Part shown: positions 1 to 64,000 of the stretch, piece by piece | How positions within the stretch are numbered: the stretch's first letter is position 1 | How the letters are laid out: each line of letters starts with the position of its first letter | From: an uncultured Chromatiales bacterium | Lineage (GTDB): Bacteria > Bacteroidota > Ignavibacteria > SZUA-365 | Direction of reading: 5' to 3' | Assembly: GCA_964371045.1 (NCBI GenBank) | Contig: CAYJMN010000003.1 | Span: forward strand, 1,459-65,458 | DNA length: 64,000 nt | Made by a program: the position numbers and the translations under genes | The notes under the pieces: model-generated | The model's database searches: none | Told to the model about the DNA's origin: nothing | What the model saw: only the letters and a program-made list of their open reading frames with translations

Positions 1-147
1 GATTCTTGAAAACCGAAAGCTGGTCCGCGTTGTCGAGACTCCAGTGTACGACTTCGATCAGAAAGCGACATAACCCGCCGTGTCGGGTATGTTGCCGATA
101 CTGACCATGCGGGACGGCTCATGCACAGGGTATGAAGGGGATCATGA

Positions 148-440
<293 letters not shown>

Positions 441-454
<14 letters not shown>

Positions 455-677
455 AGAGCCATCCATTAGCGAAGCTGATATGAAAACTGAGTACGATTTT
501 TCAGGTGGGAAACGAGGGCGATACGCGCAACTCTTCCCCAGCGATACAATTGCGGTCGTTCTTGATCCGGAGATCGCGGAAGCGTACCCTGACTCACAGT
601 CGGTAAATCGCGCTCTCCACGCCATACTCCAGGCCGCACCTGTACGTCGAGCGAAAACCAAGCACAAAACCACCTAA
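441..677 (+). CDS. BrnA/CopG-like antitoxin (EYDFSxGKRG motif family)
   Basis: 78 aa. Motif KTEYDFSGGKRGRYA ... VVLDPEIAEAY ... SVNRALHAIL is typical of antitoxins encoded downstream of DUF497 toxins. Overlaps the 3' end of the upstream BrnT remnant by 14 nt. Confidence 0.5.
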
Positions 678-1014
678 GCAGCACATCGAGCGTATCCTGA
701 CCACTCGGGAAGGCTGAAGCGCAGGGCGTTGATCGTCGTTGCCGCCACCGCGCAAGCACGCATCTACGAGGCAATCGAGCGGATCGCAGCCGAGGAGTGC
801 ACGCGCGAGCATGAGAAGCAAGCAGCACGCAACAGCCCGCACATCGAGCCAACGCGAACGAAGGCTATTTTTCGACCCAAGGTTTTGTCCGCAGACGGCC
901 CAAACATCCGGCCCGCCTCCCACACTGCAACAAACAAAGCAGCATATATTTTACCCATCCCCATTAACTCCGTCAAGTCAAAACAGCGCGTGGCCGATCA
1001 TGGGGAGGTGTTTA

Positions 1015-1131
1015 CTCTTGCGTTACATTCCCCTCTTTCTTTGCGTCGTTTCATTAAAAATATTCTTTGCGTCTTTGCGCCTTTGCGTTACATTCCCCTC
1101 TTTCTTTGCGTCTTTGCGCCCTTATCGCCGT
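1015..1131. repeat. GCGTTACATTCCCCTC-type short repeats (also at 2181-2262 and 4001-4140)
   Basis: ttgcgttacattcccctctttctttgcgtc at 1017 and 1086. Variants gcgttacattcccctccc at 2203 and 2241. gcgttgaatttt, gcgttgatttct and gcgttaaattcc at 4011, 4051 and 4109. Confidence 0.7.
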
Positions 1132-1244
1132 GATCACGAGAAGGAAATTGAGAGCGCATCGAACCTATGCCATTCCAGTCGGGCTAGCTCACATTGAGCG
1201 TAAGGACGTTTGTTGCGTGTTGCGCAACATGTTATGTTATAAGC

Positions 1245-1522
1245 ATGATCAAGTCGTTCCGGCACAAAGGTTTGCGCCGACTCTTTGAAATCGGCAGCAC
1301 TTCGGGCGTTCAGGCCACCCATGCCAAACGGCTCCGGATGCAGCTCGCGGCCTTGGATACGGCCCAAATCATCGAGGATATGGACATCCCTGGCTTTCGC
1401 TGCATCCACTCAAAGGCGATATGCGCGGTCGTTGGTCCATCACTGTCAACGGCAATTGGCGGATTACGTTCGAGTTCCAAGACGGGAACGCCTACATTCT
1501 GGATTACGAGGACTATCACTAA
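1245..1522 (+). pseudogene. higB: higB (RelE/ParE-family toxin) with a -1 frameshift
   Basis: N-terminal MIKSFRHKGLRRLFEIGSTSGVQATHAKRLRMQLAALDTAQIIEDMDIPGFR runs in frame 0. The conserved C-terminus LHPLKGDMRGRWSITVNGNWRITFEFQDGNAYILDYEDYH ends at TAA 1520-1522 in another frame. One base appears missing near 1405 (ggctttcgc-tgcat). Could be a sequencing error. Confidence 0.55.
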
Positions 1523-1815
1523 TGGCTATGCACAACCCTCCCCATCCCGGCGAGTTTATCACCGACATCTACCTTGAGCCCAACGGCATTAGTGGTCGTG
1601 AGCTGGCGCAAAAGCTGGACGTAGCAGCCTCCACTCTTAGTCGCATCCTTAAGGGTTCCAGCCGTGTCACACCCGAGATGGCTCTCCGCCTTTCCAAGGC
1701 AATTGGCCGTTCTCCTGAGAGTTGGCTCGCCATGCAGGATGCGTATGATCTGTGGGTCGCACGGCAGCACGTCAATCTCAAACGCGTTGCTAAGCTGAAG
1801 CTGGCTGCGGTCTGA
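1522..1815 (+). CDS. higA: HigA antitoxin (HTH XRE family)
   Basis: 97 aa MAMHNPPHPGEFITDIYLEPNGISGRELAQKLDVAASTLSRILKGSSRVTPEMALRLSKAIGRSPESWLAMQ. The start ATG overlaps the higB stop (TAATG). Confidence 0.8.
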   Translation: MAMHNPPHPGEFITDIYLEPNGISGRELAQKLDVAASTLSRILKGSSRVTPEMALRLSKAIGRSPESWLAMQDAYDLWVARQHVNLKRVAKLKLAAV

Positions 1816-1843
1816 GCTGCGTTTCGAGCCGACGCGAGCTCAC

Positions 1844-2137
1844 ATGAAAATACTCAAGCAGATTCCGAACTTTAAGACCGAGGACGAAGAACGAGACTTC
1901 TGGGCAACCCACGACTCAACCGAATATGTGGATTGGTCGAAGGCGAGGCCCACGCTTTTCTCGAACTTGAAACCATCGAGTAGAATGATTTCGATCCGCC
2001 TACCAGAGTCCTTGCCTGAGCGTATTAAGCTCCTCGCGAACCAACGAGACGTTCCCTACCAATCACTCTTGAAGATTCTTCTGGCGGAAAAGGTCCAGGA
2101 GACACTTCAGTCCGCTAAACGGCGCGGAGCTGCCTGA
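1844..2137 (+). CDS. BrnA/CopG-family antitoxin-like protein (orphan copy)
   Basis: 97 aa. About 85% identical to the BrnA at 11288-11581 (FWATHDSTEY ... RLPESL ... LANQRDVPYQSLLKILLAEKVQETLQS). No adjacent intact BrnT. Confidence 0.7.
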   Translation: MKILKQIPNFKTEDEERDFWATHDSTEYVDWSKARPTLFSNLKPSSRMISIRLPESLPERIKLLANQRDVPYQSLLKILLAEKVQETLQSAKRRGAA

Positions 2138-2380
2138 CAATTCATTCAGGCCGGCACCGCTTCGTGGCTCGGTCTTTACGTTTTTGCGCTCTTGCGCCTT
2201 TGCGTTACATTCCCCTCCCTTTATTTGCGCCTTTGCGTTACATTCTCCTCCCTTTCTTTGTGCGGATCGGATTTCACCACAGCGATCACAGACGACTTGT
2301 GTTGTAACAGGTGGCCAGATTTTGCGGATCTCCTTTAACGCCGAAATCGCCGAGGGCACAGACGGAATTTTGAGGCAGAA

Positions 2381-2410
2381 ACACCCGCTCTTCAGCGGGT
2401 TTTTTTTCGA
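2381..2410 (+). terminator. rho-independent terminator-like hairpin
   Basis: aaacacccgctcttcagcgggtttttttt. Confidence 0.5.
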
Positions 2411-2551
2411 TTTTTTTTTCGCTTCGAGCTGATTTTCAATTTGAATTTGAAGTAATATGCCGTACCTTGACGGGGTTCACCCAACAAAAAAACCATCGCC
2501 GGGGCAGTCGCTTCACTTTCCCGGACGCAAATAGAAAGGAGTCATAGTACT

Positions 2552-2839
2552 ATGGCCAGATTTCTCCTCGAAGTTCCGCATGCGGCCGACCCTGCCGCCT
2601 GCACACTCGCAATCAAGATTCTCCTCGAGAGCGGCTCCCATTACCTGACCAAGGCGGATTTTGGGTGCAAGGACGATGAGCACAAGGCATGGATCGTTAT
2701 CGAAGCCGACAACAAGGAGGAAGCCCGTTTCATGCTTCCACCCGTGTATCGGTCCGCCGCCCACGTCGTGCAGCTTGCAAAATTCACCATCCAGGACGTC
2801 GAAGAGATGATGCGGCATCACGAGACGGCCGCCCACTGA
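2552..2839 (+). CDS. hypothetical protein
   Basis: 95-aa ORF with balanced composition. RBS-like aaaggag sits 9 nt upstream of the ATG. Lies inside an intergenic repeat cluster. Confidence 0.4.
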   Translation: MARFLLEVPHAADPAACTLAIKILLESGSHYLTKADFGCKDDEHKAWIVIEADNKEEARFMLPPVYRSAAHVVQLAKFTIQDVEEMMRHHETAAH

Positions 2840-3444
2840 GTGTGGGAGTGACGTATGGCCGTCCCCAGTGTGCACCTCTGCACGTTCAAAAGAGTCCCCG
2901 CCCTCTTGATGGACCACATTGTGCGAATCTCCATTTATCGCAGAGATCGTTGACGGGCTAGATTGTGCGGATCTCCTTTTTATCGCAGAGAGCGCAGAGA
3001 GCGCCGAGGGCACAGAGAGAGACTTAGAGGTCGCATCTCGAATGGTTTCCGTTGAGTTGAAAAAAGCAAGTCGATGATTTCCAACACGATTTGCTCCAGA
3101 CTCATGTAACTGAGACATTCTAAAAATATCTCCGCGCGCTCTGCGCCCTCTGTGCCCTCGGCGATAAAAAGTTGACCCGCACAATGTGTCACGACTATGG
3201 AATTCGCTCGTCGTACCCTCAGTGATCAAAAAGTTTTCACGGAATTGTGTTGTTGCAGGTTGTCAGATTGTGCGGATTCGGAGGTATGCTGAGATCGACA
3301 ACGCAAGTTGATGCCGGGCCATGGATACGGTTAAAGCCAGGAAACCCGAGACATCCAATTTATCTCTCTGTGACCTCTGTACCCCTCTGTGCCCTCTGTG
3401 ATCAATCAATTTAATATAAAGGTCCACTGACCAGGAGGAATGAC

Positions 3445-3930
3445 ATGCATAAGCAAGCAAAGAATACCATCTGTCTTTGGTACGATAAGGACGCCGAGGA
3501 AGCGGCGCGATTTTACGCCGAGACCTTTCCCGATTCTTCCGTTGACGCGGTACGCCTCTCACCGGGGGACTATCCACCCCACAAGAAAGGAGATGTGTTG
3601 ACGGTCGAGTTCACCGTGATGGGAATTCCCTGCATCGGGCTCAATGGTGGTCCCGATGTCAAACACAACTGGGCCTTCTCGTTTCAGGTTGCAACCGCCG
3701 ACCAGGCCGAAACGGATCGTTACTGGAACGCCATCGTCGGCAATGGCGGCGAGGAGAGCGCCTGCGGTTGGTGCAAGGACAAATGGGGCCTGTCCTGGCA
3801 GATTACGCCAGTGGCCTTGATTGAAGCGATAACCGATCCCGATCCCGCCGTCACCAAGCGCGCGTTCGATGCGATGCTGGAGATGAAAAAGATCGACATC
3901 GCTGCAATAGAAGCGGCCCGCCGCGGCTGA
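3445..3930 (+). CDS. VOC-family protein (PhnB / 3-demethylubiquinone-9 3-methyltransferase-like domain)
   Basis: 161 aa. N-terminal CLWYDKDAEEAARFYAETFPDS and GGPDVKHNWAFSFQV are typical of the PF06983 glyoxalase-like fold. aggagg RBS upstream. Confidence 0.8.
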   Translation: MHKQAKNTICLWYDKDAEEAARFYAETFPDSSVDAVRLSPGDYPPHKKGDVLTVEFTVMGIPCIGLNGGPDVKHNWAFSFQVATADQAETDRYWNAIVGNGGEESACGWCKDKWGLSWQITPVALIEAITDPDPAVTKRAFDAMLEMKKIDIAAIEAARRG

Positions 3931-4343
3931 AATCGACATTCTTCGAAGGGTGCATGCCGTTCAATCGACGTCCTTCCGCGGCTGCGCGGCCTCTGCACCT
4001 CTACGCCTTGCGTTGAATTTTCTCCGCTCCTCTGCGTCTCTGCGCCTCTGCGTTGATTTCTCCTCCCCCTGCCTCTCTCCTCTGCGTCTCTGCGCCTTTG
4101 CGTCTCTGCGTTAAATTCCCCTCCCCTGCGGCTTTCCTCCGCGCCTCTGCGCTGGCAAATACAAAAGATGCTATTATATTATGGCTTGAAACAGCGAAAG
4201 GATTTGGTGACCCGATTCCTGAACCGAAAGGACGGATGTTGCATTTCGCATGAGCAATCGACGTGCCTAATCCGCGCATCGATCCGATCCCCACCACTCG
4301 CGCCTACTTACGCGAAAGACGTTAACCATCACAAGAGGCGACC

Positions 4344-4727
4344 ATGAAGACTTACGACCCGGAAATCCCACCTCTGCCCGCCGAGTGGCTCGCGATTGAC
4401 GAGCAGCGCCGGACACAACTCATAGAGTCGTACCACCGCGCTAAGGGCGTGAAATTACCCAACGTCAAGTTGCACGCGCTGTTTCACGCCATCATCGAGA
4501 ACCAGATCGCTACGGGGGTGGAACCAGTGGTCCGTGCAATGGCTCGCCTTCGGACGCAAGGTCTGTCGCGTCACGAAACGCTGCACGCCATCGCTTCGGT
4601 GCTTACCGACCACTTCTTCGAAATAATGAAGAACAAAGACAAAAGCCTCTCTACCAACGCGCAGGAGAGCTACAACGCCGGAGTCGAGCGGCTCACGGCC
4701 AAGGAGTGGAGAAGCAAGTATAAATAG
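4344..4727 (+). CDS. hypothetical protein (tandem paralog 1)
   Basis: 127 aa. About 65% identical to the next ORF. Both are preceded by the same conserved leader ...atccccaccactcgcg...gttaac..cacaagaggcgaccATG. Confidence 0.65.
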   Translation: MKTYDPEIPPLPAEWLAIDEQRRTQLIESYHRAKGVKLPNVKLHALFHAIIENQIATGVEPVVRAMARLRTQGLSRHETLHAIASVLTDHFFEIMKNKDKSLSTNAQESYNAGVERLTAKEWRSKYK

Positions 4728-4815
4728 CAAGCAGCACGTGACATCCAGCGTCCGCATCGAACCGATCCCCACCACTCGCGACGGCTCACGCTCAGGATGT
4801 TAACAAGCACAAGAG

Positions 4816-5205
4816 GTGACCATGAAACACTACGACCCGGAAATCCCGCCGGTGACCGCCGAGTGGCTTGAGCTTGACGAGGAGCACCGGATACGGCTCG
4901 CAGAGTCCTACCACCGCGCTACGGGCGAGAAATTCCCCAACGTCAAGGTGCACGCGATTATGCACGCCATCATCGAGAACCAGATCGCTGAGGGGCTGGA
5001 ACCAGTGGTCCGTGCAATGCCTCGCCTTGTGATGCAAGGTCTGTCTCGTCACGAAGCAGTGCACGCCATCGCTTCGGTGCTTGGCGAGCACTTCTACGAA
5101 GTAATGAAGACCAAAGACATAGACCTTGCCGCCACAGCGCAAGAGCGCTACCTCGCCGATGTCGAGCGGCTCACGGCCGAAGAGTGGTTTCGCAAGTATG
5201 AATAG
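4816..5205 (+). CDS. hypothetical protein (tandem paralog 2)
   Basis: 129 aa paralog of 4344-4727, with the same leader sequence upstream. Confidence 0.65.
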   Translation: MTMKHYDPEIPPVTAEWLELDEEHRIRLAESYHRATGEKFPNVKVHAIMHAIIENQIAEGLEPVVRAMPRLVMQGLSRHEAVHAIASVLGEHFYEVMKTKDIDLAATAQERYLADVERLTAEEWFRKYE

Positions 5206-5336
5206 CAGGCAGCACGTGACGGCTCGCCCGCGCATCAAACCCTTCCCGACCAGTCGGGATGACTCACGCGCGTGACGCTAGGCTGTGCTTTGTTGATGTA
5301 ATATTCTGAACATTCAGAAGTGGTAGGTCCTCCATC

Positions 5337-5573
5337 ATGCCTAATCTCCTCACTATCGAGGGATTCAGATTCTTCTTCTACAGTTTGGAGGATCGTGAAG
5401 CGCCGCACTTCTCGATCGCACACTGCCGCTATACAAAGTTTTGGCTGGATCCGGTTAATTTAGCGGCAAACCGTGGTTTTCGAATCCATGAACTGACAAA
5501 TATTCGTATCTTGGTTGATAAGAATCGAAAGTTTTTCCTGGAGAGCTGGAATGCATACTTTAGTGGCAAGTAA
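5337..5573 (+). CDS. DUF4160 domain protein
   Basis: 78 aa. MPNLLTIEGFRFFFYSLEDREAPHFSIAH...KFWLDPVNLAANRGF matches the DUF4160 pattern. Confidence 0.75.
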   Translation: MPNLLTIEGFRFFFYSLEDREAPHFSIAHCRYTKFWLDPVNLAANRGFRIHELTNIRILVDKNRKFFLESWNAYFSGK

Positions 5574-5892
5574 TGACGCAATTGCGATAGATGTATCTTG
5601 TTCTCGGGACGCCCTCACTGTAGAGCTTGACGATGGGCGAACGATAACCGTTCCTTTGCAGTGGTTTCCTCGCCTCCTCGGTGCCACCGACAGACAGAAG
5701 AAACGATGGGAATTCATTGGAGGAGGGATCGGTATCCATTGGGAGGAAATCGATGAGGATATTTCTGTAGCGAGCCTCTTGACCCCCGAGCGGTTCATGC
5801 TGATGACTGAACTGGTTTCAGAACCACCGCCCCGCTCACAACGCAAATCGAATCCCGGCGAACGGCACGTTCCGCACAGGGCTAAAACCTGA
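5551..5892 (+). CDS. DUF2442 domain protein
   Basis: ATG at 5551 (MHTLVASNDAIAIDV...DGRTITVPLQWFPRLL...IHWEEIDEDISVASLL). Overlaps the DUF4160 gene by 23 nt, the usual two-gene arrangement for these families. Confidence 0.75.
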   Translation: MHTLVASNDAIAIDVSCSRDALTVELDDGRTITVPLQWFPRLLGATDRQKKRWEFIGGGIGIHWEEIDEDISVASLLTPERFMLMTELVSEPPPRSQRKSNPGERHVPHRAKT

Positions 5893-6079
5893 CAACTCAA
5901 CGAAGAGTTAGCGCTCAGCCCACGCGGATTCGACACGACGAGGTGTGCACTCACGTAGAACTCTTCCAGACCAGTCATGACGGCTCACGCGCGGGACGTC
6001 AGTCCGCTCGGAGCACGAAGCATGATAAGCGCAACTGGATTGGCACATCGCTTCGATCTCACTCTCGCTCAATCTATCT

Positions 6080-6763
6080 ATGGTACTGTCGACCGGGGCT
6101 ATGATGTGGGGAAATGATGCCGACAAGCACGAATTCGGCGCGCTCTGTCCGCTGTGGTACGCCGAAGATCACTCCGCGCGTGACCGCAAAAAAGCCGTGA
6201 AGCGCTTCATCCCACTTGTGAACCGCGGCTACGCGCCGGCACAATGCGCGCTCGCCATGGCTTACTTCGACGGGGCTGGCGTACGCCGCGACTATCCCCT
6301 TTGCTATCGCCATTTCCTTGCGTCGGCGGAGCAAGGGTATCCGAGCGCGGAGTGCATGATCGGCAACTTCTACGCCACCGTAAAGCCAAGGTACGATGTG
6401 TGCCAATACGACCCGGCACGGGGAGTGCAGTGGTGGCGGCGCGCTGCCGAAAACGGCAACGCCGGCGCGCAACTCAATCTGGCCACCGCTTGCAGCACGG
6501 ACAATGGGCTCGACGAGGACAACCTTGAGGCGTTTGTCTGGGCCTGCCTCGCCGTGCACTGCTCGGCAATCCGCTTCCGGCAAGCGGAGGTACTGCGCGA
6601 TCAGGTCGAGAGCAAGCTCGACGTCACGCAGCGCGCCTACGCCGATGCGCGCGTGTCGGACTTGAAGGCTGTGCTGCCGTTTCCCTGGTCAGATCACTTG
6701 CGGTACTGGATGAGCCTCGCGCAGGAGGTCGGAATCCTGACTAGCTCGAAGAAGGCGGAGTAG
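6080..6763 (+). CDS. Sel1-repeat (TPR-like) protein
   Basis: 227 aa with repeated A..GxxxAQxxLAxxYxxGxGVxxDY-like units (AQCALAMAYFDGAGVRRDY; AECMIGNFY; AQLNLATAC). Confidence 0.6.
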   Translation: MVLSTGAMMWGNDADKHEFGALCPLWYAEDHSARDRKKAVKRFIPLVNRGYAPAQCALAMAYFDGAGVRRDYPLCYRHFLASAEQGYPSAECMIGNFYATVKPRYDVCQYDPARGVQWWRRAAENGNAGAQLNLATACSTDNGLDEDNLEAFVWACLAVHCSAIRFRQAEVLRDQVESKLDVTQRAYADARVSDLKAVLPFPWSDHLRYWMSLAQEVGILTSSKKAE

Positions 6764-6938
6764 TTGAACGTCGTTCCTCCTGGAGTTGTCGGCGCGCTGA
6801 CTAACCCGCCCCGGTGGCGTTGCAGCGGAAGTTGCTCCGTGCCGCCGCTGATGCTGAGCGTCAGGCATCCTGATGATGCATCATGAGGATGAAGTGCAGT
6901 GTGTTGATTTTGTGTAGCCTAATGGCTACATTCCTGTT

Positions 6939-7229
6939 GTGTACGAGATTAGAAAGACAGACGTATTCGTGAAGTGGTTAGACTCTTTGGATGACCTCGG
7001 CGGTCGAGCGCGAATATTAGCCCGACTAAAGCGCTTGGAAGGAGGTCATCTTGGAGACGCAGCCGGTGTCGGCGGTGGAGTATCGGAAATGCGCATCCAC
7101 TATGGGCCGGGTTACCGAATTTACTACACCCGAGTTGGAAAGACGGTTATACTTCTGCTGGCTGGTGGCGACAAAAGCACGCAATCGGCTGACGTAAGGA
7201 GAGCAATCCGAATGACGGAAAATACATGA
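6939..7229 (+). CDS. addiction-module killer protein (RelE/ParE superfamily, TIGR02683-like)
   Basis: 96 aa. MYEIRKTDVFVKWLDSL...ARILARLKRLEGGHLGD...GVSEMRIHYGPGYRIYYTRVGKTVILLLAGGDKSTQSADV matches the putative killer family. Confidence 0.75.
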   Translation: MYEIRKTDVFVKWLDSLDDLGGRARILARLKRLEGGHLGDAAGVGGGVSEMRIHYGPGYRIYYTRVGKTVILLLAGGDKSTQSADVRRAIRMTENT

Positions 7230-7236
7230 GGCAAGC

Positions 7237-7614
7237 ATGGGTAAAATAAAAACATCCCGGTTTGATGTAGCGGAACATCTACGGACATCCGAAGAGATGG
7301 CGGCTTACCTGGAGGCGTGCATCGCGGAGGCACCGCAAGACGCAGCGTTCATCGCGAAAGCGGTGGGTGATATCGCGCGAGCAAAGGGTATGAGCCAGGT
7401 TGCTCATGATTCCGGTCTCTCGCGCGAGAGCCTCTATAAAGCGCTCTCCGGCGAGCGTAATCCGGATTTCGACACAATCCTCCGCGTCCTGTCGGCGCTC
7501 GGCCTACGGCTCCACGCCACAATCGAATCGTCGATACCAATGCCCAAAAAGCGCATGCAACCGACCCGAGCAAAACAAAGGACGAAACCTCAATCCCCTT
7601 CCGTGCGCGGCTGA
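7237..7614 (+). CDS. addiction-module antidote protein (HTH, TIGR02684-like)
   Basis: 125 aa. RFDVAEHLRTSEEMAAYLEACIAE...ARAKGMSQVAHDSGLSRESLYKALSGERNPDFDTILRVLSALGLRL. Starts 7 nt after the killer gene. Confidence 0.75.
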   Translation: MGKIKTSRFDVAEHLRTSEEMAAYLEACIAEAPQDAAFIAKAVGDIARAKGMSQVAHDSGLSRESLYKALSGERNPDFDTILRVLSALGLRLHATIESSIPMPKKRMQPTRAKQRTKPQSPSVRG

Positions 7615-8282
7615 TGCGCCAACCGTTCGGGCCAGCACAACATGCAAGAGATGAGTGCCAGCCAATGAGGATTTTCATCACAGGAGTCGGCTGTGTCGGC
7701 AAATCGACGATCGGCAAAAAACTGGCTGCCCTATTATGCCGTCCGTTCTTCGACCTGGACCTGGAGATAGAAAGCTATTTTGGAACGTCCATTGAGCGGC
7801 TCCAGAATCGTTTCCTGACGCCATACTCATATCGTGTAGAGGCTTCGAAGGCATTGATGCACGTCCTGTCGCGAGAGGACAGTCAGAACGCCATTATAGC
7901 CTTGCCGTCGAGCGGTCTCATGGGATCCTACTGGCGCATAGTGAAAAAGGTGAATTCCACGACGGTGGTTCTCGAAGATACACCGGAAAACATTCTGAAC
8001 AGGATCACGTTCTATAACATCGATTCCAGACTGATTGAGCGGACGTTGTCTGAAAGCGAGAAGCAGTATTACGTGAAAGAGATCCGAAGGGACATCAGCT
8101 ATTACCGCCCCTCGTACAAACGAGCTACCCTAACTGTCTCCATCGTGGGAATGGACGCCGATGAAGCTGCCGAGACGGTATTTCGCGTACTCATCGAATC
8201 GTTGCCGAATGAGTCGGGAGCGGAGCCCGAAGCATGCGCATCATATCGGACGGACTCCAGCGTCGCTTCGGCCAGCCGGTGA
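7614..8282 (+). CDS. P-loop NTPase, shikimate-kinase-like AAA family
   Basis: Walker A RIFITGVGCVGKSTIGKKLA. The ATG at 7614 overlaps the antidote stop (TGATG), suggesting translational coupling. An alternative start is the ATG at 7665. Confidence 0.6.
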   Translation: MRQPFGPAQHARDECQPMRIFITGVGCVGKSTIGKKLAALLCRPFFDLDLEIESYFGTSIERLQNRFLTPYSYRVEASKALMHVLSREDSQNAIIALPSSGLMGSYWRIVKKVNSTTVVLEDTPENILNRITFYNIDSRLIERTLSESEKQYYVKEIRRDISYYRPSYKRATLTVSIVGMDADEAAETVFRVLIESLPNESGAEPEACASYRTDSSVASASR

Positions 8283-8473
8283 TGCGCCGAACCACCTAAC
8301 CCGCGTGTCAAGCCAATCACGCACAGTCAGAAAAGCTGACACGCGCTGAACGTTAGGCGCATACAAGGACGATCTTTTCTTTAGTTCTGAGTCGAATTAT
8401 ATTGGGTATCAAATCAGCGGTAAAACTGAAATTCCAATCCCCTCTTGTGTCGCGTCCGAAGGTATAAATCCAA

Positions 8474-8821
8474 ATGAACGAAAACGGAATTTCGAAGGAA
8501 TACGAGGAACTGGTAAAAACCTTTCTCCGATTACTGGAAACCGACGCGGACGAGCAGGGTCTGGACGACAGCGAATGCATCGCTCGGATACGGCTTGTTC
8601 TTGAAGGGATTGTTGCCGACGTAACATCTCATGGCACCGATCCACAGCATGCAGAAATTTTTTTCCAGGAAATGAGAGACCATGCGCGTGAGCTTTTCAT
8701 CCAGCGCTGCAAGGACGCAAGGGCAAGATATGGAGATGATGAGCCTGAAGACGCCGATGAGGCACATGAGGACGGCGAATATTTCGATAAACTCTATCGT
8801 GGTGAAATTATTCCTTTATAG
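8474..8821 (+). CDS. hypothetical acidic protein
   Basis: 115-aa ORF, D/E-rich, about 50% GC, weak RBS. Confidence 0.35.
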   Translation: MNENGISKEYEELVKTFLRLLETDADEQGLDDSECIARIRLVLEGIVADVTSHGTDPQHAEIFFQEMRDHARELFIQRCKDARARYGDDEPEDADEAHEDGEYFDKLYRGEIIPL

Positions 8822-9174
8822 CGTCGGAATAGCACACAATTTTTCGGTTCTTCGTCTGGCTCGCGACCAATCCAGAGGCCAGTGGCGTCATCCCGGAGAA
8901 TTGTGGCTGTCGTACGGTACGTCAGTCCTGTGCCGGCACGGGCAAACGTGGCAGAGTTTTGTGGGAGCAAGTTCACCGCTCCCCTCCCAGCACCGCCCAG
9001 GCGCTTATCTTTATGCCAAACGCCATCCCGAAGTCGTACCTGACGCACTGGCTTGAAACAGAGGGTTAAGTTCTCGTGCAGTCGAACGTCCGAAACGCTG
9101 CTCTTGCAGGGACAATTCGGCGTCCGACATCCGGTCGCCGGTCACCTCAATCGTTCGCACACACGGAAAGAGGC

Positions 9175-9498
9175 ATGAAAGACATGGCCATACCCGAAAA
9201 ATACCAAGCCTGGATTGAGGCGCGGAAGCGTTTTAAGCTTACCCACGCCCAAATACAGATGGCCCGGGAACTCGGTATGAACCCCAAAAAATTCGGTAGT
9301 CTCGCCAACCACGATCAGGAGCCCTGGAAGGTGCCGCTCGCCGAATTCATCGAGGATCTTTATCAAAAGAACTTCAAGAAAGCGGAACCCGATATCGTCC
9401 GATCCATCGAAGACATAGCGAAGGCGGCGAAGGCAAAGAAGGACGGGAAGAAGGCACGAAAGCGAGCAAGATCCGCGGAGGAACCGGGAGATGCATAA
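9175..9498 (+). CDS. hypothetical protein (Lys-rich C-terminus)
   Basis: ATG at 9175 preceded by ggaaagagg. MKDMAIPEKYQAWIEARKRF..., C-terminal KAAKAKKDGKKARKRAR. Confidence 0.4.
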   Translation: MKDMAIPEKYQAWIEARKRFKLTHAQIQMARELGMNPKKFGSLANHDQEPWKVPLAEFIEDLYQKNFKKAEPDIVRSIEDIAKAAKAKKDGKKARKRARSAEEPGDA

Positions 9499-9881
9499 GG
9501 GTGCGAACACCGGTGTGCTTGTGACGGGCGATACTCTGCTTTGCGCACTGCGCGACCTGACATCAACTGGCACCCGCTCGTGACGCTGAACCTTGGAACG
9601 GCGAGAATACCATGAGCCCGCTGCCCCAACTGGTCGAGCGTGCGGACCGCCTGGGGGGCCGATTCCCGCTGCACGGCGGAATGCGCATCCATTTCACACC
9701 CTCGTGTGGCCGAACGGCGCAGACTTGGCCCCGGAGTTTCTCTTTAACAAATGTCGGATCGCCGCCTCACCCGCTTGTCGAGCCGACACGGTCTAAGGAT
9801 AATCTTCAACCCCAGGTTCTGTCCGCGAGCGGCTTGTGCGCGGGACGTCAGACTGACCAACAATAACGAGGAGTGACGTAG

Positions 9882-10196
9882 GTGGCTCTAATTACCGACC
9901 TTCGACATTTTCTGGATGAGCACGGTGCCATCCCCGACGAGATCACAGCGCCAGCGCTGAAAATCGCCCTGTTTCTGGGTTCTATCACCGGCTGGGTGAC
10001 GATTAACCCTACTCCGCGTTTCAAGGAAACCAACGTTCCATGCCGCTTTAGTCCTGGACGCAGACGGTGCCCCGGGAGGGTCTTCGCCCGTTTCGAGGTA
10101 GATGGCACTACGATTGCTTGGGAATGCCCTATTTGTGGCGATAATGGTTTAGTCCACGGTTGGGAAGGTACGATGTGGGATCGTAGTAAGGAATAA
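9882..10196 (+). CDS. hypothetical zinc-ribbon-like protein
   Basis: GTG start with gaggag RBS 8 nt upstream. Four Cys in C..C...C..C arrangement (PCRF..RRCPG...ECPICG). Confidence 0.4.
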   Translation: MALITDLRHFLDEHGAIPDEITAPALKIALFLGSITGWVTINPTPRFKETNVPCRFSPGRRRCPGRVFARFEVDGTTIAWECPICGDNGLVHGWEGTMWDRSKE

Positions 10197-10337
10197 CGAT
10201 CCAGCGGTTGCCGACGGCCCATACAAGCTCTTGCAGGCGGACGCGAAGCAAGGATGGTGACAGAATCGAAAAGAATACTCGGCGCCGATAAAGCGCCGGA
10301 CGTTTGACCTCCTAATAGCGAAAGGTACTCTTACATC

Positions 10338-10886
10338 ATGCGACCACTTCGGTATTCCATCAACGTCACACTGGACGGGTGCTGCGATCATCGCGCGGGC
10401 GTCCCCGACGAAGAATTGCATCGTCACGCGGTAGAGAACCTCAACCGGGCCGATGCCCTGCTCTTTGGCCGGGTGACGTACGAAATGATGGAGGCGGCGT
10501 TTCGGTCGCCTGAGCGGACGGGAACGATGCCCGATTGGATGGAACCCTTCGCCCGGACCATCGACGCGGCAAAAAAGTACGTTGTGTCGAGCACCCTGGA
10601 GCGAGTCGATTGGAACGCGGAGCTCTTACGCGGAGATCTGGAAAAGGCCGTTCAGCAGCTAAAACGAGAGCCGGGTAAGGGGCTGTTCATAGGTGGCGTG
10701 AAGCTCCCGCTTGCGTTGGCGGAGATGGATTTGATCGATGAGTACGAATTCGTGGTGCAGCCAATGATAGCGGGCCATGGCCCGACCTTGTTCGCGGGGC
10801 TATCGAAGCGCATCGACTTGAAGCTCGTGAGCCGACTGGAGTTCGCCTCGGGTGCGGTGGCGATGCGGTATGAGCCGAGGAGGTAG
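10338..10886 (+). CDS. dihydrofolate reductase family protein (RibD C-terminal domain-like)
   Basis: 182 aa. MRPLRYSINVTLDGCCDH...LLFGRVTYEMM...LFIGGVKLPLALAEMDLIDEYEFVVQPMIAGHGPTLF is typical of the YwjB/RibD_C family. Confidence 0.8.
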   Translation: MRPLRYSINVTLDGCCDHRAGVPDEELHRHAVENLNRADALLFGRVTYEMMEAAFRSPERTGTMPDWMEPFARTIDAAKKYVVSSTLERVDWNAELLRGDLEKAVQQLKREPGKGLFIGGVKLPLALAEMDLIDEYEFVVQPMIAGHGPTLFAGLSKRIDLKLVSRLEFASGAVAMRYEPRR

Positions 10887-11004
10887 CGGATCGGCCTCGT
10901 GACGCCGACGCCGGGGCCCGACCAACCCGCCGCAGCGGGTTAAGCGGCACAGAGACACTTGACAAGCTAGGGGGCTCCGTATAGGTTGATCATATACAGA
11001 CTTC

Positions 11005-11319
11005 ATGCAAATTCCAGAACATATCGAAGGTTTTCAGTGGGACCAGGCGAACAAGGAGAAACACAGGACCGGACGCAACGTCGCGTGGCAGGAATGCGAG
11101 GAGGTCTTCTTCAATGTACCGCTCTATACGTATCCAGACCTCAAGCACTCTGAGAAAGAATCTCGGCATGGAGCTCTTGGTCAGACGAACACCGGCAGAC
11201 TGCTGTTCGTCGTCTTCACGGCCCGGGGAACGGTGGTGCGGGTCATCTACGCACGGGATATGAATAAAAAGGAGCGCGAGGTGTACCATGAAAAAGCTCA
11301 AAAAGATTCCAACGTTTAG
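11005..11319 (+). CDS. brnT: BrnT toxin (DUF497 ribonuclease)
   Basis: 104 aa, intact. FQWDQANKEKHRTGRNVAWQECEEVF ... HSEKESRHGALGQTNTGRLLFVVFTARGTVVRVIYARDMNKKEREVY. Confidence 0.85.
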   Translation: MQIPEHIEGFQWDQANKEKHRTGRNVAWQECEEVFFNVPLYTYPDLKHSEKESRHGALGQTNTGRLLFVVFTARGTVVRVIYARDMNKKEREVYHEKAQKDSNV

Positions 11320-11581
11320 GACCGAGGACGAAGAACGAGAATTCTGGGCAACCCACGATTCGACCGAATATATGGACTGGTCGAAGGCGAAACCCACGCT
11401 TTTCTCGAATCTGAAACCGTCGAGCCGAACGATTTCGATTCGACTGCCGGAGTCCTTGCTCGAACACATTAAGCTCCTCGCAAACCAACGGGACGTACCC
11501 TACCAGTCGCTCTTGAAGATTCTGCTGGCGGAGAAGGTTCAGGAGACACTGCAGTCCGGTAAGCGGAAAAGCGTTGCTTGA
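11288..11581 (+). CDS. brnA: BrnA antitoxin (CopG-like)
   Basis: 97 aa. Overlaps brnT by 32 nt. EDEEREFWATHDSTEY...ISIRLPESLLEHIKLLANQRDVPYQSLLKILLAEKVQ. Confidence 0.8.
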   Translation: MKKLKKIPTFRTEDEEREFWATHDSTEYMDWSKAKPTLFSNLKPSSRTISIRLPESLLEHIKLLANQRDVPYQSLLKILLAEKVQETLQSGKRKSVA

Positions 11582-11698
11582 CCATTCTGATATGGAGTCA
11601 AAGACTTTTTGATCCGTGCACATCCGCATTCATCCGTGCCAATCCGCGTACGTATTCACACGCGGGTCGCGGCAATCAGCTACTCGTTTGCGGACCGC

Positions 11699-11953
11699 TC
11701 AGTTACGATATCGCAACTGAGCGATGAGGACGGCATCGGTCGTGACCTTATAGACGATACGATGCTCCGCTGTTATGCGACGTGACCAATAGCCGTTGAG
11801 CGCGTGGCGAAGTTTTTCCGGTTTGCCTATTCCCTCGAAGGGCGTACGCTGAATCTCCCGAATGAGTGTGTTGATGCGTAACAAGATTTTCTCATCATTT
11901 TTTTGCCAATGGAGGTAATCCTCCCAGGCAGCCGCAGAAAAAATCAAATTCAA
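11699..11953 (-). CDS. yoeB: YoeB toxin
   Basis: 84 aa. MNLIFSAAAWEDYLHWQKNDEKILLRINTLIREIQRTPFEGIGKPEKLRHALNGYWSRRITAEHRIVYKV is the canonical YoeB/Txe sequence. Confidence 0.9.
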   Translation of the reverse strand: MNLIFSAAAWEDYLHWQKNDEKILLRINTLIREIQRTPFEGIGKPEKLRHALNGYWSRRITAEHRIVYKVTTDAVLIAQLRYRN

Positions 11954-12201
11954 TCGATCAACTCCCGCCCGATCCCCTTTCCTTCTTCAAGTTCCAGCAT
12001 CGATGCGAGCAGGCGACGCGCGTTCGCGGGCGAACGCAACAAGTGCACCGTTTCCTCCAACGCCTCGTATTCTTCCAGGGAAAGAACAACGACGCTGTCG
12101 TTGTTGGCGCGTGTGACGATGACCGGCTGATGGTTGCTGCAAACGCCTTCCATTACTTTCGCCAGATTCTGCCGCGCCGCCGTGTATGTTATAGCTTTCA
12201 T
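11950..12201 (-). CDS. yefM: YefM antitoxin
   Basis: ATG at 12201 (cat on + strand). MKAITYTAARQNLAKVMEGVCSNHQPVIVTRANNDSVVVLSLEEYEALEETVHLL. 4-nt overlap with yoeB. Confidence 0.85.
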   Translation of the reverse strand: MKAITYTAARQNLAKVMEGVCSNHQPVIVTRANNDSVVVLSLEEYEALEETVHLLRSPANARRLLASMLELEEGKGIGRELID

Positions 12202-12766
12202 GACAATATCCTGTACATGTACATAATAATGTACGACTGTAATCGGGAAACTCCAACGAGCGTCTTCGAACCGTTGGTGACCCCGGAGGCAACATCGTGA
12301 AACCGTACAAAAGAAGTTGCGGCTGTGAATTCCGGGCAATACGCAGCGAGGGAATTCATTCGACTGAAGTGCAGCCCACGAAGTCCCTCTTTTCGAGCCA
12401 TGCGGCCGACCGCTTTCGCGCTGAAGGAATTGCCTCCCGCCGGGGAGGACCGGATTGTCGAGCTGGTGAAAAAAGGGATGGGCTGAGGTCCGCACGAACG
12501 CTCAATCCACCATCCCCCCACCGCACTTCCTGTGGCTAGCCGACGATTACATCGGTGTGCATCGGTCCGAGCCACGACGGGACATCCCCGCCTGCTTCGG
12601 ATCCGCTAATCCTGTTCTTCATGTCCGGAATTGCATTCCAACTCCGTTCAACATATTTTTACGACTAACCTGTGTTTTTCGTCGTACCCGCTCACATGAA
12701 CCATTAATGACGCACCGAGCCGACGATGGATATCATTCACGTTCGGGGCAAAGGAGTGGAGGAATC

Positions 12767-14917
12767 ATGATCATTCGAATGGGTTTCTGTTGCATTTCGA
12801 TTCTCTTTCTATTTTTCCAGAAAACACCGTGCGAAGCCCAATCCGGCTGGTACTGGCAGAATCCGCTACCGCAGGGAAACATCCTCACCGCTGTTTCCTT
12901 CACCGGAGCGAACACCGGGACGGCGGTAGGCGTTGCCGGCACGATTCTGCGCACCACGAACGGCGGAACGAAGTGGACAATACAAAACTCCGGAACGACA
13001 AACAGTCTGGTTGACGTGTTCTTCACGGATGCGAACACGGGTACCGCAGTCGGCGGAGATGGTACGATCCTCCGCACCACGGATGGCGGAACGCATTGGG
13101 GGAATCTAACCACCGGGACAACGGACGCGCTTTCCGGGGTGTTCTTCACGGATGCGTACACAGGGACCGTTGTCGGCGGCAACGGTACCATCCTCCGCAC
13201 AACCGATGGCGGAGCGACCTGGACTGAACAGCCCTCGGGTTTAATCCTCGCAACTGTGCTCAACTGCGTCTTCTTCACGGACGCTACGACAGGAACGACG
13301 GTCGGAACCGGTGGCACGATCCTCCGGACAACCAACGGAGGGACAACTTGGACAAGCCAGATAAGCGGTACGCAATACGACCTCAGCAGTGTATCCTTCA
13401 CCGATGCGACAACGGGATTCGCAGTCGGAGCGAAAGGGACGATCCTGCGGACAACCAATGGCGGAGCGGATTGGACGATTCAATCCAGCGGGACACTCAC
13501 TGCTCTGGGAGCAATCTGCTTTAGCGATGCCGCTACTGGAACCATCGTTGGATCCGCGGGAACCGTCCTCCGAACGACCGATGGCGGAACGACGTGGACG
13601 AAGCAGTCCAGCGGAACGATGGAGGCACTTCTTGGAGTTTCCTTCGCCGATGCAGCGACCGGATTTTCTGTCGGCACCAACGGTACTATCCTTCGCACGA
13701 CCGATGGCGGAGCCCGTTGGGACGCTCAATCACACATCGTGTCATTGGAATCACTCAATGACGTCACTTTCACCGATACAAATACCGGAACAGCGGTCGG
13801 CGACAACGGCACGATTCTCCGGACGACCGATGCCGGAGCGAATTGGACGGTGCAAGCGAGCGGAACGACTGCGCAGCTCAACGGGGTATCCTTCACCGAC
13901 GCGAACACGGGCCATGCGGTAGGCGGACTCATTTCCGTGGGGAGTCCGGAGGTAATCCTGCGCACCACCGACGGCGGCGCATTGTGGAGCATCACAAACA
14001 TTTCGTTACCGACGGCCACAACCATGTTATCGGATGTTGCTTTCGCCGATGCAAGCAGCGGAATCGTTGTCGGCTTAATAGATTACAGCGGAATGATCCT
14101 GACTACGTCCGACGGTGGGGCGAGTTGGACGAGGCAGGCAATCGGGAGGGTGCCTCCGCTCTACGGCGTGCACTTTACCGACGTCAACACAGGCACCGTG
14201 GTGGGAGAACAAGGCACGATCCTTCACACCAGCGATCGCGGCGCGCATTGGTCACCACAGGCAAGCGGCACAGGAGGAAGAAACCTGTTTGGCATCTGCT
14301 TCGTCGATACCAGCATCGGCATGATCGTAGGCGATGGTGGCACGATACTGCGAACGACCGATGGAGGGTCGGTCTGGAACAGCCAGTCCTCCGGAACCCA
14401 ACGGACACTTTTAGATGTCAGTTTCACCGATGCAAATACAGGAACGGTGGTCGGCGAAGCCGCCACGATCCTCCACACTACCGATGGCGGTGCGAGTTGG
14501 ATCGATCAGTCGCCGCGTGCATGGTATAATTTTTCGGGAGTTACCTTCACCGATGCTACTACAGGAACCGCCGTCGGGATGCACGGAATAATTTTCCGCA
14601 CCACCACCGGCGGCGTGACCTGGGTCGAGGAGCCGAAACCCTCCCCTACCCTCTTCCATCTCGCACAGAACTACCCGAATCCGGTCACCACGAGCACCAA
14701 CATACCCTTCTCCGTCACGAAGCGAGAACACGTGACGCTCGGCGTGTACAACATGCTTGGACGCCGGATAACTGTGCTGGTGGACGAGGAGCGTGAGATG
14801 GGATCGCATGCAGTCCCCTTCGATGCCACGGGGCTTGCTTCAGGGATGTACTTCTATGTGCTCAGGACCGGGAGTGTGGTTGAGACGAAGAAGATGCTTG
14901 TGGTAGGCCCTGAATAA
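12767..14917 (+). CDS. BNR/Ycf48-like repeat protein with T9SS C-terminal sorting domain
   Basis: ATG at 12767 after aaaggagtggagg. Signal peptide MIIRMGFCCISILFLFFQ. About 14 repeats of GTILRTTDGGxTW. C-terminus NYPNPV...GMYFYVLRTGSVVETKKMLVV is a Por/T9SS CTD. Confidence 0.85.
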   Translation: MIIRMGFCCISILFLFFQKTPCEAQSGWYWQNPLPQGNILTAVSFTGANTGTAVGVAGTILRTTNGGTKWTIQNSGTTNSLVDVFFTDANTGTAVGGDGTILRTTDGGTHWGNLTTGTTDALSGVFFTDAYTGTVVGGNGTILRTTDGGATWTEQPSGLILATVLNCVFFTDATTGTTVGTGGTILRTTNGGTTWTSQISGTQYDLSSVSFTDATTGFAVGAKGTILRTTNGGADWTIQSSGTLTALGAICFSDAATGTIVGSAGTVLRTTDGGTTWTKQSSGTMEALLGVSFADAATGFSVGTNGTILRTTDGGARWDAQSHIVSLESLNDVTFTDTNTGTAVGDNGTILRTTDAGANWTVQASGTTAQLNGVSFTDANTGHAVGGLISVGSPEVILRTTDGGALWSITNISLPTATTMLSDVAFADASSGIVVGLIDYSGMILTTSDGGASWTRQAIGRVPPLYGVHFTDVNTGTVVGEQGTILHTSDRGAHWSPQASGTGGRNLFGICFVDTSIGMIVGDGGTILRTTDGGSVWNSQSSGTQRTLLDVSFTDANTGTVVGEAATILHTTDGGASWIDQSPRAWYNFSGVTFTDATTGTAVGMHGIIFRTTTGGVTWVEEPKPSPTLFHLAQNYPNPVTTSTNIPFSVTKREHVTLGVYNMLGRRITVLVDEEREMGSHAVPFDATGLASGMYFYVLRTGSVVETKKMLVVGPE

Positions 14918-14961
14918 CGGTATTCGCCGATGCTCCAAGGCGCTGGAGGAACTGAAAGAAA

Positions 14962-15004
14962 CAGGCCAGCACCCGATTTTGGCAATCAGGTGCTGGCTTG
15001 TTAA
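14962..15004 (+). terminator. rho-independent terminator-like hairpin
   Basis: gccagcacc ... ggtgctggc stem followed by a T-rich stretch, 45 nt after the stop of the BNR gene. Confidence 0.5.
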
Positions 15005-15157
15005 CAAATCGCGATGTTAGGGATCTGGCGAATTCAGCAAAGATTAACTGGTTTTAGCCTCACTTGTGAAAAAATCCCGGCTCAACGTACACATCCGCTT
15101 TTTCGAGTTCGCCAGGCTTCACGATACCCTTTTCATACAGACTCTCTTGCAGATAAC

Positions 15158-15694
15158 TCAGTCGGATTCTGTGTCGAATCCCTCCAGACGCTCAAGAGCC
15201 TCTCGAGGCGTATCCATGAATAGATAAAGATGGTTTAGGTCATCAGCTAAACTGATGAACCCGTGTTTAAGATAAAACTCTCTGGCCAGATCGTTTTTTG
15301 CATGCGCCTCAATGGCGCGGGCCACAATCTGTTCCGACAATGAAATAGCTCTTTCAATTGCGTCCCACAACAACTCACTCCCATAGCCCTTTTCTCGATG
15401 AGAATTTGATACCGCTAATCGACCTATTCGAACCGCTGGAATTGGATGCCGGGGAAGTCCCTTAACCAACTCTTTCTGAAGGTGGATCGTGTTGATCTCC
15501 GCCATAGCGATCGCATAATAACCCAATATCTCCGATTCATCCTCTTTATGGAGCACGTATGTGACGCTCATCCCCAGCGTCATGTGCTTCCTTGCTCTCT
15601 TGTGTAGAAAGTCATTGAGCTCGGGGACGTCACAATCGAAGCCTTTACGATCAAAGTCTGGGGAGAGCTGTGAAATGCAGCGATCAGAGGCCAT
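15158..15694 (-). CDS. GNAT-family acetyltransferase toxin (TacT-like)
   Basis: 178 aa with an acetyl-CoA-binding-like core (RLAVSNSHREKGYGSELLWDAIERA). Overlaps and sits downstream of a DUF1778 antitoxin gene. Confidence 0.75.
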   Translation of the reverse strand: MASDRCISQLSPDFDRKGFDCDVPELNDFLHKRARKHMTLGMSVTYVLHKEDESEILGYYAIAMAEINTIHLQKELVKGLPRHPIPAVRIGRLAVSNSHREKGYGSELLWDAIERAISLSEQIVARAIEAHAKNDLAREFYLKHGFISLADDLNHLYLFMDTPREALERLEGFDTESD

Positions 15695-16007
15695 GGGATG
15701 ATTTAATCTTCTGTCTGTGGCGCCTGGCAGCTTTTAACAATGCCTTGTTCGGCTTTGCGGGATTTTCCAGCATACGCATAAATATTTCAGAATCGGCTAA
15801 TGAAAGCTCAGTAGCCCGATTCTCGCGTAATACACTCTGGGCGACTTTCAGGCTATTCGACAAAACGAAGCTCATAAGGCTTTGCCCCGTGACTGTAGCA
15901 GCCGCCTCGAGCAGAGTTTTTTGTTTCGCGTCAAGACGAAGATCAATTCTACGGTCTTTTGCTGGTTTCTCGTGTTTATCGTCGATTTGAAGGGCTAGTT
16001 CTTCCAT
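15684..16007 (-). CDS. DUF1778 antitoxin (TacA-like)
   Basis: ATG at 16007. MEELALQIDDKHEKPAKDRRIDLRLDAKQKTLLEAAATVTGQSLMSFVLSNSLKVAQSVLRE is typical DUF1778. Confidence 0.8.
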   Translation of the reverse strand: MEELALQIDDKHEKPAKDRRIDLRLDAKQKTLLEAAATVTGQSLMSFVLSNSLKVAQSVLRENRATELSLADSEIFMRMLENPAKPNKALLKAARRHRQKIKSSHGL

Positions 16008-16093
16008 TTCTATGCTCCTATGCGAAATAATCAGATCAACATGCCGCATTGACTACTGAGTGCAGCAACAGATTGTTTTATCGTCCAATCTAT

Positions 16094-16190
16094 ACGGAGC
16101 AATTCCGTAAACTGACAAGAATAAGGACAGGATACGGAAAATATCCGTAATGATTCAGTCTAACGTCAAGAGTACGGCATATTTCCGTAT
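16094..16190. promoter_or_regulatory. three TACGG-N7-CCGTA palindromes at exact 40-bp spacing
   Basis: tacggagcaattccgta (16094-16110), tacggaaaatatccgta (16134-16150) and tacggcatatttccgta (16174-16190). They lie 87-180 bp upstream of the tacA-like start. Confidence 0.5.
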
Positions 16191-16436
16191 AAGTCAAGAG
16201 TCTTTTCTCCCCCCATTTTTTCCGAGCTGAGGCGTGAGTTCCTGAGATGGGCGGAGTGCGGGGAAGCCTTCTCTTGTTTACAATGCAGCTTTCAAGTCAC
16301 CAGCGATCAAGCAGGAACAGATGATTTTGATGCCCGCTTGATGCTCACTTATTGCCAATGTGGATGCCTTATAACTCCTTTCGCCCCTGCCTCTCATCTT
16401 CGTCGATGGGAGTTTGTCCACCAATATATTCGAGTT

Positions 16437-16865
16437 CTAATCCCACAGGTACCTCGGCATCGTACGGACGAGTTCGTCCGCCTTCGAACGAACCGCTCTT
16501 TCGATCCGCTCAGACGAAACCCCCTGCTCCTCAAGTTCCATCGACTTCGATGTTCGGAGGACAATCGTGAGTGCGACCTGTCTCGCTCTCTTCTCGATCA
16601 TCGTATCAAGAGATGCTTCCCTTGGAATGAGGACGTGGACGAGATCCAGATCAAGAGCATTCGCGGCCTGCCGAAGTGATCTCAACGTGATCGATCCGTC
16701 CGCTTCCCGCTCCTCCATCTCCATCACGCTCTGGGGCGATATCTCCAGCCTGGCCCCAAGTTGACGGAGCGACATCCCGAAGGCAGTCCGAAAGGCATTG
16801 AGCCAGCCTCGTTCCGGAACTGCGGATATCAGATCGGAATGTCTATATTGAGCGTAAATGTTCAT
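16437..16865 (-). CDS. mobile mystery protein A (HTH, TIGR02612-like)
   Basis: ATG at 16865. ...GWLNAFRTAFGMSLRQLGARLEISPQSVMEMEEREADGSITLRSLRQAANALDLDLVHVLIPREASLDTMIEKRARQ. No partner mystery protein B (Fic) gene is adjacent. Confidence 0.7.
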   Translation of the reverse strand: MNIYAQYRHSDLISAVPERGWLNAFRTAFGMSLRQLGARLEISPQSVMEMEEREADGSITLRSLRQAANALDLDLVHVLIPREASLDTMIEKRARQVALTIVLRTSKSMELEEQGVSSERIERAVRSKADELVRTMPRYLWD

Positions 16866-17338
16866 GTTACAGCGGACAATCTGATGAGTATTCCCCTGTT
16901 TCTTGTTGAGGTAATGCAAGCTGTATGGCGTGAAGAGACTACTCCTTGACCCCAGGGACATTCGTTTATCCTCGATCAAGCCTTGCATCGTCAGCAAATT
17001 CCAATTATGTTTGCAACAAGCTGGTTTCAAGCCATATTTGACCCATAATTGGACTGAGTTGGCGGAGCTGGGTGCGTTGAAGAAAACGCACGGTCACAGG
17101 TCGATCAATGCAGCCGCTGATGAATTATCAGGAAACGTCAGGTCACGGAAGTTCAATGACCACGGGAATGCCATGATGTCACAGAAACAAGCATGCGGAG
17201 AATTCAATCCCCATCCGATGATCTCTGAAGTCGGCCAGCGTAATCTCCGTCATGTTTGAGAGTGAGGCCGCAATGATTTTACTGGTTCGTCCAATGATAC
17301 AAATCTCAAACCTGTCCCACAAGAATCACTGAAGTGCC

Positions 17339-17401
17339 TTCAGTTCTCCGAATGAACATTTGTGCTGAAAAGCCCGCCCATCGCAAATCTGCAAAACGTT
17401 A
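17339..17401. repeat. 63-bp direct repeat, left copy
   Basis: ttcagttctccgaatgaacatttgtgctgaaaagcccgcccatcgcaaatctgcaaaacgtta. 60/63 identical to 18875-18937. Confidence 0.85.
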
Positions 17402-17424
17402 GCGCCAACCTAAAAATCAATAAC

Positions 17425-18750
17425 ATGAAAAAGCAAATATTACGGATGATCAAAATCACCGCGTTTGTATTTTTCCCCGTATTTTTTTCCCCGTCACTTG
17501 TAGTTTCGCAGACTGCAGATTCTTTTTTCGTAGCTGGCATTCATCCCACAGCATCTCTTCAATCCACAACAACCGGAAAACAAATAATGACCTTATTTTC
17601 ATGGAAAGGAAGACTCTATTCCGGATACGGAGATTATGGCGCAAATACCGGGCCCATAAATATTTATTCTTTTTCGCCGGATTCGTCCACCTTTACATAC
17701 GAAGCACAGGCAAATACCGAAGCAATCTATAATTATCGTGCCATTAACGGAATGTTATATGCTCCTTCTATCGACCGCAAATCATATGCAATTCCTGGGG
17801 ATTATATAAAGGAGGATAGCAACGGACTTTGGACTAATTATAATTTTCTCAGTAATTCAACGCATGTATATGATGCTGCAAGGCTCAATGATACCGTATT
17901 ATTCATGGTAGGCTCGCAGTCTGATAGAGCAGTAGTATGGAAAAGCAGCAATAATGGCCTAACCTGGAAAGTAATTTTAACTGTTTCTGCGATCAGTGGA
18001 AAAACTGGCGACTTTGCAAGATTTTATTTCGCAGGCATGTATAATGGTAATTTATATGTGCAGGCAAGGGATTATTACGGATCACTTCATCTCAACTCAG
18101 AAGTATATAACGGTGTTAACTGGACCAATGGACCTTCGCTATTTCCGTCATCTAATTTGCAGGGTTGGAAACCGGAAGTATTTGCCGGAAAGCTTGTTTA
18201 TAGAAGCTGGGAACCTGGATTGTCTTCTCAACTCATAACTTTTGATGGTACAAATAATATATCTGCAGGATTATATGTACTTGACTGTTTTATTCATTCC
18301 AATTATTATTATGCACTTGTAGATTCGGGTTTTGGCGTAATAAATCTAAGACGAACAACAGACCTTATCAGATGGGAAAATATATTAGCTGTGCCAGCGA
18401 AGAGCCGCAGTCTTGCTATTCTGAATGACAAACTATTTATCGGTACTACTGATTCAAAAATTTTACAATTCACCAAATCCGTTTCTTTATTAACTACTTC
18501 TGTCCCAATTCTGAAACCAGATGAATTCCAGCTAACTTTTTATCCCAATCCGGTAACTGATTTTATTCAGTTGGCCTTTTTTGAATCCCATGATATTTTT
18601 GAAGTTGATATAATAAACATACATGGTGAAATAGTTCTTAAAATAAGAAACGAAAACAAGGTCAATGTTTCAGAATTATCAAGCGGGATGTATTTTCTTA
18701 AAATAAAACAGGGGAATAATTTCATTATGCAAAAATTCATTAAACAATAA
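17425..18750 (+). CDS. secreted propeller-like protein with T9SS C-terminal sorting domain, low-GC origin
   Basis: ATG at 17425 with a signal peptide. BNR-like SSNNGLTWKV. C-terminal FYPNPVTDFIQL...SSGMYFLKIKQGNNFIMQKFIKQ. GC about 33% versus about 60% in the flanks. Confidence 0.8.
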   Translation: MKKQILRMIKITAFVFFPVFFSPSLVVSQTADSFFVAGIHPTASLQSTTTGKQIMTLFSWKGRLYSGYGDYGANTGPINIYSFSPDSSTFTYEAQANTEAIYNYRAINGMLYAPSIDRKSYAIPGDYIKEDSNGLWTNYNFLSNSTHVYDAARLNDTVLFMVGSQSDRAVVWKSSNNGLTWKVILTVSAISGKTGDFARFYFAGMYNGNLYVQARDYYGSLHLNSEVYNGVNWTNGPSLFPSSNLQGWKPEVFAGKLVYRSWEPGLSSQLITFDGTNNISAGLYVLDCFIHSNYYYALVDSGFGVINLRRTTDLIRWENILAVPAKSRSLAILNDKLFIGTTDSKILQFTKSVSLLTTSVPILKPDEFQLTFYPNPVTDFIQLAFFESHDIFEVDIINIHGEIVLKIRNENKVNVSELSSGMYFLKIKQGNNFIMQKFIKQ

Positions 18751-18874
18751 TTGATGCAAAAATAATCTGTGACACAGGCGATATAACATCTCGGGAAGAA
18801 CGGGCTGGCTATAACAGCACATTTGCAATAGGCGGGGTTTCGTTCTCCGCAGACAGTTTTATGGTTAGAGAAAG

Positions 18875-18937
18875 TTCAGTTCTCCGAATGAACATTTATG
18901 CTAAAAAGCCCGCCCATCGCAAATCTGCAAGACGTTA
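18875..18937. repeat. 63-bp direct repeat, right copy
   Basis: Matches 17339-17401 with 3 mismatches. Confidence 0.85.
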
Positions 18938-19009
18938 TGGGTAATCCCCACGGTTCAGGTCAATATGTCCGGTTGCTCTCTCATAAAACGGGGCACTGGA
19001 GTGTAGACC

Positions 19010-19306
19010 ATGAAACAACCAAACCCACGGCGTGAAGAGATTCTGCAGCGTTTGAATCAGCCTGGCGCTCCATCTGTCGGAGTGATATCCGAGGAAACCG
19101 GTACTCCAAAAGCTACATTGTACTATTGGTTGTCACGTCGCGATAATGGCGGCAACCGCTCAATGTCAAGACAGGAAGGAAATCCCGGCATGCGCAAGCG
19201 TAGCAAACCCCGTTCCCCGTCTACAAAACTTCGCCTCGTTTCCGAGAGCATGGAACTCGAAGGGGATGCACTTCGCAGCTGGGCCCACGACGGCATCAAA
19301 GCCTGA
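19010..19306 (+). CDS. transposase-like HTH protein fragment (IS3-OrfA-like?)
   Basis: 98 aa. ATLYYWLSRRDNGG and RLVSESMELEGDALRSW resemble IS-family OrfA HTH/leucine-zipper N-termini. Overlaps a convergent ORF, so the call is weak. Confidence 0.3.
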   Translation: MKQPNPRREEILQRLNQPGAPSVGVISEETGTPKATLYYWLSRRDNGGNRSMSRQEGNPGMRKRSKPRSPSTKLRLVSESMELEGDALRSWAHDGIKA

Positions 19307-19801
19307 TGCTTCGATCTCCACGTCCTCATCCTCTATCGGTTCGTCACCAACTTCTTTGCAATAATCTTCTTCAGAGTGTGTCTCGGTTGTTACAACATCA
19401 ACAGGTATATCCGACCACATCCGCATCACGAGCCACAACCCAGCTTGTTCGACCTGTACGAGAAATTTAGCAAGACTGTTGATGACTGCGAGGTTGAGCT
19501 TTCTGAACTCCTCACTGTCCACGCCGCCTAGTTCCATGCACCGAGTGCCATATATGCAGACCATCGAGCGGAACTGCTCGATCATTTTGGCGTGAGTCGG
19601 CGAGATGGGCTGGTGTGTGGCGACATGGATAGTATCGGCGATGACGAGGTAGTTTAGCGTATCAACGCCGGTGGAGAGTTGGAAGAACGTATGCTCCACA
19701 TTTTCATTCAACTGGTTCATGGGTTCTGCTCCTGTCTCTGGTATCATAATACCTATTTGAGATTCATCCGCTTGTACAAACTCTCCAATGCAAGTCCGCA
19801 T
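19166..19801 (-). CDS. hypothetical protein
   Basis: 211-aa ORF in a lower-GC (about 48%) segment. Confidence 0.3.
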   Translation of the reverse strand: MRTCIGEFVQADESQIGIMIPETGAEPMNQLNENVEHTFFQLSTGVDTLNYLVIADTIHVATHQPISPTHAKMIEQFRSMVCIYGTRCMELGGVDSEEFRKLNLAVINSLAKFLVQVEQAGLWLVMRMWSDIPVDVVTTETHSEEDYCKEVGDEPIEDEDVEIEASGFDAVVGPAAKCIPFEFHALGNEAKFCRRGTGFATLAHAGISFLS

Positions 19802-20019
19802 CCACGAACCAATAATTCCACCATCTGCGACAGCAGAGAACGAAAGAATGAGGAAACTGCTCTAGAACGTATCCTATTTCTCGTCGCATCTAAATGAACC
19901 ATGGAGACGATATATTCGGGGTTACACAAATATACAATAATTTAATGACTTTTCCTAAACCGCTGTTGATCTCCTCGGTACAACAGTCCACTGGGATGGA
20001 TACCAATTCGAGGTTCTAC

Positions 20020-20721
20020 TTATGCACTCCCGATGTCGGTGGTCACTGTTACTGCACGTAACTCTGTCTTATGAAGATATGCATCAACTGTTCTTGGCAT
20101 TGTGGACAACATCTTAGAAAGTTCGTCCAAAGATGGCGGACGCTGATTAGTCGAATCCGTCACGTTTTCATGCTTCCTAGAAGAACTGAATCCGCCGAGC
20201 TGTTTCGAAAGGAATTTTCTTTTGAGCAGATCCATCATTCTGTCAAGCATTTTCACTGCGTGTAGGTCTCCTTCGTGCACTGCTCTCTTCCGCTCCGCAT
20301 CCAGATCTCCAATCATTGAATCAAGAGTCTCACGGTCGTCAGGAACATCCTCATTCTCAATGCTCAGCTCAGTGTCCAATGAGAATGTTTCGAGCAGCCT
20401 ACGAGGATCTCTAGGTGCATCATTCAGTTCTTCCTTGAGAACAGAATCTTTAGCCGTAATCTTATGGGGCATGACGATCACTGAGTCGAAACCAGTTCTC
20501 TCCGCAATTGGCGTAGGTGCGTCGCTGAGCTTGGATCCTCCGTGAACCGTCCCGATGTTCGGATAGTCAGCTAAAATCGTTTCCTGAGCCTCTGCGAGCG
20601 TCACCACTACGTTGTTACACTGATGTGGCATCTGTACCTCGGCATCTTCAAGCAGAGTGCTTTCATCGTCAGCGGATAGGCAGCGGTCTGAACCTTTATG
20701 CACGCCGTCGGGGCCATCCAT
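20020..20721 (-). CDS. hypothetical acidic protein
   Basis: 233-aa ORF in a low-GC (about 45%) segment. Confidence 0.4.
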   Translation of the reverse strand: MDGPDGVHKGSDRCLSADDESTLLEDAEVQMPHQCNNVVVTLAEAQETILADYPNIGTVHGGSKLSDAPTPIAERTGFDSVIVMPHKITAKDSVLKEELNDAPRDPRRLLETFSLDTELSIENEDVPDDRETLDSMIGDLDAERKRAVHEGDLHAVKMLDRMMDLLKRKFLSKQLGGFSSSRKHENVTDSTNQRPPSLDELSKMLSTMPRTVDAYLHKTELRAVTVTTDIGSA

Positions 20722-20846
20722 GGCTTCGTATCCAGAATCGGCTGCGAGCCGTACAAGGATTGAAACTGATCCAATAATACTCTTTCTACAAGTTCCGCAT
20801 GCTTCGGAATCGTGAGAATCGAATCATGGACGGTAAAGATCGGTAC

Positions 20847-22082
20847 CTATGGATGATGGTTCATGAGGAACACGCAGGCGTGATCGATCACCATCTTAGA
20901 CTCCATCCTTTGAAGCTTGATCGCCAGTTTGTTGTGTCCATTGATCTTTAGAGTCCGAATCATTTTATACACATGCGGGAACCTTGTCATGAAGATTCTT
21001 TCATTCTCAGATTTCCAGCGGTTCTTGCCGAACAGGATCGGCATGAACTCCGCCTTCGCGGTATCTCGGTCAGTGTTCCAGAGATTGGCAAGGCCTTCGT
21101 AGAAGACACCAGCGTGATTCAGTTCGATGTACAACACAATGTTCTCAGCGACATTCAGCCAGCGTTCTCCGGTACATACATCGGGGCAGAGTCCTTTCTC
21201 CGTGGAGTCCACTGCTGTACAAGTGAGCGGCTCAGACAGAGGAGAACCACAGGTGTCAGTAGACATGTCTTCCGCATGAGGTAATTCACTGGTACATATG
21301 AAGGGTTTTTCTGCGTGTTCATATTCGCTGGTACATATGAAGGCTTCTTCTACGAGAACAATTTCACTGGTACATATGAAGGGTTTCTCTGCGTGTTCAT
21401 CTTCGCTGGTACATATGAAGGGATCTTCATCGTGTTGCAATTCACTGGTACATATGAAGGGATCTTCGTGTTGACGCTGAGCTATCTGAAATTCTGTTCT
21501 TGTGCTTTCATTTTTGCAATTTACTGGTACATATGTGAAGGGTATGACACAGGGGACATCAATCTTTGTGTTCTTAATATCTTTAAGAGATATATTTTCA
21601 TTAGATATAACTTCCTTAATGCTAATCTGTTTCTCTGATCTTTCAATTCTTGTTTTAATACTTCTATCACTAATATCATTGTTGTTTGATAAGAGGAACG
21701 CCTTCTTTGATGTTATAGGGGTTTCAACACCACGTTTGATCACCAAAGAAAGGAAATATGGTTGAGAATTTTTAATGTCAACTGCGACAAGATTCTCACC
21801 TGCGAAGGAAACGAATGACCGCATCACTCTTGCGGTTCGGGTAATGGAGGAATGGAATCTGAATGATGTCGCATCACGTCTGCCACCGTTGTGGTTCGAG
21901 TAGGCAGTCTGAATCAGAATCCAGCAATTCTTTCGATGGACATCCATCCTTTCTGCGGCCTCCTTTGACTTCGCTGTATCCAGAATGAGCCGTTCATCGG
22001 CAAGCCACCTGTTGAGGTACCGAGTGACTTCATCCTGTGGTTTCTCATCATAGATCACTTTTTTCTTAATGAATTTGACCAC
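20847..22082 (-). CDS. hypothetical replicon-like protein with 13-aa tandem repeats (..PFICTSE..)
   Basis: 411-aa ORF (GTG start at 22082 or a later ATG). Contains six perfectly conserved 16-19-bp DNA repeats at 39-bp spacing next to an AT-rich tract. GC about 42%. Confidence 0.5.
   Translation of the reverse strand: MVKFIKKKVIYDEKPQDEVTRYLNRWLADERLILDTAKSKEAAERMDVHRKNCWILIQTAYSNHNGGRRDATSFRFHSSITRTARVMRSFVSFAGENLVAVDIKNSQPYFLSLVIKRGVETPITSKKAFLLSNNNDISDRSIKTRIERSEKQISIKEVISNENISLKDIKNTKIDVPCVIPFTYVPVNCKNESTRTEFQIAQRQHEDPFICTSELQHDEDPFICTSEDEHAEKPFICTSEIVLVEEAFICTSEYEHAEKPFICTSELPHAEDMSTDTCGSPLSEPLTCTAVDSTEKGLCPDVCTGERWLNVAENIVLYIELNHAGVFYEGLANLWNTDRDTAKAEFMPILFGKNRWKSENERIFMTRFPHVYKMIRTLKINGHNKLAIKLQRMESKMVIDHACVFLMNHHP
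21287..21543. repeat. iteron-like array: 6 copies of cactggtacatatgaaggg
   Basis: Cores at 21289, 21328, 21367, 21406 and 21445 with exact 39-bp period, plus a variant at 21524. Spacers are diverged while cores are 100% identical, including synonymous positions. Followed by a roughly 25%-GC tract at 21545-21720. Confidence 0.6.
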
Positions 22083-22109
22083 GATGGGATCGTTCTGGAA
22101 GCGTGGATA

Positions 22110-22240
22110 ATAAAGCCTATTCTCGCATGAAGTCGTCTAAGATAGTGATAATAAAGGAGTTAGCTCAAAATCACCAAAAAAAACAAATCTGCGATTTTGG
22201 CTCATTTTCGCCACTTTTTCACCGATGAAAATACATCTTA
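22110..22240. repeat. 131-bp direct repeat R1, left copy
   Basis: ataaagcctattctcgcatgaagtcgtctaagatagtgataataaaggagttagctcaaaatcaccaaaaaaaacaaatctgcgattttggctcattttcgccactttttcaccgatgaaaatacatctta. About 96% identical to 24172-24302. A 28-bp motif tttaaccac..tttttaaccagttcg also recurs at 22313-22341 and 24123-24162. Confidence 0.85.
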
Positions 22241-22626
22241 CCTCGTCACTTTTAAGCCAAAAATTGGCGTTTTTGATACTGTTTACGCCGTTTTTCAGCC
22301 GACATAAAAAACGATTTAACCACCTTTTTAACCAGTTCGGAGCGTGAAACTGTTCGAGAAGAAGCAAGCATCCGTCAGTTAAATCGGTGAACCCTCTCAG
22401 TATGACAATTCAGGTTCCGAGCGAGGGCGGGCCCGTCCACACTCCGCCATCAGGAGACCAGCCAGGCGGGACTCCATGCCACTACGGAACGCATGGGCGT
22501 GATCGAGATGGATGTTGGGACGGTTTGTTTTTGGGATAAACCGCTCGTATGATTGAATGTTATTCCAAGGTAGATTCTCTTTGATTCTACACATCAAACA
22601 GAGCACCAACATTACGAGACCAATTC

Positions 22627-23922
22627 TTGATACCACAGTTAGTCCGAACGGGATATCTTTTCCTGATGCTGTTTCTCACTTCGCAACTGTGCCGAGCACA
22701 ATCCGAAGCATTCAGTGATCAACGTGAATCACTACGGCACTCGTTTGTTATAAATTCTGGTTGGGCACGGCAACAAAGCGGGACCTCATTCACATGTTTC
22801 GGGATTTCATTCAGAGATAAAACAAATGGTTTTGTCGTATGCCGGGAGGCGTTGATTCTCGGCACAACAGATGGCGGCGATACATGGGTTGATCGATCCA
22901 ACTGGAAGGTACCCAATCGGGAGCTAAAGGCAGTCACCTTTGTAAATTCAAATCGAGCTTTTGCCTGTGGCGGAGGGAGTAGCATTTACAGAACAACCGA
23001 TGGCGGTGCAAATTGGACGAGTCAAGGATTCTGGCCAATGTACGGCTTCACAGCGATCTCATTCTGCGATACTTTACATGGCTGTGCGGTAGGGTGGGGT
23101 GGGACTATTCTTCGCACGACTGATGGGGGAGATCACTGGGTACAACAGACGAGCGGAACGACAGAATGGCTATTGGATGTTGACCTCCAGAGTCCGGAAA
23201 TTTGCACCGTCGTCCTGCAGTACGGTGTTCTCCGCACTACCGACGGTGGCAACACCTGGGTTATGAATCGAGATGTAGGTGGAAACGGTATCTCATTTAC
23301 AGATAATCTCGTCGGAACCATCATTGGAGGGTACGGCATGATTTTCCGGACAACCGACGGGGGAAATACTTGGACGCAACAGGCAAGTGGGACGACCATT
23401 CATCTCCAGGCAGTTTCTTTCTCAGACTCGTCTAATGGAACGGTTGTCGGTCCAGATGGGCTTATACTGAGAACCACAGATGGCGGAGATCACTGGACTA
23501 CGCAATCAAGTGGAACCATTGCATGGCTCTTTGATGTACAGATGATCGATGCGAATACCGTGACAGTAGTCGGGGACACAGGTATCATCCTCCGCACCAC
23601 CACCGGCGGTGTGACCTGGGTCGAGGAGCCGAAAAGTGCCCCTTCCCTTTTCCACCTCGGACAGAACTATCCCAATCCAGTCGCCGCGAGCACCAACATA
23701 CCCTTCTCCATCACGAAGCAAGAGCATGTGACGCTCAGCGTACACGACATACTTGGGAGACAGGTTGCTGTGCTGGTGGACGAGGAGCGTGAGATGGGAT
23801 CGCATGCAGTCCCCTTCGATGCGACTGGGCTTGCTTCGGGGATGTACTTCTATGTGCTTCGAACCGGGAGTGCTATTGAGACGATGAAGATGGTGCTGGT
23901 GAATCCAGCGGCTGGATTCTGA
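22627..23922 (+). CDS. BNR/Ycf48-like repeat protein with T9SS C-terminal sorting domain
   Basis: TTG start at 22627 (tool M). Signal peptide LFLMLFLTSQLCRAQS. Repeats of ILRTTDGGxxW. The last roughly 100 aa are nearly identical to the CTD of 12767-14917. Confidence 0.8.
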   Translation: MIPQLVRTGYLFLMLFLTSQLCRAQSEAFSDQRESLRHSFVINSGWARQQSGTSFTCFGISFRDKTNGFVVCREALILGTTDGGDTWVDRSNWKVPNRELKAVTFVNSNRAFACGGGSSIYRTTDGGANWTSQGFWPMYGFTAISFCDTLHGCAVGWGGTILRTTDGGDHWVQQTSGTTEWLLDVDLQSPEICTVVLQYGVLRTTDGGNTWVMNRDVGGNGISFTDNLVGTIIGGYGMIFRTTDGGNTWTQQASGTTIHLQAVSFSDSSNGTVVGPDGLILRTTDGGDHWTTQSSGTIAWLFDVQMIDANTVTVVGDTGIILRTTTGGVTWVEEPKSAPSLFHLGQNYPNPVAASTNIPFSITKQEHVTLSVHDILGRQVAVLVDEEREMGSHAVPFDATGLASGMYFYVLRTGSAIETMKMVLVNPAAGF

Positions 23923-24171
23923 TCGGACAATTGGGCTGACAGGCAGTCAATCACGTCAGAGTAGTGGAGAACCTCATATTTCCGAAACAATCGCAACATG
24001 TGAGTTGCCTTCTACGCCGCATCCCGTCGGGTTTTGAAATCGTTGTTATTCAGGATAAGTCAGCAATCGGTGAGCGGATAGCGATGGAAATATTCCATAG
24101 GTGTAAATACAAAGCGGGTAAAAATTTAACCACTTTTTACCCGCTTTTTAACCAGTTCGAAATGTCGCTGA

Positions 24172-24302
24172 ATAAAGCCTATTCTCGCATGAAGTCGTCT
24201 AAGATACTGATAATAAAGGAGTTAGCTCAAAATCTCCAAAAAAAGCAAATCTGCGATTTTGGCTCATTTTCGCCACTTTTTCACCTGTGAAAATACATCT
24301 TA
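24172..24302. repeat. 131-bp direct repeat R1, right copy (overlaps the glnA 3' end)
   Basis: Matches 22110-22240. The last 8 codons of glnA (EYKMYFHR*) lie inside this repeat. Confidence 0.85.
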
Positions 24303-25651
24303 TATTCGAACGGGTGCGGCATGGTGGCGATGGCGTGGACTTCCTCGCGTTTGGTCTTGACCCACTGGGCGATGAGGGATTCGGGGAAGACGCCGCCGCG
24401 AAGCAGGAATTCGTGATCGATCTCCAGTGAATCCAGCGCTTCCTCGAGGTTGCGCGGGAGATAGTTCAAGCCAACTTTATCGAACACGTTGGTGTCGATG
24501 GGACCGAAGCCTTCGGTGCGCGGATCGATCTTGTTCACGATGCCGTCGATGCCGGCCATCAGCATGGCGGCGAGCATGAGGTAAGGATTGGCGGTGGCAT
24601 CGGGCGGACGGTACTCGAGACGCGTCTCCATCGGATCGTACACGTAACGCGGTATGCGCACGCAACTCGAACGGTTGGCCTGGCTGAAGGTCAGCGCTAC
24701 GGGAGCTTCGAAGCCGGGGACGAGCCGCTTGTATGAATTCGTCGAAGGATTGGTGAACGCGGCCAGCGCGGCGGCATGCTTGAGCAATCCGCCGATGTAA
24801 TACAATCCGGTTTCGTTGAAATTCGCGTATTCGCCTTCCTTGTAAAAGACATTCTCGCCGTTTTTCGTCAGAAACTGATGGACGTGCAATCCGCTGCCGG
24901 CCTGCTGGTACATCGGCTTCGGCATGAACGTCACTTCCAGCCCCTGCTCGGCTGCCTGACTGAAAAGGATGTACTTCGCGAGCATGATGTTGTCCGCGGT
25001 TTTCAACAGGGGCTCGAACAGAAACTCGATCTCCTGCTGTCCGCGCTCGCCCACTTCGTGATGATGATATTTCACAGGTATGCACGCCTGCTCGAGCAGA
25101 CGGCAGGACTCGTCGCGGTAATCGTCATACAGATCGAAGGGACTGCATGCGTGATACGCGTTCTGGAAAAACTCCTCCTCGTGACTGACCTTGTAATACG
25201 AGGAAGAGGTCCGCGTATCGAATTCGACGCTTGAGAAAATGTAGTACTCGAGTTCCGGTCCCCAGTGCGTGGTGTCGGCGATGCCGAGCGATTGCAGAAG
25301 CTCCTCGGCCTGCCTGGCCACCCAGCGGACATCCTGCGAAAAACGCGAGCGATTCGCGTCCGTGAGATACACGTTGGTGAAACAGGTCATCGTGGGGCGG
25401 TCGCGGAACAGATCGATCTGCGCGGTGGCGAGATCGGGTTTCTGCACCATGTCGCTGCTCTCCACTTTCACGAAGCCGAAACTGGAGCCGTCGAAGCCGA
25501 CACCCTGTTCGAGCAGGCGGTCGAGCGTATTGTCGCGTACCGGAAGGGTGATGTGATGCAGCCTTCCTACAAGGTCGATGGTCTTGAGGTCGATAAATTC
25601 GATGTGGTGATCCCTGATCAACTGCTGGACGCGTTCGAGGTCAGCGGTCAT
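24281..25651 (-). CDS. glnA: glutamine synthetase, type I
   Basis: ATG at 25651. Motifs GFDGSSFGF, KPMYQQAGSGLHVHQ, NSYKRLVPGFEAPVALTFSQANRSSCVRIP and the C-terminal HPFEYKMYF. Confidence 0.9.
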   Translation of the reverse strand: MTADLERVQQLIRDHHIEFIDLKTIDLVGRLHHITLPVRDNTLDRLLEQGVGFDGSSFGFVKVESSDMVQKPDLATAQIDLFRDRPTMTCFTNVYLTDANRSRFSQDVRWVARQAEELLQSLGIADTTHWGPELEYYIFSSVEFDTRTSSSYYKVSHEEEFFQNAYHACSPFDLYDDYRDESCRLLEQACIPVKYHHHEVGERGQQEIEFLFEPLLKTADNIMLAKYILFSQAAEQGLEVTFMPKPMYQQAGSGLHVHQFLTKNGENVFYKEGEYANFNETGLYYIGGLLKHAAALAAFTNPSTNSYKRLVPGFEAPVALTFSQANRSSCVRIPRYVYDPMETRLEYRPPDATANPYLMLAAMLMAGIDGIVNKIDPRTEGFGPIDTNVFDKVGLNYLPRNLEEALDSLEIDHEFLLRGGVFPESLIAQWVKTKREEVHAIATMPHPFEYKMYFHR

Positions 25652-25896
25652 ACGTGCTCCTGGCAAGGTTACGAGGCGATGTCTACCCTTCGGTCGAAGG
25701 CACCCAAGGGACATTAAGCTACGAAACAACGGAACAAAACTCAATGCCCAAATTTGCGACATAGGAGAATCCCTCTCAAATCGCAAGGAAGGTCTTTGTT
25801 ATTCCCCTTGCGTGTTATATCTTTCATCAAACTCCATCAGAAACCGCACAACGTATCGCGGCTCTCCCGAGTCCCTCATCATCAGAAGCGTCCCAC

Positions 25897-26241
25897 ATGA
25901 CCGCCTCACCCGTCAGGCCTTTTCTCGCCGTCCTTGCATGGAGCATCGGTCTGCTCAGTGCACTGATCGGTATCGTATTTCTGCTCTCCGGATTGCAGGC
26001 GTACTTCGGAACGGATCTTACGGAGGCCTCGCCCTTCGCGCAGCTGCTGTTGGCGGTGGGTTTCCTTGGTCTGCCGATGGGCCTGCTGCTGCTCCATCGT
26101 GCACGGAACAGTTTTCTGCGCGGGTTCGAAAAGTACAGCCTGCCCGATCCGCCGGTTCGCTCCATGACGATGAGCGTCGCGGGCGCTGCCTGCGTCATCG
26201 CCGCGGTCACCGCCTTTATCATCGCCAACGTCCTGTTTTAA
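25897..26241 (+). CDS. hypothetical membrane protein
   Basis: 114 aa with 3-4 predicted hydrophobic helices, between glnA and lipA. Confidence 0.45.
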   Translation: MTASPVRPFLAVLAWSIGLLSALIGIVFLLSGLQAYFGTDLTEASPFAQLLLAVGFLGLPMGLLLLHRARNSFLRGFEKYSLPDPPVRSMTMSVAGAACVIAAVTAFIIANVLF

Positions 26242-26433
26242 GCCCGGTGCGGCAGCCTCCAGCGCACCGGAGGTTCCGCGACAATCCACCGTAACCTCGC
26301 ACTTCTCTTCTCCTCATCGATAGCAACGTCTTGCCGCGTACGGACCTGTCTGTATCGAGCTACGTTGTGCATGTCGTTCCGGCTTGCCGGTCTCGTCCGC
26401 CCGCCGTAATTTGATGGATTGATACAGTTTTGA

Positions 26434-27324
26434 ATGGATCCCCGCATGAGTTCAATAAAAATTTCCAACCCCGACGGCGTGACCGAACGCGTCCGACGCC
26501 CGGATTGGCTGAAGGTGAAAGTTCCGCTTGGAACAAAGTTTTCCGAGATTCGCCGCCTCGTTGACGAGCAGAGGCTGAACACCGTATGCGAAGACGCACG
26601 TTGCCCAAACATGGCGGAGTGTTGGAACCGCGGGACGGCGACATTCATGATTCTCGGCGACGTATGCACCCGCTCCTGCGGTTTCTGTTCGGTGAAAACC
26701 GGGCGTCCGCTCGATCTGGATCTGGACGAGCCGCGGCGCGTGGCCGATGCCGTGGTCAGCATGCGCTTGCGCCACACGGTCATCACATCCGTCAACCGCG
26801 ACGAATTGCCCGACGGAGGGGCTGGCATATTCGCGGCGACAATCCGTGCGATACGCGATCGCGTTCCCTCGTGCAGTATCGAAGTGCTGACGCCGGATTT
26901 CCAGGGAATCACCTCCGCGATCCAAACGGTGATTGATGCGCGTCCCGATATTTTCAATCATAACACTGAGACGGTCCCGCGATTGTACCGGCGCGTGCGT
27001 CCGCAGGCGAAGTATCAACGCTCGCTCGACCTGTTGAATATGTGCAAGGAGCAGGGATTGCGGACCAAGACAGGCATCATGCTCGGACTCGGGGAACAGG
27101 AAGATGAACTTGTGCGGGTAATGGAAGATTTACGCGGGATCGGCGTCGACATATTGACGCTGGGCCAATACCTTCAACCGACGAAAGCGCATCTGCCGGT
27201 GGAGCGCTACGTGACGCCGGAAGAATTCGTGAACTGGAAAAGGGTCGGCCTGGAACTTGGTTTCGCCCACGTCGAATCCGGGCCACTGGTGCGTTCGAGC
27301 TACCATGCGGATGAGCAAGCTTGA
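26434..27324 (+). CDS. lipA: lipoyl synthase
   Basis: [41 protein letters not shown] (two Cys clusters), [16 protein letters not shown] and SSYHAD. An alternative ATG is at 26446. Confidence 0.92.
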
Positions 27325-27340
27325 ACGAGTGGCGAGTGAC

Positions 27341-27580
27341 GATTTACGATTGACGATTTACGATTGACGATTTACGATCTACGATTGACGAGTGACGATT
27401 TACGAGTTACGACTTGGATGCTATGGATGGTTGGAGCAGCGAATGGGTGACACAGTAGGCACGACATGCACCATCACCAGACCTCGTCAATCGTAAATCG
27501 CACCAAATCGTACATCGTAAATCGTAAATCGTAGATCGTAGATCGTAAATCGTAAATCGTAGATCGTACACCGTAAATCG
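27341..27580. repeat. inverted arrays of a tacgatt heptamer (long imperfect hairpin or cruciform)
   Basis: Left arm 27341-27410 is (gacgatttacgatt)n. Right arm 27488-27580 is (aatcgtaaatcgta)n, its reverse complement. A roughly 75-nt unique loop lies between them. Confidence 0.8.
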
Positions 27581-27608
27581 AAAAAGGATTCCTCGCGGAA
27601 TCCTTTTT
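27581..27608. terminator. bidirectional rho-independent terminator
   Basis: aaaaaggattcctcgcggaatccttttt: a 7-bp stem with an A-run before and a T-run after. Lies between convergent lipA and secG. Confidence 0.7.
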
Positions 27609-27632
27609 ATTTACTTATCCAAGCCTTTGGAT

Positions 27633-28103
27633 CTACTTGCCGGGGGCATTGTCCGAGGGGGGAGTTTGCGCAGGCGTATTCCGTCCGGGGGCCTGCTGTC
27701 CGGGGGTTTGTCCTGCCGGGGTTTGTCCTGCAGGGGTTTGTCCTGCAGGGGTTTGTCCTGCCGGGGTTTGGGTCGGCTGTTGGGTTTGCATCTGCTGCGA
27801 CTTCTGCACGGGCGTCATAGGTTGATCAGCCGATCCACGCTGAATGATGCTCTCTTCCGTACCCTGGGTAGGGAGGAAGAACATATTGAGCATGAAAATC
27901 AGCACGGTCATGCCGATCGCAAGTCCCCACGTTGTTTTCGCGAGAATATCCGATGCATGTCGGACACCGAGCATGCTGCCGAAACCGCCGCCTGCGCCAC
28001 CAAATGCACTGGAAAGACCGCCGCCCTTGGGATTCTGCATCAGAATCGCGATGGTCATGAAGATTCCAGCGAGTATTATCAGCAGCATCAAAATCGTGTA
28101 CAT
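27633..28103 (-). CDS. secG: preprotein translocase subunit SecG with a Q/P-rich C-terminal extension
   Basis: ATG at 28103. MYTILMLLIILAGIFMTIAILMQNPKGGGLSSAFGGAGGGFGSMLG is canonical SecG. The C-terminal half contains QTPAGQTPAGQTPAGQTPAGQTPG repeats. Confidence 0.85.
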   Translation of the reverse strand: MYTILMLLIILAGIFMTIAILMQNPKGGGLSSAFGGAGGGFGSMLGVRHASDILAKTTWGLAIGMTVLIFMLNMFFLPTQGTEESIIQRGSADQPMTPVQKSQQMQTQQPTQTPAGQTPAGQTPAGQTPAGQTPGQQAPGRNTPAQTPPSDNAPGK

Positions 28104-28425
28104 AATTTTCAAATCTCCAGATTCATTATGAAAAATAAATATACGCTTTGTACGGGAGAAAGGCAACGGGCTTTTTTTGGAGATGTATTTGCGATTTACG
28201 ATTTGTAGGATGTAGTAGAGACGTTGCGGATGGGCGTCTTTGTAGAGACGTTGCATCGCACAATGTATTTCAAAATGTCAAAACGTTGGTGCAACGGCTC
28301 TACGGGCAACGTCTCTCTACTCGCCGCGGCGAGATGACGACGTTGGATAGACCAATCGAAGACATGAGCACCAATGTCATTCGCAGGAGCCGCACGAAAT
28401 GATTGTGCGAGAGGTCGTATCCGTT

Positions 28426-28461
28426 CCATGTAGAGACGTTGCATGCAACGTCTCTACATGG
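28426..28461. promoter_or_regulatory. perfect 36-bp palindrome containing the gtagagacgttgc repeat
   Basis: ccatgtagagacgttgcatgcaacgtctctacatgg. The half-site recurs at 28215-28227 and 28242-28254, and inverted at 28308-28320. Confidence 0.6.
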
Positions 28462-28498
28462 AACTTCAAAAAAAATTTAAACAGATTTTGTTTTTTTC

Positions 28499-28527
28499 TT
28501 GACATGCGGTGATGCGATGGCTATATT
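28499..28527 (+). promoter_or_regulatory. sigma70-consensus-like promoter (TTGACA-17-TATATT)
   Basis: ttgaca at 28499-28504, a 17-bp spacer, tatatt at 28522-28527. About 190 nt upstream of the ATG at 28720. Confidence 0.45.
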
Positions 28528-28719
28528 GCCGTACAACATCGCTCACAATACGTTCGCACCCGCTGAACAGATGGTCCGCATGTACAATGCGTGATTATCC
28601 GGTATCATCTTGCCGTTCGAAGAAACTTCGGCTTGTAGAATTCCCTTTTACTTCCGGGTGCCCATGTGGGCAAGGCCCGAACCATCCATCACTCTTTACA
28701 TATTTCTCCAGGAGGATTC

Positions 28720-30156
28720 ATGAAACGTGCAACCATGTTCGCGGCGCTTTTCGCGCTGCTGGCCATTTCCGCCCAGGCCCAGGGTCCCGTCGTTCTGATG
28801 GGAATAGACGCGGAGGATTTCGGGCACCCCGTACCGGCGAATTACGTTACCGTCATGGGAACAGTGTATTCAAACGCAACGAACGGAGGAACCGGAGCTC
28901 TCGTCATCGGAGGCGGGAAAAACGCCCTCGATGGCGTCACGACGTTCTGGAACGCCCTCGCGGGGACAATCGGTCCCATCACCTACGTCAATGGCGCCGC
29001 CAATATCACCGCCGCCTCATTCGCGGGCTACCGGATGATCGGCGTTGTGAGTGACGCGTTTAACACATTCAGCGGCGGTTTGACGAACCTTGAGAATGAC
29101 GCGCTGACTGGTCGTTCCGGAGATATCGCGGGATTTATCAATGGCGGAGGCGGGCTGTTGGGCTTCTCGAGCACGCAACTTACCACCCCGTACGGGTATC
29201 TCGGAGCATTGGGGTCGTTTACGTCCGGTCTTCCCCCGCAGCAGGATCAGATCACTCCAACCGCTGAAGGTCTGGCAATCGGTGTGACCGATGCGCTGGA
29301 CGGCTGCTGCTGGCACGATTCCTATCTGACGTTTCCGAGTTTTCTCGATATCCTCGCGTACTATCCGAATGTCAGCGGTCTGCCCGCTGCGGCGATAGGC
29401 GGCCAGCAGGTCATCGTGGTGAATAACTGCCCATACTCACAGGGTTTCTGGAAAAATCATGGCGAGGGCGACTGCCATTCAGGCAATAATGCTGACTTCT
29501 GGCCGGCAACTGCGTTCCCGATGCTGGTCGGTACTGTTGCGTACGCGAAAGCTGACGTGTGTGAAATGATCCGTCTGAACAGCGCCGGTGGCAATGCCCT
29601 TCGCACCCTGGCTCGTCAGCTTATCGCAGCCAAGCTGAACATCGCCAACGGCTCACCGAATCTCGTCGCAGCCGAACTTGCTCAAGCTGATGCGCTGATC
29701 GGCGCACTGGATCCGAGAACCGCCAGTGTGCAGGCCAATTCTCCGCTTGGCCAGCAGATGAACGCGCTCGCCGGAGTGCTGGATATGTACAACAACAATC
29801 AGCTCCTCCCGATCTGCGTACCGCCGCCCGCGCCGGCCCCCAAGTCCGGATACACGCGTCCGAGCGATCTCGCAACCCAGGATATCCGGCTCGACTATAA
29901 CTACCCGAATCCCGTCGTCGATGGAACGTCGGTCGGCTACACGCTGAAGCAGGGTGGCAACACGGTCCTCGCGATCTACAACACGCTCGGCGCGAAGGTG
30001 CGTGAACTCGTCAACCGCAACGTCGACGCAGGTTCGTACAGCGTGAAGTGGGACGGACGCGACGACAACGGTATCGCCGTCAGCAACGGCGTCTACTTCG
30101 TCAAGCTGATGATGGACGGCCAGACGGTATCCACCAAGCTTAGCGTAGCTCGCTGA
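28720..30156 (+). CDS. secreted protein with T9SS C-terminal sorting domain
   Basis: ATG at 28720 after ggagga. Signal peptide MKRATMFAALFALLAISAQAQ. C-terminal YNYPNPVVDGTSVGYTL...VYFVKLMMDGQTVSTKLSVAR. Confidence 0.8.
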   Translation: MKRATMFAALFALLAISAQAQGPVVLMGIDAEDFGHPVPANYVTVMGTVYSNATNGGTGALVIGGGKNALDGVTTFWNALAGTIGPITYVNGAANITAASFAGYRMIGVVSDAFNTFSGGLTNLENDALTGRSGDIAGFINGGGGLLGFSSTQLTTPYGYLGALGSFTSGLPPQQDQITPTAEGLAIGVTDALDGCCWHDSYLTFPSFLDILAYYPNVSGLPAAAIGGQQVIVVNNCPYSQGFWKNHGEGDCHSGNNADFWPATAFPMLVGTVAYAKADVCEMIRLNSAGGNALRTLARQLIAAKLNIANGSPNLVAAELAQADALIGALDPRTASVQANSPLGQQMNALAGVLDMYNNNQLLPICVPPPAPAPKSGYTRPSDLATQDIRLDYNYPNPVVDGTSVGYTLKQGGNTVLAIYNTLGAKVRELVNRNVDAGSYSVKWDGRDDNGIAVSNGVYFVKLMMDGQTVSTKLSVAR

Positions 30157-30180
30157 TCACACCCGTGTTTCAATAAAAAA

Positions 30181-30208
30181 ATCCCCGCGAACGCGGGGAT
30201 TTTTTTTA
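30181..30208 (+). terminator. rho-independent terminator
   Basis: atccccgcgaacgcggggat followed by tttttttt. Confidence 0.75.
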
Positions 30209-30899
30209 TCGTTCGCATGCCGGAACACCGACGGCGGTGACGAGGGAAGCCCTCCCCGCCTGCGCCACCGATGCTCATCCGCAGCCGTGGCTCAGTACAC
30301 TGGCTTCGACGGCTTGCTCTCCGAGGCCGAGTCAGAAACGCTGTCGCTAACAGTAGGGCTTTGCCCGGGGCAGGATCGGCAGGGACACTCCACGCTCCGC
30401 TCTCCGTGCTCTGCTCGGATATCTAATGGAAGGATGTGTTTTCGGTGATCGGACCTGTGAGCGTGACTGTCACAGGATTGTCTGGTCACCCCGGCGTAGG
30501 GATCGTTGCTTGGTCCCCAGATAGCGGTCTTCGCAAGGCAGGATGATATTGCACAAACAGTGCAGCGATCGCCGCGAGCGCGGCGCTGATCCTGAAATGC
30601 GAATGCATAAGAGTATCACCTTGCATCGTGGTGCTATCTATCGAAATGCGTGCGATGCGTGGCTGGAGGACTCAAACGTCGGGACTTTCAGGAAGACTTG
30701 AACGTGAAAACAATATAATATGGTAGTAATATTTTAATCAATGTCGACGCGGGCTCCATGGCGCGTCGATCCCGACTTTTTCCTCGAGGTTGCTTTTCTT
30801 TGGCGCCCGATTTATGTTAAGGATATAATTATCATTTTTTCTCTCCGGTATCGACCGGGGAAACCGCCAGCTTCCATATTTACATTCCGCGAGCACATC

Positions 30900-32840
30900 A
30901 TGAACGCGTATCGGTTCCCCGCATTCGTCTTGCTGATTGCAGGATTATGCCTCACCTGCCTTTCCGCATGTGACGAAGGAGCACCAACAGACAACGGTGA
31001 TCCTTCTCTCATCCTGTTCGAAACGACGGTGGAGATTGGCCCTTCAGGCGGGTCAGCCACGTTGGAGGACGGTTCGTCAATCGAGATAGCGCAAGGAACG
31101 CTGGCGTCGACGACGAGCGTCACATGGGCGAAGCTGAAAGAAGACAAATTCTTTACCGGAACGAAGCTCCTCGTGTACGACCTGAGTTCGGACATCGCGC
31201 CGGCTATTGTCACGCTGAACATTCCTGTCGCTCCCGGTCAATCGAGCGAAGATTTCAGTATCTACAACTACGATCCAACGTATGACGCGGAAATTGACGG
31301 ACGCGACGTGGCATTTACGTATGATTCGCTTGGCGGGATGCTCACCGCCGTGCTTCACGTTGATGGAATCGCAGGTGGCGGCGGTTTGAGGAAAGCCGCC
31401 GACGGCGTCAAACGCACACGTATCGTGGTCGATAACGAGCCACTGGTCGAGCCCTCTGTGACACAGCTCGCGCTACCCATGCCCTTTTATCAGCAGGATG
31501 CGAAAACCTGCTACGCCACATGCGTGAAAATGCTCGCGAGGGCCTATACGCCGCAGGGAACGACGCAGGTGTGCGATATTCTGAAATGGATCGACTACCC
31601 CGAAACCACAGGTCCAAACTCCTATATGTACCAATGGCACATGCCGACACTCATCAAGCGCGCCACTGGATTTACCGCGCAGAGCGGACGCTACTGGTGG
31701 GCGCGATCGGCATTCAACAATCTCATCACGAAACTGGATGCCGGGTATCCGGTCATTATCGGTCGTATGGGACATTCCATTTTGGTAATCGGGTATGAAA
31801 AAACCAGTGGATTGAAAGGCCCCTCCGCATACCGCTATCTCGTCAACGATCCTTCAGGGGACTATGCGCCGAACACCTGGAAGGACTGGAATTGGTTGTT
31901 CCAGCGCAGCTTCGATTTCGGTTCTTTCGTCGAACTCTGGATCCCCCAGACGCCGCCCGCGAACCGCACCCTTCAGACAATCGCCATGCCCATGACTTCG
32001 GCGACCGGGCGCATCGAATTCCTCAAAACCAACGAAGACACCGGCGATGATGTCCCGATGGTCTCGCTCGACTTCAACAGGGCATCCGGCACAGGCTATG
32101 GATGGAAATACAGGACGCAGTGGGTGAACAGCATTCCCGAGGAAGCGACCAAACTGCGCGTACAGACCCAACTTCGTAACGCCGATGCGACGAAGAGTCC
32201 GCGGTCGGGCGTGTATCTGAAAGTGTGGCAGCATGGGACGGGCGGCGGGATGTTCATGGCGACGGAGTTTTTCACGCCGCCATCATCCGGAGCGAAAACG
32301 GAGTTTCTGAAAACCATCCCCTTCACCGAGTTCTTCACGCCCGGCGGTGACACCACCTGCACGCTCTCGCTGGAATTGCTCGACACGCAAGGCGCAACTG
32401 TTGATAAATTCTCCGTCGATTTCGTGCTCTCGCCGGCGGCGGCGGAGTACCGCATTATAAAGGAAAGTGGTAACGCGGCGCCATCCGGCATAACGCTCAC
32501 CCTGCCCACTGAAGTCGAGTTCGGGAAGACCTACAATATTCGCGGCGTGTGGGCCGACGTGCCCACGTATCCGGACGCGCAATATTCCATACTCGGTGGT
32601 TTCGTCGCGGACGAAATCGATCTTGAAACGGAATTATGGGTTCAAGCTGTGTTCCGCGACAAATTCGTGGACCTCAAGGGCTTCCACCATTATTTCGACG
32701 ACAACATCACGATATCAGACGCGGACAAGACCCGGAAATACTTCAAACTGCAGCTCACCATGCGCGCTTACGACGCCAACAACGCTTCGGCCCCATACTG
32801 GCTGCAGACGAGGATATACAAGATTCCGATAAAACAGTAA
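30900..32840 (+). CDS. lipoprotein with peptidase C39-like (papain-fold) domain
   Basis: ATG at 30900. Lipobox LTCLSAC. QQDAKTCYATCVKMLARAY ... GHSILVIGYEKTS ... YLVNDPSG resembles a Peptidase_C39_2 Cys/His/Asp arrangement. Confidence 0.65.
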   Translation: MNAYRFPAFVLLIAGLCLTCLSACDEGAPTDNGDPSLILFETTVEIGPSGGSATLEDGSSIEIAQGTLASTTSVTWAKLKEDKFFTGTKLLVYDLSSDIAPAIVTLNIPVAPGQSSEDFSIYNYDPTYDAEIDGRDVAFTYDSLGGMLTAVLHVDGIAGGGGLRKAADGVKRTRIVVDNEPLVEPSVTQLALPMPFYQQDAKTCYATCVKMLARAYTPQGTTQVCDILKWIDYPETTGPNSYMYQWHMPTLIKRATGFTAQSGRYWWARSAFNNLITKLDAGYPVIIGRMGHSILVIGYEKTSGLKGPSAYRYLVNDPSGDYAPNTWKDWNWLFQRSFDFGSFVELWIPQTPPANRTLQTIAMPMTSATGRIEFLKTNEDTGDDVPMVSLDFNRASGTGYGWKYRTQWVNSIPEEATKLRVQTQLRNADATKSPRSGVYLKVWQHGTGGGMFMATEFFTPPSSGAKTEFLKTIPFTEFFTPGGDTTCTLSLELLDTQGATVDKFSVDFVLSPAAAEYRIIKESGNAAPSGITLTLPTEVEFGKTYNIRGVWADVPTYPDAQYSILGGFVADEIDLETELWVQAVFRDKFVDLKGFHHYFDDNITISDADKTRKYFKLQLTMRAYDANNASAPYWLQTRIYKIPIKQ

Positions 32841-32880
32841 TTTCGAGCGGGTGATTCAACACTCCGCTCGAATGCTCATT

Positions 32881-34521
32881 TCATCGCACAACCATCACGC
32901 GACAATGCGCCGCGCCGGTCCGTGTGCCGAGCCGTGCGATATACATGCCGGCTGCCAGACGTCCGGGATTCCATCGCACTGTGTGCGCCCCTGCGTTCCT
33001 CCAACCTTCGCCGAACGCGGCCACCTTCCGGCCGCGAATGTCGTAGACATCGATGTCCGCGGTTCCCGCACGATCCAGGACGTACTCCAGCAGGGCGCTA
33101 TCCCGCACCGGATTGGTGAGCGAGCGGATTTCGGGATTCTTTGGCCGCGCGGTGGGAGAGGCCGCCGAGAGCGTGCTGTAATCGAAAGGTTCGTCCACAA
33201 GATGATAATAGGCCTCGCTCTGACCGTTGTAATCGCGACGGAGATACGGGCACACGAGAGGGGTACGGGTCAGGTCGGTGAGCGCCGTCAGCTGGGGTGT
33301 CCCGCTGTTCCAGTCGTACACCGGAATGCGCGAAGGATCGATTTCGGGACACATCCCGCGTTCGCGTGCGATGTGGAACAAGCCGAAATTCCCCGGTTCG
33401 TGCCCGCCAAGCCAGGTACCGACGACGTCGACCAGCAGCGGATTCTTGCCGAACACGAGAATATTGCTCATGAAATCTTCCGGTGTATCTCCAGGGCCAG
33501 GGCCTTTCGTGAAACCGTTTCCGTTTCTCCCGTAGATGCCTTCGATGATATTCAGTCCCGTAGGCGTGACGCTGATCGAGTCGAGAGTGCGCTGGGCCCA
33601 GGTTTCCATGCCGTAACCGCCATTGGTATCCCTTCCGGGGCGATCCCAGCGCGGGATGCCCGCAGCCGCATGACGCGCGTAGGCTTCATCGATACGCTGC
33701 TCGAAATCGACGTTGAACACGCGACGTTCGGTCTCGCTTCTGCTTTTCGTCCCATCCACTCCCTCGCAGAAATGCACGTACGGCGCCACCACCATGCCCT
33801 GGAGATTCTTCGTGCAGAGCGTCAATCCCATCGAGTGGGATTTGAACTTCGCGATGTTGATGAGCCAGGAATTGTCGTCGTTACAGGGAGCAAGATACCC
33901 GATACGATTGAACAACACACCGTCGGCGACATCGCGCCAGATTACTTCGGTTCCGGTTTGCAAATCCTCGAGACGCAGATCGTAGATATTCCTGCCGGAC
34001 TGGAAATCGAACAAATGCATTCCGTGCCGTGTGGTGACGGTGTTCATGCGCTGCCCCGTGACGAGGTACTCGCCGGTACAGTACCCGTTGCCCATCCAGT
34101 TGGCTTCCCGTACGAACATGTTAAACCCGGGGAAGCCCGTTTGCCTGATGCCGCCGAACAGCCCGTCCAGGAAATCGATGTCGGTGATGATGCCCATGCC
34201 TTCAGGGGTGTTGCCCGTGCCCGAGGTGCAGGTGAGATTGGGCTTGATGGCGAGGGCGTGTTCAAACGGTATGCCGGTATCTATATGCGGGGTGAAATAC
34301 TCCCGGCCAAACAGCAATCCTTCGTTTTTTTTCGCTGCCGCATCGAGCTTGTCGGTGACGGCGGTTTTCCGGATAAACACGGCCTCCGGGTGGGCTTCAA
34401 CGAACGGATGCGGCAGGAGAAAGGAAGGCAGGCGGCCGGGATTCGCACGCAGAAGGCGCGGCAGAACCGTACTGCCGGCTGCGATGGCGGAGATTCCGGC
34501 GAGAAAATCGCGTCGTTTCAT
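32881..34521 (-). CDS. Tat-signal DUF362 domain protein with T9SS C-terminal sorting domain
   Basis: MKRRDFLAGISAIAAGS is a twin-arginine motif. LAIKPNLTCTSGTG and IAKFKSHSMGLTLCTKNLQGMV are DUF362-like. C-terminal VYDIRGRKVAAFGEG...GMYIARLGT is CTD-like. The antisense 616-aa ORF is rejected. Confidence 0.75.
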   Translation of the reverse strand: MKRRDFLAGISAIAAGSTVLPRLLRANPGRLPSFLLPHPFVEAHPEAVFIRKTAVTDKLDAAAKKNEGLLFGREYFTPHIDTGIPFEHALAIKPNLTCTSGTGNTPEGMGIITDIDFLDGLFGGIRQTGFPGFNMFVREANWMGNGYCTGEYLVTGQRMNTVTTRHGMHLFDFQSGRNIYDLRLEDLQTGTEVIWRDVADGVLFNRIGYLAPCNDDNSWLINIAKFKSHSMGLTLCTKNLQGMVVAPYVHFCEGVDGTKSRSETERRVFNVDFEQRIDEAYARHAAAGIPRWDRPGRDTNGGYGMETWAQRTLDSISVTPTGLNIIEGIYGRNGNGFTKGPGPGDTPEDFMSNILVFGKNPLLVDVVGTWLGGHEPGNFGLFHIARERGMCPEIDPSRIPVYDWNSGTPQLTALTDLTRTPLVCPYLRRDYNGQSEAYYHLVDEPFDYSTLSAASPTARPKNPEIRSLTNPVRDSALLEYVLDRAGTADIDVYDIRGRKVAAFGEGWRNAGAHTVRWNPGRLAAGMYIARLGTRTGAAHCRVMVVR

Positions 34522-34842
34522 ACAGCACCTCGAAGATGGAGATCACAATGTACACATCGTACCAAGGGTAGACACATGAACGGCCCATTCGTTCCCTTTG
34601 CGGAAAAAATATTTTTCGGAAATGAGCGGACCTGTCTGTCTGCCGCTTATGCTACGAGTCGTTTCCATCAAATGCAAATGTTTTCTTACATTGGGGTCTG
34701 AAAGCGCGCATGATGGCGAAGATGGGTAGGCGCTGCCTCACGGTTACGCGTTGCAGTGTCTCCCGCTCCGATTCGACAGGAACTCCCTCCGGATCGATCG
34801 ATCACGTACCCCACAGCCGACATTCACATACGGAGCTTCATA

Positions 34843-36153
34843 ATGATTTATGAACTTTTAACCGGTCAACACTCTCCCGAGGAACAGCAGCTTCGCTATA
34901 AACTGCGATTCCTGTGGCAAAGCGACGGATATTCCGCTGCGGACCCGATCGTCAATCTCCTTCTCCACGACAACGACAGGGACGGATTGCTGTGGGGTAT
35001 GAGATACATACTCGACACACGCAAGTCGCCGGATTACCACTCAGGCATACGCCGGTCCTGCGAACTCGTGGAATCGGATCTCTCTCTTGAGGAACAATTC
35101 CGCATGTTGTATTTCCTCCTGGAGGATCATCAGGATACACTGATCATCAATTTCGTCACAGTGTTCGTGCAGAAGATCTGTCGCGTCGATAGTATTCCGG
35201 ATAATCATATTCCATTGTATCAGAAGGCGGGAGAACGACTGATTGCGGCTGGTCTGATTTCCCTCGGAAGAGATCTGCTGGAATTCCTCCTTGACACCGC
35301 ACCGATCAAAGCTTCAATCGCTGCTTACTCTTCGATGGTATCCATGGTTGGCGACGTTCGGGAAAACCCGCAAAACGAATTCCGGGCGCTGTTCCAGATG
35401 CTCCTCAAACGATTCAATATCCAACTCAGCGCCGAGACGACGGCCGAAGTGCACGAGAACTGGCACGAACCGATGCTGATGGCATGGTTCAATCTTATGA
35501 ACGAGTCCCCCGTCCCCCGGTACCAATACATGACGCGCGAGGAAAGAATTGAATATCTCGCCGGCCTGGCTGATAAAACGATGTATTTTGTGAAGCATCC
35601 CGAAGAGCGCTCACTTGACGACATTCTTCGCGGTTTGTTCGTGCTTGATATCGAGTGGAGGGAGGAGTTGTTTGGCCTTGAAGTAGATCCTGACGTTCCC
35701 TCCGAGGATGAATCCGATTCCATGCATCTCCCGGAATTCGACGATGAAGACTACCTCCGCTGCGTGGACTTCGTGCTCGATCATTTCGATCATTACCTGC
35801 CGGACAATAAAGCTGAAATCAAAGCCTTTGTACCACTCCTCTACCTCCCCATCTATGCGATGGATTACAAAATGCCCGAACTCCGCAGTGACCTCGAAGT
35901 CAAAGTGGACGGCACGTACCTTGCGACATTTATCCGTGACATGGCCGAGGTGGTTCAAATACTGTGGGAGATGCTTTCGGAGTACGATGAGGTGGGTAAG
36001 GCCTTGATGGCGATCGATGCCAATGATATTCTACTTGAGCACTGTGGTGAAGGTGTTTCAACCGAGGCGATCGAAATTTTCATCTCCACGCTGAAGACCG
36101 AAAAGAAAACCATACAGCGCGTCATGAAGGAATACAGGCACGGAGAGCGTTGA
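34843..36153 (+). CDS. hypothetical protein
   Basis: 436 aa from the ATG at 34843. No signal peptide. About 50% GC. Confidence 0.55.
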   Translation: MIYELLTGQHSPEEQQLRYKLRFLWQSDGYSAADPIVNLLLHDNDRDGLLWGMRYILDTRKSPDYHSGIRRSCELVESDLSLEEQFRMLYFLLEDHQDTLIINFVTVFVQKICRVDSIPDNHIPLYQKAGERLIAAGLISLGRDLLEFLLDTAPIKASIAAYSSMVSMVGDVRENPQNEFRALFQMLLKRFNIQLSAETTAEVHENWHEPMLMAWFNLMNESPVPRYQYMTREERIEYLAGLADKTMYFVKHPEERSLDDILRGLFVLDIEWREELFGLEVDPDVPSEDESDSMHLPEFDDEDYLRCVDFVLDHFDHYLPDNKAEIKAFVPLLYLPIYAMDYKMPELRSDLEVKVDGTYLATFIRDMAEVVQILWEMLSEYDEVGKALMAIDANDILLEHCGEGVSTEAIEIFISTLKTEKKTIQRVMKEYRHGER

Positions 36154-36288
36154 CGCATTCGGGCGCGCAGGTCTGCTGTTCAGTGAAGCTGCACGAATGT
36201 CACTCCCGCAGGCGCAGTGCGTCTATACGATGAGCGACTACAGGCAAACGGCCCGGCGCGGACATTCATCCGCCCCGGGCCGCTCGTT

Positions 36289-39200
36289 CTACGGCAATAC
36301 CACGAAGCTCCGCGTCGCTTCTCCGCTCGCTGTGCGCAGCGAAATGAAATAGACACCGGAACGAAGTCTGTCCGTGTCTATCACGATGCTGCCCTGGCCG
36401 TCAGCGGACGCCGCTTCGGTGCGGGACAGAATCTCGCGGCCCAGCACATCGCGCACACTGATACGGCTCACGCTGCCGACGGGGACACTGTACGGCACGG
36501 TCGTCCGCTCGCCTCGCACCACGGGATTCGGATGACTGTCGTACAGCGCGACGCCCTCCACGGGACGCGGCGCGGCAACAGACAGCGGCGAGACGATGGA
36601 GTACACCACCTGGATATCGCCGGGTGTTATCGGCGCGGGATGAAGTTCGATCTTTCCGTAATGCTTGCCGATCGGCAGGTCCGTGGTGACGGGTTGCACG
36701 TTCATGACCGTCCGCGCGTTGCCGTCCAGCGGGATCGTCGACAACCACGACGGCGATTGCGCCACCGACCACGCCGGGGTCGGTCCGCCGCCGGTCCAGA
36801 GCGTCACCGATTTCGACGCGGGCAGCGCTCCGAGATGCTCGGCGGTGAATCGCAGCAGCCAGGGCGTCAGCACGATTCCGTCCGGATCGCGCGCGGTGAT
36901 GGTCACTGTCGATTCACACGAAAGCGGCGTCTCCTGTCCATCGCAATCGGCGATCCAGCGCACCGCGACCGTCCCGGCGGCGGCCTGCGACTCCACGATG
37001 TCCAGCATCCACTCTGCGCTCGCTGACGCGCCTGGGAGGAGCGCGGGGATCATCTTGACGCTATCCTCCCCTGCCGCGAGAACGAGCACCGGAGGAAGCA
37101 CGATCGCGATGCGGCATGGCTTCGAAATCATCGTTCCCGTGTTGCGCACCGTGTACTGCAGCTGCAAGGGATCGGGAATCAGCGCTTCGTAGAAATTGTC
37201 GGCCCAGATCGTATCGTGACCGGCGGTGGAGCAATGCAACGACACGTAGCGCGGACCGCCTTCGATCAGCGTCGCCGCGTCGCAGGCGGAATGAATATCG
37301 CGGTCTCCGATGTCGATGGAGACGATGTAGCGCTCCTCCTCGTCCGTCGCAGCCCACAGCGGAGTCAGTTTCCAGGTGACGTCGACACTCGAACCGGCAT
37401 TCAACAGTGGAAGCACGCGCACGGGCATCGCGGGACCCACGAGCCGCGACCGTTTCAGCGACGCCGTATCGAGACGCGCCCGCACATTGACCAACGCGGT
37501 ATCCGTCGGATTGCGGAGCCGGAGTGTGACGTCGAATGGATCAGTCACATACTCACCGCGCGGCATATCGTAATGCACGGTGTCCGGAGACAGCACGAGG
37601 CATGGAATCCCGACAGCGGGGATGAATATCGTTTTTTCACACCGCGCCGCCTCCGAGGCGTCCGGCGCGTACGCCACGACGCCGATCGATGAAAGACGCT
37701 CCGTAGGCGAGGACAACGCGCGCAGCGACCACGACACCGTATCGCGTTCGCCCGCCGCGAGCTGCCGCAATCCCTTCAACCGCGCGTCCAGCAGCGCGAT
37801 CATGCCATCCGGAGGCAGCAGGATGTCCGCTTCTTTCAACGGCAGCGGAATGCTCCCGACATTGTGCAGTACCATGGTTGCGGTAAAGTCGGTTTGTGAG
37901 AGTAACCCATTTGAAGAATCGATATGGAGCGAATCCGGCAGGTCCAACGTGCAAAGGATTTCACCGCGCTGAACACGGATATTCACAATGGCTTCGCAGC
38001 GGTGTTCTTTCCCATCAGCCTCTGTGATATACACAAGACCGACGGTATCCGATACATCGTGGTCGATGGGTGGAAGCACGGCGAAGCGCCACTGCTGCAA
38101 CCTACGGAATCCTGGATTGACATAGAATCGATCCCGTCGCTCCACTTCGCCAGTGGCAAGTTGGAGGTGCGGCGCTCGCGACATGTCGAGTCGCTCCACG
38201 GTGTAAAAGCGCACGGTGTCCGCAGGATTCTCGATAGTCAGGCCAATCCCGAATTCCATCGGATCGCTGCGTCCGCTCATCGGATCCCATCGCACCGTCG
38301 GCGGCGAGATTGTGGAGCACACCGTGCCGTGCACACCGGGAATAGTGACGGTGAGTTCGCAGTACTGCGTTATTAAATCGAAGGTGTCCACCAGCACGGC
38401 CTTGAAGAAAACATCGCGGTAAAACTGCCACGAAAGCACCCGGAAACTGAACAACTCCTCCCTGTCGCTTCGTGGCGGAAGTTGCTGAAATGTTCTCTGG
38501 AGTGGAGTCAGAGAAAAGACACCCGTACCCGGCTGCACGACAAGGTTCAGCGCTTTGATTGGTGCCGGTTCGTCTCCGAGGTTGCGTACATGCACGAGGA
38601 CATGCAACGTATCGTTCGCAAGACGCAAGTCCTTGATTCCTGACTCCAGTTGGGGAAAACTCTTGATCGAGCAATGGACCTCGGTAGAGGCGAGATCCAT
38701 CAAGACAACTCGAACAGACCGAGTCCCGCTCGCGGTAACCGGACAAGGGGCATTCGGAGAAACTCGAAGGAAAAAGCGGAGTGACGCTGGATCGAGCAGC
38801 GTATCGAACGGCGCATGAAAAAACCACTCGAGTACGCGCGAGTCCCCGGGAGCGATGCTGGAGAGATACAGCTCCGATGGAGCCGATCCGTTCAGCAATT
38901 GTATGACACCGGGAATATTCAGCAGGACGCGAAGCGAATCCGACGTTGCGATGGAATCGACGTTGGTGATCCTCGCACGTAGTACACAAACCGATGGAGC
39001 AGCGATGCGTCGCAGGGTGTCAACGAACAATGTGTCCACGGCGTCAAGATCAACGGTCAGCGAGGTATTCAGACCCGGTGGAGGTGGAGAAATCGCCGGA
39101 CGCGGACAGATGCCGGGGATATCCAACCGGGTGAGCAGCAGGTCGTTACCCCCGGGGTTCGGTCCGGGCATGCCTGGCGTCGGCTGCATGTTGGTGCCTG

Positions 39201-41097
39201 TCGTCGCGGAAGCCAAAAATAACGACCGCTCGTGCAGTGAGAGCGAATACTCGGCGCTACCGCCGTACCAGCTGCAGAAAAGCACCGAGGCGGTTGTTGG
39301 ATCGATGACGGCGATGAAGGATTCGGGGGACGTCGCCACGCTGGTTTTATTCGCGATGGCGCCTACTTGCGGAAGATCGGCTGAATTGCTCTGTCCTGAA
39401 ATGATGATTCTACCGCAGGCATCGACATCCATTTCGCTGAACTGATCGGTGCCCGACCCGCCAAAATACGTGGAGAAGAGAATCTGCCCCCGGGGAGAAA
39501 TGCATCCCATGACAATATCGCTCGATCCGGTCGGTACAATCTTGAACCCCCGCACTATGGGAAATCCCGGCGCGTTTGTCTGAAATGCGAAATACAGATT
39601 CCCTGTGGAATCAAAGCGCATCGCACGCCGACCATATCCGCTGTACACGGCGTACGCTTCACTCAGGTAGGAAGAGTAATCGATCTCCCCATGCTCCGAA
39701 GCTAGTTTGGTGATCACCGCTCCGTTTGAATTCGGAGGCGTGGGAATCAGAGGATTCACTATGGGATATCCGGGCCTGGATGTCGCTCCGCTGACCACGA
39801 CTTCCCCATGATCCCCGACGGCGATGCACTGGTACTCTTCGTGTCCGGGTCCGCCCATCAGGGTGGCGTAGGTCAATGTCCAGTCACAGCTGGAATATTT
39901 CATGATGAAGCCGTCCTCAATACCCTGGAGGACATTGAGGTAGGCATCGTCCGTGACCATCGGAGGGGTGTAATACGTATGCGCGAAAAGAAACACATCG
40001 CCGTTGGCTCCGACGGCCATATCACAGATCAGTTGCAAGGTCTGCGTCTGGATGTAGGAAACGTACTCCCGCGCCCCGATGGGATCGAGGATAATGAATC
40101 CGTACGGACTGTAGATCGTATCCCTCGCGTCGGGTGTCAGCAGGTTCGCGAGATTCGTGTTCCATACCAGCAGAATAGTGCGGTCGTTGATGCCGATCTC
40201 CATGTCCCGCACTGAATTTCCATAGAATCCGTATGAGAACACGGTGCTGTGAATCACTGTCCGTCCGTCGGGTGAAATTTTCACGACGTAATCACCGTAG
40301 GTAAATTTGAACAGCAGCGAATCCGCCGGCACGAGGGGAAAATCAGGCGAAATCGTCGATCCCGCCAGGGTCGGATTGCCCTCGCTGTCCACACGAACGA
40401 GCGGGTTGGACTCATTCTTCGTCCCGCCATGAAACAGCGTAAATCCCACCGTCACTGTGAATGCGTACGGCCGCACATAGCCGCCGCCAAGCGTAATCTC
40501 GGTGGTGCCATCGCTGGTTTGACGAATGATGGGGTTCACCGCCGCATCGCCACTCTCGACCTGCAGTGCTCCCGGTGAAACGTTTTCGAAGTGCAACTTC
40601 ACCTGCGAGGGATCGGCCCTGGCGGCTACGTGTATCTCATGCCGAAGCTCGCCAGCGTCGCCTTCAACGCGTACATCGATCCCTTTCCACGCCTGAGCGT
40701 ATGTCAATGAGGATGTCGCTGGCAGCAGGGACTCGCGTGCTTGATTGGCGGAGCCATCGATCAATCGCAACGGTGCGACGGTCGCACCACTTTGCGCGGG
40801 ACGCAAATCCACACGCGTACCGAACATTTCCATGGATGAAAATACAGGGCGAGGCTGTTCCTGCTTGCCGCCATCACTGCCCGGAATCACGGCCACGCTG
40901 TAGCCATTGTTTGAAAACGACACCGTCGGTCCGTACCCTATGCTCGCGGCTTTGACGCGTGCGTCCCACTGACCGTCATTGAGCACGAAGGATCGGGGAA
41001 CCCGAATGCTCTCAACCCGTGGCGTAATCTGGGCGAGACCGGGTTCGCGCATGACGAACAACATGCACGCAAGTATGATCAATCGACGATGCTTCAT
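36289..41097 (-). CDS. giant SBBP-repeat surface protein with T9SS CTD (paralog A)
   Basis: 1602 aa. RBS ggagga. Signal peptide. N-terminal VPRSFVLNDGQWD (as in SBBP-family N-termini). Repeats of YFGGSGTDQ..DVDACG. C-terminal YDSHPNPVV...GVYFISLRTASGEATRSFVVLP. Confidence 0.9.
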   Translation of the reverse strand: MKHRRLIILACMLFVMREPGLAQITPRVESIRVPRSFVLNDGQWDARVKAASIGYGPTVSFSNNGYSVAVIPGSDGGKQEQPRPVFSSMEMFGTRVDLRPAQSGATVAPLRLIDGSANQARESLLPATSSLTYAQAWKGIDVRVEGDAGELRHEIHVAARADPSQVKLHFENVSPGALQVESGDAAVNPIIRQTSDGTTEITLGGGYVRPYAFTVTVGFTLFHGGTKNESNPLVRVDSEGNPTLAGSTISPDFPLVPADSLLFKFTYGDYVVKISPDGRTVIHSTVFSYGFYGNSVRDMEIGINDRTILLVWNTNLANLLTPDARDTIYSPYGFIILDPIGAREYVSYIQTQTLQLICDMAVGANGDVFLFAHTYYTPPMVTDDAYLNVLQGIEDGFIMKYSSCDWTLTYATLMGGPGHEEYQCIAVGDHGEVVVSGATSRPGYPIVNPLIPTPPNSNGAVITKLASEHGEIDYSSYLSEAYAVYSGYGRRAMRFDSTGNLYFAFQTNAPGFPIVRGFKIVPTGSSDIVMGCISPRGQILFSTYFGGSGTDQFSEMDVDACGRIIISGQSNSADLPQVGAIANKTSVATSPESFIAVIDPTTASVLFCSWYGGSAEYSLSLHERSLFLASATTGTNMQPTPGMPGPNPGGNDLLLTRLDIPGICPRPAISPPPPGLNTSLTVDLDAVDTLFVDTLRRIAAPSVCVLRARITNVDSIATSDSLRVLLNIPGVIQLLNGSAPSELYLSSIAPGDSRVLEWFFHAPFDTLLDPASLRFFLRVSPNAPCPVTASGTRSVRVVLMDLASTEVHCSIKSFPQLESGIKDLRLANDTLHVLVHVRNLGDEPAPIKALNLVVQPGTGVFSLTPLQRTFQQLPPRSDREELFSFRVLSWQFYRDVFFKAVLVDTFDLITQYCELTVTIPGVHGTVCSTISPPTVRWDPMSGRSDPMEFGIGLTIENPADTVRFYTVERLDMSRAPHLQLATGEVERRDRFYVNPGFRRLQQWRFAVLPPIDHDVSDTVGLVYITEADGKEHRCEAIVNIRVQRGEILCTLDLPDSLHIDSSNGLLSQTDFTATMVLHNVGSIPLPLKEADILLPPDGMIALLDARLKGLRQLAAGERDTVSWSLRALSSPTERLSSIGVVAYAPDASEAARCEKTIFIPAVGIPCLVLSPDTVHYDMPRGEYVTDPFDVTLRLRNPTDTALVNVRARLDTASLKRSRLVGPAMPVRVLPLLNAGSSVDVTWKLTPLWAATDEEERYIVSIDIGDRDIHSACDAATLIEGGPRYVSLHCSTAGHDTIWADNFYEALIPDPLQLQYTVRNTGTMISKPCRIAIVLPPVLVLAAGEDSVKMIPALLPGASASAEWMLDIVESQAAAGTVAVRWIADCDGQETPLSCESTVTITARDPDGIVLTPWLLRFTAEHLGALPASKSVTLWTGGGPTPAWSVAQSPSWLSTIPLDGNARTVMNVQPVTTDLPIGKHYGKIELHPAPITPGDIQVVYSIVSPLSVAAPRPVEGVALYDSHPNPVVRGERTTVPYSVPVGSVSRISVRDVLGREILSRTEAASADGQGSIVIDTDRLRSGVYFISLRTASGEATRSFVVLP

Positions 41098-41220
41098 GGT
41101 TTCCTCCGCGGATCGAGGCTGGATGCTCGATGCTTCTGCCGGTCAGGTCCGCTCGCTGATCCCGGCTCGTCTGTCTCAAGAACACCCTGGGCGGACATGC
41201 ATCCGCCCCTGGATTTTTTC

Positions 41221-44200
41221 TTACGGCAGCACGACGATGCTCCGTGTCGCCTCTCCGCTTGATGTGCGGAGCGAAATGTAATATACACCGGAACGGAGTC
41301 TGTCCGTGTCTATCACGATGCTACCCTGGCCGTCCACGGACGCCGCTTCGGTGCGGGACAGGATCTCGCGGCCCAGCACATCACGCACGCTGATCCGGCT
41401 CACGCTGCCGACGGGAACCCTGTACGGTAGGGTCGTGCGCTCGCCGCGCACAACGGGATTCGGATGGCTGTCATACAATGCGACGGTCTCCACCGGACGC
41501 GGTTCGGATACCGAGAGCGGCGCGATAATGGCGTACACAACCTGGATATCGCCAGGTGTTATCGGTGTGGGATGGATCTCGATCAATCCGCGATGCTCGC
41601 CGATCGGCAGGTCCGTGGTCACGGGTTGCACGCTCATGACCGTACGCGCATTGCCGTCGAGCGGGATCGTCGACAGCCACGACGGTGCCTGCGCCACCGC
41701 CCATGCCGGCGTGGGTCCGCCACCGGTCCACAGCGTCACGGACTTCGATGCCGGCAATGCGCCGAGGCGTTCGGCGGTGAAGCGCAGCAGCCAGGGCGTC
41801 AGCACGATCCCGTTCGGATCGCGCGCGGTGATGGTCACTGTCGCTTCACACGACAGCGGCGTCTCCTGTCCGTCGCAATCGGCAATCCAGCGCACCGCGA
41901 CACTCCCGACCGCTACCTGCGACTGCACGATATCCAGCATCCACTCCGCGCTCGCCGAAACGCCCGGGAGTATCGCGGAGATCATCTTGACGCTATCCTC
42001 CCCCGCCGCGAGAACGAGCACCGGAGGAAGTACGATCGCGATACGGCACGGTTTCGAGATCATCGTTCCCGTGTTGCGCACCGTGTACTGCAGTTGCAGA
42101 GGATCGGGGATGAGCGCTTCGTAGAAATTGTCGGCCCAGATCGTATCGTGACCGGCGGTGGAGCAATGCAACGACACGTCCCGCGGACCGCCTTCTATCA
42201 ATGTCGTCGCGTCGCAGGTGGAATGAATACCGCGCTCTCCGATGTCGATGAAAACCACATAGTGTTCCTCCTCGTCCGTCGCGGCCCACAGCGGAGTCAG
42301 TTTCCAGGTGACGTCCACGCTCGCGCCCGCATCCAGCAATGCAATCACGCGCACGGGCATCGCGGGACCCACGAGCCGCGACCGTATCAGCGACGCCGTA
42401 TCGAGCCTTACCTGCACATTGACCAATGCGGTATCCGTTGGATTGCGGAGCCGCAGTGTGACGTCGAACTCGTCCGTTTCATACTCGCCGCGCAACACAT
42501 CGTAATGCACCGTGTCGGGGGATATGACGAGGCATGGAATCCCAACAGCGGGGATGAATATCGTTTTCTCGCACCGCGCCGCCTCCGAGGCGTCCGGCGC
42601 ATACGCCACGACGCTTATCGACGAGAGCCGCTCGGTCGGCGAAGACATCGCGTGCAGCGACCACGACACCGTATCGCGTTCGCCCGCCGCGAGCTGATGC
42701 AAACCCTTCAACCTTGCGTCCAGCAGCGTGATCATGCCGTCGGGAGGCAGCAGTATGTCCGCCTCTTTCAGAGGCAATGCGGCGATGCCCACATTGTGGA
42801 ACACCGCCGTCGCGGTAAATTCCGAAGGAGAAATTAGGCCAGTTATCGTATCCAGATGGAGTGAATCCGGCAGCAGGAGATCGCACACAATTTCATTGCG
42901 CTCTACGCAAATATTCACGACGGCATCGCAGACATGCTCCTTCCCATCAAACTCCGTGATATACACAATCCCCACCGTCTCTGATACATCCTCATCGATG
43001 GGCGGTATGACGGCAAGATTCCAATTCTGCTTACGCCGGTAGCGATCCGCGACAAAGAATCTTGGGCGTTGTTCTATCTCCCCCACATCAAGTTTCAGAT
43101 GCGGAGCCCGTGAGAAATCGAGGCGATCCACTGTGTAGAAGCGCATGGTGTCCGATGGATTTTCAATGGTCAAGGCAATTGGTATCGGGTAGGGATCACT
43201 TGATCGGGCAACCTGATACCATTTCACTTCGGGCGGTGACGTGGTGGAGCAGATGGTTCCAGTCACGCCGGGGATTGTCACGCTTATCTCACAATGTTCA
43301 GTTTCGTAGTCGAAGGTGTCGATCAGTGCCGCAGTGAGTGTTATTGCTCTATTGATTTGCAATGAAAGGACTCGAAACAAGAATTCAGCCTCCACATCAC
43401 TCTTTGGGGGAATTGCAGCGATTGGTCGCAGAAGGGATGGCGATAAAAGGCGGAGAGTCGCAGCGTGCGGGTCGTGCAATCGGATGGCTTTGATCGGCGC
43501 AATGCTGGTGCCCACATTGTGGACGCGAACGCGAACATGCAGGGTGTCGTGTACCAATCGCATGCCCTGGATATCGACTTCTGGTTGAGGAAAACTTTCG
43601 AGCACGCAGTGTACTTCCTTGTACGAAAAATCTTCATGTATCACTGGGATGGTTTTCATCTGACTCGAGGATGTTGGGCAGACGTCAATCGGGAGAGCGC
43701 TTACGATGAATCGAAGCGAACCAACATTTCTCAACGAGTCGTAAGGTGAATGCAGTAACCATTCCAGTAATCGCTTTCCCTGCGGAGGCAGCCCCGGGAC
43801 AACTAATTCCAAAGGGATAGAACCAGCACGCAATTTGATTGCAAGAGGTATAGCGAGGCGGACGAGAAGCGAATCCGAGGTCAAGTGAGAATCGAGATTG
43901 CTGATGGTTGCCCGAAGGACGAAATTCGTGGGTGTCGCAACGCGACGGAAGGTATCCACGCGAACCGAACTCACGATGTCAATATTTACAGACAACATCG
44001 GGCCTCCTCTAGATAACGGTGGAAGCGCTACACGGGGGCAAAGTCCGGGTATATCCAATCGCGACAGGACGATATCACGACCGGAGGGATTTGGACCAGG
44101 CATGCCTGCTGAGGCTTGCATATTGTCGCCGGTCGTTGCCGATGAAATCAGGACGGAATTGTTATGCAGTGTGAGCGAGTATGGCGTCACCCCACCGTAC

Positions 44201-46023
44201 CAGCTGCAAAACGGGATGGTTGCTGTATGCGGATTGACGACGGCAATGAATGCTTCCTGCGTCGGGACAGTTGTAACTCGACCGGCAATCGGCGAGACAA
44301 TGGGCAAATCAGCGGAGTTACTGAACCCGGTAAGAATCATATTTCCGCAAGCATCGACGGTAAGCTCGTTCACAGACTCTGACCCCATCCCTCCAAAGAA
44401 TGAGGAGAAGATAAGTTGTCCCGTGGGTGAAAAACAAACGAGCACGATATCGGTTGTGCCTTCGACAGATCCCTTCATGCTCCTGAAAAGGGGAAAATCC
44501 TGGCAGGGTGTTTCTCCGGCGAAATACACCCTCCCCGAAGCATCAAAGCGGAGCCGTCTTACATTGCTCTGTCCCCGTATCTCCGACACCTTTCCACCAA
44601 GAAACGTCGAGAATACGATGCTTCGAAAATCAGGTTCGAATTTGGTGATGATATAGTCACTATCTCCGTTGGACGCGGACTGAACTGCGTTCACGACGGG
44701 ATACGTACCCCGATCGATCATAATACCTAGAATGGCTATTTCATTGGAATCGCTCAAGGCAATGTGAGTGTACTCCTCGTGCCCTTTGCCCCCAAAGCAT
44801 GATGCGTAGATCAAGCTATAGTCACAACCAGAAAACCGCATGATGAAGCCATCCTCGGCGCCCTGATTTTTCTTGAACATGGCATCAGCCGTAACCATCG
44901 GAGGAGTTGAATAGGTATGCGCAATCATATATACGTCCCCATCGGGACCGCACTCCATATCCGCGATTTCCTGCAATCCATCGGTCAAAATGTAAGAGAT
45001 ATAGACGATCTCGCCGGCGTCACTCAACACGATTACTCCGTAGGAGCTAAATGTTGTGTGTTTCGCGTCAAATGTCAACAATGGTCCCAAATTTGTTCCA
45101 CCCACCAGAAGCACATGACGGTTTTGTATTCCTATCGCAGCGTCGACTAGTGAGATGTTGAATATAACCGTGCTGTGTTTTACCGTGCGCCCATCAGCGG
45201 AGAGCTTGACATCGAACATCATGGTTTGTAATAACGGTGGGAACGGTTTTGCAGGCAGAGTCGGGAAATCAAACGAATTGGTTGTCCCGCTCAGTCTTGT
45301 GTAACCGTCACGATCAACCCGTACAAATGTATCGGACTCCTCTCTCGTCCCTCCATAAAATAACGTAAATCCCACCGTCACCGTGAACGCGTACGGCCGT
45401 ACATACCCGCCTCCGAGTGTGATCTCCGTCGCGCCTGCGCTGCTTTGACGAATGAGGGGTTTTACCGCCGCGTCACTGCACTCGACATGCAATGCTCCTA
45501 AGGGAACGTTGTCGAAACGCAGCCTCACCTGCGAGGGATCGGAACCGGCTGCAACGTGTATCTCATGCCGGAGCTCCCCGGCGTCGCCCTCCATGCGCAC
45601 GTCGATCCCCTTCCATGCGTCGGCGTAGGTCAGGGAGGATGTCGCGGGCAACAGGGACTCGCGCGCGGGAGCGGCCGAACCATCGATCAACCGCAAGGGC
45701 GCGACGACGGCGCCGCTTTGCATCGGACGAATATCCTTGCGCACTCCGACCATTTCCATCGATGAAAATTTAGAGCCGGGCGCTTCATGTTTTTCGCTAC
45801 CCTCTCCCGGAATCACGGCGACGCTGTAGCCGCTGTTGGAAAACGACACCGTCGGTCCGTAGCCCATGCTCGCGGCTTTCACGCGCGCGTCCCACTGACC
45901 GTCATTCAGAACAAATGAGCGCGGCACCCGGATGCGCTCAATCTTCGGCGCATTCTGGGCGAGCGCGATTTCGCCCGTGAGCAAAAATATGCACGCGAGT
46001 ACAAGCAGTCGATGATGACTCAT
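41221..46023 (-). CDS. giant SBBP-repeat surface protein with T9SS CTD (paralog B)
   Basis: ATG at 46023 after ggagga (the tool ORF extends further to 46173). 1600 aa. Same architecture as A. Confidence 0.9.
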   Translation of the reverse strand: MSHHRLLVLACIFLLTGEIALAQNAPKIERIRVPRSFVLNDGQWDARVKAASMGYGPTVSFSNSGYSVAVIPGEGSEKHEAPGSKFSSMEMVGVRKDIRPMQSGAVVAPLRLIDGSAAPARESLLPATSSLTYADAWKGIDVRMEGDAGELRHEIHVAAGSDPSQVRLRFDNVPLGALHVECSDAAVKPLIRQSSAGATEITLGGGYVRPYAFTVTVGFTLFYGGTREESDTFVRVDRDGYTRLSGTTNSFDFPTLPAKPFPPLLQTMMFDVKLSADGRTVKHSTVIFNISLVDAAIGIQNRHVLLVGGTNLGPLLTFDAKHTTFSSYGVIVLSDAGEIVYISYILTDGLQEIADMECGPDGDVYMIAHTYSTPPMVTADAMFKKNQGAEDGFIMRFSGCDYSLIYASCFGGKGHEEYTHIALSDSNEIAILGIMIDRGTYPVVNAVQSASNGDSDYIITKFEPDFRSIVFSTFLGGKVSEIRGQSNVRRLRFDASGRVYFAGETPCQDFPLFRSMKGSVEGTTDIVLVCFSPTGQLIFSSFFGGMGSESVNELTVDACGNMILTGFSNSADLPIVSPIAGRVTTVPTQEAFIAVVNPHTATIPFCSWYGGVTPYSLTLHNNSVLISSATTGDNMQASAGMPGPNPSGRDIVLSRLDIPGLCPRVALPPLSRGGPMLSVNIDIVSSVRVDTFRRVATPTNFVLRATISNLDSHLTSDSLLVRLAIPLAIKLRAGSIPLELVVPGLPPQGKRLLEWLLHSPYDSLRNVGSLRFIVSALPIDVCPTSSSQMKTIPVIHEDFSYKEVHCVLESFPQPEVDIQGMRLVHDTLHVRVRVHNVGTSIAPIKAIRLHDPHAATLRLLSPSLLRPIAAIPPKSDVEAEFLFRVLSLQINRAITLTAALIDTFDYETEHCEISVTIPGVTGTICSTTSPPEVKWYQVARSSDPYPIPIALTIENPSDTMRFYTVDRLDFSRAPHLKLDVGEIEQRPRFFVADRYRRKQNWNLAVIPPIDEDVSETVGIVYITEFDGKEHVCDAVVNICVERNEIVCDLLLPDSLHLDTITGLISPSEFTATAVFHNVGIAALPLKEADILLPPDGMITLLDARLKGLHQLAAGERDTVSWSLHAMSSPTERLSSISVVAYAPDASEAARCEKTIFIPAVGIPCLVISPDTVHYDVLRGEYETDEFDVTLRLRNPTDTALVNVQVRLDTASLIRSRLVGPAMPVRVIALLDAGASVDVTWKLTPLWAATDEEEHYVVFIDIGERGIHSTCDATTLIEGGPRDVSLHCSTAGHDTIWADNFYEALIPDPLQLQYTVRNTGTMISKPCRIAIVLPPVLVLAAGEDSVKMISAILPGVSASAEWMLDIVQSQVAVGSVAVRWIADCDGQETPLSCEATVTITARDPNGIVLTPWLLRFTAERLGALPASKSVTLWTGGGPTPAWAVAQAPSWLSTIPLDGNARTVMSVQPVTTDLPIGEHRGLIEIHPTPITPGDIQVVYAIIAPLSVSEPRPVETVALYDSHPNPVVRGERTTLPYRVPVGSVSRISVRDVLGREILSRTEAASVDGQGSIVIDTDRLRSGVYYISLRTSSGEATRSIVVLP

Positions 46024-46049
46024 AAGGTCCTCCAATGCGGCAAGGTACG

Positions 46050-46160
46050 GTTCTTCGTCGTTCGTTCTTCGTTCCGAGTTCTTCGCTCTTCGCGCTTTGC
46101 TCTTCGCGCTTTGCTCTTCGCGCTTTGCTCTTCGCTCTTTGCTCTTCGCTCTTCGCCCGG
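46050..46160. repeat. tandem 15-mer (gctcttcgcgctttg) x5 in the B-C intergenic/promoter region
   Basis: 46083-46157 holds five tandem copies, preceded by a ttcg-rich stretch. Confidence 0.8.
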
Positions 46161-46191
46161 AGCGGACATTCACCCGCCCCGGGCGTGATTC

Positions 46192-49100
46192 CTACGGCAA
46201 CACCACGATACTCCGCGTGGCCTCTCCGCTCGCTGTGCGGAGCGAAATGAAGTACACGCCGGGCCAGAAGCGCTCGGTGTCGATCACGATGCTGCCCTCG
46301 CCGGTCACGGACGCGGCCTCCGTGCGCGACAGAATCTCTCGGCCGAGGACATCGCGCACGCTGATCCGGCTCACGCTGCCGACCGGAACCCGGTACGGCA
46401 CGGTCGCGATTTCGCCGCGTACCACGGGATTCGGATGGCTGTTGTACAGAGCGACGGTCTCGACGGGAAGCGGATCCGACACCGACAGCGGCGAGATTAT
46501 CGAATACACGACCTGAATATCGCCCGGCGTGATCGGTGCGGGATGGAGTTCAATTGTTCCGAAATGATCGCCGAGCGGCAGATCCGTGGTCACGGGTTGC
46601 ACGCTCATGACGGTACGGGCGTTGCCATCGAGCGGGATCGTCGACAGCCACGACGGTGCCTGCGCCACCGCCCATGCCGGCGTGGGTCCGCCACCGGTCC
46701 AGAGCGTCACCGATTTCGACGCGGGCAGCGCTCCGAGATGCTCGGCGGTGAAGCGCAGCAGCCATGGCGTCAGCACAATCCCGTCCGGATCGCGCGCGGT
46801 GATGGTCACTGTCGATTCACACGAAAGCGGCGCCTCCTGTCCGTCGCAATCGGCGATCCAGCGCACCGCGACACTCCCGACCGCTACCTGCGACTGCACG
46901 ATGTCCAGCATCCACTCCGCGCTCGCCGACGTGCCCGGCAGTATCGCCGGGATCATCTTGACGCTGTCCTCCCCCGCCGCGAGAGCGAGCACCGCAGGAA
47001 GCACGATCGCGATACGGCACGGCTTCGAAATCATCGTTCCCATGTTGCACACCGTGTACTGCAGTTGCAGGGGATCGGGAATCAACGCTTCGTAGAATTT
47101 GTCGCCCCAGATGGTGTCGTGACCGGCCGTTGAGCAACGCAGCGAAACATCCCGCGGACCTCCTTCGATCAGCCTCGTCGCATCACAGGTTGCATGAACA
47201 TCGCGGTCACCGAAGTCGACGGAGACGATGTAGCGTTCCTCTTCGTCCGTCGCGCCCCACAGCGGCTCCAGCTTCCAAATAACATCCACGCTGTTACCGG
47301 CATCCAGGATTGGAATCACTTGCTCCGGCATCGCAGGCCCCACCAGTCGCGACCTCTTTAGCGACACGGTATCCAGACGCACCTGCACATTAACCAACGC
47401 GGTGTCCGTTGGATTGCGGAGCCGCAGGGTAACGTCGAACACGTCCGTTTCGTACTCGCCGCGCAGAATATCGTAGTGCACGGTATCGGGAGCAAGCACG
47501 AGGCACGGAATCCCCACAGCGGGGATGAATATCGTCTTTTCACAGCGCGCAGCCTCTGAGGCGTCAGGCGCATACGCCACGACACCGATCGACGAGAGGC
47601 GCTCGGTCGGCGAGGACAACGCGCGCAGCGACCACGACACCGTATCGCGTTCGCCCGGCGCAAGTTGATGCAAACCCTTCAACCTTGCGTCCAGCAGCGT
47701 GATCATGCCGTCGGGAGGCAGCAGTATGTCCGCCTCTTTCAACGGCAGCGGGATCGAACCCACATTGTGGAATACCGCGGTCGCAGTAAAATCCGATTCT
47801 CGTAATAATCCCGTCGACGCATCTACTTCAAGCGAATCCGGCACCTGCAGATCGCACACAATTTCATTACGCTGCATGCGGATTTTCACGACCGCTTCGC
47901 AGACATGCTCTTTCCCATCCAGCTCCGTGATATGCACAATCGCCACAGTGTCTGATACATCCGTATTGATAGGCGGAATGACCGCAAGATTCCATCGCTG
48001 TTTCCGCTTGTTCCGATCATAGACAAAGAATCTCTCGCGTTGTTCGATTTCTCCCGTGTCCAGCCGCAGATGCGGAGCGCGCGAAAAATCGAGGCGATCG
48101 ACAGTGTAGAACCTCGTGGTATCCGTCGGGTTTTCTATAGTCAACACGACCTGCACTGGGTGAGGATTACTCGTCCGGGATATTTGATCCCAGATCACCG
48201 TCAGAGGAGTCGGAGTCGTGCAGACCGTGCCTGTCACACCGGGGATCCGGACGGTACCTTCGCAGTACTGCATTGTAAAATCGAAGGTGTCCACAAGGGC
48301 CGCCATGAACGTCACATCCCGGTTCCACTGCCACGACAGCACCAGGAAGCTGAACAACTCCTCTCTCTCGCTTTTGGGCGGAAGCTGCGGGAAGGATCTC
48401 TGGAGCGGCGTCAACGACATCATACCGCTGCCAGGCGGCACGATGAGATTCAGCGCCTTGATCGGTGCGATGTTGTCGCCAAGGTTTCGTAAACGAACCC
48501 GAACATGCAGCGTGTCATGAGCCAGGCGCAGCCCCTGAACTCCGACCTCCGGTTCGGGAAAACACTCGACCGAGCAGTGGACCTCCGAATAGGAGAGATC
48601 CCTGAAAACAACTCGCAACTGCAGATGAGCGCTGGCTGTAAACGGACAGGGAGCACTCGGAGATGAACGAAGCAGAAAGCGGAGTGATGTAACGTCCAGC
48701 AACGAGTCGAATGGCGTATAAAAAAACCATTCGAGAACGCGCGTATCCCCCGGAGCAATACGGGAGAGGTATCGTTCTGCCGGGGACGATCCGTTCAACA
48801 GGCGCACAACTCCGGGTATACGCAGTAACACGAGGAGCGAATCCGGGGTCGGTAAGGAATCCACATTGGTGAACCTCGCACGCAGGACAAAGGTTGTCGG
48901 AGATGCGATACGCCGCAGAGTGTCCACGAACAGTGTGTCGATAGCGTCGAGCTCAACAGTTAATACCGTACTCAACCCAGCGGGGACTGGAGGAATTGCC
49001 GGTCGCGGGCACAGACCGGGAATATCCAGACGAGTGAGCAGAAGATCGTAACCTGTCGGATTCGCTCCTGGCATCCCAGGTGTCGGTTGCATGTTGCCGC

Positions 49101-51009
49101 TGTAAGACGCCGTAGCCAGAAATACCGATCGATCATGAACCGTGAGTGAATAACTGGCGTCACCACCATACCAGCTGCAAAAAAGTACAGAAGCCGTGGT
49201 TGGATCTATGACGGCTACAAAGGATTCAAGAAAGATCCCCATACTGGATTTGTTAGCAACCGCGCCAATGATCGGAAGATCGTCTGAATTGCTCAGTCCG
49301 GTAATGACAACTCTGCCGCAGGCATCGACATCCATCTCATGCAGCTGGTCACTTGCTGATCCTCCAAAATACGTCGAAAAGAGCAACTGCCCCTGGGGCG
49401 ATATACATCCGATGATTATTTCGTCTGATCCTGTGGGCGCGGTCTTGAATCCTCTAACGATCGGAAATCCCGTGGCAAATGTGGCAGATATTGTAAACGC
49501 GAAATAGAGGTTCCCGGACGAATCAAAGCGCATCACTCTCCGACGATATCCACCATAGCTGCCGGATGCCCCAGCCATATAGGAGGAAAAGTCGATCTCT
49601 CCTCGATCCGACGCGAGTTTCGTCATCACCGTCCCCCAAACACTCTGTGGCGTCGGTATCAGAGGCTTCACAATTGGATACCCAGGCTCGGATGTAAAGC
49701 CATTGACCGCAACCTCACCACGATCTCCGATGGCGATGCCGACGTACTCTTCATGTCCAGCCCCGCCCAGCATTGTCGCGTAGCTCATTGTCCAGTCGCA
49801 ACCCGAGTATTTCATGATGAAGCCGTCCTCTATGCCTTGAAGGACCTTGATGTACGCATCGGCCGTGATCATCGGTGGAGTAAAATATGTATGCGCGAAG
49901 AGAAACACATCACCCGTGGCGCCGACGGCCATGTCGGTGATTTCCTGCAGCTTCTCGGTCGGGATGTATGACACATACTCCTTTTCTCCGTTGGGATCGA
50001 GGATAACGAAGCCATAAGGGCTGTAGATCGTATCCCTTGCGTTGGGTGTCAGAAGATTCGCGAGATTGGTGTTCCACACGAGCAGGATCGTACGGTCAAG
50101 GATGCCGATTTCCATGTCCCGTACGGAATTTCCATAGAATGAGGATGTGAGTACAGTGCTATGAAGCACCGTCCGTCCGTCCGGTGCAATTTTCAGAACG
50201 AAAACACCATCGCCAAAATTGAATGGCAGCGAATCCGCGGGCACAAGAGGAAAATCAGGAGATTTCGTTGACCCTACCAGGGTCGGATTTCCTTCGCTGT
50301 CCACGCGCACGAATATGTTGCTCTCATCCTTCGTCCCCCCATGAAACATCGTAAATCCCACCGTCACCGTAAATGCGTACGGCCTCACGTACCCCCCGCC
50401 GAGCGTGACCTCGGTTGCACCATCGCTGGTTTGACGCACGATGGGCTTCACAACCGCATCGCCGCTCTCAACTTGGAGAGCGCCGACTGGAACGTTATCG
50501 AAGCGTAACTTCACCTGCGAGGGATCGGCCCCGGCGGCGACGTGTATCTCGTGCCGAAGCTCCCCGGCGTCGCCCTCGATGCGCACATCGATCCCCTTCC
50601 ACGCGTCGGCGTAGGTCAATGAAGATGTCGCGGGCAGCAGGGATTCGCGGGCGGGATTGGCGGAACCATCGATCAGTCGTAACGGCGCGACAGTCGCACC
50701 GCTTTGCACGGGACGCAGGTCCACACGCGTGCCGACCATCTCCATGGATGAAAATACAGGGCGAGGGTGTTCCTGTTTGCCATCGCCGGTGCCCGGGATC
50801 ACGGCCACGCTGTAGCCATTGTTCGAAAACGACACCGTCGGTCCGTACCCCATGCTCGCGGCCTTGACGCGGGCGTCCCATTGACCGTCGTTGAGCACGA
50901 AGGAGCGGGGAACCCGAATGTTCTCCACGCTTTGCGGTTTTTGGGCGAAACTGAGTTCCCCGATGAGCAGCAATGCGCAGACAAGAATAATCATCCGCTG
51001 AAACATCAT
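46192..51009 (-). CDS. giant SBBP-repeat surface protein with T9SS CTD (paralog C)
   Basis: Starts at the ATG at 51009 (or 51024). RBS ggagga. 1605 aa. Same architecture. Confidence 0.9.
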   Translation of the reverse strand: MMFQRMIILVCALLLIGELSFAQKPQSVENIRVPRSFVLNDGQWDARVKAASMGYGPTVSFSNNGYSVAVIPGTGDGKQEHPRPVFSSMEMVGTRVDLRPVQSGATVAPLRLIDGSANPARESLLPATSSLTYADAWKGIDVRIEGDAGELRHEIHVAAGADPSQVKLRFDNVPVGALQVESGDAVVKPIVRQTSDGATEVTLGGGYVRPYAFTVTVGFTMFHGGTKDESNIFVRVDSEGNPTLVGSTKSPDFPLVPADSLPFNFGDGVFVLKIAPDGRTVLHSTVLTSSFYGNSVRDMEIGILDRTILLVWNTNLANLLTPNARDTIYSPYGFVILDPNGEKEYVSYIPTEKLQEITDMAVGATGDVFLFAHTYFTPPMITADAYIKVLQGIEDGFIMKYSGCDWTMSYATMLGGAGHEEYVGIAIGDRGEVAVNGFTSEPGYPIVKPLIPTPQSVWGTVMTKLASDRGEIDFSSYMAGASGSYGGYRRRVMRFDSSGNLYFAFTISATFATGFPIVRGFKTAPTGSDEIIIGCISPQGQLLFSTYFGGSASDQLHEMDVDACGRVVITGLSNSDDLPIIGAVANKSSMGIFLESFVAVIDPTTASVLFCSWYGGDASYSLTVHDRSVFLATASYSGNMQPTPGMPGANPTGYDLLLTRLDIPGLCPRPAIPPVPAGLSTVLTVELDAIDTLFVDTLRRIASPTTFVLRARFTNVDSLPTPDSLLVLLRIPGVVRLLNGSSPAERYLSRIAPGDTRVLEWFFYTPFDSLLDVTSLRFLLRSSPSAPCPFTASAHLQLRVVFRDLSYSEVHCSVECFPEPEVGVQGLRLAHDTLHVRVRLRNLGDNIAPIKALNLIVPPGSGMMSLTPLQRSFPQLPPKSEREELFSFLVLSWQWNRDVTFMAALVDTFDFTMQYCEGTVRIPGVTGTVCTTPTPLTVIWDQISRTSNPHPVQVVLTIENPTDTTRFYTVDRLDFSRAPHLRLDTGEIEQRERFFVYDRNKRKQRWNLAVIPPINTDVSDTVAIVHITELDGKEHVCEAVVKIRMQRNEIVCDLQVPDSLEVDASTGLLRESDFTATAVFHNVGSIPLPLKEADILLPPDGMITLLDARLKGLHQLAPGERDTVSWSLRALSSPTERLSSIGVVAYAPDASEAARCEKTIFIPAVGIPCLVLAPDTVHYDILRGEYETDVFDVTLRLRNPTDTALVNVQVRLDTVSLKRSRLVGPAMPEQVIPILDAGNSVDVIWKLEPLWGATDEEERYIVSVDFGDRDVHATCDATRLIEGGPRDVSLRCSTAGHDTIWGDKFYEALIPDPLQLQYTVCNMGTMISKPCRIAIVLPAVLALAAGEDSVKMIPAILPGTSASAEWMLDIVQSQVAVGSVAVRWIADCDGQEAPLSCESTVTITARDPDGIVLTPWLLRFTAEHLGALPASKSVTLWTGGGPTPAWAVAQAPSWLSTIPLDGNARTVMSVQPVTTDLPLGDHFGTIELHPAPITPGDIQVVYSIISPLSVSDPLPVETVALYNSHPNPVVRGEIATVPYRVPVGSVSRISVRDVLGREILSRTEAASVTGEGSIVIDTERFWPGVYFISLRTASGEATRSIVVLP

Positions 51010-51220
51010 ACTCTCCTCCAACAAACGTTGCGGAATGTGCTTCTATGGAATGCATCCCGGCTGTTCCGCGCTACCAGGCAGCATCAGGCGTTGATTCAGC
51101 GTCTAGATCCCAGGGGAGGTTGATTAAGTGCAACAGGACCTCATATGTCCCGTTTCATGCGTTTCGGATGCTCTTATCACTCTTGCCAGTGAATCTACGC
51201 AGCTGTTTCGTCAAAGACAA

Positions 51221-51245
51221 GAAAAAACCCGCCAAGTGGCGGGTT
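51221..51245 (-). terminator. rho-independent terminator for the OMP gene
   Basis: On the minus strand: aaacccgccacttggcgggttttttc. Confidence 0.7.
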
Positions 51246-51273
51246 TGTATAAAACAATGTTGCTGAGACGCGA

Positions 51274-51990
51274 TCAGAGTTTCAGGACGATCCCCGCCAT
51301 GGCCTGCACACCGCTGAAGTCCTTCTGACCGGTAAACATTTCTTCCTTGTATTCTATCATCTGGTACTTGGCGGCTACGGAAATGCCGAACTCCGGTGAG
51401 AAAAGAAAATCGAGGCCCGCGCCGAAATACCAACCGAACTGTATGTGGGTGTCGTCGTCGTTCAATTCATTGCGCTCGGAGATCTGAAGACTCCTGCCTG
51501 TGAGTCCGAAATACGCTCCCAATCCCGCCATGGCATAAGGCTGGATGGGATTGTCCGGCAGCGGCGCCACCGAGAGGCCAACCGTCACCGGGATGATGAC
51601 GACCCATGAGTCGGCGGAAAGTATTTTGTCCGGATCAATCAGCGCGGTATTGCGAAGCTTGTAGGTGTAGGAGGAATACCATCCCGATACCGCGAGATCA
51701 ACGAAGAGCGGACGTCCGACATTGCGTCGGAAGTGGAAATCGAGTCCCAGCGCCTGCGACTGATCGATATCCCCGTCAGCGTCGTTGATCGAAACATCGT
51801 TGACCTTGAAATCCTTCTCCCAATCCTTCGGAAACCACGCACCCACACGCATGCTGTAATAATTTTGCTTCAACTGTTCATCTTGCTGAACGACGATCGT
51901 GGTTCTGTCGTCACGCGGTTTGTCCTGTTGCGCGTGGAGCGACGCCGTCGCGAGCAGCACCAACAGAAATAATGAAGTCACGGTTTTCAT
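51274..51990 (-). CDS. outer-membrane beta-barrel protein (OmpW/porin-like)
   Basis: ATG at 51990. Signal peptide MKTVTSLFLLVLLATASLHAQ. Alternating hydrophobic strands. C-terminal ...AGIVLKL with an aromatic/hydrophobic terminus. Confidence 0.75.
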   Translation of the reverse strand: MKTVTSLFLLVLLATASLHAQQDKPRDDRTTIVVQQDEQLKQNYYSMRVGAWFPKDWEKDFKVNDVSINDADGDIDQSQALGLDFHFRRNVGRPLFVDLAVSGWYSSYTYKLRNTALIDPDKILSADSWVVIIPVTVGLSVAPLPDNPIQPYAMAGLGAYFGLTGRSLQISERNELNDDDTHIQFGWYFGAGLDFLFSPEFGISVAAKYQMIEYKEEMFTGQKDFSGVQAMAGIVLKL

Positions 51991-52284
51991 GATGCCTCCA
52001 AAACTTTGATATTCAAGATTGCCAGTAACCACTCAGAATGAGCCGGCCGATCGCTCGACGCCGGTGTGGAAAATGTCATGTTAATTCATGTAAACGTAGG
52101 TAAAAGCTGCGAAATACGAAAACGTTCGAGACAATCGACACGGACGCGGATGAATCGCGGGCTGCTGCATGCGGGTTCCCGGTCCGGCTCAAAGAAGGGA
52201 TTCCCGGCAGCCACGCATCCGTGTCGATGGTTTCCAATTTCAATCGCAACTCCTACATTGCATCGATCATAACCTGAGAACGCT

Positions 52285-53196
52285 ATGGTGAAGTTTCGCA
52301 TTGGAACGTGCAGTTGGAAATACGGCGAATGGAAAGGGCTGGTGTATTCAGCGGATAAAGGGATCAATTTCCTTCGGGAATATTCCCGGATGTATGACAC
52401 CGTCGAGATCGACCAGTGGTTCTGGTCGCTCCACGCCGCGGACAAGATCTCCCTGCCGGACCCGCTTGTCGTACAGGAGTATGCGTCCAGCGTACCTGAG
52501 GATTTCGTCTTCACGGTCAAGGTTCCCAACAGCGTGACGCTCACCCATCTCTACGGAAAATCCAAAGCGGCGCCGCTTGTCGGCAACGACCACTTTCTTT
52601 CAACCGATCTGTTTCTCCGCTTCATCGACTCGCTTGACCCGATAAGAGGACGTATCGCTTCACTCATGCTCCAGTTCGAATATCTGAACAGAGAGAAAAT
52701 GCCGCAACGAAAAGTGTTTCTCGACCGGCTCGATGTCTTTCTCGCCGCGTGCCCTGCGGATATCCCCATCGGCATCGAAACGCGCAATCCGAATTATCTC
52801 GGCAGCGACTACTTTTCGCTGCTCGGAAGTCGCGGCGCGCATCACGTCTACCTGCAGGGATACTACATGCCGCCCGTCACTCAGGTGTACCGTGAGCATG
52901 CATTCGCAGGCTCACCGGCGGTGATACGGCTGCACGGTCCTGACCGCAAAGGCATGGAGGAAAAAAGCGGCGGCAAATGGAACAGGCTCGTCGAACGACG
53001 GGAAGGAGAATTGCGGGAGATTGGGGCGATGGTGACCGGGTTGCTCGTCCATGGCGTTGAAGTGATTGTGAACGTCAACAACCATTATGAAGGCTCGGCT
53101 CCCCTGACCATCGAGCGGTTTATGAATGTGCTGCGGCAGCTTGCTCAGGAGGCCGGGGTCTCGTTGCCACCTCGGGGCGGAAACATTGAAGCGTAG
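52285..53196 (+). CDS. DUF72 family protein
   Basis: RIGTCSWKYGEWKGLVY is the DUF72/UPF0759 N-terminal signature. Confidence 0.8.
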   Translation: MVKFRIGTCSWKYGEWKGLVYSADKGINFLREYSRMYDTVEIDQWFWSLHAADKISLPDPLVVQEYASSVPEDFVFTVKVPNSVTLTHLYGKSKAAPLVGNDHFLSTDLFLRFIDSLDPIRGRIASLMLQFEYLNREKMPQRKVFLDRLDVFLAACPADIPIGIETRNPNYLGSDYFSLLGSRGAHHVYLQGYYMPPVTQVYREHAFAGSPAVIRLHGPDRKGMEEKSGGKWNRLVERREGELREIGAMVTGLLVHGVEVIVNVNNHYEGSAPLTIERFMNVLRQLAQEAGVSLPPRGGNIEA

Positions 53197-53532
53197 GTAT
53201 GATCCGCTTCGCCGGACAAACGGCAGACGCCAAGCGCCAGAAGAAGGAAGGACGCGCACAGCAGAAGAAAAGCACAAGCGATGATGATAGCCATGACAAC
53301 CTCGATAAAGTGACTACGAGGTACACGTTGCTCATTCGCGTGTGGTGTTTCAACCCAAAAAAGAAAACCGGATAGTTTTTTGCGGTCATTGCGCCGTCCC
53401 CAACCTGCTCCCGCATACAGGTGGATCGGGCGCCGGTATCATTCAAAGCCGCATCCCATTTTCGCTTCGCCGGGTTCCTGTGCACCGACCTGATGGTTGC
53501 CGATCATCGCCGCGGCTCGCGTGCGAGGGAAG

Positions 53533-54300
53533 TCAATCGGGTCGTGATCGATCATGCACCGCCGCATGATTGTTGAACGGGCATGCCGTGGCGAGGCAGT
53601 CCCGGTTGAGCTTGCTGACGCCACAGAGCGTTCTGCCGCGGACCTGCATATTCATACCGTGGGTTTCAGTCAGGAATAGCGCCGCTTCCTCGATCGCGAG
53701 CGAAGTGTCGAGCTTGCAGCAACGCGAACGGACATCCCGGTCGATGCGCTCCATGCTTCGGCTCATCGCACGATTGCTCCACTGGCGGTGGAAATCCGAA
53801 TATTCCGAGGTTTTTGTCAGGACCTCGAAAAATATTCCGCTCCCCGTCGCGGCGCCGCATCCATGTTCGGTTCCGCACTGCCCGTCGTGCACGCACTCGG
53901 CTAGGATGCGCGCTTCACGGAGGCGTATTTCGCGTTCGTCCTCCTCGTCGAACATGTTGCTGTAAGCCGCGAGAAGCGCCGCGGGTACGAGGAAGTGATG
54001 GTCCGCCCCATTCATCCGTACGGAGGGGTGCCGCATCAGAACATCGGCGATGGCAAGGGGATCGCGTTCTGTTGTCCGCATGCAATGCCGCTGGATGAGG
54101 TCCATGGCGGATTGTGTGGCGCAGGTCTCGCACATGGCGTGCGCCGATCCGCATGTGTACCCTTCGCCTGTATCGTCTCCGCAAAACGTGCATGACAACG
54201 CGGGGATAGCATTCCGTGTGTCAAGTGCTTCGTCGCACAGTGCGCACGTCGTCGGATTATGATCGATCGGGACACGATTCCTGATTGGTGGAATTGTCAT
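53533..54300 (-). CDS. Cys/His-rich hypothetical protein (possible metal-binding)
   Basis: 255 aa with many CxxC pairs (CALCDE, CTFCGDD, CETCATQ). Confidence 0.55.
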   Translation of the reverse strand: MTIPPIRNRVPIDHNPTTCALCDEALDTRNAIPALSCTFCGDDTGEGYTCGSAHAMCETCATQSAMDLIQRHCMRTTERDPLAIADVLMRHPSVRMNGADHHFLVPAALLAAYSNMFDEEDEREIRLREARILAECVHDGQCGTEHGCGAATGSGIFFEVLTKTSEYSDFHRQWSNRAMSRSMERIDRDVRSRCCKLDTSLAIEEAALFLTETHGMNMQVRGRTLCGVSKLNRDCLATACPFNNHAAVHDRSRPD

Positions 54301-54303
54301 AGG

Positions 54304-56358
54304 CTACTCGATCGGTGTTTCAACAATGATGCTCACAGTCCTGCAATAGAATCGGCCTTCGGGCAAATCGTTCGTGTGCATGGTTGTTTCACCCAGTCCA
54401 AGGGCTTTATCGAGCGGTTGCTCGAGTGCTCGCGCGGCGGAGCGCGCCCGTCCAAGAGAGAGGGGTTCATTGACGGAAGGCTCACCGATGCGATCGGTAT
54501 ATCCCGTGATCATGACCGTCGCGTTCGGAGCGATGCGCGGCCGTATCATGTCCGTGATGCGACGATTTTTTTCACCCAGTTCTTCCGAATTGAATTCGAA
54601 AAGAATGAGGTTATATCTGTCGATCTCCTTGTCGCCGAGGCGCTCGCGCCTTTTTTTCTGAATGGTCACTTGCTCGATCGGCAGGCTGTGCTTCGGCGAA
54701 CTCACCCTCTGCGCCGCGGCGTCGGCGACGTCGATGCGATACACCAGGCTCTCCGTGCCGCGCGGGATGGCCTGTCGTTCGCGCTCAACCATCCATTCGA
54801 TGGTAGCTGGAACGTCGCCACGGCCATCGAAGCGTCGCAGCGTGGCGCCGCTTTGTTCGACCGACACATTCCAGGAGGTCACGCCAGCCTGGCTCACGAC
54901 GTCGGGCTTGAAACGGACGACCGGAGGACTTACCGAGCGGAGTGTATCGTCGATGACGATAGGATCGAGGATACGCGGATCGTCAGATACTATTTCGACG
55001 CGCCGATTTTCTTCCACACCGTCAGGATCGCCGATGTTGGAGGGTTTTTCCGGGAGTCCGCGTGCATCGATGGTAATGCGCGAAGCGTCGATCGGCCATG
55101 TGGCGAGGAGATAATCACGCACTGTTTCCGCGCGGTTGCGCGAGAGTTCCAGATTCCCGGCTTCAATGCCTGCGTCAATATTCGTTCCTGTCAATTGCAC
55201 CTTCGCATTGGGATACAATCCCATGCGCTGGCCGATGATGTTCAAAATGTTATGATACGTACCGAGGATATCGTGATTCTTCAGCGACACGATATCGAAC
55301 GATTGCGCCGCCGCATTGCTGAGACGCTCGTACCGATGAGGAAGCACGGCGCTGTTCTCGTCGAAGAAGACATAATGCAGAAGGGGACGCATTTCGCTTG
55401 AAATGAATTCCTCGACACGAATTGTCGCCAGGGGAGTCTCTTCTCCGTTCCGCTCGACCGCGACCGCGACAATGTCTGCTGCGAGCGCGGGAGGCGGGGG
55501 TGGAGGCGGAGGAGGAGGGGGCGGCGGGGGCGGTGGAGGAAGGGGCGCCTCTTTCCGCGCTTCCGGCCGATACAACACGCCCACACCAAGGCGAAGGGAG
55601 TTCGAAAACCAATCGAGATTCGAAGCCACCGGGGTAAGTCCGATGGAATAGAAGGCTTCAGGCGCGGCCATAAGGGTGCCGCGTTCGTTCAGCGGAACCT
55701 CATACCGCGCGCCGGCCACGAAAGATGCGGTGATGGACAAGGCATCGGGAATGTCCCCCGAAAATTCGTTTCTGGTGCGTCGCTGTTCATTGAAAAAGAC
55801 TCCCACATCGGCAGGATCGACGATGGTCTCGGCTTGCTCGAATCCCTTGTTCACGACAAAACCGATATTCGGTCCGGCCAATATGGAAAAATCTCCGAAA
55901 ACCTTCCAGGCGACAAGCGGTTCGAGGATGACTGCGGACAAGGAGGCGTCTATCGTATGCTCGAAACTCCCCTGCACCGCGGCGCCGTCGACGTTCACCA
56001 TGATTGGTTCAAGATAGCTGAGCAGCGCGCTGTAGTCATGCAAACCAAGCCTCAGCAAGAGAGCGAACTGGCTGGAAAAAGGCCATTCCACCATGAGGCC
56101 GAGCGCGTAGCCGTTTCCGTCGCCCTCTTCGAAGCGCGGACAACAATTCGGGATGCCGGGTAATCTTTGAAAGTTGGCCCCATGGAAATTGAGGGAGTAA
56201 TTCGCAAAGCCGCCATAACGAAGGCCGAGCGAATCGGGATCACTCTCCTCTTGCGCAAACCCTGTCACGGTGAACACGGCGTTGCACAGTACGAAGGCGA
56301 CCAGCAACGTGCGTACCGGATGCCATGATGCTACATCAGTAGACGGTTGAAATTTCAT
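54304..56358 (-). CDS. OmpA-family outer-membrane protein (beta-barrel + poly-Pro linker + OmpA domain)
   Basis: ATG at 56358. Signal peptide. N-terminal barrel-like region. Then (P)18. C-terminal ILFEFNSEELGEKNRRITDMI...ITGYTDRIGEPSVNEPLSLGRARSAARAL is an OmpA-like domain. Confidence 0.8.
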   Translation of the reverse strand: MKFQPSTDVASWHPVRTLLVAFVLCNAVFTVTGFAQEESDPDSLGLRYGGFANYSLNFHGANFQRLPGIPNCCPRFEEGDGNGYALGLMVEWPFSSQFALLLRLGLHDYSALLSYLEPIMVNVDGAAVQGSFEHTIDASLSAVILEPLVAWKVFGDFSILAGPNIGFVVNKGFEQAETIVDPADVGVFFNEQRRTRNEFSGDIPDALSITASFVAGARYEVPLNERGTLMAAPEAFYSIGLTPVASNLDWFSNSLRLGVGVLYRPEARKEAPLPPPPPPPPPPPPPPPPPALAADIVAVAVERNGEETPLATIRVEEFISSEMRPLLHYVFFDENSAVLPHRYERLSNAAAQSFDIVSLKNHDILGTYHNILNIIGQRMGLYPNAKVQLTGTNIDAGIEAGNLELSRNRAETVRDYLLATWPIDASRITIDARGLPEKPSNIGDPDGVEENRRVEIVSDDPRILDPIVIDDTLRSVSPPVVRFKPDVVSQAGVTSWNVSVEQSGATLRRFDGRGDVPATIEWMVERERQAIPRGTESLVYRIDVADAAAQRVSSPKHSLPIEQVTIQKKRRERLGDKEIDRYNLILFEFNSEELGEKNRRITDMIRPRIAPNATVMITGYTDRIGEPSVNEPLSLGRARSAARALEQPLDKALGLGETTMHTNDLPEGRFYCRTVSIIVETPIE

Positions 56359-56466
56359 AATCTCGTTCCATATCGCTGAATACAAACTGCGTGTTCGATG
56401 ATGCGTTCCGGCTACGTCTGTCGGCTGTGTAAGTGCATGAACAATTTCACGTGCACATTACGCTTT

Positions 56467-59400
56467 TTACCGCATTGAGGCAATCCTTCCTGATGAATGA
56501 ATTCCTTCGATGTTCCGCCCGTTGCGCGATCCGGCGGCTACCGATCGACATGTGACCCATCGATGCGTACGGCCAGACTCTTCCATGCGCCACTTCGACG
56601 CCGAACAGAAACCGGTCCGGAAAGCAGGGAGGGTATTCAGCGCGCCGGTTCGAATGACCCGTGCCTCGCTTTTTGCTGAACAACCTTGCTCGTTACGCAC
56701 GAGCACCTGATAGCTTCCACTCCGCTCCGCGACAAGTATGCGGTTCCTTGCCCCGGGAATTTCCTGCCCGTCGCGAAACCATTGATAGGCGGTCGACTGA
56801 AATGCTATCAATGTATCGCCGCGCTGTACGATCGTCGCTACGGGAGCAGTATCGACGGTTACATGGACGTTCGCTGCCACTGCTTCGCAATTCCCTTTGC
56901 CCTTGACTGTCACGGAATAATCACCGGAACGATGCACGCTGATGCTGCGCGATACCGCGCCGGTGGACCAATGGTACAGCGTGTACCCTGAGCCTGCGTC
57001 GAGTACGACACTGTCGCCCTCGCAAAATCGTAACGGACCCAGTGCGCTGATCACAGGCGTGGGCACGGGGTACACACTGACGGCGATAGCGGAACTTCGT
57101 CCTTCACAACCGACGCTGCTCCATGCGCTGACGGAATATTCTCCGGGTTCGCGGACAGCGAGGGAGGGTCCCTCCGTTCCGTCGGACCATTTATATTTCG
57201 TGAAACCAGGAGTGGCGCGCAATGTGAGGGTTTGACCTTCGCAGATGCCCGATCCTCCTTCATTGACGATAGCCACAACGGGTACAGGTTGTGCGATAAG
57301 CTGCACGGTATCGGTCATCTGACATCCGTTGGCGTCTGTCACAGTCACGGTATACGTCATGCTGCGACGAGGCGTGGCCACCGGAGTCGCCTTGTTCCGA
57401 TTATCAAGCCCCTCGGGGGGGCTCCAAAAAAAACCGAACGGAGGCGTACCTCCCGAGACGCTTCCTCCGAGTTGCACCGGCAAACCTTCACACACTGTCA
57501 ATTTCCGGGACATAGCGATCAGCGGCGGCTGAGACACCGCGACGAACACTGAATCGCGGGCGATGCAGCCTGTGGCATCGGTGACTGTGACGGTGTACAG
57601 CGTAAGTGCGCCCGGCTGCGCTGTGGTACGCGCCGCATTCGGACGCGAAAGACCCACCGCCGGAGACCAGGCAAAACGATAGGGCGCCTTGCCTCCCTTG
57701 ACCTGCGCTGCCAATTGCGCGGTCCCGCCAGGGCACAGCGTTACATCCTCATTCGCCTGAACGGATGGAACAGGGCGCACCTTTATCCGCACGGTGTCCG
57801 CGTCGACGCAGCCAAACGCATTGCGTACTTGCAGAACATACATTGTGCTGGCTGTCGGAGAAGCGAGCGGCGAGGGCGACCGCGCATCGCGAAGTCCGTC
57901 GGCCGGTGTCCACGTGAAGACAGCGCCGTTCGTGGTGTCGGATTTGCCTGAACCCAAGCGGACCTGCTCACCGAGACACAGATCCGCGTCGCTGCCCGCA
58001 TCCGCCTTATTGCACGGGGTAACGGCCACAACAATGGTTGCCCTTGCACGACAGCCTTTCGCATCGATCACGGTAACGGTGTAGGTAATGGTCTGTACGG
58101 GATTTGCGACTGGTGTAGGTGAGGCCGGATCACTCAATCCTTCGCGAGGAGTCCATTCATAGCGATAAGGGCGAGTGCCTCCGCTCACGGACAGCTCGAT
58201 GCGTTTTCCCTGCCCGCGGCAGACTGTCATCTCACGGGGGAGTATGATGCCGGGCGCCGGTGCGACGCTCACAGTCACCTGATCCGAGGCTGTGCAGCCG
58301 CGCGCATCCGTCACCATAACCGTGTATTGGGTGGATGATGTCGGTGCGGCGGTCGGTGTGGGGATGGATGCGTTATCGAGACCGAACGCCGGAGTCCACC
58401 GCCAGGAGTATGGAGGCGTGCCTCCAGTGGCCTGCGCCGGTATTTGATACGAATTCCCCGAGCAAATCGTGACATCCGCACCGGCACGCACCACGGGCGA
58501 TGATGTCGCGAATACGGTGACGACATCCGTCGCCACGCAACCACGCGTATCCGTGGCGGTGAGGGTGTATACCGTAGTCGAGACCACGGATACATTGGGA
58601 TTGAGCGAACGCGCCGAGCTGAGTCCCGTAGCCGGGGACCATGTGAATTTGTAGGGTGGACTACCGCCGCTGATGCGGGCATTCAAGGAAATCTGGCTGC
58701 CTGAACACAGAGATACATCCGCACCCGCATCGACAACGGGAGGATCGAGAATCGCGACATCCACGCTCCCCTGAGCTACGCACCCGACGGCGTCCGTCAC
58801 CGTGAGCGTATAGGTCGAGGTGACGGCCGGCGTAGCCCGGGGATTCGGAATGGTGCCTGAACTCAGCCCTTGAAGGGGGGACCAGCTATACACATACGGA
58901 GGACTGCCGCCACGCACCGCTGCGGAGAGTTCGGTGGAGCTGCCGCGGCAGAGGGTGACACGATCGGCGATGCGCAACACAGGCTTCGGCTGGACGGTGA
59001 CGCGCACCATCGTGGTGGCCGTGCAGCCGTTCGCATCCCTGGCCGTGACAGTGTATGTCGTGTTCTTTTGCGGTGTCGCGGAAGGTATCGCACTCGTGGC
59101 ATTGTCCAATCCGGTAGAGGGAACCCATGAATATCTGAACGGAGGAGTGCCCCCCATCGCTTCGGCGCCAATTCGCAGCGGCACGCCGGCACAGGCCGTA
59201 ACGTCGCCCTGCACCCTCAGCGACGGCTGCGGATGTACAGAGACCAGCACCGAGTCGATCGCGACGCAGCCGTTGGCATCGGTGACGGTGAGCGTGTACA
59301 GCGCCGTTCTGGAAGGTGCGATCCTGGGTGTTGGGGTAATAGTTGAACTCAATCCGTCTCCGGGATTCCACTTGATGATGTAGGGCGGCCTCCCGCCGCT

Positions 59401-62349
59401 CACCCGGCCTTGCATGCCGCTCTGCTCGCCGGTGCAAAGTGAAAGATTGTCCCCCGCATCGACCACCGGAGGAGGATGCACGGTCAATCGCACCGTATCC
59501 ATGGCGGTACAGCCATTCGCATCCGTGACGGTGACGGTTAGCGCACCGCTGCTCCTTGGCGTAAAACGAGGCTCGGACGCGGATGCGTCACTCATGCCGG
59601 GTGCAGGCGACCACGAATATCGGAACGGCGCCTTCCCTCCCATAACCGCGGCCCTCAGCGACATCGGTGTATTCGCGCAGGCGATGCGATCTTCGCCCGC
59701 ACTGATGGAGAGCGCGGGGTGCACCGTGACCACCACGGCATCGCTGTGCGAGCAGCCTTTCGCATCGGTGACCGTGAGCGTGTACCGAGTCGTTATACGC
59801 GGGGCGGCGACAGGAGCGGGGATCGCCGCGCTGCTCAGACCGTCGGCGGGCGACCAGTTGAAATTGTACGGCGGCGTGCCCGCGTTCGCTTTACCTTTTA
59901 ATTGAACCGAACTTCCGGGGCAGATGGCGACAGGCTCGCCGGCATCGGCCACAGGCGGCGCGACCACGCTGACGAGAACGGTGTCGCGCGAAATCGCCCC
60001 TTCCGCATCGGTCACCGTCATGACGTACCATGTCGTACGCGTCGGTGATGCGAGCGGGCGCTGAGCGTCCGGTGGCTTTAAACCCTCGACTGGACTCCAG
60101 GAATACAAGTACGGCGGCTGCCCGCCTCCGGCATCTCCACCCAGACTCACCGAGGTGCCCAGACAAATCGTCGTGTCCGGCCCGGCGTTCGCGAGTGGTT
60201 CGTTGAAAACGATGCGTAGCATGAAAGCGTCCGTCAGGCCGGCCAGATCGCCTTGAAAGGTGTTCCCCGCCGTACGGAATCCCCTGCTTTCGGTGCCCCC
60301 GACAACTGCGGCGTTTCCCTTGGAATCCACCGAAAGCCCATGGCTGATATCATGTCCTTCACCGCCGAAGAAACTTCCCCAGAGGAGGGCGCCTGTTTTT
60401 GCAAACTGGATTATGAAAGCATCGTATCCCTTCCCTTTTTCCCTCTGGAAGGGCGTTCCGGCGAGCGGAAAATCCGTGCTCGCGGTGAATCCGGAAACGA
60501 CGATATTGCCCTGTGGATCGATGTCAAGTCCACCGGCCTTGTCCACTTCGTTCCCTCCAAGATACGTGGACCACTGCAGATCCCCTTTTGCACCGAATAC
60601 TGTTACGAACGCATCGATAAGTCCCCCGTGTTTGTTGCGCACGGATGCTCCCTTCACAGGGAAACGCACGCTTGCCGTGTATCCGGCGACAGCGATATTC
60701 CCGGTGACATCGATAGCGACGCGTTCGGCGCTGTCCTCGAGTTCTCCGCCCAGATAGGTCGCCCAGGCGATCTTGCGCGAACGGCCGTCGATACGCAGCA
60801 GTGCGGCATCGAAACTTCCGCCTCCGTAACTCTGCTGCATCCCGGTCGATACGGCAGGCAGATTGGTGCTCTCCGTCCTCACCGCGATCACCGCATCTCC
60901 GTTGGGTGCGACCGCGATGTCCGTGGCGAAATCCATGCTCCATCCGCCGATGTACGTCGCCCATGCCCGCGAGCCGTTCGCGTCAAAAATGGCGACAAAC
61001 ATGTCGTAATCTCCGGCGTTACTCGTCTGAAACGCATCCGGAGTGACCGGGAAATTCGTGCTGTACGTCCCACCGGCGATGTGGACCCTGCCGTTCGCGT
61101 CGATATCCAGTCCGCCGCACTCGTCGGAAAAGCTTCCGCCGAGGTACGTGCACCAGCGTCGTTGCCCCGCGGCGTCCAGCGACAGGAGAAACACATCGTA
61201 GCGTCCTCCGTTCCGGCTCTGAACAGCGCCCGGACTGACCGGTATATCGATGCTCGATGTGGAGCCGGCAACGACGACGTCCCCTCGGGCCGAGAGAGCG
61301 ATTTGCGGATTTTCCTCGGAGCCGGAGCCGCCGAACAGCGTCGTCCAGACACGCTTGCGTTCGCGAGAAAATTTCGCGATGAACAGATCGAAGTTTCCCT
61401 TCGCGGACGTCTGCATCGCGCCTGGGGTGACGGGGAATACGAGACTCGCGGTGTAGCCGCATACCAGCATGGATCCCTCGGCGTCGACAGCGACATCGCG
61501 GGCATAATCCGACAGATCACCGCCGAGAAACGTACTCCACTGCAGAAACGGATCAATGACGAGCACCGCATGCTCGGGCGTCGCTCCCACTGCGAATCCA
61601 AGCGTCCGCCCTTCAAGGCGCCAGTTTGCCTTGACGTGCAAGGGATGATCACCCGCTGTAAACGCAACCGGAGCCGCGTCCGTCAGTGTCCAGCCGTCGC
61701 AGTCATACCGCAGGCTGCCGTCGCGCGCGACCGAGGCGGCACCTGCGCCTTCGACGGAGAGCCTGATCCTGCGCGCGTCGGCGCCGGGATGAACGATGAA
61801 TTGATACTTGAGCCCACGCTCGTTGATGAAGCACTCGGCATCGATCCCTGGATAGATGTTTCTGTAGCGAACACCACCGAACGCCTCTCCCGAAGCCGAT
61901 TCGGCGTCGGGTGTATAGACCCACCGTCGCTCATCGCACGGATTCAACATCTCAATATCCGGGATGGCGCAATCGATGAAACGGAGATCGATTCTGTGCA
62001 GTGCGATTCGATCGTCTCCACCGCCATGCGGCGATTCGCTCCCGGCAAGCCGCTGCCCCGGAACGAGGGCGGAGTGAACGATGCTCAGTCCTTGCGAGGT
62101 AAAAAACACCCGAGCGCCACGCTGCCGGGTGGTCACGGCGAAAGGACGCTGGTCCATAGCCGTCCCCACATCGGGATCTCGCAGGAGGAACATGACGGGA
62201 GTTTCGGCGGCGGTATTTCCAAGCAGCCACGGACGAACACGAACATCATCGGGCTCGGAGCGGGCTATGAATATGAGTGCAAGAAACAAAATCGAAGCGA
62301 GGATGCCTGCGCGTGTACCAACTCGGTTCATCGTCATTGCCGATTCCAT
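56467..62349 (-). CDS. giant cell-surface protein: N-terminal SBBP repeats + about 13 SprB/PKD-like repeats + Ig-like domains
   Basis: ATG at 62349 (tool GTG at 62397). Signal peptide. SBBP-type YTASLVFPVTPGAMQ...DLFIAKFS. Repeats ICxGxSxQL...GGTPPYxYSWSPxxGL. The last roughly 60 aa are an atypical Arg-rich tail. Confidence 0.85.
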   Translation of the reverse strand: MESAMTMNRVGTRAGILASILFLALIFIARSEPDDVRVRPWLLGNTAAETPVMFLLRDPDVGTAMDQRPFAVTTRQRGARVFFTSQGLSIVHSALVPGQRLAGSESPHGGGDDRIALHRIDLRFIDCAIPDIEMLNPCDERRWVYTPDAESASGEAFGGVRYRNIYPGIDAECFINERGLKYQFIVHPGADARRIRLSVEGAGAASVARDGSLRYDCDGWTLTDAAPVAFTAGDHPLHVKANWRLEGRTLGFAVGATPEHAVLVIDPFLQWSTFLGGDLSDYARDVAVDAEGSMLVCGYTASLVFPVTPGAMQTSAKGNFDLFIAKFSRERKRVWTTLFGGSGSEENPQIALSARGDVVVAGSTSSIDIPVSPGAVQSRNGGRYDVFLLSLDAAGQRRWCTYLGGSFSDECGGLDIDANGRVHIAGGTYSTNFPVTPDAFQTSNAGDYDMFVAIFDANGSRAWATYIGGWSMDFATDIAVAPNGDAVIAVRTESTNLPAVSTGMQQSYGGGSFDAALLRIDGRSRKIAWATYLGGELEDSAERVAIDVTGNIAVAGYTASVRFPVKGASVRNKHGGLIDAFVTVFGAKGDLQWSTYLGGNEVDKAGGLDIDPQGNIVVSGFTASTDFPLAGTPFQREKGKGYDAFIIQFAKTGALLWGSFFGGEGHDISHGLSVDSKGNAAVVGGTESRGFRTAGNTFQGDLAGLTDAFMLRIVFNEPLANAGPDTTICLGTSVSLGGDAGGGQPPYLYSWSPVEGLKPPDAQRPLASPTRTTWYVMTVTDAEGAISRDTVLVSVVAPPVADAGEPVAICPGSSVQLKGKANAGTPPYNFNWSPADGLSSAAIPAPVAAPRITTRYTLTVTDAKGCSHSDAVVVTVHPALSISAGEDRIACANTPMSLRAAVMGGKAPFRYSWSPAPGMSDASASEPRFTPRSSGALTVTVTDANGCTAMDTVRLTVHPPPVVDAGDNLSLCTGEQSGMQGRVSGGRPPYIIKWNPGDGLSSTITPTPRIAPSRTALYTLTVTDANGCVAIDSVLVSVHPQPSLRVQGDVTACAGVPLRIGAEAMGGTPPFRYSWVPSTGLDNATSAIPSATPQKNTTYTVTARDANGCTATTMVRVTVQPKPVLRIADRVTLCRGSSTELSAAVRGGSPPYVYSWSPLQGLSSGTIPNPRATPAVTSTYTLTVTDAVGCVAQGSVDVAILDPPVVDAGADVSLCSGSQISLNARISGGSPPYKFTWSPATGLSSARSLNPNVSVVSTTVYTLTATDTRGCVATDVVTVFATSSPVVRAGADVTICSGNSYQIPAQATGGTPPYSWRWTPAFGLDNASIPTPTAAPTSSTQYTVMVTDARGCTASDQVTVSVAPAPGIILPREMTVCRGQGKRIELSVSGGTRPYRYEWTPREGLSDPASPTPVANPVQTITYTVTVIDAKGCRARATIVVAVTPCNKADAGSDADLCLGEQVRLGSGKSDTTNGAVFTWTPADGLRDARSPSPLASPTASTMYVLQVRNAFGCVDADTVRIKVRPVPSVQANEDVTLCPGGTAQLAAQVKGGKAPYRFAWSPAVGLSRPNAARTTAQPGALTLYTVTVTDATGCIARDSVFVAVSQPPLIAMSRKLTVCEGLPVQLGGSVSGGTPPFGFFWSPPEGLDNRNKATPVATPRRSMTYTVTVTDANGCQMTDTVQLIAQPVPVVAIVNEGGSGICEGQTLTLRATPGFTKYKWSDGTEGPSLAVREPGEYSVSAWSSVGCEGRSSAIAVSVYPVPTPVISALGPLRFCEGDSVVLDAGSGYTLYHWSTGAVSRSISVHRSGDYSVTVKGKGNCEAVAANVHVTVDTAPVATIVQRGDTLIAFQSTAYQWFRDGQEIPGARNRILVAERSGSYQVLVRNEQGCSAKSEARVIRTGALNTLPAFRTGFCSASKWRMEESGRTHRWVTCRSVAAGSRNGRNIEGIHSSGRIASMR

Positions 62350-62470
62350 GCGGTTGTGGCTGAGACATAGAAAATCCGGTGATGAATAACCACCCACCTG
62401 GCCTGTACCATGGACGTCCGGTTACTCGGAGCTGCGCGCGCCCTGCGTCGCAAGCCTTGAAATACCGGAG

Positions 62471-63547
62471 TCAGCGAAGGATCGTGAAGCGCTGCTGCGC
62501 ACCCGATCCACTCGCATCCCTGCCGCGCACAATGTACATACCGGCCGGAAGATCCGCCGCCGGTACGGTCAGCGCATGGCGACCTTCAGACGCATGTCCC
62601 GAAAAAACGTCGCGGAGATGGCGTCCGAGCATGTCGTGAAGCGTTATTTCCAACGTCGATGAGCGGTCTTGCCTCCACGAAATATTGACTTCTCCCGCAG
62701 CGTTCAGCGGATTGGGCCAGACTGCGTCGAATTCGAATCCGGAAGTCGCGGCCATGGGAGCAACAGCGTTGACGGCGCCATCGACGTTGATGCTGGCATC
62801 CACGAGTCTGGGCGTCATGCTGTCGGAATCCGTCGAGTCAACCGAAAGTGTTGCGGAGACGCCGCTTTTCGTCATGAACATGTAATTCGTGCTGGTGCTA
62901 TATCCCTCGGAAACAACTTGTCCGGCTATTTCGAGTCGTTGAGTTGTTTTTGTGACATTTTTCATGCACAAAGCCTCGTACGATCCCTGGGGAGTGATCA
63001 ATGTGCCGCTGGATATGGCTTCGATCGTCATTTCAGTTTCATTTGTGAAACCGACGATCGGTGAAATCGGGTCTCCTTTGTAGGTCCATTTCGAGCCCAG
63101 GGTCGTGGGAAACAGCATATCCGGTTTGGGCGGGACATTGGCCAGGATATAGGGCATACCCTGCACCTCCGTACCGTAGCCAAGTGAATAGAAGCCGTCG
63201 TCATTGAGTAAGTAAAAAACATACGCGACCTCCTGCCCGGTAACCATCTGAGAATGTGTCGCGTCAGGGAAGTCGGCTGCGTACGGTGTAAGCGCGGGGT
63301 CGACAAATACGTGATTGTATATCGACGATGTGTACTGGAATACCGTAAAATCCCATGTGTTGCCGCTTCCCTTGCTGCCGAGGTCGAACGTCGTACCGAC
63401 CGCGTTCGATGCGTCGAACATCGTCGTCTGGCCGTCGCGCAGACTCGGTTCGAGATCGGAACGTGAAAAGCTGAGTTGTCCGGCGGCCGGGGAGGCTATG
63501 GTCGCGGATAGCAGAAACGCGAAAATCAATCGATAATAACGCATCAT
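62471..63547 (-). CDS. secreted protein with T9SS C-terminal sorting domain
   Basis: Signal peptide MMRYYRLIFAFLLSATIASPAAGQ. C-terminal WPNPLNAAGEVNISW...AGMYIVRGRDASGSGAQQRFTILR. Confidence 0.8.
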   Translation of the reverse strand: MMRYYRLIFAFLLSATIASPAAGQLSFSRSDLEPSLRDGQTTMFDASNAVGTTFDLGSKGSGNTWDFTVFQYTSSIYNHVFVDPALTPYAADFPDATHSQMVTGQEVAYVFYLLNDDGFYSLGYGTEVQGMPYILANVPPKPDMLFPTTLGSKWTYKGDPISPIVGFTNETEMTIEAISSGTLITPQGSYEALCMKNVTKTTQRLEIAGQVVSEGYSTSTNYMFMTKSGVSATLSVDSTDSDSMTPRLVDASINVDGAVNAVAPMAATSGFEFDAVWPNPLNAAGEVNISWRQDRSSTLEITLHDMLGRHLRDVFSGHASEGRHALTVPAADLPAGMYIVRGRDASGSGAQQRFTILR

Positions 63548-63843
63548 GTATCTCCTTTTTTTGTGTGCAATGTGAGTGCGATAAGGTACGAAAAGTTCTC
63601 GCAGATTGCGAATACGACGAGCATCCAGGCTTCAGCCGAGAGTGGAACGGAGCAGCTCACAGACGGAAAGACTACGTACTTTCATAGAGAACCTGCATCC
63701 GCCCTGGCATAACGGAGAAATCCCCGCGATGATCGGGGCGCGCATCTCGCAGGATGTTGATTTTGGCCATGATCCTCCGTAACTTTATGGATTATTTTCT
63801 TTGAGCATTCCACGCCTCACCGACCGCACATCCGGATCGCCAT

Positions 63844-64000
63844 ATGCACACCAACCCCGACTTCTACAACATCGACAGCCTTTTCACGGAAGAGGAAATT
63901 CTGGTTCGCGATACGATACGCAATTTCGTCGCGAAGGAGGTACTGCCGATTATCGAACAAGCGAACCGCGAACATCGTTTCCCGCTTCACCTTGCACGAC
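63844..64000 (+). CDS. acyl-CoA dehydrogenase (glutaryl-CoA dehydrogenase-like), N-terminal fragment
   Basis: MHTNPDFYNIDSLFTEEEILVRDTIRNFVAKEVLPIIEQANREHRFPLHL is an ACAD N-terminal pattern. Runs off the window. Confidence 0.65.
   Translation, partial: MHTNPDFYNIDSLFTEEEILVRDTIRNFVAKEVLPIIEQANREHRFPLHLAR

What the first reader, a model, noticed from the sequence alone, without database searches (positions are those of the whole stretch)
32881..34521. Protein combining a Tat (RRDFLAG) signal, DUF362 domain and a T9SS C-terminal sorting domain
- T9SS cargo is normally Sec-exported.
- A twin-arginine signal implies a folded protein, possibly cofactor-bearing (DUF362 is often iron-sulfur-associated), crossing the inner membrane before T9SS export.
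- That combination is unusual.
Basis: partly seen in the sequence, partly recalled or inferred. Interest (0 to 1): 0.6.

Follow-up and report, generated by a model that had tools for sequence, protein, structure and literature searches.

The report
Tat-signal enzyme with T9SS sorting tail
This gene encodes an uncharacterised enzyme-like protein with a leader for the folded-protein (Tat) export route and a tail for the type IX outer-membrane secretion system, a pairing kept in over a hundred relatives although published descriptions of type IX cargo mention only the Sec route.

Summary
Window 32881-34521 (-) is a 546-aa ORF with three parts:
- a canonical twin-arginine leader (MKRRDFLAG, weakly hydrophobic h-region, basic c-region);
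- a ~420-aa core that passes Pfam DUF362;
- a 7-strand C-terminal beta-sandwich that just passes TIGR04183. It scores 48.5 bits (E 2e-14) against an HMM built only from the eight other T9SS tails in this window.

The pairing is a family trait.
- Of 191 non-redundant relatives, 174 keep RRxF[LIM] and 124 also keep a terminal CTD.
- The CTD is strong in FCB-group phyla, weak in Acidobacteriota and absent in Verrucomicrobia and Anaerolineae loci. The Tat motif stays everywhere.
- All other CTD proteins examined have Sec-type leaders.

Every paper I could search describes T9SS cargo as Sec-dependent, and one predictor (T9GPred) rejects Tat-signal proteins.

Most likely route: the protein folds in the cytoplasm, is exported by Tat, then secreted by T9SS.

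The iron-sulfur hint is not supported, because only one Cys is invariant. The only solved fold relative of the core is LarA, and weakly. CBM9 neighbours and dockerin fusions hint at an extracellular carbohydrate-related role.

Nothing is experimentally shown, and tat and T9SS machinery genes could not be checked. Verdict: new variant of a known kind, moderate interest.

The parts
32881..34521 (-). Complete gene (546 codons plus stop). Domain order: Tat leader, DUF362-type core, linker, T9SS type-A CTD.
   Evidence: ORF list. An identical protein, P0001, occurs on 31 public contigs. More than 1,500 homologues were found.
34526..34531 (-). Shine-Dalgarno-like GAGGTG, 4 nt upstream of the ATG.
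   Evidence: Read directly from the sequence. No in-frame start is possible further upstream.
34444..34521 (-). Predicted Tat signal peptide, residues 1-26: MKRRDFLAGISAIAAGSTVLPRLLRA. The likely signal-peptidase site is after LRA.
   Evidence: Low-confidence N-terminal helix 3-25 in the model. h-region KD 1.63 against 2.32 in Sec-type CTD proteins, and basic residues in the c-region. The cleavage site is inferred from the sequence, not predicted by a tool.
34498..34518 (-). Twin-arginine motif K2-R3-R4-D5-F6-L7-A8.
   Evidence: The family consensus is x-R-R-x-F-[LIM]-[KR], found in 174 of 191 relatives. TIGR01409 hits 25 of 57 homologues. PF10518 hits P0136, P0077 and P0133.
33157..34425 (-). 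Globular core, residues 33-455: a conserved enzyme-like domain of unknown activity.
   Evidence: Core-only AlphaFold2 model with pLDDT 93.8 and pTM 0.93. About 75 columns are at least 95% conserved, including H38, K93, N95, D114, E139, K225, K227, H229, C252, H284, E306, D314, E327, H374, H383 and H440. The best solved fold match is LarA 9eia, E 4e-3, prob 0.90, TM 0.32.
33415..34251 (-). Pfam DUF362 (PF04015) match, residues 91-369.
   Evidence: 45.9 bits against a gathering threshold of 24.
33133..33177 (-). Flexible linker, residues 449-463. This is the expected region of CTD removal if the protein is processed like other T9SS cargo.
   Evidence: pLDDT drops to 66-78 between the two domains. 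Processing is an inference.
32884..33132 (-). T9SS type-A C-terminal sorting domain, residues 464-546: a 7-strand beta-sandwich ending at the last residue.
   Evidence: TIGR04183 24.1 bits against a cut-off of 23. 48.5 bits, E 1.9e-14, against an HMM of the window's eight other CTDs. Seven strands with pLDDT above 90. Foldseek match to the mirolase CTD 8qb1_A.

Best explanation
The gene encodes a secreted or surface enzyme that most likely takes a two-step route not yet described for T9SS.

1. The ~46-kDa DUF362-type core folds in the cytoplasm, perhaps taking up a metal or cofactor there. This step is inferred.
2. The twin-arginine leader sends the folded protein through the Tat translocase into the periplasm, where the leader is cut off near residue 26. 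This is inferred from a canonical, strongly conserved motif.
3. The C-terminal type-A beta-sandwich is recognised by the T9SS, which carries folded proteins across the outer membrane. The tail is then removed and the enzyme is released or anchored on the surface. This is inferred from the tail's homology with the organism's other T9SS tails.

Outside the cell the core probably acts on a carbohydrate-derived substrate. This is the weakest step. It rests on a distant LarA-like fold and on association with CBM9 and dockerin modules.

The Tat requirement appears to belong to the core, and the CTD appears to be the lineage-specific outer-membrane address.
For: Tat leader:
- Canonical KRRDFLA at residues 2-8.
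- RR present in all 174 motif-bearing relatives out of 191, with F at +3 in 97% and K/R at +5 in 71%.
- h-region KD 1.48 for the family against 2.32 for 23 Sec-type CTD proteins, p = 1e-10.
- 80% of members have K/R in the c-region.
- TIGR01409 hits 25 of 57 members. PF10518 hits several.

CTD:
- TIGR04183 passes for the target and hits 44 of 57 members, best E 5e-12.
- 48.5 bits against an independent HMM built from the same genome's CTDs.
- 7-strand sandwich resembling a solved T9SS CTD.

Co-occurrence: 124 of 191 relatives have both signals.

Phyletic pattern:
- CTD scores 31-74 bits in Bacteroidota, Ignavibacteria, Latescibacterota, Gemmatimonadota, KSB1 and Calditrichota.
- 18-28 bits in Acidobacteriota and Planctomycetaceae.
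- No CTD in the Verrucomicrobia and Anaerolineae loci.
- The RR motif persists in all of these groups.

Host context: eight further Por_Secre_tail proteins and a SprB-repeat protein lie in the same 64 kb. All have Sec-type leaders.

Specificity: none of about 27 unrelated CTD ORFs in 0.95 Mb of related DNA has a Tat-like leader. The target is the only Tat-like ORF in the window.

Feasibility: T9SS exports folded proteins (PMC9251779), and a Tat then T2SS route is established.

Extracellular, carbohydrate-related hint:
- CBM9-like CTD proteins lie next to family genes in 6 loci from at least 3 phyla.
- One relative carries a dockerin.
- DUF362-CBM9-dockerin fusions are reported in PMC5742341.
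Against: - No experiment exists. All close relatives come from metagenome-assembled genomes.
- The curated models are marginal for this particular protein: TIGR04183 is 1 bit above its cut-off, PF18962 is below threshold, and no Tat HMM hit was reported.
- tatA/tatC and the T9SS core genes could not be looked for in this genome. None lies in the window.
- Acidobacteriota and Planctomycetaceae relatives keep a weaker version of the same C-terminal sandwich. The domain may therefore have a role other than T9SS targeting.
- The LarA fold match is weak, with TM 0.32. No cofactor-binding residues were mapped.
- CBM9 neighbours occur in only about 7% of loci and not in this window.
Confidence: 0.68

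Rival explanations
1. The protein is a periplasmic, or inner-membrane-tethered, Tat substrate. Its C-terminal beta-sandwich is a structural or ligand-binding Ig-like module (FlgD_ig-like) that only resembles a T9SS tail. The protein would never leave the periplasm.
For: - Pfam PF18962 is below threshold for the target, and TIGR04183 is barely above its cut-off.
- A weaker homologous sandwich persists in Acidobacteriota and Planctomycetaceae (18-28 bits). A FlgD_ig-like tail occurs in a Chloroflexi-type member with a lipoprotein-like Tat leader (P0039).
- Foldseek hits for the tail are mostly generic Ig-like domains.
Against: - The tail scores 48.5 bits against the genome's own T9SS tails while nothing else in the window exceeds 4 bits.
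- It ends exactly at the C-terminus and shows the NP..., G-x-Y and basic-hydrophobic end motifs shared with the eight neighbouring cargo.
- Strong tails are found only in phyla of the FCB group. One review assigns T9SS to that superphylum (PMC8047123).
- Relatives carry dockerin and have CBM9 neighbours that themselves bear CTDs. This argues for an extracellular location.
Confidence: 0.2
2. The leader is an ordinary Sec signal peptide that happens to contain two arginines. The protein would then be a conventional Sec then T9SS cargo.
For: - No Tat HMM hit was reported for the target itself.
- RR pairs do occur by chance in Sec leaders of neighbouring cargo, for example MKHRRLIIL at 36289-41097.
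Against: - The full R-R-x-F-[LIM]-[KR] consensus is conserved across phyla in 174 of 191 relatives.
- The h-region is significantly less hydrophobic than in Sec-type CTD proteins (p = 1e-10).
- 80% of members have a basic c-region.
- TIGR01409 hits 25 of 57 members.
Confidence: 0.05
3. The core is an iron-sulfur protein, as some DUF362 proteins are, and that cluster is why Tat is used.
For: The Pfam description quoted in PMC5742341 says DUF362 often occurs in proteins with iron-sulfur-binding domains.
Against: - No Fer4-type domain was detected in the target or in ten relatives.
- Only C252 is invariant. The other Cys columns are 43-77% conserved and show no CxxC-type pattern.
Confidence: 0.05

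Closest known systems
Canonical T9SS type-A cargo (Sec leader plus TIGR04183/PF18962 C-terminal domain), such as gingipains, mirolase and Flavobacterium chitinase
   Same: A C-terminal ~80-aa, 7-strand beta-sandwich lies at the very end of the protein and shares the same sequence motifs. A flexible linker precedes it. The gene sits among many other CTD-bearing genes.
   Different: The N-terminal leader is twin-arginine type, not Sec type. Published descriptions and the T9GPred rule set treat a Sec leader as a defining property and a Tat signal as an exclusion criterion.
[quoted passage not shown]
   Same: The logic is the same: a folded protein is exported by Tat to the periplasm and then carried across the outer membrane by a system that accepts folded cargo (abstract of PMC4899797).
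   Different: The outer-membrane step here would be T9SS, addressed by a cleavable C-terminal domain. T2SS uses a conformational signal instead.
DUF362 (PF04015) / LarA superfamily (Pfam clan CL0471, with DUF2088, the lactate racemase N-terminal domain)
   Same: The protein passes the DUF362 gathering threshold. The only solved structure resembling the core is a LarA, 9eia. The clan relationship is stated in PMC11770544.
   Different: - The core forms a discrete subfamily: 294 clusters at 50% identity reach E <= 1e-3.
- It has large insertions, with 279 residues aligned to a 200-position model.
- It has an export leader and an extracellular address.
- It has no detectable sequence similarity to any solved protein.
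- Whether it binds the nickel-pincer cofactor is unknown.
DUF362-CBM9-dockerin multi-modular proteins from lignocellulose-degrading enrichments (PMC5742341)
   Same: These too are extracellular DUF362 proteins associated with CBM9 and dockerin modules. Here CBM9-like genes neighbour family genes, and P0054 contains a dockerin.
   Different: In those proteins the modules are fused in cellulosome-type proteins. Here they are separate neighbouring genes in a minority of loci, and the address is a T9SS tail. I did not test whether those proteins belong to the same DUF362 subfamily.

Membership tests
T9SS type-A cargo | C-terminal domain matching TIGR04183 / PF18962 at the curated threshold | tested here: inconclusive
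   TIGR04183 scores 24.1 against a cut-off of 23 and passes. PF18962 scores 15.6 against 27 and fails. 44 of 57 homologues hit TIGR04183, best E 5e-12.
T9SS type-A cargo | Tail is homologous to the CTDs of other cargo in the same organism and lies at the extreme C-terminus | tested here: met
   48.5 bits, E 1.9e-14, against an HMM of the window's eight other CTDs. The next best ORF scores 3.9 bits. The match ends 1 residue from the C-terminus.
T9SS type-A cargo | Seven-strand Ig-like beta-sandwich fold | tested here: met
   AlphaFold2 predicts seven strands between residues 464 and 544 with pLDDT above 90. Foldseek matches the mirolase CTD 8qb1_A with target-normalised TM 0.67. The fold is generic, so this is supporting evidence only.
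T9SS type-A cargo | N-terminal Sec signal peptide | tested here: not met
   The leader is twin-arginine type. This is the point of departure from the described family.
T9SS type-A cargo | Host encodes the T9SS machinery (SprA/Sov, PorV, PorU, GldK-N/PorK-N) | not testable with these tools
   No machinery gene was recognised in the window. The evidence is indirect: nine CTD proteins and a SprB-repeat protein lie within 64 kb.
T9SS type-A cargo | T9SS-dependent secretion and removal of the CTD | not testable with these tools
   This needs genetics and proteomics.
Tat substrate | Consensus (S/T)-R-R-x-F-L-K close to the N-terminus | tested here: met
   K-R-R-D-F-L-A at residues 2-8. The family consensus is x-R-R-x-F-[LIM]-[KR].
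Tat substrate | Weakly hydrophobic h-region and basic c-region | tested here: met
   Target KD is 1.63 and the family mean is 1.48, against 2.32 for Sec-type CTD proteins, p = 1e-10. R22 and R25 are present in the target, and 80% of members have K/R in the c-region.
Tat substrate | Match to the curated Tat-signal models (TIGR01409, PF10518) or a dedicated predictor | tested here: inconclusive
   The target gave no hit at E <= 1. 25 of 57 homologues hit TIGR01409. PF10518 scores 17-22.6 bits, against a threshold of 22.7, in four relatives. SignalP 6 and TatP were not available.
Tat substrate | tatA/tatC present in the genome, and export dependent on them | not testable with these tools
   A simple TatA-motif pattern scan found no match in the window or the 85 loci, and TatC was not searched.
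DUF362 (PF04015) | Score above the Pfam gathering threshold | tested here: met
   45.9 bits against 24, covering model positions 2-199 of 200.
LarA superfamily (nickel-pincer-nucleotide racemases and epimerases) | LarA fold | tested here: inconclusive
LarA superfamily (nickel-pincer-nucleotide racemases and epimerases) | Conserved cofactor-binding and catalytic residues, and larB/larC/larE in the genome | not tested
   No residue-level structural alignment or genome-wide gene search was possible.
Iron-sulfur DUF362 proteins | Ferredoxin-type domain or conserved cysteine cluster | tested here: not met
   No Fer4 hit. Only one cysteine is invariant.

The most novel reading that the evidence does not exclude
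This would be the first recognised class of Tat-dependent T9SS cargo. The core would be an extracellular LarA-superfamily enzyme that must be loaded in the cytoplasm with a metal or organometallic cofactor, possibly the nickel-pincer nucleotide, for which no periplasmic assembly route is known. It would then be delivered folded through Tat and T9SS to the cell surface, where it isomerises or otherwise transforms sugar acids or polysaccharide residues alongside CBM9-bearing partners.
Probability: 0.12. Interest if true: 0.8.

Novelty: new variant of a known kind. Interest (0 to 1): 0.55.

Why it matters
- If Tat-exported proteins can be handed to the T9SS, the accepted definition of T9SS cargo (Sec leader plus CTD) is too narrow. 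Secretome predictors that discard Tat-signal proteins, such as T9GPred, would then systematically miss a class of surface enzymes in Bacteroidota and related phyla.
- It would extend to T9SS the Tat-to-outer-membrane hand-off already known for T2SS. It would also give a natural test of whether T9SS accepts proteins that were already folded before they reached the periplasm.
- It points to a discrete, conserved, extracellular branch of the uncharacterised DUF362/LarA clan as a candidate new environmental enzyme activity.

Tried and rejected
- Sequence searches against PDB with the protein and with a 57-sequence profile found nothing usable. The single hit, an antibody VH domain at E 0.19, is spurious.
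- Foldseek with the full model returned only generic Ig-like hits to the tail. I therefore modelled the core alone, which gave only a weak LarA match.
- I looked for a conserved operon across 82 loci by all-against-all clustering of neighbours.
  - No neighbour recurs in more than 9 loci.
  - The largest apparent clusters were the family itself merged with other CTD proteins, and a spurious antisense ORF.
  - A first CBM9 HMM was contaminated by the CTD and had to be rebuilt on the CBM9 part alone.
- A pattern search for TatA in the window and in all loci found nothing. The genome-wide presence of Tat and T9SS genes therefore remains untested.
- Iron-sulfur cluster idea: rejected on cysteine conservation.
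- Alternative upstream start: impossible, because the ATG is the first start after a stop.
- Eight literature searches found no report of a Tat-dependent T9SS substrate and no functional study of DUF362. The library excludes most subscription-journal papers, so absence there is not proof.
Full report
**1. What is there**

Window 32881-34521 on the minus strand is a 546-codon ORF. It starts at the first start codon after an upstream stop. An SD-like GAGGTG lies 4 nt before the ATG.

The ORF is convergent with the gene downstream of it (a Peptidase_C39_2 lipoprotein, 30741-32840) and divergent from the gene upstream of it, so it is probably monocistronic. A 616-aa ORF on the opposite strand (32851-34701) has no family match and is best read as an antisense shadow.

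An identical protein is on record on 31 public metagenomic contigs. More than 1,500 homologues were returned, and the named ones are all labelled only 'DUF362 domain-containing protein' or an equivalent.

**2. The three modules**

(a) Core.
- Pfam DUF362 scores 45.9 bits against a threshold of 24, over residues 91-369.
- AlphaFold2 with a 57-sequence alignment gives a confident model: pLDDT 89 for the whole protein and 93.8 for the core alone.

(b) Tail.
- TIGR04183 scores 24.1 bits against a cut-off of 23. Pfam PF18962 scores only 15.6 against 27.
- Because the curated models are marginal, I built an independent HMM from the C-terminal 85 residues of the eight other Por_Secre_tail proteins in this window.
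- That HMM scores the target's tail at 48.5 bits, E 1.9e-14. The best of the remaining six-frame ORFs scores 3.9 bits.
- The model shows seven strands between residues 464 and 544 with pLDDT above 90, preceded by a low-confidence linker.
- Among many generic Ig-like Foldseek hits is a solved T9SS CTD, mirolase 8qb1_A.

(c) Leader.
- The leader reads MKRRDFLAGISAIAAGSTVLPRLLRA.
- It has the twin-arginine consensus, an Ala/Gly/Ser-rich h-region (mean Kyte-Doolittle 1.63) and two arginines in the c-region.
- The eight neighbouring CTD proteins have classical Leu/Phe/Ile-rich Sec leaders.
- The target itself gave no TIGR01409 or PF10518 hit.

**3. It is a family trait, not an accident**

I combined 120 database homologues with 80 loci fetched from GTDB species genomes, which gave 191 non-redundant sequences.
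- 174 have RR.[F..][L..] within the first 45 residues.
- 129 have a CTD scoring at least 30 bits that ends at the C-terminus.
- 124 have both.
- Of the five 'CTD only' cases, three are truncated gene calls and two are Poribacteria variants with RK instead of RR.

Around the motif, F at +3 is 97% conserved, L/I/M occupies +4, and K/R at +5 is 71% conserved.
- The family's h-regions average KD 1.48, against 2.32 for 23 unrelated CTD proteins (Mann-Whitney p = 1e-10).
- 80% of members have a basic residue just after the h-region.
- Curated models agree at family level. 44 of 57 members hit TIGR04183 and 25 of 57 hit TIGR01409. One relative (P0133) is hit by TAT_signal (below its threshold), DUF362 and Por_Secre_tail together.
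- None of about 27 unrelated CTD-bearing ORFs in 0.95 Mb of related genomic DNA has a Tat-like leader.
- The target is the only Tat-like ORF in the window.

**4. Phyletic pattern**

Scores are against the window-derived CTD HMM.

| Group | CTD score (bits) | Tail position |
|---|---|---|
| Bacteroidota, Ignavibacteria, Latescibacterota, Gemmatimonadota, KSB1, Calditrichota, Zhuqueibacterota | 31-74 | ends 0-3 residues from the C-terminus in nearly all |
| Acidobacteriota, one Planctomycetaceae MAG | 18-28 | weaker homologous sandwich with a different last strand |
| Verrucomicrobia, Anaerolineae loci | no match | other tails or none; some have lipobox-like Tat leaders |

- The twin-arginine motif is kept in all of these groups.
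- The simplest reading is that Tat export is a requirement of the core, while the CTD is the outer-membrane address used where a T9SS exists.
- The weak sandwich outside the FCB group is the main reason to keep a rival reading open, in which the domain has a role of its own.

**5. Host context**

- The window is dense in T9SS cargo, with nine CTD proteins in 64 kb.
  - Three are tandem ~1,600-aa DUF7948 paralogues.
  - Two are BNR/YCF48-like proteins.
  - One is a FlgD_ig-type protein.
- There is also a 1,976-aa DUF7948/SBBP/PKD/SprB-repeat protein.
- No T9SS or Tat machinery gene was recognised in the window.
- The closest genomes are uncultured Bacteroidota/Ignavibacteria-type MAGs.

**6. 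What the core might do**

- No solved structure is detectable by sequence.
- With the core-only model, the only meaningful Foldseek hit is lactate racemase LarA from Isosphaera pallida: 9eia, E 4.4e-3, prob 0.90, TM 0.32 over about 350 columns.
- That fits the Pfam clan shared by DUF362 and DUF2088/LarA (PMC11770544), but the relationship is remote.
- About 75 columns are at least 95% conserved. They include six histidines, one cysteine and many acidic and aromatic residues. This pattern is enzyme-like and compatible with a metal site.
- Only C252 is invariant among cysteines and no ferredoxin domain is present, so the iron-sulfur idea is not supported.
- The subfamily is discrete: 294 clusters at 50% identity reach E <= 1e-3 and 76 reach E <= 1e-30. 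Nearly all full-length representatives carry RRxF.
- There is no conserved operon.
- Recurrent hints point outside the cell and towards carbohydrates.
  - CBM9-like proteins, four of the six with FlgD_ig- or Por_Secre_tail-type C-terminal domains, lie near family genes in six loci from Gemmatimonadota, Latescibacterota, Calditrichota and unclassified MAGs, and directly beside them in three.
  - One relative carries a dockerin between the core and the CTD.
  - DUF362-CBM9-dockerin fusions have been reported from lignocellulose enrichments (PMC5742341).
  - ROK-family regulators and Y_Y_Y-type sensor kinases also recur near family genes.

**7. Comparison with what is known**

- Every source I could read describes T9SS cargo as Sec-exported.
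  - PMC9251779.
  - PMC8047123, whose table lists 'T9SS 2 (Sec)' against 'T2SS 2 (Sec/Tat)'.
  - PMC7073777.
- T9GPred derives from 102 verified cargo the rule 'has Sec signal, has no Tat signal'.
- No paper found reports a Tat-dependent T9SS substrate. The library omits most subscription-journal papers.
- The route is mechanistically plausible, because T9SS moves folded proteins and the analogous Tat to T2SS route is established.
- I therefore class this as a new variant of a known kind: real, conserved, apparently undescribed, but not paradigm-breaking.

**8. Shown versus inferred**

- Shown: the ORF, the three modules, their conservation and co-occurrence, the phyletic pattern, and the contrast with Sec-type cargo.
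- Inferred:
  - that both signals function;
  - the order of events;
  - signal cleavage near residue 26 and CTD removal in the linker;
  - any cofactor;
  - the substrate.

Confidence is about 0.68 for the Tat then T9SS route. It is about 0.2 for a periplasmic Tat protein with a non-targeting Ig-like tail, and 0.05 or less for a Sec leader.

Noticed in passing
window 36289-41097 (-), 41221-46173 (-), 46192-51024 (-): Three tandem paralogous giants of about 1,600 aa (DUF7948 N-terminal domain; the one scanned also has a weak CARDB match). They have near-identical Sec leaders and near-identical T9SS tails. This looks like a recent tandem expansion of surface proteins.
   Followed up: partly
window 56467-62397 (-): A 1,976-aa protein with DUF7948, SBBP beta-propeller, PKD, Ig_7 ('CHU_C associated') and SprB repeats. 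No recognisable CTD lies at its end, and the last ~60 residues look low-complexity and Arg/Ser-rich. The sorting domain may be frameshifted or lost.
   Followed up: no
window 12557-63547: T9SS cargo is unusually dense, with nine Por_Secre_tail proteins in about 50 kb: 12557-14917, 17362-18750, 22627-23922, 28666-30156, 32881-34521, the three giants, and 62471-63547.
   Followed up: partly
window 32851-34701 (+): A 616-aa ORF lies antisense to the whole target gene. Similar antisense ORFs appeared in 17 related loci during clustering. It has no family match and is most likely a shadow of the strongly conserved sense frame.
   Followed up: partly
window 16000-22000: GC drops to 43-46%, against about 55% elsewhere. 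The stretch includes an AT-rich CTD protein (17362-18750), an HTH protein and three ORFs with no family match. It may be a horizontally acquired island.
   Followed up: no
window 30741-32840 (+) and 34756-36153 (+); locus L004: The flanking Peptidase_C39_2 lipoprotein (lipobox LSAC) and an ORF of about 436 aa with no family match are also found near the 73%-identical homologue in GCA_027493955.1 (there with a 179-aa ORF in between). Synteny is lost in more distant genomes.
   Followed up: partly
loci L030, L044, L049, L052, L060, L081: CBM9_1/CBM9_2 proteins lie beside or near the DUF362 family gene, four of the six with FlgD_ig or Por_Secre_tail C-terminal domains. In L030, L049 and L052 they are directly adjacent on the same strand.
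   Followed up: yes
loci L022 2227-2772, L030 8467-9006, L035 6212-6766, L038 7704-8264, L039 7642-8187: A conserved ~182-aa signal-peptide protein with no Pfam match lies just downstream of the family gene or its CBM9 neighbour in five Latescibacterota, Gemmatimonadota or unclassified loci.
   Followed up: partly
loci L044, L058, L061, L080: The Tat-DUF362 gene is present as two or three paralogues within one locus (tandem in L058, L061 and L080). This suggests diversification of substrate specificity.
   Followed up: no
loci L014, L016, L028: MAGs labelled 'Chromatiales' and 'Phycisphaerae' carry family members with strong T9SS-type tails (41-63 bits). This could reflect mis-binning, mislabelling or horizontal transfer.
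   Followed up: no
proteins P0087 and P0104 (Candidatus Poribacteria type): The leader has N-R-K-E-F-I-K instead of R-R. This is a natural RK variant of the twin-arginine motif in proteins that keep the CTD.
   Followed up: no
window 1-12500: This stretch has only short ORFs. They include a Phd/YefM antitoxin, HTH proteins, a Sel1-repeat protein, a shikimate-kinase-like protein, RibD_C and a 3-demethylubiquinone methyltransferase-like protein. Coding density in long ORFs is much lower than in the rest of the window.
   Followed up: partly

Follow-up and report, generated by a model that had tools for sequence, protein, structure and literature searches.

Probable partial concerted evolution in a tandem array of three giant T9SS cargo genes from an uncultured Bacteroidota bacterium

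We analysed a 64,000-nucleotide stretch of DNA (the window) from an uncultured Bacteroidota bacterium and found three head-to-tail minus-strand genes, A, B and C, each coding for a predicted T9SS-secreted protein of ~1600 amino acids. The triplicated genes have probably undergone partial concerted evolution, in which the ends were overwritten by conversion and the propeller and proximal stalk evolved independently. Gene conversion at the ends had been proposed in the initial annotation of this DNA. By sequence comparison, concerted evolution of the 3' 1.53-kb block is strongly supported (low dS, mosaic topology, an A-to-B tract, and paralogs more alike than orthologs in related arrays), while conversion of the 5' ~0.75 kb is plausible and has weaker backing.

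In transcription order the genes are C, B and A. C (46192-51009, minus strand) encodes 1605 aa, B (41221-46023, minus strand), the middle copy with the most divergent centre, 1600 aa, and A (36289-41097, minus strand), the last copy, 1602 aa; these ORF coordinates bear out the earlier description of three tandem ORFs of 1600-1605 aa on one strand. The A protein is identical to P0001 (on 29 contigs) and the C protein to P0095 (on 24 contigs). For B, we chose the ATG at 46023 by paralog alignment and by a GGAGGA 6 nt upstream; the mechanical ORF reaches a GTG at 46173. All three copies have GGAGGA 4-6 nt ahead of the ATG, confirming that they carry the same RBS. No ORF was found inside the 123-nt and 168-nt intergenic spacers. 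A relative, P0004, has a single copy with the same DUF362 downstream neighbour, in line with a tandem triplication of one gene that is specific to this lineage.

All three proteins have the same domain order: signal peptide, DUF7948, seven-bladed beta-propeller, six CARDB-like beta-sandwich modules, Ig-like domain and T9SS type-A CTD. The signal peptide was read from the sequence (positive start, hydrophobic core and a small-residue motif ending AQ, e.g. MKHRRLIILACMLFVMREPGLAQ), and AF2 made aa 2-16 helical, with a linker of low confidence behind them. DUF7948 (PF25778) passed with 50.6-54.3 bits against a cut-off of 27, at aa 37-174. The propeller (aa ~216-660; in A, 39118-40452, minus strand) was modelled by AF2 with ~7 four-stranded blades and a pLDDT of 83. 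Its best Foldseek match was the CylK propeller (E 3e-17), which was also found in a PDB profile search (E 5e-4). BLASTP aligned aa ~27-660 to annotated SBBP proteins with E values of 1e-20 to 1e-40 and with out-of-register repeat matches. The Pfam SBBP model (PF06739) gave no match at E<=0.01 on full-length A, B or C; on central fragments at E<=10 it matched C only, without significance (E 0.077, 13.4 bits against a cut-off of 20.5). The SBBP propeller of the initial annotation therefore stands by fold and by homology to SBBP proteins; Pfam membership was rejected as sub-threshold, and we call the domain SBBP-like.

The stalk modules, of ~120 aa each, span aa 664-1394 (in A, 36916-39108, minus strand) and are bounded by Cys. 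BLASTP self-comparison of the stalk revealed no internal repeats; to see the modules, we had to divide the sequence at its regularly spaced pairs of Cys. The pattern shared by the six resembles what we take to be the CARDB motif, though with the CARDB profile (PF07705) only A matched, and weakly (18.6 bits against a cut-off of 22.7). An AF2 model of aa 660-1520, built on a five-sequence alignment, consisted of beta-sandwiches at moderate confidence (pLDDT 65.6, pTM 0.34), with the last ~120 residues, the Ig-like domain, lacking a resolved fold; Foldseek returned generic Ig/MG-domain strings for this model. The CTD (aa 1523-1600 of A; 36298-36531, minus strand) passed TIGR04183 in all three proteins (A 30.4, B 26.8 and C 26.3 bits against a cut-off of 23), as had been claimed, and scored 20-24 bits with PF18962 (A 24.1), under its cut-off of 27. 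A relative, P0097, bears the NCBI name 'T9SS type A sorting domain-containing protein'. This domain would be expected to route the proteins through the T9SS and to attach them to the surface of the cell. On this architecture the proteins would be displayed at the surface, with the propeller head presumably binding a ligand, and to regard them as putative variable surface adhesins, as was suggested initially, seems sensible. Across the window, at least seven genes carry type-A CTDs.

The copies are most alike over their last 510 aa (1.53 kb), a block that starts abruptly at LLPPDGMI (aa 1093; alignment column ~1091) and runs to the stop codon, occupying 36289-37821 in A, 41221-42753 in B and 46192-47724 in C (all minus strand). 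Identity between copies in this block is 87-89% for protein and 85-88% for DNA, and the longest exact nucleotide matches measure 59-76 nt, depending on the pair. The expected C-terminal plateau thus exists, but it is shorter than the 620 aa (1.8 kb) first given and is not near-identical. The first 250 aa (A 40348-41097, B 45274-46023, C 50260-51009, minus strand) form a moderately conserved 5' block with 73-82% protein identity, below the ~85% originally put forward. In the centre (aa 251-950) A and C share 72% of residues, and the outlier is B, with 47% identity to either; the earlier range of 40-60% fits B against A or C, but not A against C. In the transition zone (aa 951-1095) the closest pair is B and C, as already noticed (73%, against 65% for AB and AC). 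The divergent centre had been equated with the propeller region; we found that it comprises the propeller and extends into the stalk as well, through three and a half beta-sandwich modules (aa 664-1092). Identity changes at aa 1093, mid-domain inside module 4, which fits a recombination boundary and not domain-level constraint.

Synonymous divergence followed the same profile. Among copies, dS was lowest in the 3' block (0.41-0.54) and intermediate over the first 250 aa (0.58-0.98); the centre reached 1.09 between A and C, and comparisons of B with either were saturated there (pS 0.75-0.78). Nei-Gojobori dN/dS for A-C was 0.10-0.26 in every window, and by region it was 0.13-0.21 wherever computable, the saturated dS leaving the centre of B without a value. 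Low dN/dS throughout, together with regional dS, indicates that the plateau is not merely protein-level constraint. These ratios give no support to the suggestion that the exposed propeller diversified under positive selection; with dS saturated, the centre looks old and unconverted, not fast-evolving under selection. Against single-copy outgroups, A, B and C showed 25-55% aa identity along the whole protein, and the ratio of paralog to outgroup distance rose from 0.11 at the C-terminus to ~1.0 at aa 381-570. In a check for GC-biased gene conversion, GC3 was 0.76-0.78 in the converted blocks and 0.55-0.64 in the centres, and the same rise is present in a single-copy relative (O4).

Neighbour-joining trees with bootstrap (our own code) gave a different grouping of the copies in different parts of the gene: A+C in the N-terminus and centre (89-100% bootstrap), B+C at aa 951-1034 (93%) and A+B at aa 1451-1602 (90%). 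Mosaicism was also assessed with site-pattern chi-square and run-permutation tests. Site patterns were heterogeneous over the whole gene (p = 1.7e-34) and inside the 3' block (p = 2e-4), and pair-identical runs were significant by permutation (p 0.0002-0.009), with none significant at the 5' end.

A contig from another sample (L009, 5.6x coverage) equals the window over 16.77 kb, save 45 substitutions. These are confined to 382 bp of gene B (gene nt 3912-4293; 41731-42112, minus strand), where L009 carries the base of A at 45 of 45 A/B-distinguishing sites, and its flanks are purely B, giving a tract of 382-457 bp. At the right junction A and B share only 8 nt, which makes a path switch in a de Bruijn graph impossible. 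On one low-coverage short-read contig, we thus observed what reads as an A-to-B conversion tract segregating between metagenome samples. In the reference genome, 3' blocks of 85-88% nucleotide identity without an exact match longer than 76 nt imply that conversion has been neither very recent nor frequent, and much of the 3' plateau could date from a single old homogenisation event.

Other members of the family also form arrays: three copies in L029/L030 (array E), two on a 5.24-Mb contig in L033 (array F) and at least two in L014, which was followed to aa ~1034, where its contig ends. All have divergent centres and a distal part that is 76-100% identical. Within E and F, paralogs of the same genome are 91-98% identical at aa 1308-1392, against 68-73% for copies of different genomes, and dS at aa 1300-1490 is 0.26-0.39 within and 0.66-1.09 between genomes. 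E2 and F2, orthologs from the two genomes, have 83% identity at aa 96-191, where the within-genome pairs E2-E3, E1-E3 and F1-F2 reach 22-44% (E1-E2, 77%). In both arrays, paralogs are therefore more alike than orthologs in the 3' segment only. F1 and F2 are 63% identical in the CTD and 98% in the segment just upstream. We found no array orthologous to A/B/C, for which the corresponding evidence is the monophyly of A+B+C.

The process that we favour would run as follows. Non-reciprocal homologous recombination between paralogs would repeatedly overwrite the last 1.53 kb, and the first ~0.75 kb would be overwritten likewise, more rarely or longer ago. Conversion presumably stops at its boundary because the propeller and proximal stalk are too diverged to serve as recombination substrates; these parts would evolve independently under purifying selection. 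The outcome would be a common stalk and export end with three different heads, presumably binding different ligands.

We consider it unlikely, although not without points in its favour, that the mosaic arose by replacement of cassettes, i.e. that the genes are recent duplicates whose ends have a common origin and whose centres, above all that of B, were imported from divergent alleles of other strains or species. The distance of B to A and C at aa 381-570 equals that to outgroups, and A+B+C monophyly has a bootstrap of 4% there. In L029, the N-terminal and central parts of E3 group with P0103 of another genome and its C-terminal part with E1+E2; relatives also differ in copy number, from 1 to 3. 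However, import would need homologous flanks on both sides, and between lineages the flanks are only 40-55% identical in protein. The duplication is not recent, given a dS of 0.4-1.0 at the ends. Topology shifts within the 3' block itself and the A-to-B tract shows exchange between paralogs in action, while the N-terminal orthology of E2 and F2 over two genomes fits old paralogs better.

Partial homogenisation could also be a selected design, a reading that we think quite unlikely. The distal stalk and CTD would then be a constant chassis that conversion keeps uniform, with a fixed mid-domain breakpoint and a conserved 3' hairpin, onto which propeller heads are exchanged within arrays and between strains. 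If true, this would amount to a cassette-style repertoire of surface binding specificities in free-living Bacteroidota. The same mosaic is seen in at least four independent arrays (the window, L014, L029 and L033), which is compatible with such a design and does not require it.

Returning to partial concerted evolution, we weighed it against differential purifying selection acting without recombination, with the ends (export signal, stalk) more constrained than the centre. Cross-species conservation against outgroups is indeed somewhat higher in the C-terminal third (41-55% against 25-45% aa identity), so that constraint explains part of the contrast between end and centre, and dN/dS is low everywhere. 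As the sole cause, though, it is very improbable: windowed dS ranges from 0.4 to saturation, the ratio of paralog to outgroup distance varies ~ninefold, topologies conflict along the gene, the 45-site tract of L009 is clean, and F1-F2 identity drops from 98% to 63% on entering the CTD.

Gene A occurs on 29 contigs of the index, of which 23 were read and resolved to three distinct places; the loci were fetched for those three. It is almost certainly wrong to regard the array, or the likeness of its ends, as an artefact of short-read assembly in which strain variants were collapsed or fused. In favour of an artefact, the exact-locus sequences are all short-read metagenome assemblies, apparently of one series (ERZ136929xx), and L009 breaks inside gene C. 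Against it, the three fetched loci, which lie on contigs of 119-201 kb, match the window at 100% identity over the 19.1 kb compared and have the same three genes, each distinct. Even the conserved block differs by 12-15% from copy to copy and contains no repeat above 76 nt, so that collapse is not expected. Family arrays also occur in unrelated assemblies, one of them the relative's two-copy array on the 5.24-Mb contig. The identity plateau was thus upheld as genuine.

Every stop codon of the array is followed by a conserved stem-loop (GGGGCGGRTGMATGTCCGC plus flanks), at 36245-36286 for A, 41184-41214 for B and 46154-46185 for C (minus strand). With one per gene, three were found in the window against 0.07 expected, in agreement with the 3' hairpin described earlier. 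Folding energies across the three copies are -25 to -38 kcal/mol, the lowest being that of A, which has no clear U-tract. Rfam and tRNA scans of the window returned nothing, the hairpins matching no known RNA family. As they also lack U-tracts, they are at most putative terminators.

Programmed antigenic or phase variation was considered and rejected. Each of the three genes has an uninterrupted reading frame and an RBS of its own. No inverted-repeat pair flanks the array (one 18-nt match looks like chance), and the window holds no further family fragments or silent copies. The sole tandem repeat, a 14-mer in the C-to-B spacer, is invariant in the four other assemblies compared. The suggestion of polymorphic cargo exchanged by recombination, taken in the sense of a toxin system, was likewise dropped: there is no variable C-terminal toxin and there are no immunity genes, the C-terminus is conserved, the spacers are ORF-free and Pfam and NCBIfam gave no toxin domain.

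A word-indexed protein search had returned two full-length relatives only, as if this were a near-orphan family. That view was overturned by an exhaustive profile search, which gave 113 cluster representatives at E<1e-30, among which the ~860-aa stalk defines a separate subfamily. A profile scan of genome contigs found four full-length relatives, and a scan with A alone found none; copy number among relatives is 1 to 3. We found no literature on the domains of the ~1600-aa family. The present analysis defines an architecture for this unannotated family and provides a case of concerted evolution below the level of the whole gene, in giant T9SS cargo of uncultured environmental Bacteroidota. It also suggests a repertoire of surface proteins in which the stalk is common and the propeller heads differ. 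Annotators and assemblers should be aware that the repeat-like 3' ends can break contigs, as L014 and L009 both end inside a copy.

In Staphylococcus aureus, too, three surface-protein genes, sdrC-sdrD-sdrE, lie head to tail; the signal and anchor ends of their products are conserved, and the ligand-binding A domains diverge. Unlike A/B/C, they are Gram-positive, LPXTG/sortase-anchored proteins with SD-repeat stalks and belong to an unrelated family. In Helicobacter pylori, the outer-membrane adhesin genes babA, babB and babC undergo intragenomic gene conversion, and the chimeras that result stem from exchanges in homologous stretches at the 5' and 3' ends (PMC4552749). The likeness to A/B/C lies in conversion between paralogs at homologous end regions. 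However, bab loci are dispersed and A/B/C are in tandem; Bab proteins are beta-barrel OMPs of the Hop family, whereas A/B/C are predicted T9SS cargo; bab genes undergo CT-repeat phase variation and A/B/C have no such coding repeat; and bab ends are much nearer identity than the 85-88% of A/B/C.

The rgpA, kgp and hagA genes of Porphyromonas gingivalis likewise encode surface proteins with a T9SS type-A CTD in a Bacteroidota species and have shared adhesin regions, and domain rearrangement and gene conversion have been proposed as sources of their diversity (PMC5266723). They differ in being dispersed and in their protease or CAD/DUF2436 domain architectures. They also share the adhesin region itself, whereas A/B/C share the distal stalk and CTD and differ in the head. 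Proteins with DUF7948 and SBBP (PF25778/PF06739), such as the product of the neighbouring 1976-aa gene at 56467-62397, have the same N-terminal DUF7948 followed by a beta-propeller, but A/B/C fall under the Pfam SBBP threshold and the ~860-aa stalk sets their subfamily apart. Concerted evolution of prokaryotic paralogs is usually discussed for mostly housekeeping-type genes, while here it is sub-genic and recurs in giant secreted proteins. The greater likeness of paralogs in the 3' segment of arrays E and F agrees with the description of paralog concerted evolution in prokaryotes in PMC6053082. The array is a new example, in an uncharacterised family, of an evolutionary pattern known for surface-protein families (bab, gingipain/HagA), and does not represent a new class of mechanism.

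The three giant genes form a head-to-tail series on the minus strand and are transcribed in the order C (46192-51009, 1605 aa), B (41221-46023, 1600 aa) and A (36289-41097, 1602 aa), with spacers of 168 and 123 nt between them. Start codons were picked by mutual alignment together with a GGAGGA box 4-6 nt upstream. Three long ORFs of ~1600 aa with the same ribosome-binding site agree with the initial annotation. The mechanical ORF of B is 150 nt longer and reaches a GTG at 46173; this 50-codon extension is spurious, arising because a 14-nt tandem repeat in the C-to-B spacer (GCGAAGAGCAAAGC on the gene strand; 46081-46153, 5.2 copies, 96% matching, directly upstream of B's ribosome-binding site) has no stop codons. 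The repeat has equal copy number in the other-assembly contigs carrying the array (L001-L003 and L009). The expected conserved 3' hairpin was found after all three stop codons as a stable stem-loop (core GGGGCGGRTGMATGTCCGC; dG -25 to -38 kcal/mol), a motif occurring 3 times in the window vs 0.07 expected. No clear U-tract accompanies these stem-loops, which may serve in termination, processing or stabilisation of the 3' end. Between gene A and a DUF362 gene (32881-34521, minus strand) sits an orphan ORF that matches no family (34756-36153, plus strand; 465 aa, or 436 aa as called in L001); in a single-copy relative, DUF362 directly follows the giant gene.

Pairwise identities of the proteins and codon-aligned DNA recovered the previously described mosaic of conserved ends and a diverged centre, though with different dimensions. 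The first 250 aa are 73-82% identical between copies, below the ~85% first estimated. Over aa 251-950, A and C share 72% of residues and B shares 47% with either, so that the proposed 40-60% holds for B but not for A-C, and the divergence is uneven. By sequence, A and C are sisters in the centre and B is the outlier. B and C are indeed closest in the transition zone (aa 951-1095: B-C 73%, A-B and A-C 65%). The last 510 aa are 87-89% identical (85-88% in DNA) for every pair, with an onset within ~10 codons at LLPPDGMI (A 1093, B 1091, C 1096). The C-terminal plateau thus exists, but is 510 rather than 620 aa long, and its DNA is not near-identical: the longest exact match between copies is 59-76 nt.

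The multi-domain secreted architecture of the proteins was established from profile and structural comparisons. DUF7948 (Pfam, aa 37-174) and a C-terminal T9SS type-A sorting domain (NCBIfam TIGR04183, as anticipated) scored above threshold; the Pfam CTD model scored slightly under its cut-off. The predicted SBBP repeats gave no significant hit with the Pfam model, even at E<=10, but aa ~27-660 align with annotated DUF7948+SBBP proteins (E 1e-20 to 1e-40), several of these alignments being out of register, as is typical of blades. The family profile matched the CylK propeller in PDB. A confident AF2 model of aa 1-700 (33-sequence alignment as input; pLDDT 83, pTM 0.67) contains ~seven four-stranded blades at aa ~216-660, and its top structural matches are CylK and other propellers. 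Downstream runs a stalk with Cys pairs at ~120-aa spacing; cutting at these pairs made visible six modules with a common CARDB-like motif, modelled by AF2 at moderate confidence as a string of beta-sandwiches and matched by Foldseek to Ig/macroglobulin-domain arrays. The ~125-aa domain before the CTD looks Ig-like by sequence, though it is not resolved in the AF2 model. The divergent centre covers the propeller plus the three and a half stalk modules next to it; the homogenised block starts within module 4 and takes in the remaining two and a half, followed by the Ig-like domain and CTD.

Such a profile could reflect constraint on the protein or recombination between copies. Windowed Nei-Gojobori estimates of dS were lowest in the 3' block (0.41-0.54) and higher in the 5' block (0.58-0.98); in the centre, A-C reached 1.09 and B was saturated. 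Since synonymous sites show the same mosaic, protein-level constraint cannot be its cause. Identity to single-copy outgroups is 25-55% along the entire length, and the paralog-to-outgroup distance ratio ranges from 0.11 to ~1 along the protein. Neighbour-joining bootstraps grouped A+C over the N-terminus and centre, B+C over aa 951-1034 (93%) and A+B over aa 1451-1602 (90%). Site patterns were heterogeneous over the gene (p = 1.7e-34) and in the 3' block alone (p = 2e-4), and pair-identical runs of polymorphic sites were significantly long. The 3' 1.53 kb is therefore under partial concerted evolution through gene conversion; for this block the low dS, the topology switches and the L009 tract described below uphold the conversion initially proposed for the ends. 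The diversifying change proposed for the centre found no support as diversifying or positive selection: dN/dS is 0.13-0.21 in every region where it can be computed, and purifying selection acts throughout.

One segment of B (aa 381-570, ~44314-44883, blades ~3-5) is as far from A and C as from outgroup species, with 4% bootstrap for A+B+C monophyly; this distance could stem from an ancient paralogous split, from faster change or from import of the segment. GC3 reaches 0.76-0.78 in the 3' blocks, compared with 0.55-0.64 for the centres of the genes and 0.64-0.71 for neighbouring genes. The raised 3' value would fit GC-biased gene conversion, but a similar rise occurs in the single-copy relative P0004.

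A conversion event was captured in another assembly. The protein cluster of B includes a variant, P0096, with ten differing residues, all at aa 1349-1419 and all ten those of A. Its contig, L009 (sample ERZ13692936), matches the window base for base over 16.77 kb apart from 45 substitutions, all in B (nt 3912-4293). A's base was found at 45/45 of these sites, and flanking A/B-distinguishing sites keep B's base. The left junction lies within a 67-nt stretch common to A and B; at the right junction just 8 nt are shared, so a k-mer graph path switch is impossible as the origin. We take the patch, known from this one 5.6x contig, to be a genuine A-to-B conversion tract of 382-457 bp.

The lipoyl synthase encoded in the window has its closest matches in MAGs of uncultured Bacteroidota, Bacteroidia and Ignavibacteria. 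A word-indexed search returned only two full-length relatives of the giant proteins, P0004 (39%) and P0005 (35%); an exhaustive search with a stalk-region profile gave 113 cluster representatives at E<1e-30, dozens of them 1600-1700 aa long and matched at the same position. In the literature search DUF7948 was unmentioned and 'SBBP repeat' appeared only in two papers on Leptospira. P0004's lineage has a single copy and the same downstream DUF362 neighbour, so the triplication is lineage-specific; P0103, P0005 and P0118 are likewise single-copy.

Other arrays of the family repeat the pattern. In L014 there are two or more tandem copies; their identity is 91-96% at the N-terminus, falls to 71-86% over aa 180-640 and reaches 95-100% thereafter. 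This contig (CAZWNO010000122.1) breaks off within the second copy, in the stretch where identity is 100%; its bin is labelled 'uncultured Chromatiales bacterium', though the family is of Bacteroidota-type T9SS, and the contig is probably mis-binned. The L029/L030 array has three copies (E1-E3), with identities of 16-55% in the centres and 85-94% over the last ~400 aa; in a relative, a 5.24-Mb contig (L033) carries two (F1, F2), syntenic with L029. Over aa 1308-1392 within-genome pairs of these arrays are 91-98% identical vs 68-73% between genomes, and dS over aa 1300-1490 is 0.26-0.39 within vs 0.66-1.09 between. At aa 96-191, E2 and F2 share 83% of residues across genomes, as against 22-44% for the divergent pairs within a genome (E2-E3, E1-E3, F1-F2); E1-E2 share 77%. 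The N-terminal and central parts of E3 cluster with P0103 from another genome and its C-terminal part with E1+E2. At the sequence level, the E/F comparison bears the defining signature of concerted evolution, limited to the 3' segment. After the third copy in L029 (14810-14900) the 82-nt spacer recurs, followed by the opening MKT codons of one more copy and then by unrelated sequence, a scar at the boundary of the duplication unit.

Gene conversion requires stretches of identity, so the distal stalk and CTD, being a little more conserved, would remain convertible; the propeller and proximal stalk, once diverged, would evade it. The CTD of T9SS proteins directs their passage through the outer membrane and, in type-A cargo, their attachment to the cell surface. 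The locus thus probably yields three surface proteins that share a stalk but differ in their propeller heads, the latter presumably having different ligands. Programmed phase or antigenic variation is unsupported, as is a polymorphic-toxin reading of the recombining polymorphic cargo that had been suggested.

A fourth giant gene (56467-62397, minus strand, 1976 aa) encodes DUF7948, true Pfam SBBP repeats, PKD, SprB and Ig domains; its propeller and the A, B and C propellers share just ~24% identity. The next gene (54304-56385, minus strand) encodes a 693-aa protein with two OmpA-like domains. Four additional type-A sorting-domain genes (12557-14917, 22627-23922 and 28666-30156, plus strand; 62471-63547, minus strand), two with Ycf48-like propellers, bring the T9SS cargo proteins encoded in the window to at least seven. 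G+C falls to 0.43-0.46 at 16000-22000 vs 0.53-0.62 elsewhere in the window, and this region may, from its composition, be a foreign island.

The array is a clean and replicated case with a segregating conversion tract, although specialists would not be surprised by it. Its closest analogues are the H. pylori bab paralogs, in which near-identical ends flank a divergent middle and the loci undergo conversion with one another (PMC4552749), and, among T9SS systems, the P. gingivalis rgpA/kgp/hagA adhesin regions, where identical repeats are found between genes (PMC5266723). Unlike these, A, B and C are in tandem and belong to an uncharacterised family, and it is the stalk and CTD that are homogenised, not the binding part.
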